From a virus (Duplodnaviria; Caudoviricetes), in the IMG/VR virus record IMGVR_UViG_3300008085_000050, positions 1 through 46,426 of that record: a stretch of 46,426 bases of DNA; one strand, written 5' to 3'. Under the pieces are notes generated by a model. The model was not told where the DNA came from and ran no database searches. It saw only the letters and a list, made by a program, of their open reading frames with translations. Position numbers and translations under genes: made by a program. The first letter of the stretch is position 1; each line of letters opens with the position of its first letter. Shown piece after piece: positions 1-46,426 of this stretch.

Positions 1-10
1 AAAGGTTAAG

Positions 11-216
11 ACTCACACCCGAAGGGTTGAGTTTTTGAAATATACAATTATCTGAAATTCAAATAATTACAATAATTTTAATGATAATTGAATTTTTGAG
101 CGGCGAGTGCGCAGCTTTAACCGGGAAAATTCTTGCTACCACGGCAATTTTTCCCTGATCTGCGCACTCGCCGGTGTTCTTTTCTCTTTCATTATTACGG
201 CGAAAGAGAAAAGAAC
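11..216. repeat. Cluster of three inverted repeats (hairpins)
   Basis: ACTCA-C-ACCC-GAA-GGGT-TGAGT (11-32). Perfect 14-bp IR CGGCGAGTGCGCAG 101-114 / 160-173, with an inner GGGAAAATT/AATTTTTCCC stem. Perfect 15-bp IR GTTCTTTTCTCTTTC 176-190 / 202-216. Confidence 0.85.
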
Positions 217-542
217 CAAAAGAGAAAGCCGCCAAAAATGTACTCCCTAAATCCCCTGCTGATCATGGATAATCAGAACAGAAAAGCGTTTGGATATTTT
301 TTTTGCGAAACTCCGGTTTTTAAACTTCCTCGCTCAGGCAGTACTCTAATCCCTCCGGCCGAGTCCTGATGCACTTCAACGGATGGACTTCGATTCATGG
401 TGAATTTTACAGCGCACTTTCAATGCTGTGCGGACATGCTGGATACTGAAACCCTTTCCGGAATTCTCCTTGTGGCCAGCTTTCAAAGTAATTTTTTTGA
501 CTTAATATCTGCTAAGGTGATAGCCCGTTTCATGGTGCGCGT

Positions 543-592
543 TGCCATACAAGGATTTTCCCGGCATAAAATTTATTCCAGTTCCTCCTTGC
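543..592 (+). repeat. Leader repeat A, copy 1
   Basis: TGCCATACAAGGATTTTCCCGGCATAAAATTTATTCCAGTTCCTCCTTGC, near-identical to 1719-1769. Internal stem CAAGGA/TCCTTG. Confidence 0.9.
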
Positions 593-650
593 TATGCCAT
601 GACCCGGGCCATCTGATACCTGCACATATTAACTTTTAAAAATTACTACA

Positions 651-929
651 ATGAAAACTTACAAGAAAAATTACATCGGAAAAGGAACTCAGGTTCCAAA
701 CATGACAATCGCAAAATGTACAGTGAAAGTATCGGAAATGATGAAATTCATCCACAAATACGAAGGTGAGGATTACATCACGTTTGAAGTTGCAAAAATG
801 AAGAACCTGGACAAATTCGGAAGGGGTTACACTGTGTACTGCACAACAATTGAGGAAACTGAAGAAGAAAAACCTGCACCTAAGAAACGCAAATCAAAGA
901 AAGCCGAAAACGCTGACATTCCGTTCTGA
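651..929 (+). CDS. Small protein with SSB-like acidic C-terminal tail (possible ssDNA-binding protein)
   Basis: 92 aa with a beta-rich core, a Lys/Glu-rich linker and a terminal ADIPF resembling the SSB-Ct motif DDIPF. Followed by a terminator. Confidence 0.6.
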   Translation: MKTYKKNYIGKGTQVPNMTIAKCTVKVSEMMKFIHKYEGEDYITFEVAKMKNLDKFGRGYTVYCTTIEETEEEKPAPKKRKSKKAENADIPF

Positions 930-938
930 AGAAATTTT

Positions 939-963
939 CCCTGCTTCGGCAGGGATTTTTTTT
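939..963 (+). terminator. Intrinsic terminator
   Basis: CCCTGC-TTCG-GCAGGG followed by a T-run, then GGTCGTA. Nearly identical to 1574-1598. Confidence 0.85.
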
Positions 964-972
964 GGTCGTACA

Positions 973-1177
973 TCTCAGAAAGACTCTCCACTCCATTTAA
1001 ATACCGGCAAATGTATTAATCGCCGCCCGGAACGGTCAAGGGTATACAAGCTCACTCAGTTGTTCTCTTTGTTGGTTCCGCCCTTGCCCTAATCCGCCCG
1101 TCTCAATGGTGGTACGCCAATATTTAACCGGCGTGCCTGATGCCATAATAAGTCTGTGTAGGCAGCAGCAAAACATT
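973..1177 (+). repeat. Leader repeat B, copy 1 (~200 bp structured element)
   Basis: Homologous to 2152-2353. A 50-bp block (1124-1173) is identical to 2300-2349. Internal stem CAAGGG 1037-1042 / CCCTTG 1081-1086. Confidence 0.9.
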
Positions 1178-1369
1178 ATGTCTGATTCAAATTACGGAAG
1201 ATTTCGCTGCATCCATTGCGGCTGTAGGTTTAACCTAAACGACGAAGAAAACGAAGCTTACGAAAACGGCTTCTTTATGATTGATCCTGATTGCTGTGAC
1301 GATTGTTTCGATAACCTGGAACACGCTCCGGATTATCCTGAATTCTCTGATGCCGACCCTGGACTTTAA
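1178..1369 (+). CDS. Small acidic Cys-rich (zinc-finger-like) protein
   Basis: ATG at 1178 directly after repeat B. 63 aa with CIHC and CCDDC motifs, very rich in Asp/Glu. Confidence 0.7.
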   Translation: MSDSNYGRFRCIHCGCRFNLNDEENEAYENGFFMIDPDCCDDCFDNLEHAPDYPEFSDADPGL

Positions 1370-1381
1370 TACCGATGTGCT

Positions 1382-1564
1382 ATGACTAAAGTAATCAAAA
1401 TCACAGAGCATTATCGCCCTGACAGTAAACGCTATGGTAGTTACCGGGTTGTACCAAAACTTACTTTATCCGGCGACTGGCTGTCCGATGCTGGTTTCAA
1501 ACCTTCCAAAATGGTTCAGGTCGAATGCGTAAACAACACGCTCATTGTAACCTCAATCGAGTAA
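1382..1564 (+). CDS. SymE-family (AbrB-fold) type I toxin-like protein
   Basis: PKLTLSGDWLSDAGFKPSKMVQVECVNNTLIV matches the SymE pattern PxLxLxGxWLxxAGFxxGxxVxV. Confidence 0.75.
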   Translation: MTKVIKITEHYRPDSKRYGSYRVVPKLTLSGDWLSDAGFKPSKMVQVECVNNTLIVTSIE

Positions 1565-1573
1565 TAAAGAATG

Positions 1574-1598
1574 CCCTGCTCCGGTAGGGTATTTTTTT
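1574..1598 (+). terminator. Intrinsic terminator
   Basis: CCCTGC-TCCG-GTAGGG followed by a T-run and GGTCGTA. Confidence 0.8.
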
Positions 1599-1718
1599 GG
1601 TCGTAACAATAATGGTGCAACCCAAAACCCGTTTTTCCTGCCGTTTTTTTCCAGTGCTTTCACCCTGTTTATTTTCAAATGAAGGTGCGAAGAAACAGCC
1701 TCAATTCATAATACGCCC

Positions 1719-1769
1719 TGCCATTCAAGGATTTTCCCGGCATAAAAATTTATTCCAGTTCCTCCTTGC
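1719..1769 (+). repeat. Leader repeat A, copy 2
   Basis: Near-identical to 543-592 (one substitution, one extra A). Confidence 0.9.
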
Positions 1770-1824
1770 CTGTTCTGACTTTCTGCTGTGATGGCAATGC
1801 ACATCATTTTAAAATAAAAACATT

Positions 1825-1989
1825 ATGAAATCAAAATCTTACAAAAACAGCAGTGAAGAAAAAAACAACCTTTGGGATGCATTCGTCGATTATCTCGAAA
1901 ACACCTACTTCCCGGGAGCCAGTGAATTACTCGATACAAAAACAATCGCTTTCGAGTATGAAAGTTTTACGGCATGTTATTCAAAATAA
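1825..1989 (+). CDS. Small hypothetical protein (54 aa, not in ORF track)
   Basis: Translated by hand: MKSKSYKNSSEEKNNLWDAFVDYLENTYFPGASELLDTKTIAFEYESFTACYSK. Lies between repeat A2 and a terminator. Confidence 0.7.
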   Translation: MKSKSYKNSSEEKNNLWDAFVDYLENTYFPGASELLDTKTIAFEYESFTACYSK

Positions 1990-2009
1990 GGGCTTCTGCC
2001 CTTTTTTTT
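1988..2009 (+). terminator. Intrinsic terminator
   Basis: AAGGGC-TTCT-GCCCTT followed by a T-run. Confidence 0.75.
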
Positions 2010-2151
2010 GTTCGGTTTGATATTTAAAAACTGATATTATTTTAACCGATATCACCCCCGGGAAGAGCAGCTTCTTCCGGGAAGTGGGTTTACATTCTTT
2101 AACTTCCTATCCATTCACGCATTCACGCATTATAGCATTCACGCATTAACC

Positions 2152-2353
2152 TCTCAGAAAGATCCTCACTCCACTTAATCCCGGCAAATTTATTAATCGC
2201 CCCACGGAACGCGCAAGGGTAATACAAGCTCTCCGCGCTGTTTTCTTTTGTGGCTTCGCCCTTGCACTAATCCGTGTGGCTCAATGTGGTATGCCGAAAT
2301 TAACCGGCGTGCCTGATGCCATAATAAGTCTGTGTAGGCAGCAGCAAAATAAT
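2152..2353 (+). repeat. Leader repeat B, copy 2
   Basis: Homologous to 973-1177. Stems GCAAGGG 2213-2219 / CCCTTGC 2259-2265 and CACGGA 2203-2208 / TCCGTG 2271-2276. Confidence 0.9.
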
Positions 2354-3265
2354 ATGGATAAATTCGATATCTACGAAATGGTTACTAAACTCATTACCGA
2401 CCGCCTCGAAGCTGGTGTGGTGCCGTGGCACATGCCATGGAAAACGGCAGGAGCAATGCCACGTAACCTGGTGTCAAAGAAAACTTACCGCGGCTTTAAC
2501 TTCTGGTACCTGCTCAGCATGGGTTTCGAACGCCAGTTTTTCCTCACTTTTAACCAGGTGCAGGAACTGGGCGCAACGGTCCGCAAGGGGTCAAAAGCAT
2601 TCCAGGTGGTTTTCTGGAAAATGGTGGAAAGCCACAACGACCCCACAAAGAAGGTTCCTTACCTGCGTTACTACCGTGTTTTCCATGTCGACGATGTGGA
2701 AGGAATCGACCCGAAGAAACTCCCATCGTACGACCAACACGATCAGGATTTCGACCCCATCTGTACCTGCGACAGGCTGGTTCAGGAATGGACCGACAGC
2801 CCAACAATTCAACAGAATGCCGAGTATGCCTGCTATGTACCATCCATCGACACGATAAAAATCCCGAATCCACGGAGGTTTTTCAAAGCTGAAGAATATT
2901 ATTCAGTTTTGTACCATGAGATGACCCACGCAACTGGCCACGCACGTAGGCTAAACCGCCACAGCAAGTTTCCAAATCATCACTTTGGCAGCAACGATTA
3001 CAGCCAGGAAGAACTGGTTGCCGAAATGGGAGCTGCTTACCTCTGCGGAATCTGCGGTATCGAAAACGCCACCATCGACAACTCAGCCGCCTACATACAA
3101 AGCTGGCTGAAGAAACTCAAAAACGATAAAAAGTTTGTACTCCAGGCTGCCAGTTATGCCCAGTTGGCTACCGACTATATCCTGGGAATTACTCCGCACG
3201 AAACTTCCGAAACAGTTGTGCAGTCCGACGAAAACAATCCTGTTGTTGAATCCTTTGAATTCTGA
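2354..3265 (+). CDS. ardC: ArdC-family antirestriction protein (ssDNA-binding N-domain plus zincin-like metallopeptidase domain)
   Basis: Motifs PWHMPW, YRGFN, FLTFNQ, VRKGSK, YYSVLYHEMTHATGH (HExxH) and YSQEELVAEMGAAYLC. Start moved to the ATG at 2354, after repeat B. Confidence 0.9.
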   Translation: MDKFDIYEMVTKLITDRLEAGVVPWHMPWKTAGAMPRNLVSKKTYRGFNFWYLLSMGFERQFFLTFNQVQELGATVRKGSKAFQVVFWKMVESHNDPTKKVPYLRYYRVFHVDDVEGIDPKKLPSYDQHDQDFDPICTCDRLVQEWTDSPTIQQNAEYACYVPSIDTIKIPNPRRFFKAEEYYSVLYHEMTHATGHARRLNRHSKFPNHHFGSNDYSQEELVAEMGAAYLCGICGIENATIDNSAAYIQSWLKKLKNDKKFVLQAASYAQLATDYILGITPHETSETVVQSDENNPVVESFEF

Positions 3266-3268
3266 GCC

Positions 3269-3985
3269 ATGAAACAACAGCGACAAACATTCGAACAGCA
3301 TATGGAACAGCTTGCACGCCGACATGGTGTGCATTCTATTTTCTCCGATTTCCTCACTTTGCTCATGTGTGCTTTCTCCCTGGGGCAACGCGAAGAGGAA
3401 TACCTGAAAACTATACGGAAGTACGAAAAACCGGAAGCGTACAAAATATCTGAAGCTTTGGCCGCACTAATTGTTGAGATGACCGGAGACGGAACCGGCA
3501 TGGTTGACGTGCTTGGCGATTACTTCGAACGGTTTTTGAGCTACGGCCGTAACGGGCAATTCTTCACCCCGCAACACCTCTGCGACATGATGGCCCGGCT
3601 GATGAACCCAATAACCCCACTCGAACGAATACTGGACCCTGCCTGCGGAAGCGGGCGAATGTTAATGGCAATGGCAAAGTTGAACCGCTTCGCAACCTTC
3701 TTTGGTGCCGATAACGACCGAAACTGTGCCATGATGTGCGCCATCAACATGTGCCTGAACTCGATGTATGGCGAAGTTGCCTGGATGAACTCAATCACCA
3801 ACCAGTTTTACGCAGCCTGGCAGATTCACCCAACCGCAAAAGGCTGCCCATGCATCACCCAGATTTCCGAAAAACAGAGCTACATACTCCTGAAACTTCC
3901 GGAAAGCAAACCAGATATAAAGGAAATCGTTACAGATATCCCTAAAATCGAAACACAGGCAAAACAACTGTTGTTTGAGTTTTAA
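3269..3985 (+). CDS. Short N-6 DNA methylase-family protein (HsdM-like SAM-binding region, no visible NPPF motif)
   Basis: GQFFTP and ILDPACGSGRML (motif I) are present. No (N/D)PP(F/Y) motif IV in the translation. Confidence 0.75.
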   Translation: MKQQRQTFEQHMEQLARRHGVHSIFSDFLTLLMCAFSLGQREEEYLKTIRKYEKPEAYKISEALAALIVEMTGDGTGMVDVLGDYFERFLSYGRNGQFFTPQHLCDMMARLMNPITPLERILDPACGSGRMLMAMAKLNRFATFFGADNDRNCAMMCAINMCLNSMYGEVAWMNSITNQFYAAWQIHPTAKGCPCITQISEKQSYILLKLPESKPDIKEIVTDIPKIETQAKQLLFEF

Positions 3986-4017
3986 AAAATGTAACCCCCA
4001 AACATTTTTTAAAATAA

Positions 4018-4061
4018 TGTAACAAATTCGTTACAACATATTAAAATTTTATTTATCTTTA
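4018..4061 (+). promoter_or_regulatory. Operator palindrome and probable promoter of the 4117-10455 operon
   Basis: TGTAAC-N6-GTTACA at 4018-4035, an extra TGTAAC half-site at 3990-3995, and TATCTTTA (-7-like) at 4054-4061. Confidence 0.6.
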
Positions 4062-4116
4062 CAACATTAAAATCATTTAAGCGCTGGCGGCAACAGCACA
4101 ATACGGCAACAAAAAA

Positions 4117-4779
4117 ATGACAACACAAGTAACAATCGAACAACTCGCCGAAAAACTCAACAGAACTGTATGGGTAAAAGGCGATCTCAAGCGCATCTAT
4201 TTAAACGACGCTGGCTGGAATACCAAAAAAATGAGCACCAAAACGTACATTTTCCAAAACGAAAATGGCGAATTCAAAGTATCATGCCGCATCGAGTGCC
4301 CATCGCAACCTTACCAGTGGATTCAAAGCCAGGAAGAGGAAGTAAAAGAAGGTATTTACAAAGATATCGAACATGCCTTGGCGCTGATGGAAATCTCCCT
4401 GGTTGAATTCAAAGTGCTCGAAGAAAAACCCGAAGTAATGGTTTATATCCGCAAAAACGACAACGAACCAAGCTGGTACACCGAAAGCATATTTTACGAC
4501 GAATTTGGCACTTACCCCGAAAACGTATTCCCCGAAATTCCGCGTATAGTTCCGGTTGCCGCCCCTGTTGATGCTCCGGTGGTTAACGCCATACCAGCCG
4601 AAAAACCTGCTGTTAAAAACACCGAAACACCTGAGTTTGGCATTGGCACAAGGGTAACCAACCCACGCTTTGGCCACGGTACAGTTACTGCCGAAGCTGC
4701 CGAAACCATCGAAATCAAATTCGACATCGACGGACCAAAACGCCTTTTAAAGAAATTCGCCAAAATCGAAAGGTTATGA
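4117..4779 (+). CDS. Hypothetical protein with C-terminal PcrA/UvrD Tudor-like domain
   Basis: C-terminus FGIGTRVTNPRFGHGTVTAEAAETIEIKFDIDGPKRLLKKFAKIERL follows a Pro/Ala linker. Confidence 0.65.
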   Translation: MTTQVTIEQLAEKLNRTVWVKGDLKRIYLNDAGWNTKKMSTKTYIFQNENGEFKVSCRIECPSQPYQWIQSQEEEVKEGIYKDIEHALALMEISLVEFKVLEEKPEVMVYIRKNDNEPSWYTESIFYDEFGTYPENVFPEIPRIVPVAAPVDAPVVNAIPAEKPAVKNTETPEFGIGTRVTNPRFGHGTVTAEAAETIEIKFDIDGPKRLLKKFAKIERL

Positions 4780-5060
4780 TTGCCCGCGTAAAAATCACAT
4801 TCCAGAAAATGTACGGGGAAACCCCCCGTGCATTTCTCCTGCTTGTCGAAAGCCGCGAGTTGTGGTTCCCGCGCAGGTTCTGCCGCAACTTTACCCTTAA
4901 CAAAAAGCTGGGCGGCCACACCGAAATACCCGCATGGCTTTACACCGAAAAATTTGGCTGCGAACCTGATATCGATGATGCCACACTAATTATCGAACAC
5001 CACAAACCCCAAAAAATTGGGGTAACAGAAGTTGAACCACTTAAAGAATTATTAAAATGA
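4776..5060 (+). CDS. Hypothetical protein
   Basis: 94-aa ORF translationally coupled (ATGA overlaps) on both sides. Confidence 0.75.
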   Translation: MIARVKITFQKMYGETPRAFLLLVESRELWFPRRFCRNFTLNKKLGGHTEIPAWLYTEKFGCEPDIDDATLIIEHHKPQKIGVTEVEPLKELLK

Positions 5061-5848
5061 AAACAATCACTTTAAAAAATGGAAAATCAGTTGATGTTGA
5101 ATTCCGCAACAATAGTACCATCAAAATTCTAAATTCGTTTTTTGAGCTTCGAAAAATGGGAAACGAATTTGTTCTCAACACCTTAACTGCATCAAAAGAA
5201 TTAGCTGATTTTTTTGCTGCTAATGTTGAAAAGAAACCTGTTTCGTTGAGAATAGAAGAATCTGTCTATTTCGAATTGAAATCCGAACTTGAATCGTTTA
5301 CACAAAAAAACGAAGCAGAAAAGCAGGAAAAAAGAAAGTCGTATATTGCAACCAGGCCCCAATCATTAGTGCTAATGTTTTCAGGGTGGTATCTCTCTGA
5401 TACTCCCGAAATCGTCACATTATTTCATGAAGATAACGGTGAACAGTTCAAGGATAAGCAGGGCCGTTGGTATGTATCAGAATCTCACCAAAAGTTGACC
5501 GAAATACGCATTAGTGACGCTACTGCGCTGTCATTGCAGGACGCTCAAACTTCTACCGATTTTGAATCAAGATGTTTTCTTCTTACAGACGAACAGGTAA
5601 GCGAATTAATCCGCCTGAACAATGCCCGCATTGCAGAAAAAGAAAATATCAAATTACAAAAAGAAGAAAAGGAATCTGAAAGAAGAAACAGCCTGATCGC
5701 GGAAGCAAAAAAAACAGGTAAAAAACAAATTCTGTCACAATTTATGGACGAATGTGACAATTCAGTTCCAGACTGCTCCTTCGACCAGATAATAACCTGG
5801 ATTGATTCGGAAGGTAAAATAAGTACAACAAGAAGTCATTGTCATTAA
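5057..5848 (+). CDS. Hypothetical protein (coiled-coil regions, C-terminal Cys/His cluster)
   Basis: 263-aa ORF, coupled start, AT-rich. Confidence 0.75.
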   Translation: MKTITLKNGKSVDVEFRNNSTIKILNSFFELRKMGNEFVLNTLTASKELADFFAANVEKKPVSLRIEESVYFELKSELESFTQKNEAEKQEKRKSYIATRPQSLVLMFSGWYLSDTPEIVTLFHEDNGEQFKDKQGRWYVSESHQKLTEIRISDATALSLQDAQTSTDFESRCFLLTDEQVSELIRLNNARIAEKENIKLQKEEKESERRNSLIAEAKKTGKKQILSQFMDECDNSVPDCSFDQIITWIDSEGKISTTRSHCH

Positions 5849-5875
5849 TATTAAACCACTTAAAAAATTACAAAA

Positions 5876-6139
5876 ATGAAAGCAAGAGAAATTTACACAC
5901 AAATCATTGAAAAGCATTCGAATGTTATTACTTCAGCCGAAATCGAAGAATTTGAAACTGAAAAATACATTCAGGCAAGTATTAATTTCGAAAATAAAAG
6001 CACGATAAGCATTGTGCAGAATACCGATAAGTTTGCATTCGAAAACTATGTAAAGGTATTCGGGACAGATGGGGCAGAAGCCTATTGCAAAACCACCGAC
6101 AATTTCAAAATCGAAGACATTATTGAACTTGTCAAATAA
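5876..6139 (+). CDS. Hypothetical acidic protein
   Basis: 87-aa ORF within the operon. Confidence 0.65.
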   Translation: MKAREIYTQIIEKHSNVITSAEIEEFETEKYIQASINFENKSTISIVQNTDKFAFENYVKVFGTDGAEAYCKTTDNFKIEDIIELVK

Positions 6140-6149
6140 TGAAAGTATT

Positions 6150-6533
6150 ATGATTGTAACGTCATTCACCGATTATGAAATAGTTAAGAAGATGCGGACT
6201 TGTTACCTGGTCCGTATCTTTTTCGATTCCAAGGCGCGTAAAACAGAATGCTTTTACATTTCCGAAAAACAACTAAATAAGTTGCGAAATGTAATGGGCA
6301 ATGTTTCAGAATCCCGTGTACGAAACACATATCCTCTTGCCGTTTTCGATGGCGACCGTTATGTTTGGTGTGGCATCGAGTATCCCGATTATTCCGATCG
6401 GGAATGGCTAATGAAAAACTTCAATGCTCAATACAAATCAGAGTTCATTATTGAAAATTCAAAAATTGAAGTACATGTCCCCGAAAAAGTACAACCCATA
6501 GAATCAGGACCCGATGCAGAACTTATTCGTTGA
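6150..6533 (+). CDS. Hypothetical protein
   Basis: Probable ATG at 6150, just after the previous stop. Overlaps the helicase start. Confidence 0.65.
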   Translation: MIVTSFTDYEIVKKMRTCYLVRIFFDSKARKTECFYISEKQLNKLRNVMGNVSESRVRNTYPLAVFDGDRYVWCGIEYPDYSDREWLMKNFNAQYKSEFIIENSKIEVHVPEKVQPIESGPDAELIR

Positions 6534-7710
6534 CCAGCTTAATGCCTTCGAAAAACTTCGCACCTTCAAAGTAGGCGCCTTGTTTATGGAACCCGGCACC
6601 GGCAAAACCCGCACCGCTTACGAATTGGTAAAAAGCGTGGAAAGTATCAATTATATTCTCTGGCTTACCCCGTTCCAAACCAAAGAAAACCTGCGCTCAG
6701 AAATCGACAAATGCGGTGGTTTTACCTGCGAACTCGATATTATAGGCATAGAAACCTTATCCAGTTCCGACCGAACATATCTTCAATTAACAAACAAGGT
6801 GCAGAAACACAACACCTTCATTGTTTGCGACGAAAGCCTGAAAATTAAAAACTGGGATGCCAAACGTACCAAACGAATTGTTCAGCTTGGCACTTATACC
6901 GAATATAAACTAATACTGAATGGTACACCTCTTAGCCGAAACGTACTCGATATGTGGGCACAACTCGAATTTCTTAGCCCCAAAATATTAGGGATGGGGT
7001 TAGCTGAATTCAAAAATACATTTGTGAAATATACCACCATCACCAAAAAAATTAATGGAATAAAAAATACGAAAGAAATAATCGATGGCTACGAAAACAT
7101 CGATTACCTCTATTCATTAATCAAACATTACGTCTATGAATGCGACCTGAAGCTCGACGTTTCAAAGCAATACCAGAGCCGTAATTATTCCATCGACGCC
7201 GATGTGGCCGAAGAGTACGCCCGGATTAAAGAATTCATGCTTAATCACGAATACCTCATGTTCCGGAACAACAATATTTTCATAGAATTAATGCAACAGC
7301 TTCAACACGCTTATTGCTGCACATCCAATAAATTCGAAGTCGTTGAAAACATCATGGAACATGAGCATGAAGATAAAACCATCATCTTTTGCAAGTTCAT
7401 CCGCAGCCGCGATGCCATTGCCAAAATGTTTCCTGATGTAAAAGTATTGACCTATGGGAAACATGCCTACGGACTTAATTTGCAAGATTACAACACCGTT
7501 ATATTTTTCGACAAAACAATGGATTACGCACTCCGCCTGCAAGCCGAACGCCGCGTATTCCGAAGCGGTCAAAAAAATAATTGCACTTATTACGATTTAA
7601 CCGGTAATGTCGGCCTCGAAGCCATGATTAACCGTAATATCAACAAAAAAGAAACCATGTTAAACTACTTCAAACGCGTATCGTTTGAAACATTTATAAA
7701 AGAGTTATGA
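6514..7710 (+). CDS. SNF2-like (SF2) helicase
   Basis: Walker A LFMEPGTGKT, DES (motif II), LNGTP (motif III), GLNLQ (motif V), QAERRVFRSGQ (motif VI). Confidence 0.85.
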   Translation: MQNLFVDQLNAFEKLRTFKVGALFMEPGTGKTRTAYELVKSVESINYILWLTPFQTKENLRSEIDKCGGFTCELDIIGIETLSSSDRTYLQLTNKVQKHNTFIVCDESLKIKNWDAKRTKRIVQLGTYTEYKLILNGTPLSRNVLDMWAQLEFLSPKILGMGLAEFKNTFVKYTTITKKINGIKNTKEIIDGYENIDYLYSLIKHYVYECDLKLDVSKQYQSRNYSIDADVAEEYARIKEFMLNHEYLMFRNNNIFIELMQQLQHAYCCTSNKFEVVENIMEHEHEDKTIIFCKFIRSRDAIAKMFPDVKVLTYGKHAYGLNLQDYNTVIFFDKTMDYALRLQAERRVFRSGQKNNCTYYDLTGNVGLEAMINRNINKKETMLNYFKRVSFETFIKEL

Positions 7711-7913
7711 AAGAGTTCAACAACGCAAAAGCCCGCGAAGGTGCAGAACTTGTTACCCGGAGCGGAAAACCTGTTAAAATTCTTCTGTTCGACAGAAATA
7801 GTAAAGATTTCCCAATTGTTGCAATAATAAACAATCGGGAAGTTATTCAGGTTACCGAAAACGGTAAGTATTTTAAAGATAAGGATAGCGATAAAGATTT
7901 AATGTTAAAATGA
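7707..7913 (+). CDS. Hypothetical protein
   Basis: 68-aa ORF coupled on both sides. Confidence 0.7.
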   Translation: MKEFNNAKAREGAELVTRSGKPVKILLFDRNSKDFPIVAIINNREVIQVTENGKYFKDKDSDKDLMLK

Positions 7914-9193
7914 ACGTCCACGAAGCCACATTAAAGCGAATCGAATTTCTGTTCAACGAATTTGAGCAGATCATAATCTCTTTCTCCGGGGGAAAAGACA
8001 GCGGTGTGATGCTTAACCTTGCTCTGAACTATGCCCGGGAAACCAACCAGTTGTACAAAGTTGGTGTTTACCATATAGACTACGAAGCACAATACCAGGC
8101 CACCACCGACTATGTTACCCGCACTTTCGAAACACTTCCGAGCGAAGTTGCCCGGTACTGGGTTTGTCTGCCAATAAAAGCACAGTGCGCAACAAGCATG
8201 TTTCAAAATTACTGGCAGCCATGGAAAAAAGACGAACAGGAAATCTGGTGCCGCCAGCTCCCGGCCAACTGTATCAACGAAGATAACTTCCCGTTTTCGT
8301 TCGATTACGAGGTTTCCGATTACGAATTCAACAGGCTGTTTGCAAAAGCGATATCGCTTAAGAAAAAAACGGTTTTCCTTATTGGTATCCGCACCCAGGA
8401 GAGCCTGCACCGGTACAAGGCAGTAAATAAATTCTCCGACAAAAACGAATACAAATCAAAGAATTATACATCGGTAATTACCGGCAATTGCATCAATGCT
8501 TATCCTATTTACGACTGGTTAGTTGATGATATCTGGATTGCCAATTACCGATTCTGTTTCGATTATAACCGCTTGTACGACCTCATGCATCGCGCCGGGT
8601 TACGCCCAAACCAAATGAGGGTTGCCAGTCCGTTTAACGATTGCGCCACCGAAAGCCTGAAACTATACAAAGTAATCGACCCCAACAACTGGGGAAAACT
8701 CATTGGTCGCGTTAACGGTGTTAACTTTGCCGGCCTTTACGGCGGAACCACTGCAATGGGCTGGAATAACATAAAAAAACCGGCACACTTTACCTGGAAG
8801 CAATACATGTATTTTCTGCTCGATACGCTGCCCGAAGAAACCCGCGAAAACTACCTCCGTAAACTAAAAGTTTCGTTCGCCTACTGGCTCGAAAAAGGCG
8901 GCGCCCTGCCCGATGATGTGGCTGCCGAACTCGATAAAGACCAAATTGAATTTGAAGATTTGGGCGAACCTGTTAATAAACGCAACTACACCACCGGTTA
9001 CCGGATAATCAAGTTCAAAGAATACCTCGACGAAATTGATATCCGCAACCCCAACCTGCTGCCAACCTACAAACGCATGTGCATTGCCATCATGAAAAAC
9101 GATACTGCCTGCAAAACGCTGGGTTTTGGCCTCACAAAATACGAACTCGAAAAACGCCACAACATCATGACTAAATATCAAAATTTATTATAA
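7910..9193 (+). CDS. PAPS-reductase-like / DUF3440 protein (IbrA/YbdN family)
   Basis: PP-loop SFSGGKDS, IGIRTQESLHR, YPIYDW, QMRVASPF, RVNGVNF and a C-terminal KRMCIAIMKND. Confidence 0.85.
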   Translation: MNVHEATLKRIEFLFNEFEQIIISFSGGKDSGVMLNLALNYARETNQLYKVGVYHIDYEAQYQATTDYVTRTFETLPSEVARYWVCLPIKAQCATSMFQNYWQPWKKDEQEIWCRQLPANCINEDNFPFSFDYEVSDYEFNRLFAKAISLKKKTVFLIGIRTQESLHRYKAVNKFSDKNEYKSKNYTSVITGNCINAYPIYDWLVDDIWIANYRFCFDYNRLYDLMHRAGLRPNQMRVASPFNDCATESLKLYKVIDPNNWGKLIGRVNGVNFAGLYGGTTAMGWNNIKKPAHFTWKQYMYFLLDTLPEETRENYLRKLKVSFAYWLEKGGALPDDVAAELDKDQIEFEDLGEPVNKRNYTTGYRIIKFKEYLDEIDIRNPNLLPTYKRMCIAIMKNDTACKTLGFGLTKYELEKRHNIMTKYQNLL

Positions 9194-9194
9194 A

Positions 9195-9647
9195 ATGGAA
9201 AAAGAATTAAAAATAATGACGGCAACTGTTACTATTCAACTGGTTACAGTTGATGGTAAAAGAATGACAAAAGCGGTATTTAACCAAATACAGGAAGAAA
9301 ATAGTTTTAACTCAAAATTTGAATTTTCTGGAGATAGTATTCTTGGTTATGTAGTGTCAAATTACAAATGGTTGCTTTGGATTAAGAATGGTGAATTGAG
9401 AAAAACATCTCTTGAGTTTTTCCAGAGAATTCAAGAAATAGATGTAAATATTTGTAGAGTTTATGAAGTTGAAGATATTTTTGATTATTTAAAAAAACAA
9501 AAAGACCATTTTAAATCAGAAAAAGGATATATGGTTGCAAAAAGATATTATCCGGCTTCTGAATTAAAAAAACTCATTTCATTCAAAAAAGTATCTAAAG
9601 AATTTCTTGATAAACTAATAGGTAATCAACTATATATTGCAATCTGA
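9195..9647 (+). CDS. Hypothetical protein (AT-rich, between the ibrA-like and ibrB-like genes)
   Basis: 150-aa ORF, visibly more AT-rich than its neighbours. Confidence 0.7.
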   Translation: MEKELKIMTATVTIQLVTVDGKRMTKAVFNQIQEENSFNSKFEFSGDSILGYVVSNYKWLLWIKNGELRKTSLEFFQRIQEIDVNICRVYEVEDIFDYLKKQKDHFKSEKGYMVAKRYYPASELKKLISFKKVSKEFLDKLIGNQLYIAI

Positions 9648-10150
9648 TGAAATCACCAGTTTACAACGTAAAAGCCATACCTGTTGAAAAAATAAGGGCC
9701 AACAGCTACAACCCAAATGCAGTTGCTCCTCCGGAGATGAAACTTTTGGAATTAAGCATCTGGGAAGATGGATATACCATGCCAATAGTTTGTTACTATC
9801 TTCCGGATGAAGATATTTACGAAATAGTCGATGGCTTTCACCGCTACTCGGTAATGAAACGCAACCGGAAGATTTACGAACGCGAAAAAGGCATGATGCC
9901 CGTAGTGGTCATCGAAAAAGACATCAGTAACCGCATGGCATCCACCATCCGCCACAACCGCGCCCGTGGCAGCCACGATATCGCCCTGATGACAAACATC
10001 GTTTCAGAACTCACCAAAGCAGGCATGGGAGATGCCTGGATAATGAAACACATTGGCATGGATGCCGACGAAATTCTACGCCTCAAACAACTATCAGGCT
10101 TAGCAGAACTATTTAAAAATAAAGAATTTTCAAAATCATCAGAATTATGA
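9647..10150 (+). CDS. ParB/Srx-like protein (IbrB/YbdM family)
   Basis: ANSYNPNAVAPPEM, IVDGFHRY, STIRHNRARGSH. Confidence 0.85.
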   Translation: MKSPVYNVKAIPVEKIRANSYNPNAVAPPEMKLLELSIWEDGYTMPIVCYYLPDEDIYEIVDGFHRYSVMKRNRKIYEREKGMMPVVVIEKDISNRMASTIRHNRARGSHDIALMTNIVSELTKAGMGDAWIMKHIGMDADEILRLKQLSGLAELFKNKEFSKSSEL

Positions 10151-10455
10151 ACGAAAACCAAAATCCGCACCCCGATACATGGAAAGCATTTGTGCTGTTT
10201 ATTCACGAAATTGCCCGGGCAAAAGGAATAACGTCAGAAACCATTGCCAAACGCACAGGGATGCACGCCAGCAGCATCCGGCGAATGTTTCAGCTAAGGT
10301 ATTGCCCGTCGCTCGAAATGTGGCTCAAAATCATCAAGGCCATTGAAATTAACATTCATTTCGAAGACCGCGAAAGCAAAACCGAATTAAACGTGTTGTT
10401 CGAAAAAGCCATGACAGAACTCGGACGTCGCCCCGATAAACTGCCCAATAATTAA
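10147..10455 (+). CDS. XRE-family helix-turn-helix regulator
   Basis: ARAKGITSETIAKRTGMHASSIRRMFQLRYCPSLE HTH pattern. Last gene of the operon. Confidence 0.75.
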   Translation: MNENQNPHPDTWKAFVLFIHEIARAKGITSETIAKRTGMHASSIRRMFQLRYCPSLEMWLKIIKAIEINIHFEDRESKTELNVLFEKAMTELGRRPDKLPNN

Positions 10456-10479
10456 CCTGTAAGTTAATTTCTCACCATA

Positions 10480-10515
10480 AACTATCATTTTGTTGATGTC
10501 AACAAAATGATAGTT
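10480..10515. repeat. 17-bp perfect inverted repeat
   Basis: AACTATCATTTTGTTGA-TG-TCAACAAAATGATAGTT. Confidence 0.9.
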
Positions 10516-10746
10516 CTTTTTCATTCATGCATTATAGCAACTGTGCCGATATTTGGCAAACATTCTATGCAAAAGTTAAATTTAATGGTGGCGATTGCGC
10601 CGATATCAATAATTGGTCCCTAATCGATTTACAATTCACAAACTAAACATTTAAATACTACAGTCAAGCTCCCTTTAGGGCGGGGGGTGCATTATAGCAT
10701 TATAGCATTTTAGCATTATAGCACTATAGCATTCCCACATTTTTTT

Positions 10747-10784
10747 TCTGTCCTTTCCCATCATTCCACCTTATATTATATTCG
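10747..10784 (+). promoter_or_regulatory. Putative late promoter 1
   Basis: TCTGTCCTTTCC-N18-TATATTCG. The same motif and spacing occur at 24703, 29461 and 30076. Confidence 0.7.
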
Positions 10785-10876
10785 CCTCAAATAAACTCCG
10801 GTTTTCGTACTTCGGTCTTCCGACTTCCGACTTCCGGCCAATTTCTAATTTCTAATTTCTAATTGAAAATTTGGCC

Positions 10877-13800
10877 ATGGCACAAAGCTACGACAGGCGA
10901 ATAAATCTATACATCAACGGGCGCGAAGTTCAAAACAACATTGCATCCATACGCAAAGAAATGTTCAAGCTCACCAACGAGCAGGCCCGCATGACCATTG
11001 GCAGCCGCGAGTACCAGCAGCACGCCGCACAGATTAAACGCCTCAAGGGCATCATGGCACAGCATGTGCACGATGTTAACAACATCAAAAAAGGTTGGAG
11101 CATGAAGGGCGTTGCCGATGGCTTTAACCGCTACTTTGCAATGGTAACCGCTGCAATGGCTTCTTTCGCCGGTGCAGCGCTTACCATAAAATCTGCGGTA
11201 CAGGCTTTCGCCGAGTTCGACGATAAACTGGCCGACGTAATGAAAACCACCGGCCTCACCAAAGACCAGGTAAAAACCCTCAACGGCGAACTCAAAAAAA
11301 TAGATACCCGCTCGGCGCAAACCGAACTCCTCGACCTTGCCCGCGTGGCCGGTAAACTGGGCATCACCGCCGAAGACGAAATTCTTGGCTTTGTGCGTGC
11401 TGCCGACAAAATAAAGGTCGCCCTCTCCGAAGACCTTGGCGGCGATGTCGAAGAATCAATCAACCAACTCGGTAAGTTGGTCGATATTTTTAAACTGAAG
11501 GATGAGTTTGGAATCGAGGATGCACTCATAAAAATCGGGTCCGCAATCAACTCCCTCGGTGCCGCAGGTACTGCCAACGAAGCCTATATGGTCGAGTTCA
11601 GCAAACGCCTTGCCGGTATTGCTCCCGCAGCCGGTATGAGCATTCAGGAAGTACTTGGCCTTGCCGCAACGCTCGACGAGCTGGGGCAAACTTCCGAAGT
11701 CTCCGGAACCGCTATCGTTCAGGTTATCGGCAAAATGTTTAAAGACACCGCCGCTTATGCCAACATCGCCGGCATGTCAATCGACGATTTTACAAAACTG
11801 CTCAATACCGACGCCAACGAGGCATTCATTAAACTGCTCGAAGGCGCAAGGGGTTCCGGTACCGGGTTTGGCGAAATGGCTAAAAACCTGCAGGGCCTTG
11901 GGCTCGATGGCGCCCGCTCAACCGCCGTGCTTGGAGTATTGGCAAACAACATCGATAAGCTTCGCGAAAAACAAGCCTTTAGCAACTCCGAATTCGAAAA
12001 AGGTACTTCCATCATCACCGAGTTCAACACAAAAAACGAATCGGCGCAGGCACAGCTCGAAAAAGCAAAAAAGGGTTTTGTAGCCATGCAGGTCGAGCTG
12101 GGCGAACGCCTTTCTCCTGCCTACACAAGCGTAATACACAAAAGCAGCGCCCTGCTCAAAATATTTGGCGCCACTACCGAATTCCTCTTTAAATATGGTG
12201 CGCAACTTGCCGTGGTATTGGCTACAATTGCCGCCTACACCGTGGCCACAAAACTGGCTGCCCTTTGGCAAACCCGCTTTAGTTCTGCAACATTATTATC
12301 GGTGGCATCGCAAAAATTACAGGCGATGGCCTTTAAAGCCCAGTTTGCCGGTATTGCACTCTACAACTCGGTCATTGCCCTGCTCACAGGTAAACTCAAA
12401 GTTGCCGCCATTCAGTTCCGCGCTTTTTCTGCCGCGCTCATGGCAAACCCCATCGGCATTGTGGTTGGTGTTGTTACTGCCCTTGCTGGTGCGCTGTACC
12501 TCTATTCTAAACGAATGACAGAATCTGAAAAGCTGCAAAAAACCCTGAACGGTGTTAATCTCGAAGCCGAAAAACAAATCGTTGAGCAGCGCCTCGAAGT
12601 GGAGCAACTCCTTAAAGTAGCCCGCGACGATAACCGCTCGAAAGCCGACCGCATTGCCGCCATAGAGCAGTTAAATAAAATTTCTCCTGATTACCTAAAG
12701 GGGCTTTCCCTCGAAACCATTAACACCGATGCCGCAAAATTGGCTACCGACAAATACATCGATTCATTACGACAAAAAGCAAAAGTGCAAGCTGCCCAGG
12801 AAAAATTGGTCGAAATCGAAAAAGAACTCATCGACCTCCAAAGTGGCGAAGGTGCAGCGCCAAATTTCTGGCAGCAAACCTGGAACGCCGTTAAAACAGG
12901 AGGTAATGTTGCATCTGCTTCAGTGGCAAATGCTGTTACCGCCGGTAATAACCTTATCAAAAAATCGAAACAGCTAAACCTCGAAAAAGAAAAACTTATC
13001 GAAATTACCGAAAGGCAATACAACCTCGATAAAACCGCGCCTGGTTCCACCGGCGCTGTCGATTACTCCGCACAAATTAAAGCCAAACAAACCGAACTCG
13101 AACTGGCCGCAAAAATGCCCGCCACCACCGATGCCGAAATCGAAGCCCGCACAAAAAAAATTGCAGCCATCAACCTCGAGATTAAAGCCCTAAGGGAACT
13201 CTCTCTCGCAAGCGATGCACCAAAAGACCTCATTACCGCAAAAGAGGAAGAGCTCGAAGCCGCAAAACAAATGCCTGCAACAACAAAAGCCGAAATTGCT
13301 GCCCGCAACAAAAAGGTGGAAGCCATCGAACTCGAAATTGCTGCCCTTAAAGAACTCGGTACAACCAAACAAGGCGACTCCGGTAAAAAGCAATCCGACG
13401 AGGAAATTAAAAAACGTGTCGAAGTTATCGAAGCCGCCAACAATGCCGAAATGGCCGCCATCAACCGCCGCCACCTCGAAGGCCTTACCTCCGACGACCA
13501 GCACAAGGGCGAACTCCTCGCGCAGGAAATCAAGTTTCTGGCCGAAAAAATAAAGGTGTACAAGGTTGGCAGCAAAGAGTACGAAGAGGCTGTAAACAAA
13601 TCGCTCGAAATTCTGGTTACCGAAGACCAGCGCGTAAAAGACCTTTTGCTGAATGAGGAAAAGGAACTTTCCCAGGCACGCACCGAAAACATTACCGACG
13701 AGTTTGCACAGCGCGAAGCTATAGAAATGCAGCGCTGGGCCGACGAAAAACGCGAACTCGAAAAAAGGCTAATCGATAAGGAAAACCTCTCCGATACCGA

Positions 13801-15175
13801 AATTGCCATTAACGACGCCATCAATAAAACCATCGAGAAAAAGGAAATTGCCCACCAGCTAAAAATGAAGGCCATAAAAACCGATGGTAACATTGCCGAC
13901 CTGCAAAACAAGGTTACAATTGCCACCCCGGTTAACGAAAAGCTGGCCACCAACGACCAGATGAAAACCCTGTTCGATGCCAAACTCGCGCTCATTGAGG
14001 CACAGTACGATAAAGAAATGCAACTGGCCGGCGATAACCAAACCGCACAACTCGCCGCCGACCAGCAATACGCCCAAAACCGCTTTGCCCTGCAGCAGGA
14101 AATAATGGCAATGGAAGGCGCCAACATCGATTTCCGCATTGCACTCAACCAGGCAATGTATGATCAGGATCTTATCAACGCAGAACAGTACCAGGATAAC
14201 TTAACCGCTTTAACACAGGAAGCGGAAGAAAAGCGCCATCAAATAAGAGATAAATATTTTTCTGCAGCAAACGAAATACTTTCCGGAGCTGCCGAAATTT
14301 TTGAAAACCTCAAAGCTGCTGAACTTGCACAAGCCGGTGATAATGCAGCTAAAAAAGAAGCCATAGAAAAAAAATATGCGAAAAAACAAAAAGCTGTTGC
14401 AATAGGTCAGGCAATAATTTCTGCAGCCCAGGCAATAATACAACTATGGGCGCAACCTTCAATTATTCCATCTCCGGCAAACGAAATTTACAAAGGTGTA
14501 ATGTCTGGCGTCATTGCTGGTATTACTCTTTCCAATATTGCAAAAATTAAAAGTGCTGAATTTTCGGTTGGCGGTCCCACCGGCCACGGTCCCGCCAGCG
14601 AACCCGCCGGCATTGTCCACAAAGGCGAAAGGGTTGCCCCCCACTGGATGACCACCCACCCGGTGTTAGGTCCTCACATTGCCGCCCTCGAAACCGTACG
14701 CCAAACCAAAACCACAAAATCCATCACCACCTCTCCATCCGTCCCCAATGTCCCTAATGACCCTGTTTCTTCCAACAACCGGCAACCAGCAACCGGCAAC
14801 CAGCAACCAACAAACCCCGCCATTGCCGCCCTAAAAACCTTCCGCGAAAAAAGAAATGCAGGTCCCAGCGCCGCCGCACAAAAAACATTCTCATCCGGTG
14901 GCTACACATCCTCCTCTGTAAGGTTTTCCCCTCCTTCTTCTTTTAAGGAGGGGAGTGCGTTGGATAGTGAAAGAGAGAGGGGTGGTTCGTATAGTGGGCA
15001 GCAAAAGGATGGTCAACCCCCCGTAAATGTCCAGGTAACCACCGACCCCGCCATCCTTTCCAAACTCGACCAGCTTGGCGAAAAAATTGCTAACCTCCGC
15101 ATATACACAGCTATCGAAGACATAAAAAAAGGCGATAAAAAATACACCGAAATCCAAACAACCCGGGGGTTGTAA
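10877..15175 (+). CDS. Phage tail tape measure protein (TP901-type core)
   Basis: ~1430 aa, helical and Ala-rich. FDDKLADVMKTTGLT core, ANPIGIVV hydrophobic stretch, C-terminal FSVGGPTG...AGIVHKGE. Start moved to the ATG at 10877. Confidence 0.9.
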   Translation: MAQSYDRRINLYINGREVQNNIASIRKEMFKLTNEQARMTIGSREYQQHAAQIKRLKGIMAQHVHDVNNIKKGWSMKGVADGFNRYFAMVTAAMASFAGAALTIKSAVQAFAEFDDKLADVMKTTGLTKDQVKTLNGELKKIDTRSAQTELLDLARVAGKLGITAEDEILGFVRAADKIKVALSEDLGGDVEESINQLGKLVDIFKLKDEFGIEDALIKIGSAINSLGAAGTANEAYMVEFSKRLAGIAPAAGMSIQEVLGLAATLDELGQTSEVSGTAIVQVIGKMFKDTAAYANIAGMSIDDFTKLLNTDANEAFIKLLEGARGSGTGFGEMAKNLQGLGLDGARSTAVLGVLANNIDKLREKQAFSNSEFEKGTSIITEFNTKNESAQAQLEKAKKGFVAMQVELGERLSPAYTSVIHKSSALLKIFGATTEFLFKYGAQLAVVLATIAAYTVATKLAALWQTRFSSATLLSVASQKLQAMAFKAQFAGIALYNSVIALLTGKLKVAAIQFRAFSAALMANPIGIVVGVVTALAGALYLYSKRMTESEKLQKTLNGVNLEAEKQIVEQRLEVEQLLKVARDDNRSKADRIAAIEQLNKISPDYLKGLSLETINTDAAKLATDKYIDSLRQKAKVQAAQEKLVEIEKELIDLQSGEGAAPNFWQQTWNAVKTGGNVASASVANAVTAGNNLIKKSKQLNLEKEKLIEITERQYNLDKTAPGSTGAVDYSAQIKAKQTELELAAKMPATTDAEIEARTKKIAAINLEIKALRELSLASDAPKDLITAKEEELEAAKQMPATTKAEIAARNKKVEAIELEIAALKELGTTKQGDSGKKQSDEEIKKRVEVIEAANNAEMAAINRRHLEGLTSDDQHKGELLAQEIKFLAEKIKVYKVGSKEYEEAVNKSLEILVTEDQRVKDLLLNEEKELSQARTENITDEFAQREAIEMQRWADEKRELEKRLIDKENLSDTEIAINDAINKTIEKKEIAHQLKMKAIKTDGNIADLQNKVTIATPVNEKLATNDQMKTLFDAKLALIEAQYDKEMQLAGDNQTAQLAADQQYAQNRFALQQEIMAMEGANIDFRIALNQAMYDQDLINAEQYQDNLTALTQEAEEKRHQIRDKYFSAANEILSGAAEIFENLKAAELAQAGDNAAKKEAIEKKYAKKQKAVAIGQAIISAAQAIIQLWAQPSIIPSPANEIYKGVMSGVIAGITLSNIAKIKSAEFSVGGPTGHGPASEPAGIVHKGERVAPHWMTTHPVLGPHIAALETVRQTKTTKSITTSPSVPNVPNDPVSSNNRQPATGNQQPTNPAIAALKTFREKRNAGPSAAAQKTFSSGGYTSSSVRFSPPSSFKEGSALDSERERGGSYSGQQKDGQPPVNVQVTTDPAILSKLDQLGEKIANLRIYTAIEDIKKGDKKYTEIQTTRGL

Positions 15176-15275
15176 ACAATTAAAAATGTTAAATTAAAAA
15201 TGATAAATGAATGAAATACAGGCAAATTTTGAACTCCAATAATTTCGAATTTTTAATTTTTAATTTCTAATTGAA

Positions 15276-16478
15276 ATGGCAATAACAGCAACAATACAAG
15301 GCGGCGCAGTCCAGCTTACCGGAAACCCGGTTTACATCGAATGTTCCGGTGGTTCTGCTCCCGTTAATTCATCCGAATATAAAATCATGCTCAAGGTAAT
15401 CAGCCAGGATGGAAAGCTCCCCGGCGCGCCGTTTATCGACGCAATTACCCCCGACGCCAGCGGTGAGGCCATATTCGATATCAGCGGATACGTCGATCAG
15501 CCTTTCCCTGTAGTTTTTCAGTGGCCCGTAAACGGTGCGATTAACGCACTTCCTACACAGGCTTTTAATATTCAGGTGCAGGTGGGCGAACGGTACATCG
15601 ACAGTAACGACCTGCTCCAGGAAACATGGGGCGCTACTTCCGAAGTGTTCCAAATGCTAAAGGGCGGCCTGTCGCCCCGCCAGGTGGCAACCATGAACGA
15701 CGCCGGTTTTACATTTTACGCCAAATATGTTCAGGCCGGAAAATTCCTCACCGCACGCCCATCGGGCGACATAGTACACCCGCTGCAACCCGTAAAACTC
15801 TGGTTTATGCCCGATGGCAATAACCTCTCAACACTGGCAATGAGAGCTTATTACGACGACGGAACCGACGTACTTAAAACAACGGCTGTTTTCCTGAATA
15901 CCGATTACCTGTACGAGTTCAACGTTAACCCCGTAACAATGGGGCACACGCTCGAACCCACCGGTAAACGGATGACATCATTCAACGTGTGGCTCGAATA
16001 CTCCGGCAGCCTGGTATCGGAAACACGCAACTTCCAAATCGACTGGACACCCTGCGAACGCCCCGTGTTCCTCATGTTTGCAAATACTTTTGGCGGGGTC
16101 GACGATGTTTATCTTTCAGGCTACATCCAGGATAAATTCACCACCCGAGGTAACATCAGCTACCGCCCGCCACAGGTTACCGATACTGTGTACACCCCAA
16201 CCCTGCTGCAGCTCAACAAAACAGGGCTAAACCGCTGGTCAATCAATTCGGGATGGAAATCGATTACTCAGATACAATACCTGCGCGACCTGCTCGTGGC
16301 CAAACAGGCGTGGTATTTATATACCAATATCACTCAATCAACCACAAGCATCATCCCAATTACCGATATCACCGCCGACGAAGTTCTGGTGAACCGCAAG
16401 GATGATACGTACAGCATACAAATCGACTTCTCCGAAGCCCACGAGAGTAAACACTCATTCGATAACCGCAGTTTTTAA
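15276..16478 (+). CDS. Putative tail/baseplate structural protein
   Basis: 400 aa, beta-rich, immediately downstream of the tape measure gene. Contains FANTFGGVD. Confidence 0.65.
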   Translation: MAITATIQGGAVQLTGNPVYIECSGGSAPVNSSEYKIMLKVISQDGKLPGAPFIDAITPDASGEAIFDISGYVDQPFPVVFQWPVNGAINALPTQAFNIQVQVGERYIDSNDLLQETWGATSEVFQMLKGGLSPRQVATMNDAGFTFYAKYVQAGKFLTARPSGDIVHPLQPVKLWFMPDGNNLSTLAMRAYYDDGTDVLKTTAVFLNTDYLYEFNVNPVTMGHTLEPTGKRMTSFNVWLEYSGSLVSETRNFQIDWTPCERPVFLMFANTFGGVDDVYLSGYIQDKFTTRGNISYRPPQVTDTVYTPTLLQLNKTGLNRWSINSGWKSITQIQYLRDLLVAKQAWYLYTNITQSTTSIIPITDITADEVLVNRKDDTYSIQIDFSEAHESKHSFDNRSF

Positions 16479-16606
16479 TTAAAAATGAAAAATTATAAAT
16501 TAAAAATTGAAGAACTTTTCTTAGCTCCCTTCAGAGCTTGTCCCGATTTGTCGGGAGCGGGGGGTGCATTCACGCATTCACGCATTCACGCATTCACGCA
16601 TTACCT

Positions 16607-18610
16607 ATGTTAAGTTTCACCATAAATAATATCCCTTTGGCCCTCTCCACCGAAACATCGGTGCGCATTACATGGACCAACCCGGCCTGCTACTTCGACA
16701 GCATCCCTGGCGACGTGGGAATGGGAATCGACATACCCGTGAACGAAATTAACCGCATGTTACTGGGCAATCCCGAGCGCTTCGAGAAATACGGTAGTAG
16801 TACTTCGCGCGAAATCCCCGGCTTCGAAATACGTTACGGCGGTTACCTGTTACTGGCCGGCACACTCATAATTCAAAGCGCAAGCCCAACTGCTTACAGC
16901 GGGTGGCTGCGCTCCAACGTGGGTAACCTGGGCAAAGAGCACCGCGAAAAATACATCTACGAAATACCAGCCTTTGATGTGCCTGTATCATTCGTAAACA
17001 AAGCCGACTACGACCCCGACACCGACCACTACGGATGCCCCACTTATTTCAACCCGGATTTTTTTAAAGACAAAGGCCGTAAAATTAAAGTTCCAACGCA
17101 GGTGCCAAACCCTGAATATTCAGAAGGCAACGGAGAACCTGCCTTTATACCCGACGAGATTGAAACTGAAGCATTAACCGAAGCATTTCGAAAATCTTCC
17201 CTTTACCGGGTTAACCCAACTTATCCCGGGGGAGATGCTGGGCCAAGCGGTGATATTAAAACAGAAGTTTCAACATCTGTAATCAGCACACTCGAAACAA
17301 ACCTGAATGTATATGTGGTTTCGCCAATGCTTTTTCTAAATTTTGTAATAAAAACACTTCTGGCTGATGCTAAATTTTATATCGCTCAGGATGCCATTGC
17401 CGCCAGCGACGATTTAAAACGACTTGTAATTTGGAATAATTTCGACATTACAAATATTGATTATACAATCGACACGCAAAATACACCTATTTTTACACAA
17501 GATTGGGCAAATCCCGGGACAGTACAAAGCAGATCATGGGTGATTAATTATATCGTTCGACATTACAACGGTATGTTCAAATACCGCGACCTACTGCCAA
17601 AAATAAAGCTCAAAGATTTTTTGCTGGGCATTCAAAACCTGCTCAACTTGTGCTTCCATTTTTTGCCCGATGGAAAGGTGAACATCATCGACCGCGAAAC
17701 CATCATCACAAGCGCACCCATCGACATTAACAGCTACATGGTGAACGAGTGGGAAATTGCGGAGAAAAAAGATGTTACCCTGAAATTCAAATTCACGCAC
17801 GACAACGACGACACCTATTTTGCCGAACGCTGGGAAGATGTTGACGACCGCCGCCCCGATGAAAAAGAACCCGTGGCAACGTGGGACGACATTATGGCCA
17901 TTCAAAACCCCGAAATTGGCGAAATGCGTTATATTAAATCGGAAAATATCTACGCGCAATATACCTGGCTGCAACAAAAGGAACAGGACGTTACAAGCGG
18001 TAATGAAATAATGACAGACGCGCTTGGATGGGAACATATTGCTTCGGGTTTTCAAAACGGTTTTTTCAATTCAAATAAAAACGAGGTGGAAGAAATTGAA
18101 ACCGTGTTTAGTACCATTACCGGAGATCAAACCGTAATGAGTTATCATGCAGGAAACATACAAAGTATGAAACTGGCCTACCAGAATTTTACCCCCCGCC
18201 TGTTTTTTTATAATGGTTGGAATACAGCGAAATTCCAAACCGACACGCTCGCATTGGATTGGGAAAAAGAAAACATCGGGCTTATTGCAAAACGCTGGCC
18301 ACGTTGGGCCCGGTTCTGGTGCCAGCGCCTGCCAGTTACGGGCGAAGCCGCCTTGCCGCTCAACATGCTCGATTACGTGGTGCGCAACATCACCAACAAA
18401 TTCAGGATGCGCTCCGGCGAGTTCATCATTGAAACCCTCGAAACAGAGTTCAGCCTAAACAGCATCGGAACAACAAAAATTACAGGCTACAAAAGCGACT
18501 ACGTGCCTAACTCTTACGACATAACACAGCACTGGTCGCCCGATAACCTGATTATGATGGATGAAATAATTGATTTTACAGAATTTGATAACTGGAATTT
18601 TAAGTTATGA
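16607..18610 (+). CDS. Putative tail tip / hub structural protein
   Basis: Probable ATG at 16607 (the upstream extension translates octamer repeats). 667 aa, in the tail module. Confidence 0.65.
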   Translation: MLSFTINNIPLALSTETSVRITWTNPACYFDSIPGDVGMGIDIPVNEINRMLLGNPERFEKYGSSTSREIPGFEIRYGGYLLLAGTLIIQSASPTAYSGWLRSNVGNLGKEHREKYIYEIPAFDVPVSFVNKADYDPDTDHYGCPTYFNPDFFKDKGRKIKVPTQVPNPEYSEGNGEPAFIPDEIETEALTEAFRKSSLYRVNPTYPGGDAGPSGDIKTEVSTSVISTLETNLNVYVVSPMLFLNFVIKTLLADAKFYIAQDAIAASDDLKRLVIWNNFDITNIDYTIDTQNTPIFTQDWANPGTVQSRSWVINYIVRHYNGMFKYRDLLPKIKLKDFLLGIQNLLNLCFHFLPDGKVNIIDRETIITSAPIDINSYMVNEWEIAEKKDVTLKFKFTHDNDDTYFAERWEDVDDRRPDEKEPVATWDDIMAIQNPEIGEMRYIKSENIYAQYTWLQQKEQDVTSGNEIMTDALGWEHIASGFQNGFFNSNKNEVEEIETVFSTITGDQTVMSYHAGNIQSMKLAYQNFTPRLFFYNGWNTAKFQTDTLALDWEKENIGLIAKRWPRWARFWCQRLPVTGEAALPLNMLDYVVRNITNKFRMRSGEFIIETLETEFSLNSIGTTKITGYKSDYVPNSYDITQHWSPDNLIMMDEIIDFTEFDNWNFKL

Positions 18611-19053
18611 AAACAATCTTAGACGGAACCAGTCGCCGCGTTGGCGCAATTTTTAACGAAATCGACACCAACTTCGTGGAAGTCTGCAACAGCATCCTCC
18701 GCATTGCCTTTCCCGACTACACGCTGAAAGGCTATGCCGAAACCGAACCCGCATCACCCGCACTGTTCGATTGCTACCTGGTAAAGGATGATGCAACAAT
18801 TTGGGAACTCGAGTGCGAAAAAAACAACATACTTGCCTGGGATGGTGCCGCATGGGAAATACTCCCCTGGAAAATAACCGAAATAAACGAAGCCCTCCAG
18901 TTTCTTTATTTCGATGCCAACAAAATTATGATTGAGACAATCTCAGGCATTACAGGCGCAAATGTGCAGGCCGCCCTCCATGAAATTGCCGCCGCCCTCG
19001 TTACCGCCGGGCTGCTTACACCAATCTCCGGAAGTGGAAGCGTAAGTGTATAA
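18607..19053 (+). CDS. Hypothetical structural protein
   Basis: 148 aa. ISGITGANVQAALHEIA resembles a tail-fibre repeat. Confidence 0.65.
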   Translation: MKTILDGTSRRVGAIFNEIDTNFVEVCNSILRIAFPDYTLKGYAETEPASPALFDCYLVKDDATIWELECEKNNILAWDGAAWEILPWKITEINEALQFLYFDANKIMIETISGITGANVQAALHEIAAALVTAGLLTPISGSGSVSV

Positions 19054-19155
19054 ACCAATGATAAATGATAAATTTAAAATGGTAAATGAATGGAATACAG
19101 GCAAAATCCGAACACCAATAATTTTTAATTTACAATTTTTAATTTTTAATTGAGT

Positions 19156-20883
19156 ATGCCAGAAAGACTACGCACAAAATCAGAACTAAAACGCCTCTTC
19201 ACAAACCTGCGTCGCAAAATGATTACCGACAACATGATGTCGATTCTTATCGACGTGTTGTGGCGCGACCGCGTACAAAGCGACTGGAACCAAACCGACC
19301 AGTACCGGGAAGATTTTATTGAAAATAAACCCACAATACCAACCGTACACCCACCGGTAACTATCGACCCCGATTCAGCAGGTGTTGCAAGCATCGACGA
19401 AAACCAGGTTCTTACAATCACCACATCTCAAAACAATACTGATTATGGAATACAGTCAGGTGGTGAACGTGTATGGATTCAGAATTATGATTATACCGTA
19501 CTTCCTGCAATTTATTATATCAACGGAGTGCTTTACAACTCGCCCCAAACAGACGTTACACTTGCAGCAGCCGATGCCACTAACGGCCGCATTGATTTGT
19601 TTGTGCTGAATACAGATAGCGAAGTGGTGGTAATAACAGGAACACCCTCCGAAAACCCATCTATTCCTTCACTTGATGCTGCGACACAACTCTCACTTGG
19701 GTTTGTTCTTGTAACAGCCAACACAACTCAACCTGCCGGTGTTACAGATGAATTGGTTTACAATGAAAACGTGGAATGGACAGCGAGTGCATATGGTGTA
19801 TTAGTTGACTTTGAATCAGCAACATTGCCGAAATACGGAATCGTATGCGCCGATGTTGACACAATTGGTAATGACGATTATTTATTATTTACTGCCGCAG
19901 CACCCGTAAATTTTGCAGACTACGAAAATATTATTTCATATATAAAATTTAAAGAATCCCTTTCCACGAAAGAATCAATATCAGTTCGGTTTTTATTGAA
20001 CGGTGTTGGTGTAAGTAACCAGTTTGAAATCCCGTTTGTAAAATCAAATCTTTCGTGGCAGGCAGGGGTTTTACCAATCAATATGTTCACGCTTTATGCT
20101 GAAACATTCGATGCTGTAAAATTTATATGGAAAACAAAAGGGTTAATACCCTCTTTCCATAATGGTTTTTATTTCGATTACGTGAAATTGCAGTTAGGTG
20201 TGGGGCTGACAATTTACAACGACACCATTGTTTTAACAGGCGATGTTGCCGGAACAGGGAAATTAGGACTGCCCGTACCAACTACTTTGGCAACGGTAAA
20301 TACTGATGTTGGAACGTTTGGCGATTCTACAAATGCTGTAACTGTTACAGTTGATGCAAAAGGAAGGATTACGGCGATTTCGGAAAGTGCTATTGCGGCA
20401 AACACTGACAAAGTAAAATATGATGCTTCCGACCCAACTGCCGGATACCTTGCTGCCAAAATCATTGCCGGAACGGGAATAGCGATTGAGGAAGGAACTG
20501 GGGATGATGAAAATAAGTTGGTTATTACAAATTCTGTAACACTTAATTCAAATTATCTAAAAGACTGGATAGAATTTGAATTTCGCGACATCACCGCCGG
20601 AACAGCAGCCGATTATGTTTTAGATTTGAAAGCACTGGTCGGATATACAATTGACAGCGCAGTGATGCAGGTTGACACCGGAACCCTAACAGTAGCCGTA
20701 AAAATAAACACAACAGCAGTTACCAGCCTTTCAGCAGTAGCCGCCGACACCACAATAACCCAAACCACCGCAACAGCCGCCAACAGCGTAACAGCAGGCG
20801 ATAAGGTGATACTTGCAGTTAGCACAGCCTACACCGGCGCACCTACATTGATGCGGGGAAAACTTAACTTAACACGCACGTAA
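19156..20883 (+). CDS. Putative tail fibre / receptor-binding protein
   Basis: QSDWNQTD..FIENKPTIP, RIDLFVL and VTVDAKGRITAIS fibre-type motifs. Thr/Ala-rich C-terminus. Confidence 0.7.
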   Translation: MPERLRTKSELKRLFTNLRRKMITDNMMSILIDVLWRDRVQSDWNQTDQYREDFIENKPTIPTVHPPVTIDPDSAGVASIDENQVLTITTSQNNTDYGIQSGGERVWIQNYDYTVLPAIYYINGVLYNSPQTDVTLAAADATNGRIDLFVLNTDSEVVVITGTPSENPSIPSLDAATQLSLGFVLVTANTTQPAGVTDELVYNENVEWTASAYGVLVDFESATLPKYGIVCADVDTIGNDDYLLFTAAAPVNFADYENIISYIKFKESLSTKESISVRFLLNGVGVSNQFEIPFVKSNLSWQAGVLPINMFTLYAETFDAVKFIWKTKGLIPSFHNGFYFDYVKLQLGVGLTIYNDTIVLTGDVAGTGKLGLPVPTTLATVNTDVGTFGDSTNAVTVTVDAKGRITAISESAIAANTDKVKYDASDPTAGYLAAKIIAGTGIAIEEGTGDDENKLVITNSVTLNSNYLKDWIEFEFRDITAGTAADYVLDLKALVGYTIDSAVMQVDTGTLTVAVKINTTAVTSLSAVAADTTITQTTATAANSVTAGDKVILAVSTAYTGAPTLMRGKLNLTRT

Positions 20884-22010
20884 TGGGACACAGAATTTTA
20901 TATATACCACGCCAATCAACCACGCCAATTAATTTAGAATTTATTACTGAATGGAATTTGCCGTCTGGAAATTTTACTTTTCCAACTGCTAATGAAGGAA
21001 CATTTGACGCTGTTATTGATTGGGGAGATGGTACAGCGACATCTGTAATAACAGCTTATAATGATGCCAATTTAATCCATAATTATACATCGTCTGGAAC
21101 TTATCAAATAATAATAACAGGTTCATTTCCAAGAATGTGGGTGAATAACAATGCAGATGTTAAAACAAAACTAACAAAAGTAATACAATGGGGCGATGTC
21201 GGATTCCTATCTTTTGCAGGTGCTTTTTATGGGTGTGTTAATCTAATTTCACTTCCAGACAGCAGTATTACGGGAGCGACAGGTGTAACGGTAAATGCAT
21301 TTTACCGAACATTTTACGGTTGCACAGGTTTAACATCTATCCCAACCGATTTGTTCAGGTATTGTACTTTAGTATCAACATCGGGATTTCTTGAAACATT
21401 TTTAGGTTGCACAAGTTTAACATCTATCCCCACTGATTTATTCAGATATAATACATTAGTTTCAACATCAGGGTTTTATGGGACTTTTTCCACGTGCACA
21501 AGTTTAACATCTATCCCCACTGATTTATTCAGATATAATACATTAGTTTCAACATCAGGTTTCGCTTACACTTTTAGAAACAATACAGGTTTAACATCTA
21601 TCCCAGCCGATTTATTTAGATATAATACATTAGTTTCTACGTCAGGGTTTACTTATACTTTTTACGGATGCTCTAATTTGGCTGCTGTACCAGCTAATTT
21701 ATTCAGATATAATACATTAGTTTCAACATCAGGTTTCGCTTACACTTTTACTGGCTGTGTAAAATTGCAATTAAATAGAAATATATTTTATGCTGATGGC
21801 GAACAAAGCACGAGATTTTTAAATCAATCCATAAGTTTTAATGCCTGTTTTTTAAGAAATTCATTTACAGGCATACAAGGTGAGGCACCTGATTTGTGGA
21901 ATTGTGATTTCGGAACCGGAACACCAATAACAACCAGGTGTTATGCAAATTCAGGTAACAGTCTAACCAGTTTAAGTAATTATGCTGATATACCGGCAGG
22001 GTGGAAATAA
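20883..22010 (+). CDS. PKD-like domain plus BspA-type leucine-rich-repeat protein
   Basis: IDWGDGT and HNYTSSGTYQI (PKD-like), then five or more 26-aa repeats of the form CTSLTSIPTDLFRYNTLVSTSGFxxTFxx. Confidence 0.8.
   Translation: MGHRILYIPRQSTTPINLEFITEWNLPSGNFTFPTANEGTFDAVIDWGDGTATSVITAYNDANLIHNYTSSGTYQIIITGSFPRMWVNNNADVKTKLTKVIQWGDVGFLSFAGAFYGCVNLISLPDSSITGATGVTVNAFYRTFYGCTGLTSIPTDLFRYCTLVSTSGFLETFLGCTSLTSIPTDLFRYNTLVSTSGFYGTFSTCTSLTSIPTDLFRYNTLVSTSGFAYTFRNNTGLTSIPADLFRYNTLVSTSGFTYTFYGCSNLAAVPANLFRYNTLVSTSGFAYTFTGCVKLQLNRNIFYADGEQSTRFLNQSISFNACFLRNSFTGIQGEAPDLWNCDFGTGTPITTRCYANSGNSLTSLSNYADIPAGWK
21319..21758 (+). repeat. 78-bp coding tandem repeats (LRR units)
   Basis: TTAACATCTATCCC...TTCAGATATAATACATTAGTTTCAACATCAGG recurs with a 78-bp period. 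Confidence 0.9.
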
Positions 22011-22056
22011 AACGCTATTTGAAGATATGAATTACAAACCCAATTAATAGTGAAAA

Positions 22057-22443
22057 GTGGACAGCATGAATGACATTGACAGTTTAAAAATGTGGCTTTG
22101 GGCGACAGTCGGGATTATGAGTATAATGACCGCAATATTAGGGTATTTCCTTTCAAACCGTGACGCTGAAATAAAGAAGCGTGATGAAACGGTTCAGAGG
22201 ATGCTTTCAAATATGTCGGAAGTCATTGAGCAGTTAAAAACAATTGTAAACGGTATTCAGATTAATCAAACGATCCGGCAACCGATACTTGAACAGCAGC
22301 TTGAACACCACAGGAAAAATATTGATGAAAATACAATGAAAATTGAAAAGATTGATTTGCGGTTGACAACAATCGAAACAGAGCATAAAAATGCTTATTG
22401 CAAATATCCGCAATATTCAACACGTAAAAAATCAGCAGAATGA
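22057..22443 (+). CDS. Putative holin-like membrane protein
   Basis: One N-terminal TM segment plus coiled coil, directly upstream of the endolysin. Confidence 0.55.
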   Translation: MDSMNDIDSLKMWLWATVGIMSIMTAILGYFLSNRDAEIKKRDETVQRMLSNMSEVIEQLKTIVNGIQINQTIRQPILEQQLEHHRKNIDENTMKIEKIDLRLTTIETEHKNAYCKYPQYSTRKKSAE

Positions 22444-22850
22444 GAACAATTAACGAAATTATTATCCATTGTGCCGCCACAAAACCATCAATGGATATTG
22501 GCGCCGAATGGATTCGCAGAATCCACGTTCAGCAAAACAAATGGAAGGACATTGGCTATCACTATGTAATCAGACGTAACGGAGCTGTTGAAGATGGCCG
22601 CCCCATTTCACAGACTGGCGCACATTGCAAAAACCATAACACCGGAACAATAGGAATCTGCATGGTAGGCGGAATATCCGAAACCGGACGGCCTGAGAAT
22701 AACTTTACCCCGGAACAATTCGAAGCGGTTCAGTCTCTAATTAATTCGCTTGTTGAAGTTTATCCTTCAATAACAAAACTATCGGGCCATAACGATTATG
22801 CAAATAAAGCGTGTCCCTGCTTTAATGTTAATGAAAAACTGAGGTTATGA
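22440..22850 (+). CDS. Endolysin, N-acetylmuramoyl-L-alanine amidase (T7-lysozyme / Amidase_2 type)
   Basis: IIIHCAAT, DIGYHYVI, GAHC, IGICMVGG, GHND..KACPCF. Confidence 0.92.
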   Translation: MRTINEIIIHCAATKPSMDIGAEWIRRIHVQQNKWKDIGYHYVIRRNGAVEDGRPISQTGAHCKNHNTGTIGICMVGGISETGRPENNFTPEQFEAVQSLINSLVEVYPSITKLSGHNDYANKACPCFNVNEKLRL

Positions 22851-23104
22851 AAACAAATGGATTTTTTGATAGCATTTCAGGAAATAAATCAAGTTCCCGA
22901 TTAATAGGAGCAAGTATTATTGCTTATGCTATGTTAATGTCAACTGGTATTTTGCTTTGTGTTTTTCTTTTAAAGGAACTTTCGTCAGGTGATATTATTG
23001 CAATAGTAGGTTCTTCCACAGGGTTTTTTACAACTGTATCAGGTGGAGCAATGATATTTTTATTCAATCAAAAGAAAACCGAAGTAAAACAAGAACAAGA
23101 ATAA
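22847..23104 (+). CDS. Putative holin (two TM segments)
   Basis: KSSSRL followed by two hydrophobic helices and a charged C-terminus. Coupled to the endolysin. Confidence 0.6.
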   Translation: MKTNGFFDSISGNKSSSRLIGASIIAYAMLMSTGILLCVFLLKELSSGDIIAIVGSSTGFFTTVSGGAMIFLFNQKKTEVKQEQE

Positions 23105-23293
23105 AACAGTTACGGGTGGCTGACCAATATACCCGGCGTTCTTTGCGAATTATTAATTTCTATATTAAAAATAATCGTCTAGAAAAGATTTGATTGGATT
23201 TATCTAAACTTGAATCAGACCAAGGCAGTTTTTAATATGGGTTTGCACGGAAGCGCAGGGGTTTGCGCTTCCAAACCAAAAAAAAACATTCTC

Positions 23294-23385
23294 ACCCCGG
23301 CCCTAAAGCCTGCCCGACTGTTAGGCGGGGGTGACTAACAAACATTATATGATCTACAATCAAAGCTCCCTTTAGGGCGGGGGGT
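23294..23385. repeat. REP/MITE-like palindromic element
   Basis: ACCCCGGCCCTAAAG...CTTTAGGGCGGGGGGT with a nested CCTGCCCGAC..AGGCGGG hairpin. A second full copy is at 30439-30539, and right halves are at 10666-10688 and 16523-16565. Confidence 0.8.
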
Positions 23386-23399
23386 AAAAAAGAACTACA

Positions 23400-23603
23400 A
23401 TGGAAACAATCAACATCAACAAAGCCTCTGCAGCCGATTTGCAGAAAATCACAGGCATCGGTCCCGTGCGGGCCACCAAAATGATCGAACACAGAAAAAA
23501 CAAAGCATTTCGTGACATCTACGAAGTTTCCAATGTTGCCGGCCTCGGCAAAAAACGAATGGATAAAATAATTCAGCAGGACATCTTAATCGAAATCAAA
23601 TGA
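23400..23603 (+). CDS. ComEA-like helix-hairpin-helix DNA-binding protein
   Basis: ININKASAADLQKITGIGPVRATKMIEHR and VAGLGKKR (two HhH motifs). Confidence 0.85.
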   Translation: METININKASAADLQKITGIGPVRATKMIEHRKNKAFRDIYEVSNVAGLGKKRMDKIIQQDILIEIK

Positions 23604-24001
23604 AAACAGTCATCTTATTTATCATTTTCCTGGCTTCAGGAATATGCTACGGCCAAATCACAAATACTGTTTTCGATTTAGACACTTCGACAAAAATCTA
23701 CATCGACCCATTGAATCATGGCAACGGCTTGTATGGAACTTTAATAACAGAAGTGGCAAAACGGAATGTGCATAAAACAGCATCAGGCCAGTATTATATT
23801 GAAGTTCCGCAACCTGTTGGGATCGACCCAAAACTTTCAACTGCGTCAAAACGATTTTATCTGGGCTGGCTCTACCAGGCAAAAGGGTATGAAAATAGGT
23901 CCGTATTTACAAATAGTACGAAATCATCATTTTGGTACTTTCAGCTTTCTACGAAAAATCAGCTTACAAAAATTTACCTGCCAAACTCTATTATGAAATG
24001 A
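23600..24001 (+). CDS. Hypothetical exported protein
   Basis: N-terminal signal-peptide-like MKTVILFIIFLASGICYG-Q. Confidence 0.7.
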   Translation: MKTVILFIIFLASGICYGQITNTVFDLDTSTKIYIDPLNHGNGLYGTLITEVAKRNVHKTASGQYYIEVPQPVGIDPKLSTASKRFYLGWLYQAKGYENRSVFTNSTKSSFWYFQLSTKNQLTKIYLPNSIMK

Positions 24002-24657
24002 AAAATCAAAAAGTACTTTGGATTCTATCGATCCTGTTCATTCTTGCAACGTTCATCCACATCGGGGTTGTTAACCGGAAAATTAAGCGATTAAACGAAA
24101 TTAACCAGATGCAGGCAATTCAATTGTCAACACTCAACGATTCTGTTTCGGTATATCAAAATAAAGCCGGAGAATTAACCTATAAGTTGAGTGTTGTTGA
24201 AGTAGATCATTCGAACCTCAAAGAATCACTCGCGATGGCCAATTTCGATATTAAAAAATTGCGCGAAAACGACATTAACTGGCGAAAAATAAACAACGCG
24301 CTTAAACTCGAGCTCGCAGCCGCGGGGCATGGCGAAACCGCCCTTACAGACAGTTTCTACCTGGTTAAAACAGATACAATTCAATACAGCGCCTTCACCT
24401 GGTCGAATAACTTTCTGAACCTGCAGGGGAGCGTACAGGATGAACGGTTGTTTTTCGATTATAAATACAAAACAGGCATTTCCATTTTTCAGGAGCAGAA
24501 ACGAAAAGAAACTGTGGTTTCTGTAATGCTCACCGACCCGAACGCTTCAATATCAACAGCCAACAGCATAACGGTGAAACATAAAAAACGCATTTGGGAG
24601 CGCGGGTGGCTGTGGGCTGTGGTTGGTTTTACCGGCGGAGTTATTGCAACCAGGTAA
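23998..24657 (+). CDS. Membrane-anchored coiled-coil protein, possible spanin-like lysis accessory
   Basis: ATG at 23998. N-terminal TM, coiled coil and C-terminal hydrophobic segment, in the lysis region. Confidence 0.55.
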   Translation: MKNQKVLWILSILFILATFIHIGVVNRKIKRLNEINQMQAIQLSTLNDSVSVYQNKAGELTYKLSVVEVDHSNLKESLAMANFDIKKLRENDINWRKINNALKLELAAAGHGETALTDSFYLVKTDTIQYSAFTWSNNFLNLQGSVQDERLFFDYKYKTGISIFQEQKRKETVVSVMLTDPNASISTANSITVKHKKRIWERGWLWAVVGFTGGVIATR

Positions 24658-24702
24658 CTTCTCTTTTACTGCCTACTCAAAACCTGCCGCTGCCTACTCA
24701 TT

Positions 24703-24740
24703 TCTGTCCTTTCCGTTAAACGCATTATAAAGTAAACTTG
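24703..24740 (+). promoter_or_regulatory. Putative late promoter 2 (upstream of the DGR target operon)
   Basis: TCTGTCCTTTCC-N18-TAAACTTG. Confidence 0.7.
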
Positions 24741-24783
24741 TACAGCATTTATAATTTCTAATTTTTAATTTATAATTGAAAAG

Positions 24784-25338
24784 ATGGCAACACAAAAATT
24801 CCTTTTTAAAAATACAGCAGGCGCCTGGGTGTTTGGCAATACAGTTAACAGCATTTGCCCTGCCGGAACTTACCGCCTCGATGCGGCCCCCGGAGGCACT
24901 GTTTCGGTAAGGCATATCTATAACAGAGACATAGCCGACCAATTTGGAACCACGCATTCCGATTTTAAAAAGGCCGATGGCAACGCTTATGCATCGCTGG
25001 CCGAATTTATTGCTGCTACGCTCGACTTTTTTGTCGAACCCGCAAGCATGGGCGGCCCCGGCAGCCAGGCAATGAGTGCCGGAAGGCTTGGCACACATGG
25101 CGAAATCACCAGCCTTGCCGAAGCTTTTTCGCTGGGCTCAGGTAAATACTTCTCGGTATGTGTTGTGCCAAAAGTTGCAAGCACCGAAAGCATACTTGTG
25201 GCTGAAATTAAATTATACTTCGACACCGAAGCATCTAATTTCCCGCTGCCAATCAACGACTGGACACCGGGAATCATCTCCGAAATACCCGCTACCGCAA
25301 TCGATACAACCAACTACTATATTTTCTGGGCTTATTAA
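24784..25338 (+). CDS. Hypothetical structural protein
   Basis: 184-aa ORF after the late promoter motif, directly upstream of the DGR target. Confidence 0.7.
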   Translation: MATQKFLFKNTAGAWVFGNTVNSICPAGTYRLDAAPGGTVSVRHIYNRDIADQFGTTHSDFKKADGNAYASLAEFIAATLDFFVEPASMGGPGSQAMSAGRLGTHGEITSLAEAFSLGSGKYFSVCVVPKVASTESILVAEIKLYFDTEASNFPLPINDWTPGIISEIPATAIDTTNYYIFWAY

Positions 25339-25348
25339 ACTGGTTATT

Positions 25349-26941
25349 ATGGCACTATTAATTGGCATTCGTTCCCGTAAATCGGGCGTAAATTTTTCAG
25401 AAGCTACACACGCCTATGGTGTGCAGTGGGATGTGTTAAACAGCAACCCTGCAGTTACCCGCATAGGCGCACTCGCGTTGCACACCACACTGCCGGTGCA
25501 TAACCAGGTTAAAACATGCCTCCTGCTCGACAACGGCACAGTTAATTACTACCTCAAACCCGATGACTGGACAAAAAAAGCCGATGGCAGTGCCAGTGAC
25601 CTTACCGGTACCGACGGGCAAATTATGGTTGAAATACCCGCTTTTTACTGGAAGTTTGAAACCGACAGCAACATCCGCCAGGTTATGGTTTCGAAATACC
25701 CGCTAACCGGTTATACTCAAGTGCCCAAAATGTATGTGAGCGCTTACGAGGCCGCGCTCCAACGCAGCAACCTTAAACTGGCAAGCGTAAAAAATACAAC
25801 AGCCGATTTTCGTGGCGGCAGCAACAATACCGCATGGGACGCTGCTTACAATACACAGCTTGGCCGCCCGGCTACAAGCATCAGCCGCACAAATTACAGA
25901 ACTTACGCCCGCAACCGCGGCGCCGGCTGGCAAATGTACACCTACCAGGCACACACCGCGCTGTGGTGGCTGTTTGTAACTGAATATGCAACGCTCAACA
26001 GCCAGGCAAACGTTGAATATGCGCTTACTGCCGAAGGTTATAAACAAGGCGGCCTTGGAGCAGGGGTTTCTGCGCTCGACAGCACCAGATGGAGCCACCT
26101 TACCGCTTATAACCCCGTTATTCCATGCGGCGCTTCCGATAGCATTGGCAATGGTTCAGGCGATGTTTCGTTCACTATGCCTTTCGAGTATAACGCAATA
26201 CCGGCAACATTCGTAAATCTGTATAGTGCTGCCACTGCCTACACTGTTGGCCAGTACACTTCGTACAACAACGCATTGTACAAGTGCATACTAAACTCAA
26301 CGGGTAATTTGCCAACAAATACCACCTATTTTACAGCAGTTTCGTTATTTCTGGGCGAATACAATGCTGCCACAACCTACCAGCCCGACGATTTTGTTTC
26401 TGTGGGCGCAAACTTGTATAAGTGCATACTCGAATCAACCGGCAATGCCGTTGACAATACAACATACTGGACCGCCATAACGCGCACCACCACCCTGGTG
26501 AACCGCTACCGTGGTGTTGAAATGCCGTTTAGCCATATATGGAAAAATGTTGATGGTATTAACATTAATATACAAGCCGACAGTGCCGGGGCCGAATCGC
26601 AGGTGTGGGTAGCCGATAATCCTGCAGACTGGAACGACAGCAATTATACAAACTATGAAAACCGCGGACTAATCAACAGGGGCAATGGTTATGTATCAGC
26701 CATTCTTTTTGGTGCAAAAGGTGACTGGTTGCCAACTTCAGTAACCGGTGGCAGCGCTACCTTATATTATTGCGATTACTTTTACACCTCGATTCCTGCC
26801 TCCGGAGAGAACCTTCGCACACTGCTCGTGGGCGGCCATGCGAGTAATGGGGCTTATGACGGTTTCGTTCATGCGCATTCGATTAATGCTCCTTCGCTTA
26901 CGTATGCGCATCTCGGGTCGCGCCTTTGCTTTTTACCGTAA
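25349..26941 (+). CDS. DGR target protein: putative receptor-binding protein with C-type-lectin-like C-terminus and two CBM5/12-like inserts
   Basis: ATG at 25349. Motifs GQIMVEIPAFYWK, YVSAYEA, EYATLNSQ, YRGVEMPFSHIW and the terminus LLVGG...LGSRLCF. The 3' end is the VR. Confidence 0.85.
   Translation: MALLIGIRSRKSGVNFSEATHAYGVQWDVLNSNPAVTRIGALALHTTLPVHNQVKTCLLLDNGTVNYYLKPDDWTKKADGSASDLTGTDGQIMVEIPAFYWKFETDSNIRQVMVSKYPLTGYTQVPKMYVSAYEAALQRSNLKLASVKNTTADFRGGSNNTAWDAAYNTQLGRPATSISRTNYRTYARNRGAGWQMYTYQAHTALWWLFVTEYATLNSQANVEYALTAEGYKQGGLGAGVSALDSTRWSHLTAYNPVIPCGASDSIGNGSGDVSFTMPFEYNAIPATFVNLYSAATAYTVGQYTSYNNALYKCILNSTGNLPTNTTYFTAVSLFLGEYNAATTYQPDDFVSVGANLYKCILESTGNAVDNTTYWTAITRTTTLVNRYRGVEMPFSHIWKNVDGININIQADSAGAESQVWVADNPADWNDSNYTNYENRGLINRGNGYVSAILFGAKGDWLPTSVTGGSATLYYCDYFYTSIPASGENLRTLLVGGHASNGAYDGFVHAHSINAPSLTYAHLGSRLCFLP
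26822..26935 (+). repeat. DGR variable repeat (VR), including IMH
   Basis: Aligns without gaps to 27064-27177 (offset 242). 14 of 15 mismatches lie at TR adenines. Confidence 0.95.
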
Positions 26942-26977
26942 CCGGAATACGATAGGCGAAGCGCGAAGCACGGAACT

Positions 26978-27020
26978 CCGACCCGAATTATGAGGGTCGG
27001 GCGAAGCCCCGATTTTTTTT
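26978..27020 (+). terminator. Hairpins downstream of VR (DGR target-recognition hairpin and/or terminator)
   Basis: CCGACCC-N9-GGGTCGG (26978-27000) overlaps GGGC-GAA-GCCC, which is followed by a T-run. Confidence 0.65.
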
Positions 27021-27063
27021 ATATTTTTGAGTTCTTTAAAATAATGGTTGTTTACCTGTGACC

Positions 27064-27177
27064 CTGCTCGTGGGCGGCAATGCGAATAATGGGGCTAATG
27101 ACGGTTTCGTTAATGCGAATACGAATAATGCTCCTTCGAATACGAATGCGAATATCGGGTCGCGCCAATGTTTTTTA
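27064..27177 (+). ncRNA. DGR template repeat (TR); the DGR RNA probably extends into the 27178-27290 spacer
   Basis: Intergenic copy of VR with 11 in-frame AAT codons at the positions that vary in VR. Confidence 0.93.
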
Positions 27178-27371
27178 ATACACAGGTAAAGGCCTTGCCT
27201 CTTGGCAAAAAATAAATACGTAAAAAAGGAGTGCTGGTAACCCGGTTCACATCGGGCGAAGGCTCTCCTGAAACAAAGCAAAACAAGCACCATACTTCAG
27301 TATGGTGATTTAAACGACAAAACAACCCGCCCCGTGGTAAATAGCTGCGGAGCACAAAACAAATTAAAAAA

Positions 27372-27806
27372 ATGAATGGCAATTGCAACTACCAACCACC
27401 TGCAACTGTACCGTATTCAAACACGGGCGGCGGCCAGGTAAATTTCATGGTTTCGCGAAACGACAAGGAAGACGCTGACGGCAAAATACAGGAAAACTGG
27501 GATTACCAGGTTGCCGAAGTAAGCGACTTTAAACGCGAAACCATTATTGCTGCTATTATTCGCGAAAAATATAGCCAGCACGCCGTTGAAGCAATTATTA
27601 ACAATCACCTTACCGGAGAAGATGCCGGCGAGTTCGCACAGCTCCAGAACTGGCGAAACCTTGCCAAAGCCGTGGCCGATGGGTTGTACATGAAAACCGA
27701 CCTTCAGGAAACTTTATCTGCAGAAATAATCGACCGCTTAACCAAAATAGACGAAACACTGCAGGCCGTAGCCGAAACATTAATCGAGAAAGGAATAACA
27801 CCATGA
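27372..27806 (+). CDS. Hypothetical protein between TR and RT
   Basis: 144-aa ORF with a helical C-half (IIAAIIREKYSQHAVEAIINN...QNWRNLAKAVA). Confidence 0.75.
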   Translation: MNGNCNYQPPATVPYSNTGGGQVNFMVSRNDKEDADGKIQENWDYQVAEVSDFKRETIIAAIIREKYSQHAVEAIINNHLTGEDAGEFAQLQNWRNLAKAVADGLYMKTDLQETLSAEIIDRLTKIDETLQAVAETLIEKGITP

Positions 27807-27964
27807 CACCAACCGAAAAAATAGAAAAATACCTCATTAAAAGGGGTGTTACTTTTGAAGAAAAAAGCAAGGTAAAACAAAAGGCATCACATATATCAAC
27901 GGCAGCAAAACAAAAAGAATTGCTGCTTACCATTGCTGCCGATTTAGGGTATATTCAACTGTAA
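27803..27964 (+). CDS. Small basic protein (53 aa, not in ORF track)
   Basis: ATGA-coupled to the previous gene: MTPTEKIEKYLIKRGVTFEEKSKVKQKASHISTAAKQKELLLTIAADLGYIQL. Confidence 0.6.
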   Translation: MTPTEKIEKYLIKRGVTFEEKSKVKQKASHISTAAKQKELLLTIAADLGYIQL

Positions 27965-27993
27965 ATAATATTTATTATTTTCACCGGCCAAAA

Positions 27994-29253
27994 TTGCTGC
28001 CGGTGAAACGCGTATCTGCTTTATACAGTAAAATAACCGACCTCGAAAACCTTCGCCTTGCCGACCAGAAAGCGCGCAAAGGCAAAAAGTATTCCCGTGG
28101 GGTGTTGCTACACGATTTGTCGCGCGACGAAAACATTTTCAAGCTGCACACCACGCTTTGCAGCAACAGTTTTAAAACATCGCCCTATTTTGTATTTAAA
28201 ATTTATACCCCCAAAGAGCGCGATATTTACCGCCTGCCTTATTACCCCGACCGCATTGTTCACCACGCCATATTAAATATACTCGAACCATTGTGGGAGT
28301 CGCTGTTTACTGCCGACACCTATTCGTGCATCAAAGGCCGCGGCATACATGGTGCAGTAAGGGCAATAAAACGCGATTTACACGACACCGAAAATACCCG
28401 CTTCTGCCTTAAACTCGATGTGCGTAAATTTTACCCCAGCATCGACCACGATATACTAAAACAAATTATTGCCCGTAAAATAAAATGCCCCGAAACACTG
28501 GCATTGCTTTCCGAAATTATCGACAGCACCAGCGGCGTGCCCATTGGTAATTATACAAGCCAGTATTTTGCCAACCTTTACCTGGCTTATTTCGACCACT
28601 GGATAAAAGAACAAAAACAGGTAAAATATTACTACCGTTATGCCGACGATATTGTTGTTCTGGCCGCCACAAAAGAAGAACTCCACCAGCTTTTCGAAGA
28701 AATAAAACAATACCTCACCGCCACCCTCACAATCGATGTAAAAAGCAACTACCAGGTATTTCCGGTAACCGCCCGCGGGGTCGATTTTGTTGGGTACCGA
28801 TTTTTTCACACCCACACATTATTGCGGAAATCAATTAAAAAACGTTTCGCCCGGGCAGTAGCCCGCAAAGGCAATTCGTTGCAGGTACATGCCGCTTACT
28901 GGGGATGGGCAAAACATTGTAACAGCATCAACCTATTAAAAAAGCTAAATATGAAATTGTTTTCAGATCTGAACGTTCCGGCGCCAACCGGCTCATTTAT
29001 TGGCGAAAAAATAAAAATAGCCAAAATCATGAACCGCGAAATTGTTATACTCGATTCGCGCATCGACGATAGCAAATACCCCAAAAACAAATCGGGCAAG
29101 GTGCTCATGCTCCAGCTCGAAGTGGACGCAGAAAAGCGCATCCTCTTTACCGGGTCCGATGTGCTAATCGGGCAAATTCAGCATGTAAAAAAAGAAGACT
29201 ACCCCTTTAAGGCCACCATCGTAAAAGAAGGCGAATACTTCCAGTTTACATAA
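27994..29253 (+). CDS. DGR reverse transcriptase with an extra ~100-aa C-terminal domain
   Basis: KERDIYRLPYYPDRIVHHA, LKLDVRKFYPSIDH, GVPIGNYTSQ (DGR-type GxxxSQ), YYRYADD, VDFVGY. The start may be the GTG at 28003. Confidence 0.93.
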   Translation: MLPVKRVSALYSKITDLENLRLADQKARKGKKYSRGVLLHDLSRDENIFKLHTTLCSNSFKTSPYFVFKIYTPKERDIYRLPYYPDRIVHHAILNILEPLWESLFTADTYSCIKGRGIHGAVRAIKRDLHDTENTRFCLKLDVRKFYPSIDHDILKQIIARKIKCPETLALLSEIIDSTSGVPIGNYTSQYFANLYLAYFDHWIKEQKQVKYYYRYADDIVVLAATKEELHQLFEEIKQYLTATLTIDVKSNYQVFPVTARGVDFVGYRFFHTHTLLRKSIKKRFARAVARKGNSLQVHAAYWGWAKHCNSINLLKKLNMKLFSDLNVPAPTGSFIGEKIKIAKIMNREIVILDSRIDDSKYPKNKSGKVLMLQLEVDAEKRILFTGSDVLIGQIQHVKKEDYPFKATIVKEGEYFQFT

Positions 29254-29294
29254 ACCACTCGCCACTTTTCCCCAATCATGTTCAGAATACCTGT

Positions 29295-29373
29295 TTACTG
29301 AGCAGGTAAATTCCATTCACCTGCTCAGTAATTTCATTTAACACTGTCAATCTCCCGACGTTGACATGTTAAA
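29295..29373. terminator. Two hairpins downstream of the RT gene
   Basis: Perfect 13-bp IR TTACTGAGCAGGT 29295-29307 / 29319-29331, and TTTAACA-C-TGTCAA...TTGACA-TGTTAAA. Confidence 0.55.
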
Positions 29374-29460
29374 TCAGTAGCACTTTCTTCTTTGCCTCTG
29401 CCTTTGCCTACTGCCTACTCCCCCCGATAGCTATCGGGGCTCCCAACTGCCAACTCTTTT

Positions 29461-29498
29461 TCTGTCCTTTCCGGTTTATCCACAAAAGCTTAAATTTC
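29461..29498 (+). promoter_or_regulatory. Putative late promoter 3
   Basis: TCTGTCCTTTCC-N18-TAAATTTC. Confidence 0.65.
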
Positions 29499-29533
29499 AG
29501 CTTTAATTATTAATCATTAAAATTTTTACACCA

Positions 29534-29950
29534 ATGAAAAAGATTTTGTTTTTTATTTCTCTTTTGTTTGCGGTGATTTGCTACGCAGCCCCGCCACCCG
29601 GTTTAGTTCCTGACCCGGTAACCGACCAGTGCGGTTTTGTAGTCCAGGTTCAGGATAACCAAAACGTAACCGTTTATAATTTTGATGTGCAGGAGGTCGC
29701 GTTTAATTACCTTGGCAATTTTGAAATGGCCAGTTACCAGGAATACATGTTTAACCCGGTTGCGAAGCTGGAATTCCCGGTGATGGTGATGAATGAAAAT
29801 TATTTTGCTTTCGCGCAAGAGTTAAATAAACCGCCCTCGTTACTATCCGATGGGCTTATAAATAATAGAAACTACTTGCGAAACACTCACTATTGTTATT
29901 GTGAGAACAAACAAAATTCGAATTACGGTTATCCATTTACAGGTAATTAG
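29534..29950 (+). CDS. Hypothetical exported protein (monocistronic)
   Basis: Signal peptide MKKILFFISLLFAVICYA. Has its own promoter motif and terminator. Confidence 0.7.
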   Translation: MKKILFFISLLFAVICYAAPPPGLVPDPVTDQCGFVVQVQDNQNVTVYNFDVQEVAFNYLGNFEMASYQEYMFNPVAKLEFPVMVMNENYFAFAQELNKPPSLLSDGLINNRNYLRNTHYCYCENKQNSNYGYPFTGN

Positions 29951-29985
29951 TTTTTTCATATTTATTGGTTTAATTAGGTTGATTG

Positions 29986-30015
29986 CCCCTGACGTTTATC
30001 GTCAGGGGTTTTTTT
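29986..30015 (+). terminator. Intrinsic terminator
   Basis: CCCCTGACG-TTTAT-CGTCAGGGG followed by T7. Confidence 0.85.
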
Positions 30016-30075
30016 ATGCCTTTGCCTACTGCCAACTGCCTACCCCCGATAACTATCGGGGCTGCCTACTGTTTT

Positions 30076-30113
30076 TCTGTCCTTTCCCATCCCCCCTGCC
30101 CCCTGTAACTTGG
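30076..30113 (+). promoter_or_regulatory. Putative late promoter 4 (portal operon)
   Basis: TCTGTCCTTTCC-N18-TAACTTGG. Confidence 0.7.
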
Positions 30114-30125
30114 CAAAAAAAAACA

Positions 30126-30404
30126 ATGGCAGCAACCATCAGGCGAAACCTGGCACTGAAAGAATACGACATTAAGGAACTACCCACGGGCAAACAACCG
30201 GTGTTCAGTATAAAATTCATCAAAAACAATGGCGAACTGGTATTTATGCCCCGCGCCGTTGCCTGCGGGCTGAATGCAAATATGAAATCGAACCGTTTGC
30301 GCGGGTTTATTCCCGTTGATGCAAATAATGAAGGAATAGGCCACCCAACCCCGGTTAACATCGATGCAATTATCGAATGGAACGGAAAGAAAGTCCAATT
30401 GTAA
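30126..30404 (+). CDS. Hypothetical phage protein
   Basis: ATG at 30126 after the promoter motif. 92 aa. Confidence 0.7.
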   Translation: MAATIRRNLALKEYDIKELPTGKQPVFSIKFIKNNGELVFMPRAVACGLNANMKSNRLRGFIPVDANNEGIGHPTPVNIDAIIEWNGKKVQL

Positions 30405-30438
30405 ATGAAAAATGAAAAATATAAATTAAAAAAAGGAA

Positions 30439-30539
30439 TTACCCCGGCCCTAAAGCCTGCCCGACGTTCAGGCGGGGGAGTAAAGAACCATCCAACATAT
30501 TTTGAACTACGGGAAAGCTCCCTTTAGGGCGGGGGGTAA
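30439..30539. repeat. REP/MITE-like palindromic element, copy 2
   Basis: Same termini and nested hairpin as 23294-23385. Confidence 0.8.
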
Positions 30540-30573
30540 TTTTTAATTGACAATTTTTAATTTCTAATTGAAT

Positions 30574-31935
30574 ATGGCAAACTTAGTTTTTAACAACAAC
30601 GGCGTTCCGCTGGTAGGCTTTGGCACCCGCAGCGGCATGTACATGAGTACCCCGGGCGCACCCGATGCAAAACCTAAAAAGGTGGCCGAACCTACCGACA
30701 ACGACCCCGATAAAACACTGGCCGGAAATATCGAAATTGTCGACTGGGGCGCCGGTAACCGCTTCCCAACCGATGCCGACGCTATCATTAACTCGGTTTC
30801 AGTACTCAATTCCGGACTAAAATTTATCCGTAATTTTACGCTGGGGCAGGGCATTTTTCCGGTTACCGTTGAAGGGTACGACGACGACGGCAATGAAGTG
30901 CTGAAACCCATACAGGAAACGAAAATTCAAAACTTCGCCAAAAGCCGCCTGGTGCGCCGATACCTCGAAAAGGCAACCCGCGATTACCTGAAGTTTGGCC
31001 CCGCCTTTGTACAGTTGCTGCCAAACACCGATGGAAGCCAGATTGTGGGCATCAACACCATCAACGCCAAATACTGCCGCCTGAGCCGCGCAAACGCCAG
31101 TGGTATTATCGAAAAATGCATTGTTTCGGGCAAATGGCCCGATACGCCCGGCGATGGCGAATTTACAACCATCGACGCGCTCGACGAGTACGATCCGCAG
31201 GCCGACCTCATGCGCCGTAAAATGGGCAAACAGGTAAAAGGCCGTACATTTGTGCAGGTAATCCGCGATTCGTGGAGCAACAACGAATACTACAGCTCGC
31301 CAATATGGTACACCGCTTACACCGCCGGGTGGGTCGATGTGGCTAAAAAAATACCCGCTTTTCTGAAAGCAGCTTACCAGAACCAGATTACCTGGAAATG
31401 GCACGTTCAGATTCCTTACGCTTTCTGGGATAAAAAATACCCCGAGGCACAGTTTAAAACCACCACTGAACGCGAAGCTGCCATTTCAGGTTTTATGGAC
31501 GAAATTGAGACCAACCTCTGCGATACCACCAACGCCAACAAACCTATTTTTACTTTTTTCGAAATCAACGGCCAGGGCAGGGCAGAGGAACAGTGGATTA
31601 TTAAACCACTCGAAAACAAACTCAACAGCGAACAGGATCTGATTAGTTCTGCCGCCGCCAACTCCGAAATTTTGTTTTCGCTAATGATTAACCCAAATGT
31701 TTTGGGCGCAGGTATGCCAGGCGGAACCTACGCAGGCAACCAGGGCGGCAGCAACATCCGCGAGGCTTTCCTGGTGAACATTGCCAACGCATGGCTCGAC
31801 CGCCAGAACCTGCTCGACCCCCTTGAAACTTACACCCGCTTTAATGGCGCGCCCGATAATATGGAATGGCGTTTCCGGAATACCATTCTTACTACTTTAG
31901 ATACAGGATCAGGAACCAAAAAAACTTTATCATAA
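30574..31935 (+). CDS. Putative portal protein
   Basis: ~453 aa. WGAGNRFP near the N-terminus, YYSSPIW, and NPNVLG...GGSNIREAF near the C-terminus. Size and pattern fit Bacteroidetes phage portal-like proteins. Confidence 0.65.
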   Translation: MANLVFNNNGVPLVGFGTRSGMYMSTPGAPDAKPKKVAEPTDNDPDKTLAGNIEIVDWGAGNRFPTDADAIINSVSVLNSGLKFIRNFTLGQGIFPVTVEGYDDDGNEVLKPIQETKIQNFAKSRLVRRYLEKATRDYLKFGPAFVQLLPNTDGSQIVGINTINAKYCRLSRANASGIIEKCIVSGKWPDTPGDGEFTTIDALDEYDPQADLMRRKMGKQVKGRTFVQVIRDSWSNNEYYSSPIWYTAYTAGWVDVAKKIPAFLKAAYQNQITWKWHVQIPYAFWDKKYPEAQFKTTTEREAAISGFMDEIETNLCDTTNANKPIFTFFEINGQGRAEEQWIIKPLENKLNSEQDLISSAAANSEILFSLMINPNVLGAGMPGGTYAGNQGGSNIREAFLVNIANAWLDRQNLLDPLETYTRFNGAPDNMEWRFRNTILTTLDTGSGTKKTLS

Positions 31936-32909
31936 TGCTTTTCACAACCATCGACGAAATAAAAAATTTCCTGCCCATTGGCGCCGGAAACGATTTTCTG
32001 AAGCTGAAACCACACATTCAGAATGCCGAAAACAAGTACCTGAAAGTATTGCTTGGCGCTGGAATGTATGACGAGCTGCAGGAATTCTACGAAGCTGAAT
32101 ACCCTGCCGAACCCACCAAAACGCAGGAGGCCACAAAAATACTCCTCGAAAAGGTGCAGCACGCCGTTATTCACCTGGCTTATTACCTGGGTTTCGATTT
32201 TATGAACGTTACAGCCAGTTCTGCCGGTTTTCAGCGTACCGAATCCGACAAACTGAAAGGATTGTACAAATACCAGGAGGATAACCTGAAACAGTATTTT
32301 TCCGACTCCGGTTTCAATGCCCTCGACGATGTGCTTGTTTTCCTTGAGGATAACATCGAACATTTTGGCGAGTTCAAGCTCGAACCGAATTACAACGCAC
32401 TTAAGCAAAGTTTCCTGCCAACAGTGAAAATTGTGGAGGAGATTCCTTTTAATATGCAGGGCAGCCGCCTTACTTTGCTCGCCTTGCAGCCATCGGTTAA
32501 ATTTGTTGAGGACACAACCATACGCACCACGCTGGGCGATGTCATTTATCTGGCGCTGAAAGAAGAAATGGTGTCCGATAATCCCGATGCCGGTTACGTA
32601 GCCCTGCTGCCTTACATACGAAAACCGTTGGTTTACCTTGCCAGCGCGCTGCTGATGGAAGAAACCGGCGCAACCCTGGGCGATAAAGGATTGTATTTCG
32701 AAAAAACAGATACAACGGTTCAGAATACAAAAATAAAAGGACCATCGGAAGCCGAACGCATTGCCGCCATGATTGCCCGCAACCGCAACATGGGTTATGC
32801 TTATCTCGATATGCTGAAAAGCTACCTTGCCACTAATTTCGAAATTTACGAGGGCACAACCGCACGCTTCAGCCGCGACAATACCGGCAAAAAAACATTC
32901 TGGGCATGA
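31935..32909 (+). CDS. DUF6712-like protein (putative head-tail connector)
   Basis: ATG at 31935 coupled to the portal stop. Two similar halves (AENKYLKVLLG / VEDTTIRTTLG). Confidence 0.6.
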   Translation: MLFTTIDEIKNFLPIGAGNDFLKLKPHIQNAENKYLKVLLGAGMYDELQEFYEAEYPAEPTKTQEATKILLEKVQHAVIHLAYYLGFDFMNVTASSAGFQRTESDKLKGLYKYQEDNLKQYFSDSGFNALDDVLVFLEDNIEHFGEFKLEPNYNALKQSFLPTVKIVEEIPFNMQGSRLTLLALQPSVKFVEDTTIRTTLGDVIYLALKEEMVSDNPDAGYVALLPYIRKPLVYLASALLMEETGATLGDKGLYFEKTDTTVQNTKIKGPSEAERIAAMIARNRNMGYAYLDMLKSYLATNFEIYEGTTARFSRDNTGKKTFWA

Positions 32910-33688
32910 ACACAATCGAAATAAAATATTACCCGCTCCCCCTGGTTCCCTGGCAGCGATCAGCGAAAGGAACACACCCCGAAAACTGGGAAGAGGTTAC
33001 ACCCGCGCAGCTCGTTGCAATTATTAAATCATTTCGCGGCGAAATCGAAACCAACGCCTTTCTGCATACCATGACAGGCATCAGCCGCCGGATACTCTCC
33101 CGTCTGGCGCCGTTTCACATTTATAACCTCGAAAACCTGCTCAGCTTTTTTTCCGACAAAAAACCATACAATACTTTTATAATTAAAAGTATTACGCTGT
33201 CTGGCAAAACATTTTTCGCGCCACAACCCAAACTAAAAAAAATGAGTTTCGGGCAGTTTATCTTTGCCGATACCCACTTCGGAAATTATAACTCTAAAAA
33301 CGAAAAATCAGAGGCTTCCCGGTTCCTCTCCGCGCTCTATTTGCCTGCAAAAACCGGTTTTTCTGAAGATTTAATCGAACAAAACGCTGTTTTCGATAAA
33401 ACCTCCCCCGTTTTGCTTGAGGCTGTCATTATTAATTACCTGCTTATAAAAGAGTGGCTGGTGCAAATTTACCCGCTGGTATTCGACACCGACAACGATG
33501 AGAAAAAACTCGATAAAGAGTTAAAAAAGCCAAAAGCACCGCGCGACCCCATGGCCTGGGTAAAAATATTCGAAATACTGGTTGGCGACGACCTCATTAA
33601 CCAGGATAAATGGGCCGAAATGCCCGTTCACAACATATTCCGCTTTATGAGCAAAAAAATTAAGGAAAACATGAAAAGAAAAAAATAA
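32906..33688 (+). CDS. Hypothetical phage protein (possible tail assembly chaperone)
   Basis: PENWEEVT and MSFGQFIFAD motifs. Coupled start. Confidence 0.6.
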   Translation: MNTIEIKYYPLPLVPWQRSAKGTHPENWEEVTPAQLVAIIKSFRGEIETNAFLHTMTGISRRILSRLAPFHIYNLENLLSFFSDKKPYNTFIIKSITLSGKTFFAPQPKLKKMSFGQFIFADTHFGNYNSKNEKSEASRFLSALYLPAKTGFSEDLIEQNAVFDKTSPVLLEAVIINYLLIKEWLVQIYPLVFDTDNDEKKLDKELKKPKAPRDPMAWVKIFEILVGDDLINQDKWAEMPVHNIFRFMSKKIKENMKRKK

Positions 33689-33693
33689 ACAAC

Positions 33694-34206
33694 ATGACAA
33701 AATTCAGCGACCTGGTTACTTACTTCGAAAACATTGCCCGCCTGCACAAATCAATTGCCCATACCGAAAGTAAAAAACATTTTTTCCGCTTCGAAATCGA
33801 CGAGGTTCTGGCCGGGCTTAACCGTACCGATTCTGAATACCCGATGCTCATACTCGAAGGTTATCACTACGATTTTACCGATAACCGCAGCGACAACATC
33901 CTCAAAAACCGACGCGGCGCTTTTACGCTGCTGCAAAAAATAAACGACCTTACCGACCACGACGAGATTCACCAGGCATGGGACCACCTGGAGCAAATTG
34001 GCGACGATATTCTTGCCCGTATTAAAGCCGACAAATACAACCCGCTTACCCCTGTTGTGCGCGACTTCCAGTTTTCATCAGTAGATGCGCGCACCATCCT
34101 GAACGAAATTGGCAACGATGCCGGAATCCGTTACTCGTTTACAATCACAAGCCCGGCCCCGGCTGATGTTGATGCAACCCGCTGGTTTACCTCCGAAAGC
34201 GAATAA
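33694..34206 (+). CDS. Hypothetical phage protein (possible tail terminator)
   Basis: 170-aa acidic protein with YPMLILE, in the morphogenesis operon. Confidence 0.6.
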   Translation: MTKFSDLVTYFENIARLHKSIAHTESKKHFFRFEIDEVLAGLNRTDSEYPMLILEGYHYDFTDNRSDNILKNRRGAFTLLQKINDLTDHDEIHQAWDHLEQIGDDILARIKADKYNPLTPVVRDFQFSSVDARTILNEIGNDAGIRYSFTITSPAPADVDATRWFTSESE

Positions 34207-34208
34207 TT

Positions 34209-34661
34209 ATGGAAACAATTACAGGTAACTATGCCAACATTCAGAAACAAAACCAGGCAGTACTGACATGGGTTCCCAAAACACGCTCAAAACTAATTAG
34301 CTCGGCCCGCTGGTTCAGCGATGGCAAGACTGAGCCGATGGTAATTCGCGGCAAGGGAAGTAAACGCCGCAACGAGTATAAACTTGCAGCCAGCATACGC
34401 AGCAAAACCCGCGAGCAATTTGGCGAAATCGATACAATTACTTTTAGTTTCGAAAGGCATGGTGTTTTTGTGCACAAAGGCGTTGGCCGGGGTTATCCCA
34501 TAAGAGGAGGGGGCCGCATAAAAAAACGGTCGGGCAAAAGCCGTGTGGCCGTTGAATGGTTTAACCCTGTGCTCGATAAAGACTTCCCGGAACTGGCAAA
34601 CCGCATTGCCGAAATAAATGCCGATGCAGTATTAAATACAGGACGCGCAATAATAAAATAA
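34209..34661 (+). CDS. Basic phage protein (possible neck / tail-completion protein)
   Basis: LAASIR, RHGVFVHKGVGRG, WFNPV. Confidence 0.6.
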   Translation: METITGNYANIQKQNQAVLTWVPKTRSKLISSARWFSDGKTEPMVIRGKGSKRRNEYKLAASIRSKTREQFGEIDTITFSFERHGVFVHKGVGRGYPIRGGGRIKKRSGKSRVAVEWFNPVLDKDFPELANRIAEINADAVLNTGRAIIK

Positions 34662-34739
34662 TGCCGGAAGCCCTGCAGCCGCCTTAGCTGGTAAAACTGC
34701 CGGGTGTACCCGCCGCCTGTTAAAGCCAGGCCATTATGC

Positions 34740-34773
34740 AAAAGTCACGGAGTTGTTAGCCGTGGCTTTTTTT
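34740..34773 (+). terminator. Intrinsic terminator
   Basis: AGTCACGG...CCGTGGCT followed by a T-run. Confidence 0.65.
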
Positions 34774-34807
34774 GTATATTGCAACCTTAAACCAAAAACC
34801 TTTTACA

Positions 34808-35266
34808 ATGAAAAAACTGATTTTTATTCCTTTTATACTATTAATTATATTCTCGTGCACCAATCAGCGCGTGAAAAACCTGCAGGAGGAAAACAGGCAA
34901 CTAAAAGACCGGATTGACACGTTATCCACGTGGCTTGCCAAAGAAAGGGTTGAGCGCAGCATCAGCGAATATAAACCCGGTGCAAACCGAACGCCCGAAG
35001 AACAGGAACTGCTTGAAGCAGGCGCTTACCTGGCCGCAAAAAAATTTGTCGGGCAAAATCTGAAATCACCGTCAACAGCAAAGTTTGCAAAGTATGGCGA
35101 CGAAAACACATCAGTAACATCAAACGGAAACCAGTTTTCGGTAAGGCTTTGGGTTGATGCCCAAAATACGCTTGGCGCAATGGTAAGGGAAATATTTTTG
35201 GTTGAAATGATTTACGACAGCGCTTCCGATTCGTGGAACCTAATTAAAATAACTTCACTTCAATAA
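34808..35266 (+). CDS. Putative lipoprotein (moron-like)
   Basis: MKKLIFIPFILLIIFS-C lipobox and LKSPSTAKF...VDAQNTLGAMVR domain. Confidence 0.75.
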   Translation: MKKLIFIPFILLIIFSCTNQRVKNLQEENRQLKDRIDTLSTWLAKERVERSISEYKPGANRTPEEQELLEAGAYLAAKKFVGQNLKSPSTAKFAKYGDENTSVTSNGNQFSVRLWVDAQNTLGAMVREIFLVEMIYDSASDSWNLIKITSLQ

Positions 35267-35436
35267 CCGGTTATCATAGCTTTTTATATCTTTAATCCGC
35301 CAAATCATATAAAACAATGAGTGTGCCCGGGGAAAGATTTTTCCCGGCAGCATACGGGTACATTCATTGTATTTGTTAAAAATATGGTTTGGCAATTATA
35401 TTATGCTGCCGGGTTTTTCATTTAATACCAATAACC

Positions 35437-35712
35437 ATGGTTGAAGAAAAAAAGGAATCGCCAGACCAAACCCCCCCCGCAGAAACTGCTCCAGACGTAA
35501 AAGATATACTCATAGCAACTTTACTGAAAGCATATTCACCCCATGAAACCGATGGACAATTGGAACTGAAATCAACTTTCGATATAGTCGAAGAGATGTC
35601 AACCATTGCCGATATCGATAATTGGATAATACACACCGCCATGATTGCAGCCGGGTTTACGGTTCAAATTGCAGGCGATTGTTATTTGTGGAAAATGTAC
35701 CGGATAAATTAA
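35437..35712 (+). CDS. Hypothetical protein
   Basis: Probable ATG at 35437. 91 aa. Confidence 0.55.
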   Translation: MVEEKKESPDQTPPAETAPDVKDILIATLLKAYSPHETDGQLELKSTFDIVEEMSTIADIDNWIIHTAMIAAGFTVQIAGDCYLWKMYRIN

Positions 35713-35761
35713 ATACCTGGAAAACCTTCTTTTAGTTTTAAAGGTTTTATTTCTTGAAAAT

Positions 35762-36931
35762 TTACTTTTTTTCGTCCGCAAAAATCAACGATTCAAAGTT
35801 TTTCATTTCGCCGCGGAGCATATCATCATCAACATGCACGTAAATCATTGTTTCGGTAATGTTGCTGTGCCCGAGCAGTACCTGCAGTTGTGCCAGGTTT
35901 TTTGTTTTTTTCAGCCAGCAGGTGGCAAATGTGTGCCTGCCAGTGTGGTTGGTAACTTCTTTTTCAATCCCTGCAGCTCCAACAATCTCTTTAATGTAAG
36001 TATTCATTTTCTGCTCGCTGATGGTGTTAAACAGCAGCTTTGTTTCGCTTTTTTCGTCGGCTATCAGTTGCAACGAGTAGCTGTTAAGAGGAACTTTAAC
36101 CATGTTTTGCTTTACAGCTTTCGTTTTTTTTACATTAAAAACCAGCATCCCGCCAATAACATTGCCTGCATTAAGTTGCTTCATGTCCGATATCCGCAAT
36201 CCGGTGAAACACATAAACAAAAAATGGCGCAGTATTTTTTGTTTGGCTTCTGTTAGCTTTTTGCTTTCGTACAAGTCCCACAAAACCTTTAGCTCTTCCG
36301 GATTCAGAAACACGCGGCTGGTTGTTGCTTTTCGCAGTTTCACCCGGGAGAATGGATTTTCGCTGATGATACCTTTCCGTATAGCCACATTCAGGTAATT
36401 GCGCAATACACGCATTTTGGTATGGATGGTGTTTGTGTCGTTGCCGTGTTTGGTCCGCAGCCAGCGCTGGAAGCTATCTATAAAATCGGGTGTAATTTCC
36501 GAAAAAGCCAGCGAAGCCTTATATTTTTTCATGATCTCGATGGCCGATTTATGCGATTTTACGGTGTTGTGCGCCAGTTCTGCTTTACGTTCGGCAATAA
36601 CCTCGTCAAAAAATTTGTAAAAATCAATCCTCCTGGCCGGGTTCTTCCATTCGTTTTTTAGCAGTTCCGGAGTGAGTTGGATGTTTTGAAGCCGGTATCT
36701 CACAGCAATGTCATTCAACCGTGCCAGTGCCTGTTCAATTACCAGGTTATCATCTTTGGTTTCTTTCGAATTTCCCTTAATCCGCAGGGTTTTCGGGTCC
36801 CAGTTTGCAGCCAGGCAATTAACGCCGGTATTAAATTTCATGCTTTTATAGCCCACATGCACCATTATATATACCGCAACCTGCCCTTTTTTCCCGGTTT
36901 GTTTGGTATTAATGTATGGTTTTGGATTCAT
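35762..36931 (-). CDS. int: Tyrosine integrase (Bacteroidetes type, N-terminal arm-binding domain)
   Basis: TGLRISD (R), KKTK (K), HTGRHTFAT (HxxR), LLGHSN (H), TMIYVH (Y). Confidence 0.93.
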   Translation of the reverse strand: MNPKPYINTKQTGKKGQVAVYIMVHVGYKSMKFNTGVNCLAANWDPKTLRIKGNSKETKDDNLVIEQALARLNDIAVRYRLQNIQLTPELLKNEWKNPARRIDFYKFFDEVIAERKAELAHNTVKSHKSAIEIMKKYKASLAFSEITPDFIDSFQRWLRTKHGNDTNTIHTKMRVLRNYLNVAIRKGIISENPFSRVKLRKATTSRVFLNPEELKVLWDLYESKKLTEAKQKILRHFLFMCFTGLRISDMKQLNAGNVIGGMLVFNVKKTKAVKQNMVKVPLNSYSLQLIADEKSETKLLFNTISEQKMNTYIKEIVGAAGIEKEVTNHTGRHTFATCWLKKTKNLAQLQVLLGHSNITETMIYVHVDDDMLRGEMKNFESLIFADEKK

Positions 36932-36939
36932 GATTTTAG

Positions 36940-37138
36940 TGAATGAAATTTGAATGAACAGGGTTCATAAAATGGATTTTGAATGAATAATTTGCCCTTT
37001 GCATTTTTAAAAGCCTTGCTACACGGGCTATGTAGCAAGGCTTTCGTTTTTTTGTAGTCCCACCGGGAAAACTTTTTAAAACTGAATACCTTGTTTTTAT
37101 TGGGCTTTGAGGCATAATCGATATTTGTTTTGAATGAA
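36940..37138. mobile_element. Putative attP (tRNA 3'-end core, terminator hairpin, arm-type repeats)
   Basis: Core 37053-37068 reads TCCCGGTGGGACTACA on the minus strand (T-stem plus acceptor-like). Perfect 14-bp IR at 37010-37023 / 37031-37044. (TT)TGAATGAA repeats at 36940, 36949, 36978 and 37129. Confidence 0.7.
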
Positions 37139-37196
37139 TTCTGAACCACACGGCTAAGCTTTTCTGATTTTCTTGATTTCCTTTAGTACTGTTTTT

Positions 37197-37233
37197 GCGT
37201 ACTTCTACGCATCTATTTTGCGTAGTTCTTCGC
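37197..37233. promoter_or_regulatory. Operator-like palindrome pair downstream of the repressor
   Basis: GCGTA-CTTC-TACGC (37197-37210) and GCGTA-GTTC-TTCGC (37220-37233), 23 bp apart. Confidence 0.55.
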
Positions 37234-37241
37234 TTGTATAT

Positions 37242-37691
37242 CTATCCAGCTTTAATTCTCTTTGTATCCTCGCCGTGCGATGCACTATCTTCAGAGTGGG
37301 TCTCTTTTTTAGCCTGGCTCCGGTACACTTCCAATAACTCATCCTTTAATTTTGCTATCTCTGCCTCCTGATCTTGAATTTTTTTAACCCGAGGCCGGCA
37401 TTCGGGGCATGAATAAAATTCAATATTTGCATTTACTGATTCAATTTTTTCTGCAGGCAATTGATACTTATTATTTTTTTTCTCTCCTGTCAACAAAAAA
37501 TAAATATCAAAATCAGGAAATTTTTTCATAATATCTCCAAGAATCATCATCCCAGGTTCATTATTTTCACTTCGCGCTAATCTCAATATGTTTTCACCTC
37601 TATTATACCCAAGATCATGTGCAAACTTAGTTGCGTCTTTGTATCCTTTTGATTCCCAGAACTCTTTTAATCTTTCGAAATAGATATTCAT
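37242..37691 (-). CDS. Putative CI-like repressor (N-terminal XRE HTH)
   Basis: ERLKEF...ATKFAHDLGY...DIYFLLTGE. Transcribed divergently from the early genes. CPEC motif plus coiled coil. Confidence 0.75.
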   Translation of the reverse strand: MNIYFERLKEFWESKGYKDATKFAHDLGYNRGENILRLARSENNEPGMMILGDIMKKFPDFDIYFLLTGEKKNNKYQLPAEKIESVNANIEFYSCPECRPRVKKIQDQEAEIAKLKDELLEVYRSQAKKETHSEDSASHGEDTKRIKAG

Positions 37692-37710
37692 TTCAATAGA
37701 TATTATTTAT

Positions 37711-37762
37711 GCAAATAAGTTTGCTTTTTATTAGCAAATATGATTGCGTTTATTTAGTTTTG
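37711..37762. promoter_or_regulatory. Lysis/lysogeny switch: two operators and a rightward -7 element
   Basis: GCAAA-TAAG-TTTGC (37711-37724) and GCAAA-TATG-ATTGC (37734-37747), 23 bp apart. TAGTTTTG at 37755-37762 matches the Bacteroidetes TAnnTTTG element. Confidence 0.7.
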
Positions 37763-37785
37763 TCATACCAAGTTATTAATAAAGT

Positions 37786-37971
37786 ATGACAACAACAACA
37801 ACCAATAGTATGAATATTCTGCTCCAGAAACCAACGACAATGATTTCTGTGAAAGTTCCACAAATCATGAAAGATATGCTTGAGGAAGCCGCAGCTTCGA
37901 TGAACATGAATGTATCTGACTACATGAGGCTGGTACTTAATGAGCGGATTGAAAAAGATTTGAAGGAATAA
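37786..37971 (+). CDS. Ribbon-helix-helix (CopG/Arc-like) regulator in the Cro position
   Basis: MISVKVPQIMKDMLEEAAASMNMNVSDYMRLVL is a beta-alpha-alpha pattern. Confidence 0.7.
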   Translation: MTTTTTNSMNILLQKPTTMISVKVPQIMKDMLEEAAASMNMNVSDYMRLVLNERIEKDLKE

Positions 37972-38032
37972 CAAAAACAAAGCCCGGATCTACGGTGTGC
38001 AACCACCTCCCCGGGCTTATAAATAATAGACT

Positions 38033-38593
38033 ATGACAAATTTATGCTATTACACAATTAAAACCAAAATTCCTGCGGGGATTGTTGAAGGCACGGAAGC
38101 CTTCTGGTTTGACAACGAGAAATGGCTCATCCATAACGGACAGGCCCAACGATTTGAGGACGCTACTTTACAGGTTAAAAACATTATTACCGACGCCTTT
38201 TTGGCTGACGAAGCGGGCAAAAACTATTTAAAGAAAATAGGCATAACCGCTTTTTCTGAAGGCTTCGAAATGTGGTACAAGTGCGTGGTGGGTGCGCTTG
38301 ATGAAACACCCGATTTTGTTGATGGCAACCTGACTGCAGACGCTTATAACCACGCGTGCAAAGACTATAAATGTCAGCACCGCGGAAAGTTTTGCAGCTT
38401 AACACCCGGCCTGAGCAACTACGAAATTGAAACACTGGTAGCGCTTAAACGCGGCGAAACCATTGAACACACTGCCGAAATGCTTTTTATTTCGGTGGCC
38501 GGACTGAAAAGCCGCATTGAGCACATTAAAGAAAAACTCGGCGCCACAAACATGGCGAGTATGATAGCCAAAGCCGTTGAATTTGGCATTTGA
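38033..38593 (+). CDS. LuxR-type C-terminal HTH transcriptional regulator
   Basis: LSNYEIETLVALKRGETIEHTAEMLFISVAGLKSRIEHIKEKLG, preceded by a Cys cluster. Confidence 0.8.
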   Translation: MTNLCYYTIKTKIPAGIVEGTEAFWFDNEKWLIHNGQAQRFEDATLQVKNIITDAFLADEAGKNYLKKIGITAFSEGFEMWYKCVVGALDETPDFVDGNLTADAYNHACKDYKCQHRGKFCSLTPGLSNYEIETLVALKRGETIEHTAEMLFISVAGLKSRIEHIKEKLGATNMASMIAKAVEFGI

Positions 38594-38872
38594 AACAGAC
38601 TTTTTTTGTTTTTAAATTTAGGTTGATAACAGCGGGGAGCACTTTAGTTTTAATTTATAGGGGTATAAATCATCAGGCGTTACAGCTCCCCGCTTCTTCC
38701 TCAAAAAAGTTCTTTAAAATATTAAAAATACACAAGACGGCGCTGGAATAAACAACCAGTGCCGGGCGCCGGAACCTGGGAGAGAAGAAGAGAGTCCGTC
38801 ACGGGAGTTCGCCTTTATGGTTTAGTAGCCCTGGCGGCTCTCTTTAACTTGAAACTTTAAACATTAAACTTT

Positions 38873-39049
38873 ATGCTATACACAAAAACACTGCGAAAAA
38901 TAATTATTTGCCCTGTTTGCCAGGGCGAGGGAGAAGTAAAGGTTGGTAACCTGCGCGAGATGCACAACCACGACACCGATACCTGCCCCGATTGCGATGG
39001 CAAGGGAAAACTGAGAAGAATTGTAACAGTAACATATCAAAAACTATGA
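38873..39049 (+). CDS. Small DnaJ-type zinc-finger protein (58 aa, not in ORF track)
   Basis: MLYTKTLRKIIICPVCQGEGEV...TCPDCDGKGKLRRIVTVTYQKL contains two CxxCxGxG motifs. Confidence 0.75.
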   Translation: MLYTKTLRKIIICPVCQGEGEVKVGNLREMHNHDTDTCPDCDGKGKLRRIVTVTYQKL

Positions 39050-39240
39050 TGACAATCAAAATTGTGGGCGCACTGCCCCGCGAACTTAGGGATGCCGGAC
39101 TAAAGCCCGGCGACAAGCTAAAAGCCGAACCGGCCGAAAACTCGAAGCTAGGCGCGGTTAGGGTAAAACTGTGGAAAGACGAGGCCGATTACTTTGCCAC
39201 CGTGTGGCCAGAGAACTACATTAAATTAGGAGTATCATGA
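39046..39240 (+). CDS. Hypothetical protein
   Basis: ATG at 39046, coupled to the upstream stop. Confidence 0.6.
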   Translation: MMTIKIVGALPRELRDAGLKPGDKLKAEPAENSKLGAVRVKLWKDEADYFATVWPENYIKLGVS

Positions 39241-39515
39241 CCAAGCAGGATTTCTTGAAACGGGCAAAAAACCTGCTGAGTGGCATTGTCAAGCAGCGCG
39301 GATGGTTGCTCAGGCACGACAAAAGCCACATTGAAAGCCAGTGGGCAAGCCAGGAACTACGCAATATTACTTACGCCTCGCAAAAGCTGGTTGATGCCGA
39401 CCGCGCGAAGGCATATCTCGAACGAAAAGAAACTGCCCTGCGTTTTCTTATTCCAACAACCAACAAACGCCGTCACGATGAACTAAGAGAACTACTTGAA
39501 ACCAACTTAAATTAA
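39237..39515 (+). CDS. Hypothetical protein
   Basis: Coupled 92-aa ORF. Confidence 0.65.
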   Translation: MTKQDFLKRAKNLLSGIVKQRGWLLRHDKSHIESQWASQELRNITYASQKLVDADRAKAYLERKETALRFLIPTTNKRRHDELRELLETNLN

Positions 39516-39532
39516 CCTATAAGTTAACTTTT

Positions 39533-39766
39533 ATGGAAAAAACAACAAAAATATGCAGCATCTGCGGCAAAAAATCAGCCGGCACTATTAAAGAAACGGC
39601 TTACTGTAAAAAGCATTTCGATGAGTTGGTAATAACAAAACCAATTGCCAATTATCAAGGCAAACGCCGCAAGCAGGTTGAATTTGCCGCCACGCTGTTC
39701 CTGGGCTCAATGACAGCCATATTCCTGATTGCAGTAGTAATCGCTATTATGAAACTCGTGAATTAA
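39533..39766 (+). CDS. Small Zn-finger membrane protein
   Basis: CSIC...CKKH motif and a C-terminal TM helix. Confidence 0.6.
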   Translation: MEKTTKICSICGKKSAGTIKETAYCKKHFDELVITKPIANYQGKRRKQVEFAATLFLGSMTAIFLIAVVIAIMKLVN

Positions 39767-39800
39767 TTTTAATTAATTATAGTCTGCCACAGCAAAACAC

Positions 39801-39830
39801 AGCCCCGGCCAGAGGCGCCGGGGCTTTTTT
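39801..39830 (+). terminator. Intrinsic terminator
   Basis: AGCCCCGGC-N7-GCCGGGGCT followed by a T-run. Confidence 0.8.
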
Positions 39831-39842
39831 ACCCAAAAAATT

Positions 39843-40154
39843 ATGAAAATCTACATCGCCGGTAAAATATCCGGTATCACAAAAGAACAGTACACGGCAA
39901 ATTTTAAGTCAGCCGAAATACAACTGAGGGCATCGGGCCGCATTCCTGTAAACCCCTGCGATTTCGGAATTCCCGACATAGCAACCAGCGAATTTGCCTT
40001 AAAAATATGCCTGCCCATTTTAAAACAGTGTAGCCATATTTATTTGCTCGACAACTGGAACGATTCGCCCGGGGCAGTTATCGAGCGCCAGTTCGCCATC
40101 GACAATGGCATTGAAGTAACATACCAAAACCGGCAAACAGCCATAATACTTTAA
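39843..40154 (+). CDS. DUF4406-family protein (nucleoside deoxyribosyltransferase-like fold)
   Basis: KIYIAGKISG, VNP, CSHIYLLDNWNDSPGAVIE. Confidence 0.85.
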   Translation: MKIYIAGKISGITKEQYTANFKSAEIQLRASGRIPVNPCDFGIPDIATSEFALKICLPILKQCSHIYLLDNWNDSPGAVIERQFAIDNGIEVTYQNRQTAIIL

Positions 40155-40156
40155 TT

Positions 40157-40420
40157 ATGAAACAAGAAGAAATACTCTACTACGTAAAAAGCGCCACAGC
40201 TTTTTTGGAAACAATCGGCCACAGTTGCGAAGGTTTTACCGACCAGTACCACGCAGCCGAATACTGGACCAGCAACCAGGAACAAATTGCACAAAGCATT
40301 GCCAATTTTGGCAAGGGCCACGCGCGGGTTACCGCAGGCCTTCTGCGCCTTTTTGGAGCACTCAGCAAAACCGCCCGCTATTTTAACAAACTCAAAGAAA
40401 CCGAGCCATGCAAAGCATAA
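40157..40420 (+). CDS. Hypothetical protein
   Basis: 87-aa ORF in the early operon. Confidence 0.6.
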   Translation: MKQEEILYYVKSATAFLETIGHSCEGFTDQYHAAEYWTSNQEQIAQSIANFGKGHARVTAGLLRLFGALSKTARYFNKLKETEPCKA

Positions 40421-40608
40421 AAGTAAAAACCACCGCGGGTAAAACCGTCGACGTTACCACCGAAGAGCTTCTCACCCTGTTCCTGCACTTCTGCCGCCAG
40501 CATTACGCAGAACACAGCAGCGAAATACTGCTTGGCGAAAACGCCAAAACAGATACTGAATTTATAATCACACCAATAAAACGAAACAAAAATGAAAACA
40601 TTTCTTAG
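40408..40608 (+). CDS. Hypothetical protein
   Basis: 66-aa overlapping ORF. Confidence 0.5.
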   Translation: MQSIKVKTTAGKTVDVTTEELLTLFLHFCRQHYAEHSSEILLGENAKTDTEFIITPIKRNKNENIS

Positions 40609-40972
40609 TGTAATTATGCTGGTGTTAATCGCATCAGCAGCATTTTCGAAACCCACTGGCCGCCGTGCCGCAACTCAAAAACCAGTTACTGCAATAGGTT
40701 ACCTGGTAGCTGTAACAAGCCCAACCAAAAAATTGGAAATTACCAAAACCATTGATTTGGCAGACGTTTACACTTTGGCCGAAATTCATTTCCAAAACAA
40801 CTGCGTCGATTTTGCCGAAGAGCTTCGCCATTCTGTTTATTACGACATCGAATGCCAGCAAAAAGGCTTTTATGTTGAAGTGAAAAATATTAACCGCAAC
40901 GGCAAGTTCCGCCGTATGAGCAACCGGGAGTTTAGACAATTAAAAATTAGAAATGATGTGGGAATCGATTGA
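40592..40972 (+). CDS. Hypothetical exported protein
   Basis: Signal-peptide-like N-terminus. Confidence 0.6.
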   Translation: MKTFLSVIMLVLIASAAFSKPTGRRAATQKPVTAIGYLVAVTSPTKKLEITKTIDLADVYTLAEIHFQNNCVDFAEELRHSVYYDIECQQKGFYVEVKNINRNGKFRRMSNREFRQLKIRNDVGID

Positions 40973-41071
40973 TAACAGCCCATGGACTTTAGTAGGGGCA
41001 ATAATTGTACTGATCATTGCATGGCTGGCCGACAGGCGGGCCAATAAAATGGAAGATAAAAAAACTGAATT

Positions 41072-41368
41072 ATGAGCGACAAAAAAATATTTATAGCGCT
41101 GAGCCAGCGTGAAGCACGGTCGGTGATAACCGCAATACAGTTTTTAACATGTATGTGCCTGCCAGAAAGCGATGACATATTTCTTGAGGAAAAGCAAAAA
41201 ACTGCTGCTGAAATTGGTATAACGGCAGAAGAACTGAGCGAGGTTTTCAATTTTGGTTACCGCCTTGGCGAACTACAGGCCAAACTTGAAACCAGCAACG
41301 AGCAACAAGCAAGCAACCAGCAACAAGTAACCATCAACCAGAATCCATCCAGCCATGAGACGATTTGA
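41072..41368 (+). CDS. Hypothetical protein
   Basis: 98 aa. The C-terminus is encoded by CAACCAG-type heptamers. Confidence 0.6.
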   Translation: MSDKKIFIALSQREARSVITAIQFLTCMCLPESDDIFLEEKQKTAAEIGITAEELSEVFNFGYRLGELQAKLETSNEQQASNQQQVTINQNPSSHETI

Positions 41369-41609
41369 AAAAATAACATTTACCTGCACCATAACCGAGG
41401 CGCGGAATATAAGCAAGGCTTTGCATTTTTTTGCAATTGCCTGTACAAAAGCAACAGCCGAAAACCTTGATGGAATTAAGGAACCCGACCTGAAAAATAT
41501 GAAACTATTTGGCATTAGTACCGAAGAGGTAAACCGCCTGACCGAATTAAAGGTTTGGCTAAAAGCAGAAGCCGACGACCTCGATGCCGAGAACGACAGC
41601 AGAGATTAA
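41355..41609 (+). CDS. Hypothetical protein (weakly similar to 41072-41368)
   Basis: EARNISKALHFF vs EARSVITAIQFL, and GISTEEV vs GITAEEL. Confidence 0.6.
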   Translation: MRRFEKITFTCTITEARNISKALHFFAIACTKATAENLDGIKEPDLKNMKLFGISTEEVNRLTELKVWLKAEADDLDAENDSRD

Positions 41610-41694
41610 AACATTTTAGAATTAAACCATTTAAAAACTGAATTATGAATTACAAAATTATTGAAACGCACTGCGTTTACGAAAACAACAAATT

Positions 41695-41874
41695 ATGAGC
41701 GCAATAAAAGAACATTACCACGACCAAATTGAACAGGCCAGCCGCCTGTTTACCCCAGATATGAAAAAAGTAATATTTAATGGCGAGCTGGTACTTACCC
41801 TCGCGAACAAACAAGAATGGATTAAAAAAGTTCCAAACCACCTGCCTGAAAAACCAGCAACAAGTAACCAGTAA
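41695..41874 (+). CDS. Small hypothetical protein (59 aa, not in ORF track)
   Basis: MSAIKEHYHDQIEQASRLFTPDMKKVIFNGELVLTLANKQEWIKKVPNHLPEKPATSNQ. Confidence 0.5.
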   Translation: MSAIKEHYHDQIEQASRLFTPDMKKVIFNGELVLTLANKQEWIKKVPNHLPEKPATSNQ

Positions 41875-41879
41875 CCAGT

Positions 41880-42173
41880 ATGCTTCAAATTCCGCAAGGC
41901 AAACCAACATCACCCTATTTCGGGGTGTTTCTCCCGGGCAACCAGCAGGTGGCCACAGGCGAACAGGTGGAGTGCAAACACCCTGTTACCGGCAAGCTTA
42001 CCTCCGGAACCTGCGAGTTTATTATTAACGAACCATGGATACGCATCCCCGAGTGGTTGTGTTACTCGGTATACGGCGTGAGCGCCATCGAAATTAAAAA
42101 AGCCCTCGAAGCCCGTTTTGAAGCTTTCAGAAAAACCGACATGGTGAAAGTGATTTTTGTAAAAAAGAATTAA
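41880..42173 (+). CDS. Hypothetical protein
   Basis: 97-aa ORF directly upstream of the primase. Confidence 0.65.
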   Translation: MLQIPQGKPTSPYFGVFLPGNQQVATGEQVECKHPVTGKLTSGTCEFIINEPWIRIPEWLCYSVYGVSAIEIKKALEARFEAFRKTDMVKVIFVKKN

Positions 42174-42176
42174 ACT

Positions 42177-45100
42177 ATGGACAAACAGCAGGTAATCGAC
42201 CGCATAAAAGACGACATTTACGAAGTAATCAGTCATTTTACCGAGTTAAAGCGCGAGGGGCACCGTTACAAGGGCTGCTGCCCGTTGCACGGCGAAAAAA
42301 CTCCGTCGTTTTACGTTACCCCCAGCATGGGTATTTTCAAGTGCTTTGGCTGCGGCGAGGGCGGCGATGCCATAACGTTTATTCAGAAACACGAGAATGT
42401 AGATTTTAACGACGCCATTGAAATTGGCGCCAAAAAACTGAACCTCGACTACAACAAGCACGAAGCCAAAAACTTCAACCGCGAGCAGTACCAGCACGAA
42501 GAGGCGCTGCGCATTGCCTGCGGTAAGGCGGCAGAGTTTTTTAAAGCCGAGCTCAAAAAAGATGTGGCTGCCTCCACCTATGTTATCAACCGCGGTTTTT
42601 CCATCAGCGACGACGACCAGTTTATGATTGGCCTGGCGCCCGAAGGCAATAAGCTGATGGAGTGGGCAAAAGCCAGCAGCATCAACCGCAACCTGCTCAT
42701 TGAGGCCGACCTCATAAAAAGCAAGGAAGGCCGCGAGTACGACACGTTCCGCAACCGGCTGATGTTCCCCATCTGCAACAAAAGCGGGGCGGTAATTGGT
42801 TTTACGGGCCGCACCCTGGGCGCCGACCCCAAAGTGGCCAAGTACCTGAACACCGGCTACACTCCAATTTTTACCAAAGGCAACGAGCTGTACGCCTTAA
42901 ACATTGCCCGCCATGCCATCAGGCGGTACGACAGGGCTTACCTTGCCGAAGGACCCACCGACGTAATGCGAATGCACAGCATTGGTATCGACAACACAGT
43001 GGCCCCGTGCGGAACAGCCCTCACCGAGCAACAGGCCAAACTGCTGAAAAACTATACCAACAAAGTTACCCTGGTGTACGATGGCGACACTGCCGGGCGC
43101 AAAGCAGTTTCGCGCAATGCTGAAATACTTATCAGGGAGCAGTTTCATGTGTCGGTAATTATGCTGGGCGATGGCGAAGATCCCGACACTGTTTTTCTGA
43201 GCCACGATATTTTTGAGGAGTACAACGATAAGTCGGAAGATTTCATTTTGTACAAGGTGCAGCAGGAGCAGAAGAGGACCAAAAACCCGGTGTACAAAAG
43301 CGAGCTGATAAAAGAAACAGCCTACCTGATATCGTGCTACGACGAGCCTACAAAGCAGGAAGTTTACATCGATGCCGTGAGCGCCTACATAAAACCAAAA
43401 AAGGCGTGGCAGGACGAAATGAAAACCCTTGTGGCCGACAAAGCCCCGGTTGAAAAACGGAGCCTGATACCACAGGGCATGAACACCGAAGATTTTCTGG
43501 AATGGGGTTTCAGCGCGGCCAGTAACTGCTATTATTTTCAGGACAACAAAATGAAGGCCGTTAAACGCAGCAATTTTGTAATGTCGCCACTGTTCCACAT
43601 CGAGAGCACGGTAAACGCCAAACGCCTTTTCGAGGTAAAAAACGCACATGGAATTGTGCGGGTGGTGGAGATTTCGCAGAAAGACCTGGTGAGCATATCG
43701 GCATTTAAAGTGCGCATTGAAAGCCTGGGCAACTTTTTATGGACCGGGACCGAGCAGGATTTAAACACACTGAAAAGCTGGCTGTACGAAAAGACCGAGA
43801 GCTGCAAGGAAATTACACAGATGGGCTGGCAGAAAGACGGCTTTTTTGCCTGGGGAAACGGCATTTACAACGGCAAATTTACCGATGTAGATAAATACGG
43901 CATCGTGCGGCACGGCGAGCACAACTACTACATCCCGGCAAAATCGACCATTTACCAGGGCGAAGAGAACCTGTACGAGTTCGAGCGGAAATTCATCCAC
44001 ATGGAAGGCAACATCACGCTGCGCGAGTACGTGAAAAAGTTTACCCGCGTGTATGGCAGCAACGGTAAAATTGCGCTTTGCTTTTACTTTGCCAGCCTTT
44101 TCAGGGATATCATTATTAAGCGTTTCGACAAATACCCCATCATGAATTTATTTGGCCCCAAGGGAGCCGGTAAAAATGCGTGTGCCGAAAGTTTACTTCA
44201 CTTTTTTGGCCTTCGCCCCAAAGTGCCCAACCTGCACAACACCAGCAAACCGGCGCTTGCCGACCATGTGGCCACCACCGCCAACGCAATTTGTGTGCTC
44301 GACGAGTACCGCAATGATTTGGAGATGGAAAAACGCGAGTTCCTGAAGGGTTTATGGGACGGAACCGGGCGCACCCGCATGAACATGGACAAAGACAAAA
44401 AGAAGGAAACCACCAGCGTTGACCAGGCGGTTATTGTGTGCGGCCAGCAAATGGCCACCGCCGACATTGCCCTGTTCAGCCGGTTTATTGTGCTCAGCTT
44501 TACCCAAACCGAATATACCGACGAGGAGAAGCGCAATTTTGAGGAACTGGAAGAGATAAACAAACGCGGCCTTACCCACCTTACCCACCAGGTATTAAAA
44601 CACCGTGGTTATTTTGCCGAGCATTACCGACAACATGTGGAGCAAACCGCCGAAGATTTTAAGCAGGCGCTCGATGGCGCAGTGGTTGAGACCCGCATAT
44701 TCAACAACTGGCTCAGCATTATGGCAGCATACTCAACCATCGAAGAAGAACTGGAGCTGCCGTGGGACCGCACCGAAACCATCAACCTGGCCGTGAAACT
44801 GATGCTTACCCAAAACAGCGAAACCAAAAAGAACGACGACCTTGGCTCGTTCTGGAAAAGCGTTCAGTACATGGTGGCCAGCAACATACTTATTGATGGC
44901 GGCGACTACAAAACCGCGTTTACCAATAAGGTAAACTGGCGCAAAGGCAACAAAGCCGGCGAAGTGGAAGCAGTGAAATGGATCGACGGCAAAAACGTGT
45001 TCTGGCTCAACATGCAGCGCGTGTTTAACCTGTACAAAAACCAGGTACTGCGCGAGGGAGACAAACCGCTTCCTGAAAGCACTGTGGAATATTACCTAAA

Positions 45101-45389
45101 AAATTCGAAGGCATTCCTGTTCGAAACAAAAAAGGAGAGCTTTAAAAAGATAGACCCGAAAACCGGCCTGCAGGAGGTGCACACCGAAACCGACAAGGAC
45201 GGGTTTAAAATTGAGCGCAAGATGCGCACCAGCACCACGGCCCTTGTTTTCGACATGGAGCACCTGAACCTGAACATTGCTGTTGATACGGAAGAAGAAG
45301 AGAGCCCCACCCCGGCCATCCCCGGAGTGGAGGGGGAAAGAAAGCCGGAGAAAGTGAGTGATGAAAGACAGGCGGATTTGCCGTTTTAA
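42177..45389 (+). CDS. DnaG-type primase fused to a P-loop helicase/ATPase domain
   Basis: CHC2 Zn finger (CPLHGEKTPSF...CFGC), FRNRLMFPI, Toprim (EGPTD, YDGDTAG, DPD), Walker A GPKGAGKN and Walker B VLDEY. Ends in ADLPF. Confidence 0.9.
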   Translation: MDKQQVIDRIKDDIYEVISHFTELKREGHRYKGCCPLHGEKTPSFYVTPSMGIFKCFGCGEGGDAITFIQKHENVDFNDAIEIGAKKLNLDYNKHEAKNFNREQYQHEEALRIACGKAAEFFKAELKKDVAASTYVINRGFSISDDDQFMIGLAPEGNKLMEWAKASSINRNLLIEADLIKSKEGREYDTFRNRLMFPICNKSGAVIGFTGRTLGADPKVAKYLNTGYTPIFTKGNELYALNIARHAIRRYDRAYLAEGPTDVMRMHSIGIDNTVAPCGTALTEQQAKLLKNYTNKVTLVYDGDTAGRKAVSRNAEILIREQFHVSVIMLGDGEDPDTVFLSHDIFEEYNDKSEDFILYKVQQEQKRTKNPVYKSELIKETAYLISCYDEPTKQEVYIDAVSAYIKPKKAWQDEMKTLVADKAPVEKRSLIPQGMNTEDFLEWGFSAASNCYYFQDNKMKAVKRSNFVMSPLFHIESTVNAKRLFEVKNAHGIVRVVEISQKDLVSISAFKVRIESLGNFLWTGTEQDLNTLKSWLYEKTESCKEITQMGWQKDGFFAWGNGIYNGKFTDVDKYGIVRHGEHNYYIPAKSTIYQGEENLYEFERKFIHMEGNITLREYVKKFTRVYGSNGKIALCFYFASLFRDIIIKRFDKYPIMNLFGPKGAGKNACAESLLHFFGLRPKVPNLHNTSKPALADHVATTANAICVLDEYRNDLEMEKREFLKGLWDGTGRTRMNMDKDKKKETTSVDQAVIVCGQQMATADIALFSRFIVLSFTQTEYTDEEKRNFEELEEINKRGLTHLTHQVLKHRGYFAEHYRQHVEQTAEDFKQALDGAVVETRIFNNWLSIMAAYSTIEEELELPWDRTETINLAVKLMLTQNSETKKNDDLGSFWKSVQYMVASNILIDGGDYKTAFTNKVNWRKGNKAGEVEAVKWIDGKNVFWLNMQRVFNLYKNQVLREGDKPLPESTVEYYLKNSKAFLFETKKESFKKIDPKTGLQEVHTETDKDGFKIERKMRTSTTALVFDMEHLNLNIAVDTEEEESPTPAIPGVEGERKPEKVSDERQADLPF

Positions 45390-45432
45390 TGGTGCTAACG
45401 GTTTTTATTAATAATTTTTAAAAAACAACTAT

Positions 45433-46089
45433 ATGGGATTAAATTCGAGTAAAGGAAATATGTATGAGTTCATAACTCACACATGGAACACAATTAAAGG
45501 CGAATGTTTCCACGATTGCAGTTATTGCTATATGAAACGATGGGGCAAATTAAAACCTGTACGATTTGATGAAAAGGAATTGAAAACAGACTTAGGAACT
45601 GGAAACTTTATTTTTGTTGGTTCAAGTTGCGATATGTTTGCGGAAAACATTCCTGATGAATGGATAAGTAAAACTTTGGAACATTGCCAAAAGTTCGATA
45701 ACAAATACCTATTTCAGACCAAGAACCCAAAACGAATATTAAATTTTAAATTGCCTAAATCGGTTATTTGCACAACCATTGAAAGTGATATGTTTTACAG
45801 TGAAATAATGGTAAACAGCCCGAAACCTTATGACCGTGCAAAATATATGAAGATGCTTTCGGATTGTGGATTTGAAACATTTGTAACCATTGAACCGATT
45901 TTAGATTTTAATTTAAACACAATGGTTGACTTACTAAAACAATGCAATCCTGAACAGGTGAACATTGGAGCTGATAGTGGACGAAATGACCTACCTGAAC
46001 CGAGTAAAGAAAAGGTTTTACAATTGGTTTCGGAGTTGCAAAAGTTCACTATTATTCACAACAAATCAAACTTGCAGAGGCTTCTTTAA
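45433..46089 (+). CDS. DUF5131 (phage Gp37/Gp68, radical-SAM-like) protein
   Basis: TWNTIKGECFHDCSYCY (CxxxCxxC), FVGSSCDMF, FQTKNP, TIEP. Confidence 0.8.
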   Translation: MGLNSSKGNMYEFITHTWNTIKGECFHDCSYCYMKRWGKLKPVRFDEKELKTDLGTGNFIFVGSSCDMFAENIPDEWISKTLEHCQKFDNKYLFQTKNPKRILNFKLPKSVICTTIESDMFYSEIMVNSPKPYDRAKYMKMLSDCGFETFVTIEPILDFNLNTMVDLLKQCNPEQVNIGADSGRNDLPEPSKEKVLQLVSELQKFTIIHNKSNLQRLL

Positions 46090-46095
46090 GCTGTT

Positions 46096-46224
46096 GCATA
46101 ACGGCATGGTATATAAAATCGGTGGTGATTGATTGCAGGACTTTTCGCAACCGTTGAACTTTCAAAACTGCACAGTGGTTAAATATGACACCTTAACGCC
46201 ACTGAATTATATACATTGTTAGGG
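46096..46224 (+). other. attC-like imperfect inverted repeat
   Basis: GCATAAC (R''-like) to GTTAGGG (R'-like), 129 bp. Inner GTATATAA/TTATATAC and CGGTGGTG/CGCCACTG stems. Confidence 0.5.
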
Positions 46225-46236
46225 TGCGTTATTATT

Positions 46237-46426
46237 ATGAAATACAAAGTATCGTCAGCGTGGGCGGGCAAATACGCCAAAACAAAACACGGATTAACTA
46301 ACTCATTTACACTTGCTGTATGGTGGTGGATTAGCTGGACGTTTGTAGAATTTATTAGAGTTCTTAAACTTAATAAATACCATTACGGTAATATTTTTGC
46401 GTGCGGGAGGAAATTAACCGATGAAT
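46237..46426 (+). CDS. Partial hypothetical protein (runs off the window)
   Basis: ATG at 46237, open to the end: MKYKVSSAWAGKYAKTKHGLTNSFTLAVWWWISW... Confidence 0.45.
   Translation, partial: MKYKVSSAWAGKYAKTKHGLTNSFTLAVWWWISWTFVEFIRVLKLNKYHYGNIFACGRKLTDE

Follow-up and report, generated by a model that had tools for sequence, protein, structure and literature searches.

The left end of the window (the whole 46,426-nt stretch analysed here) raises the question of why a tailed phage should carry what the earlier note described as a plasmid-style array of hairpin leaders and anti-defence-type genes. The window contig is a tailed temperate phage, in which tape measure, portal, integrase and amidase genes were found, and it is estimated to be 87% complete. 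A LuxR/sigma-like protein is encoded at 38033. The features on which the analysis depends are as follows.

504 to 630 (core 543 to 592), minus strand: leader A1, a template-strand hairpin with a degenerate -7-like box at 512 to 519, two mismatches from TAnnTTTG; family of 103 copies
651 to 929, plus strand: ORF1, 92 aa, predicted beta-rich, acidic at its C-terminal tip (ADIPF); used as the island's marker gene
936 to 968, plus strand: terminator-like hairpin with T-run and GGTCGTA flank, from sequence
973 to 1177, minus strand: leader B1, with -7 box 1008 to 1015, -33 TTG 1037 to 1039, 3' arm from 1081 and the 50-nt block 1124 to 1173
1124 to 2299, plus strand: segment missing from one strain variant, with the 50-nt B1/B2 block at its borders
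1178 to 1369, plus strand: 63-aa Cys/acidic ORF, no Pfam, PHROG or NCBIfam family match
1382 to 1564, plus strand: 60-aa SymE-like protein, PF08845 (SymE_toxin) at E 4.9e-9, above cut-off
1569 to 1606, plus strand: terminator-like hairpin with T-run and GGTCGTA flank, from sequence
1675 to 1805 (core 1719 to 1769), minus strand: leader A2, weak fold and degenerate box
1825 to 1989, plus strand: 54-aa ORF of cluster orf4 (19 loci)
1986 to 2012, plus strand: terminator-like hairpin, from sequence
2152 to 2353, minus strand: leader B2, with -7 box 2185 to 2192, -33 TTG 2214 to 2216, 3' arm from 2259 and the 50-nt block 2300 to 2349
2354 to 3265, plus strand: predicted ArdC anti-restriction protein, PF08401 and PF18818, HExxH intact
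3269 to 3985, plus strand: HsdM-like protein with SAM-binding motif, PF02384, matching EcoR124II M at residues 77 to 166
30574 to 31935, plus strand: portal (context), closest named phage match Polaribacter phage Leef_1, 28%

The four-cassette order described earlier was recovered, with ORF1 in the first cassette, the Cys/acidic and SymE-like ORFs in the second, orf4 in the third, and ArdC followed by the N6_Mtase-like gene in the fourth. The leader positions also stood, since A1 and A2 share a core, B1 and B2 align over their full length, and the 50-nt block is the longest identity between the two B copies. Two terminators have a common flank, a T-run and GGTCGTA at 956 and 1592, which occurs nowhere else in the window. 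The CAAGG(A/G)...(T/C)CCTTG stem attributed to all four leaders is present in each (CAAGG(A/G) at 550, 1037, 1726 and 2214; (T/C)CCTTG at 586, 1081, 1763 and 2259), but its register differs between the families, with 21 nt from stem to box in B and mostly 26-34 nt in A.

The proposal that the leaders are Frpo-like hairpins was supported by a conserved long stem-loop upstream of the genes, which covaries in family B and prefers the template-strand fold. In the B alignment, both sides change in 12 of 23 pairs (62 cells), which none of 500 shuffles reached. Stem pairing was 88.7% compared to 32-48% in slid controls, and the arms of a given copy pair better with each other than with swapped arms (outer 16.5 versus 12.2; inner 7.8 versus 2.5). 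Within the stems, A.C on the plus strand, which is G.T on the minus strand, was counted 37 times and G.T on the plus strand 10 times, and the minus strand has the lower fold energy in 47 of 59 copies. The stems are imperfect, with loops of 14-147 nt. Single-copy DNA folds are weak (z < -3 in A1 only, and from +1.1 to -1.5 in A2, B1 and B2), and the structure claim therefore rests on the family alignment and not on single-sequence energies.

The minus strand of leader B also carries elements of the Bacteroidota -7/-33 promoter consensus (PMC6847099). Exact TAnnTTTG was found in 49/59 copies, with a spacer of 20-22 nt in 57/59 and TTG (33/59) or TTT (26/59) as the -33 element, in a set picked by a box-containing pattern with one box mismatch allowed. 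The -7 box lies on the far arm of the hairpin, opposite a bubble. The reverse box occurs in 95/267 cargo leaders versus 7/99 control regions and the forward box in 7/267 versus 14/99, and no forward box was found in window positions 1-4300. These results suggest that leader B has the geometry of Frpo and is predicted to fold best on the template strand of its genes. The three Rfam matches of the leaders were all far under the gathering score, and the reading as a known RNA family was rejected. By blastn, no homologues were found in PLSDB (plasmids) or INPHARED (cultured phages); likeness to known Frpo/ssi elements was sought through PLSDB and Rfam.

Leader A is predicted to favour the minus strand as well, but with a weaker promoter box than that of B. 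The minus strand has the lower fold energy in 102/103 copies, a C.A pair on the plus strand of the core is retained in 93/97 scored copies, and own arms pair better than swapped arms (19.2 versus 14.9). The A1 DNA fold reaches -27.2 kcal/mol (z -4.85) on the minus strand compared to -20.0 (z -3.17) on the plus strand, and A2 barely folds (z +0.2 on minus, +1.1 on plus). The A box is mostly a TAnnTTAG-like variant without a fixed -33 element; the window copies are two mismatches off, and the exact box was found upstream of 0/85 ORF1 copies in this family.

Among the cargo, the ArdC assignment held up: the product has an ArdcN domain and an MPTase-PolyVal zincin domain, and matches the solved ArdC (PDB 6sna) at E 6e-45. 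RadC-like JAB proteins occur in 60 loci and are, like ArdC, an ssDNA-associated family of the cargo. The SymE-like protein scores far below the full-length SymE equivalog cut-off. The product of 3269-3985 had been called a methylase; it has the SAM motif, but the catalytic [ND]PP[FYW] motif was found in 0/20 members of its cluster, and judging by sequence the protein is probably not an ordinary methylase. The SSB identity suggested for ORF1 was not supported either. ORF1 has 159 homologues, falls in unnamed viral clusters and is modelled by AF2 at pLDDT 82, but no match was found in Pfam, PHROG or NCBIfam, nor by Foldseek in the PDB at E<=0.001; the acidic tip is the one SSB-like trait, and the best VIA match is weak (Z 3.2, rmsd 6.2, 58 aligned), which does not argue against an OB fold.

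The array proved to be a variable island between terL and portal in a widespread lineage of temperate phages, and it sits behind a conserved motif in this interval. The motif is outside the window. From the offset of window positions 117-650 relative to two records with terL, motif and array (L093 and L094), the virion end would lie ~95-115 nt left of position 1. A search of metagenome contigs for the left extension gave back nothing but the record of the window itself (L157); one contig of run X5 reaches 5.8 kb beyond position 1. The motif is likely a 3' cos, on the evidence of one metagenomic relative of the window and one cultured relative. The metagenomic record (G088; 100% complete, linear, array-bearing) ends inside the motif on both sides, with 8 nt missing compared to the uncut junction in L118, which is a sign of a 3' cos since end repair strips 3' overhangs (PMC5557969). 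In the cultured relative, Leef_1, a pile-up of read starts at the virion termini is reported and PhageTerm classed the ends as 'Cos 3' (PMC8776804); the Leef_1 record stops at the site with the highest motif score in that genome, 6.1, which is within the shuffled range. With a two-block matrix, the Leef terminus came out first by a weak score, and the end of Ingeline was not located. An nhmmer search with the motif against cultured phages gave no match, and the passages searched of the laban6-1 and Porphyromonas papers held no termini. Two pieces of context were absent from the earlier note, namely the position of the array just inside the likely 3' cohesive end and the minus-strand -7/-33 elements.

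All 105 leaders detected at 46 motif loci lie downstream of the motif, co-oriented, inward and on one strand; these counts are biased and not independent, because the loci were found through ORF1 and the B copies through a box-containing pattern. They had been 109 and 48 before the hits in L179 and L180 were dropped, and a few of the remaining loci are duplicates. The first leader is 335-1114 nt from the motif at 29/43 loci and, in the complete linear record, 319 nt from the end; at 14/43 loci the first detected leader is 1.6-7 kb away, and other leader families escape detection. In laban6-1, motif and cargo are inverted jointly. Two exceptions were seen by eye, Mea-Yong924-1 (a Frpo-like leader and RadC upstream of the motif) and L119 (leaders upstream of terL).

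We propose, with about an even chance of being right, that the array is a variable anti-defence-type island inside the likely 3' cohesive end of a temperate Bacteroidales phage and that its leaders are predicted ssDNA promoters fired by 5'-to-3' host resection of the incoming end. A host nuclease, for which an AddAB-like enzyme is a guess, would resect the incoming DNA end 5'-to-3'. Judging by the geometry, the 3' end of the minus strand lies at this terminus, and resection would thus leave this template strand single-stranded there. The exposed strand would fold, and host RNA polymerase would use the leaders as promoters for as long as the gap stays open, so that anti-defence-type genes would be switched on when the host chews back the end. 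Since a 3' overhang would outlast 5' resection, a gapped circle could still form by annealing of the ends. Cos phages normally circularise fast, and kilobase resection may therefore be rare. In five phage records, no lambda-exo or RecE-type exonuclease, YqaJ or DUF3799 was found, and host AddB-like matches were below cut-off.

In a second reading, the minus strand is single-stranded over its entire length while the circular phage replicates, is packaged or undergoes supercoil-driven extrusion, and the leaders then act as promoters or priming sites. It accounts for the two upstream exceptions, as all leaders keep the motif orientation, and Frpo also primes replication, according to the title of a 1997 paper cited in PMC11541004. 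We nevertheless regard it as distinctly unlikely: a P2 gpA-type initiator was found in 0/5 phage records, leader clustering within ~1 kb of the end is left unexplained, and imperfect stems with such loops would hardly extrude from duplex DNA. The same strand, polarity and position, and the ssDNA-associated cargo (ArdC and RadC-like JAB), would also fit single-stranded entry, in which a host uptake channel admits the phage DNA to the cytoplasm with its 3' end leading, and the leaders give early transcripts and primers. This is highly improbable, since one strand cannot rebuild both cohesive ends and circularisation would fail, and relatives without leaders use the same terminase and portal families.

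The earlier note had also raised a mobilisable phase, which the searches did not support. Relaxases (PF03432, PF01076, PF03389) were found in 0/5 phage records (completeness 90% or more in 3), with other relaxase families covered by a 58-ORF Pfam scan of the window, and the direction of the genes is away from the conserved site next to them. An excised prophage could still hitch-hike on conjugation if the motif or a nearby site were an oriT for an ICE relaxase in trans, with the minus strand as T-strand. An inverted repeat follows the motif, which in two satellites lies behind a primase gene; NBU-type elements have oriT after the primase gene. The ICE leaders obey the T-strand rule, and inside relaxase genes of two ICEs (L179 and L180) the motif model reaches scores of 19 and 31. 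These two hits coincide with His-Ile-Ser codons, however, and were treated as chance. Moreover, neither the region upstream of ICE mob genes nor an NBU-like element with a relaxase has the motif, phages without the array do have it, the complete linear record ends inside it with a gap, and the array would be the last to enter. Hitch-hiking thus seems very unlikely.

The kinship with conjugative-element arrays was supported, as the same leaders occur in ICEs near relaxases. From an 81-genome sample, 20 places were fetched, 12 with full leaders and 8 without; of the 12, 5 are <=65 kb from a relaxase, 2 have phage genes, 1 has the motif only and 4 are without assignment. The ICE leaders are on the relaxase strand in 9/9 cases and downstream of the relaxase in 8/9, which places them outside the first kilobases transferred. 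Captured ICE modules could stand at a first-injected, ordinary early end, with leaders that are read from duplex by another sigma factor, act as RNA, or are passive and refilled by ICE recombination. This is consistent with the ICE copies near relaxases, with the LuxR/sigma-like protein of the window, and with laban6-1, where comparable cargo at the same end comes with a forward box but without an obvious hairpin. We consider it unlikely, as both the wobble bias and the fold energies point to the minus strand rather than the RNA strand, the start of the window has no forward box, and terminators separate the cassettes. Leaders and intact cargo are also retained across phages whose terL proteins are ~20-40% identical, and the complete genome G001 has four phage arrays without relaxase or coupling protein. 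It may also be that ICEs keep resupplying the phage leaders, instead of selection in the phages maintaining them.

Related phages carry variable cargo behind the same leaders, as the earlier note had anticipated. Its suggestion that the repeats serve as recombination points was borne out in one strain variant of one run, from which the B1-B2 segment is exactly absent: a 20,951-nt contig of run X9 joins 1123 to 2300, with a flank depth of 10.8 and a depth of 0-1 at 1201-2000. Satellite-like records (L014, L034, L044 and L084) have the motif and the array.

Compared with the Frpo/ssi islands of conjugative leading regions, as described in PMC11541004, the phage array has in common a long template-strand hairpin upstream of the gene, repeated among co-oriented anti-restriction, MTase-like and toxin-like genes. 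It differs in having Bacteroidota -7/-33 instead of -10/-35 elements and in adjoining a cos end, with no relaxase found and genes pointing away from the adjacent site; the words 'bacteroid' and 'prophage' are absent from the main text of that paper. The CTn-type ICEs of Prolixibacteraceae (L152/L153, L146/L148, L179, L180) share the B family and cargo (ArdC, MTase-like, RadC, c3, DUF6573), but unlike the phages they have relaxase, coupling protein and TraG, and no motif at the mob region. Homologous terL and portal, at only 20-44% protein identity, and the terL-motif-portal layout relate the window to Helgolandviridae (Leef_1), Duneviridae (6H, Ingeline, laban6-1) and Nixviridae-type phages. 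Among these, laban6-1 has SymE, ArdC-N and N6_Mtase at the same place, apparently with a forward box. A or B leaders were not found in cultured phages (blastn, INPHARED), and by clustering Leef is without such an array; Mea-Yong924-1 and L158, an uncultured gut phage record, carry other Frpo-like leaders.

P4 and PICI are cos-hijacking satellites. Like them, the four satellite-like records have integrase or excisionase together with genes of the VapE/primase type, and they share the helper motif, in two copies in L034 and L084; unlike them, they carry a leader array behind the motif, and packaging by a helper is a candidate role. A further comparison is with phage genes that enter first, such as the T5 pre-early region and the genes behind the N4 hairpin promoters. 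Such genes depend on duplex promoters read by the host's RNA polymerase or, for N4, on short hairpins read by a polymerase from the virion, whereas the leaders of the present array are predicted to resemble a host promoter in single-stranded form only. T7 ocr and early anti-CRISPRs, mentioned in PMC11541004, belong to this group as well; in common with the array, the group has anti-defence genes that lie at a genome end and are expressed at once. Our literature search found no paper describing such a phage array; its coverage of subscription journals and bioRxiv supplements was incomplete, and absence is unproven.

ssDNA promoters are already familiar in conjugative elements, whose DNA enters single-stranded. 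Conserved, strand-matched predicted promoters of this type at the likely cos end of a dsDNA tailed phage would imply a single-stranded phase at the genome end during infection, which is outside the usual picture of a cos phage. They would define a Bacteroidota-type Frpo family with -7/-33 elements common to ICEs, phages and satellites, and the genes behind them give a rule for mining new anti-defence proteins, such as ORF1, orf4, c3, c10, DUF6573 and the catalytically incomplete HsdM-like protein. Taken together, these results suggest, with roughly equal prospects of holding and of failing, that a lineage of tailed dsDNA phages and their satellites would sense damage through the cohesive end, in a phage equivalent of the plasmid leading region that depends on ssDNA but not on conjugation.

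In the window, a sequence check confirmed the earlier note's positions for all four cassettes, leader families A and B, the four stems of the form CAAGG...CCTTG and both flanks reading GGTCGTA, and the 50-nt block identical in leaders B1 and B2 lies at 1124-1173 and 2300-2349. The array is laid out as follows.

543-592, minus strand: core of leader A1
651-929, plus strand: ORF1
973-1177, minus strand: leader B1
1382-1564, plus strand: SymE-like gene
1719-1769, minus strand: core of leader A2
1825-1989, plus strand: orf4
2152-2353, minus strand: leader B2
2354-3265, plus strand: ArdC gene
3269-3985, plus strand: N6_Mtase/HsdM-like gene

The cargo starts with ORF1 (92 aa) and continues with a Cys-rich ORF of 63 aa, a SymE-like protein, orf4 (54 aa), ArdC and an N6_Mtase-like protein. 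The ArdC identity is sound. The protein taken for a methylase resembles the SAM-binding part of HsdM, yet the catalytic motif was found in 0 of 20 members of its cluster, and that label is not supported; that the protein acts as a decoy is a guess. In ORF1 the tip is acidic, and fold searches gave no match; the name SSB is not supported either. Tape measure, portal, integrase and primase genes mark the window as a temperate tailed phage contig; its record is linear and 87% complete, with neither a terminase nor a capsid gene recognised. The array is separated from the portal gene by tail and lysis genes (10871-31935), whereas in most relatives the portal gene follows the array immediately. A block of SNF2 helicase, PAPS-reductase/DUF3440, ParB-like and HTH genes with weak DndC similarity (6514-10455) also stands 3' of the array in two other loci (L092 and L112). 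A DGR-like module (25076-29253; tail protein 25076-26941, reverse transcriptase 27994-29253) includes a repeat of 117 nt with copies at 26819 and 27061. REP-like 8-nt repeats occur at 2112-2148, 10682-10742 and 16559-16619 and recur in contigs of the same metagenome runs that are unrelated.

Searches with exact leader patterns turned up three further viral contigs with this array, each time directly 3' of the large terminase gene (terL). A profile search with ORF1 yielded 32 viral loci as well as 80 genome loci, the best 80 of 130, and clustering of their neighbours counted RadC-like JAB genes at 60 loci, portal at 39, terL at 34, ArdC at 31 and the MTase-like gene at 20. Phage markers lay inside the fetched flank at 30 of the 32 viral loci and at 26 of the best 80 of 130 genome loci; three of those 80 were satellite-like and 51 were neither, 28 of the latter being under 10 kb. 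An array-bearing prophage (L091) resides in the cultured host Draconibacterium aestuarii. Through terL and portal, the array-bearing lineage is distantly linked with Duneviridae, Helgolandviridae and Porphyromonas phages. Directly 5' of the terminase genes stands a PLD-family nuclease-like gene of cluster c8 (28 loci; 4293-4886 in locus L161), which may help cos cutting.

The neighbour clustering bore out that cargo varies among related phages, as the genes between terL and portal differ in order and content. The proposal that the repeats serve as recombination points was also supported: a 20,951-nt contig of metagenome run X9 joins 1123 to 2300 over the 50-nt block, and depth in this one run was 0-1 at 1201-2000 compared to 10.8 in the flanks. 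An inserted KilA-N gene interrupts the row of cassettes in locus L002. Islands in L040, L056, L061, L086 and other loci hold defence systems too, with EcoRII and its C5 methylase, type I RM, AbiEii and HigB among the cassettes.

The B leaders are very probably ssDNA promoters, as predicted from their fold and from a box on the minus strand. With the 3' arm as anchor, 77 copies were collected, of which 69 have a 5' arm holding the box at no more than one mismatch, and 59 were aligned after near-duplicates and two mis-anchored copies were left out. Pairing was 88.7% compared to 32-48% in slid controls, and the structure proposed earlier showed covariation, with 12 of 23 pairs altered on both sides (matched by 0 of 500 shuffles), although the copies are kin, so that neither this number nor the box counts are independent trials. 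The minus-strand far arm reads exactly TAnnTTTG in 49 of the 59 copies, with TTG or TTT at a distance of 20-22 nt from the box in 57; TAnnTTTG with TTG is the Bacteroidota -7/-33 consensus (PMC6847099). The box opens with a paired T followed by unpaired positions, resembling a fork junction, and the bubble is closed by the outer stem. Wobble-type cells favoured the minus strand 37 to 10. Upstream regions of cargo genes held the reverse box in 95 of 267 cases and the forward box in 7 of 267, compared to 7 of 99 and 14 of 99 in control upstream regions, and the sole two boxes in 1-4300 of the window are the reverse ones of B1 and B2.

Leader A forms a structure on the template strand and is likely, on a weaker case, to be a promoter too. 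In its family of 103 copies, the fold is better on the minus strand in 102, own arms out-pair swapped arms, the core has one compensated neighbour pair, and a C.A on the plus strand (G.T on the minus strand) is kept in 93 of 97 scored. The A box is mostly a TAnnTTAG-like variant, with two mismatches in A1 and A2 of the window, and the exact box was found upstream of ORF1 in 0 of 85 copies. As DNA, single leaders fold weakly and only A1 clearly exceeds shuffles. More inverted repeats, partly conserved in relatives, lie 5' of A1 (101-173 and 180-215).

A two-block motif found 3' of terL in 26 loci is very probably a 3' cos. G088, an array-bearing record that is linear and 100% complete, carries terL and the array at opposite ends; each end lies inside the motif, and 8 nt are absent compared to the uncut junction of its near-twin L118, a gap of the kind left when 3' overhangs are trimmed by end repair (PMC5557969). 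The cultured relative Leef_1 has a reported 3' cos (PMC8776804), and its record stops 83 nt past terL at the top-ranked motif site of the genome, with a score within the shuffled range. The motif is absent from the window, whose first base lies some 95-115 nt in from the inferred end; the window's leftward continuation is present in a contig of run X5.

All 109 detected A and B leaders at 48 motif loci are downstream of the motif and co-oriented (105 leaders at 46 loci once two motif matches inside relaxase genes are dropped), and the first leader lies 335-1114 nt from the motif in 29 of 43 loci. By eye, two exceptions were seen, Mea-Yong924-1 and locus L119, in which Frpo-like leaders lie upstream of the motif or terL. 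In laban6-1, another cultured relative, motif and cargo (SymE, ArdC-N, N6_Mtase) are jointly inverted and an ordinary forward box is apparently used, as would suit leaders that are passive or work as duplex at an early end; such a reading is unlikely for the array.

Motif and array also occur together in four satellite-like elements. These (L014; L034, 7275 and 7637; L044, 7963; L084, 3947 and 4241; the cos-like motif doubled in two) carry integrase or excisionase and VapE/primase-type genes and are possibly a new Bacteroidota satellite group. In gut phage record L158 (395-1565), the motif is followed by a Frpo-like leader of different sequence, a 186-aa ORF and RadC. Mea-Yong924-1 (L160), deposited with a Microcystis host, has a Bacteroidota-type terL, portal, motif and leader, and its host label may be worth checking. 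Cos-like matrix scores of 31 (L180, 1837) and 19 (L179, 17891) within ICE relaxase coding sequence are either codon chance or a packaging mimic.

The mobilisable phase suggested in the earlier note was not supported, as searches of 5 phage records for three relaxase families and P2 gpA gave none. Among 90 cluster representatives from the ORF1 loci there was no relaxase or transfer gene either, and genome G001, with four arrays, every one beside phage genes, has no relaxase or coupling protein. The motif was not found upstream of ICE mob genes or in a relaxase-bearing NBU-like element. Leaders are common to phages and CTn-type ICEs, and in 9 of 9 cases with a relaxase no more than 65 kb away, the leaders share its strand (7 confirmed full leaders; 8 downstream of the relaxase), which fits the transferred-strand rule that ssDNA promoters obey (PMC11541004). 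This sharing and strand bias point to ICEs as source or exchange partner of the leaders; that the prophage hitch-hikes by conjugation is improbable.

At the array-side end, the 3' terminus would belong to the minus strand, which is the template for all cassettes. If the plus strand were resected from its 5' end, the minus strand would become single-stranded, letting the leaders fold and the host polymerase transcribe the cargo. The 3' overhang would survive resection, and thus the ends could still anneal into a gapped circle, mended later. Overall, we give end resection an even chance of being the trigger. Phage exonucleases of two common families were searched for in 5 phage records and none was found, and AddB-like open frames occur in five hosts, below cut-off. 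Single-stranded DNA linked to replication could expose the same leaders and is a doubtful alternative beside their placement at the motif, somewhat less probable than passive or duplex use; entry of the phage as a single strand is very improbable. In the literature searched, no paper describing ssDNA promoters at the ends of phage genomes, or a Frpo from Bacteroidota, was found. Taken together, the phage array would work like a Frpo anti-defence island, but it is not a conjugative leading region.
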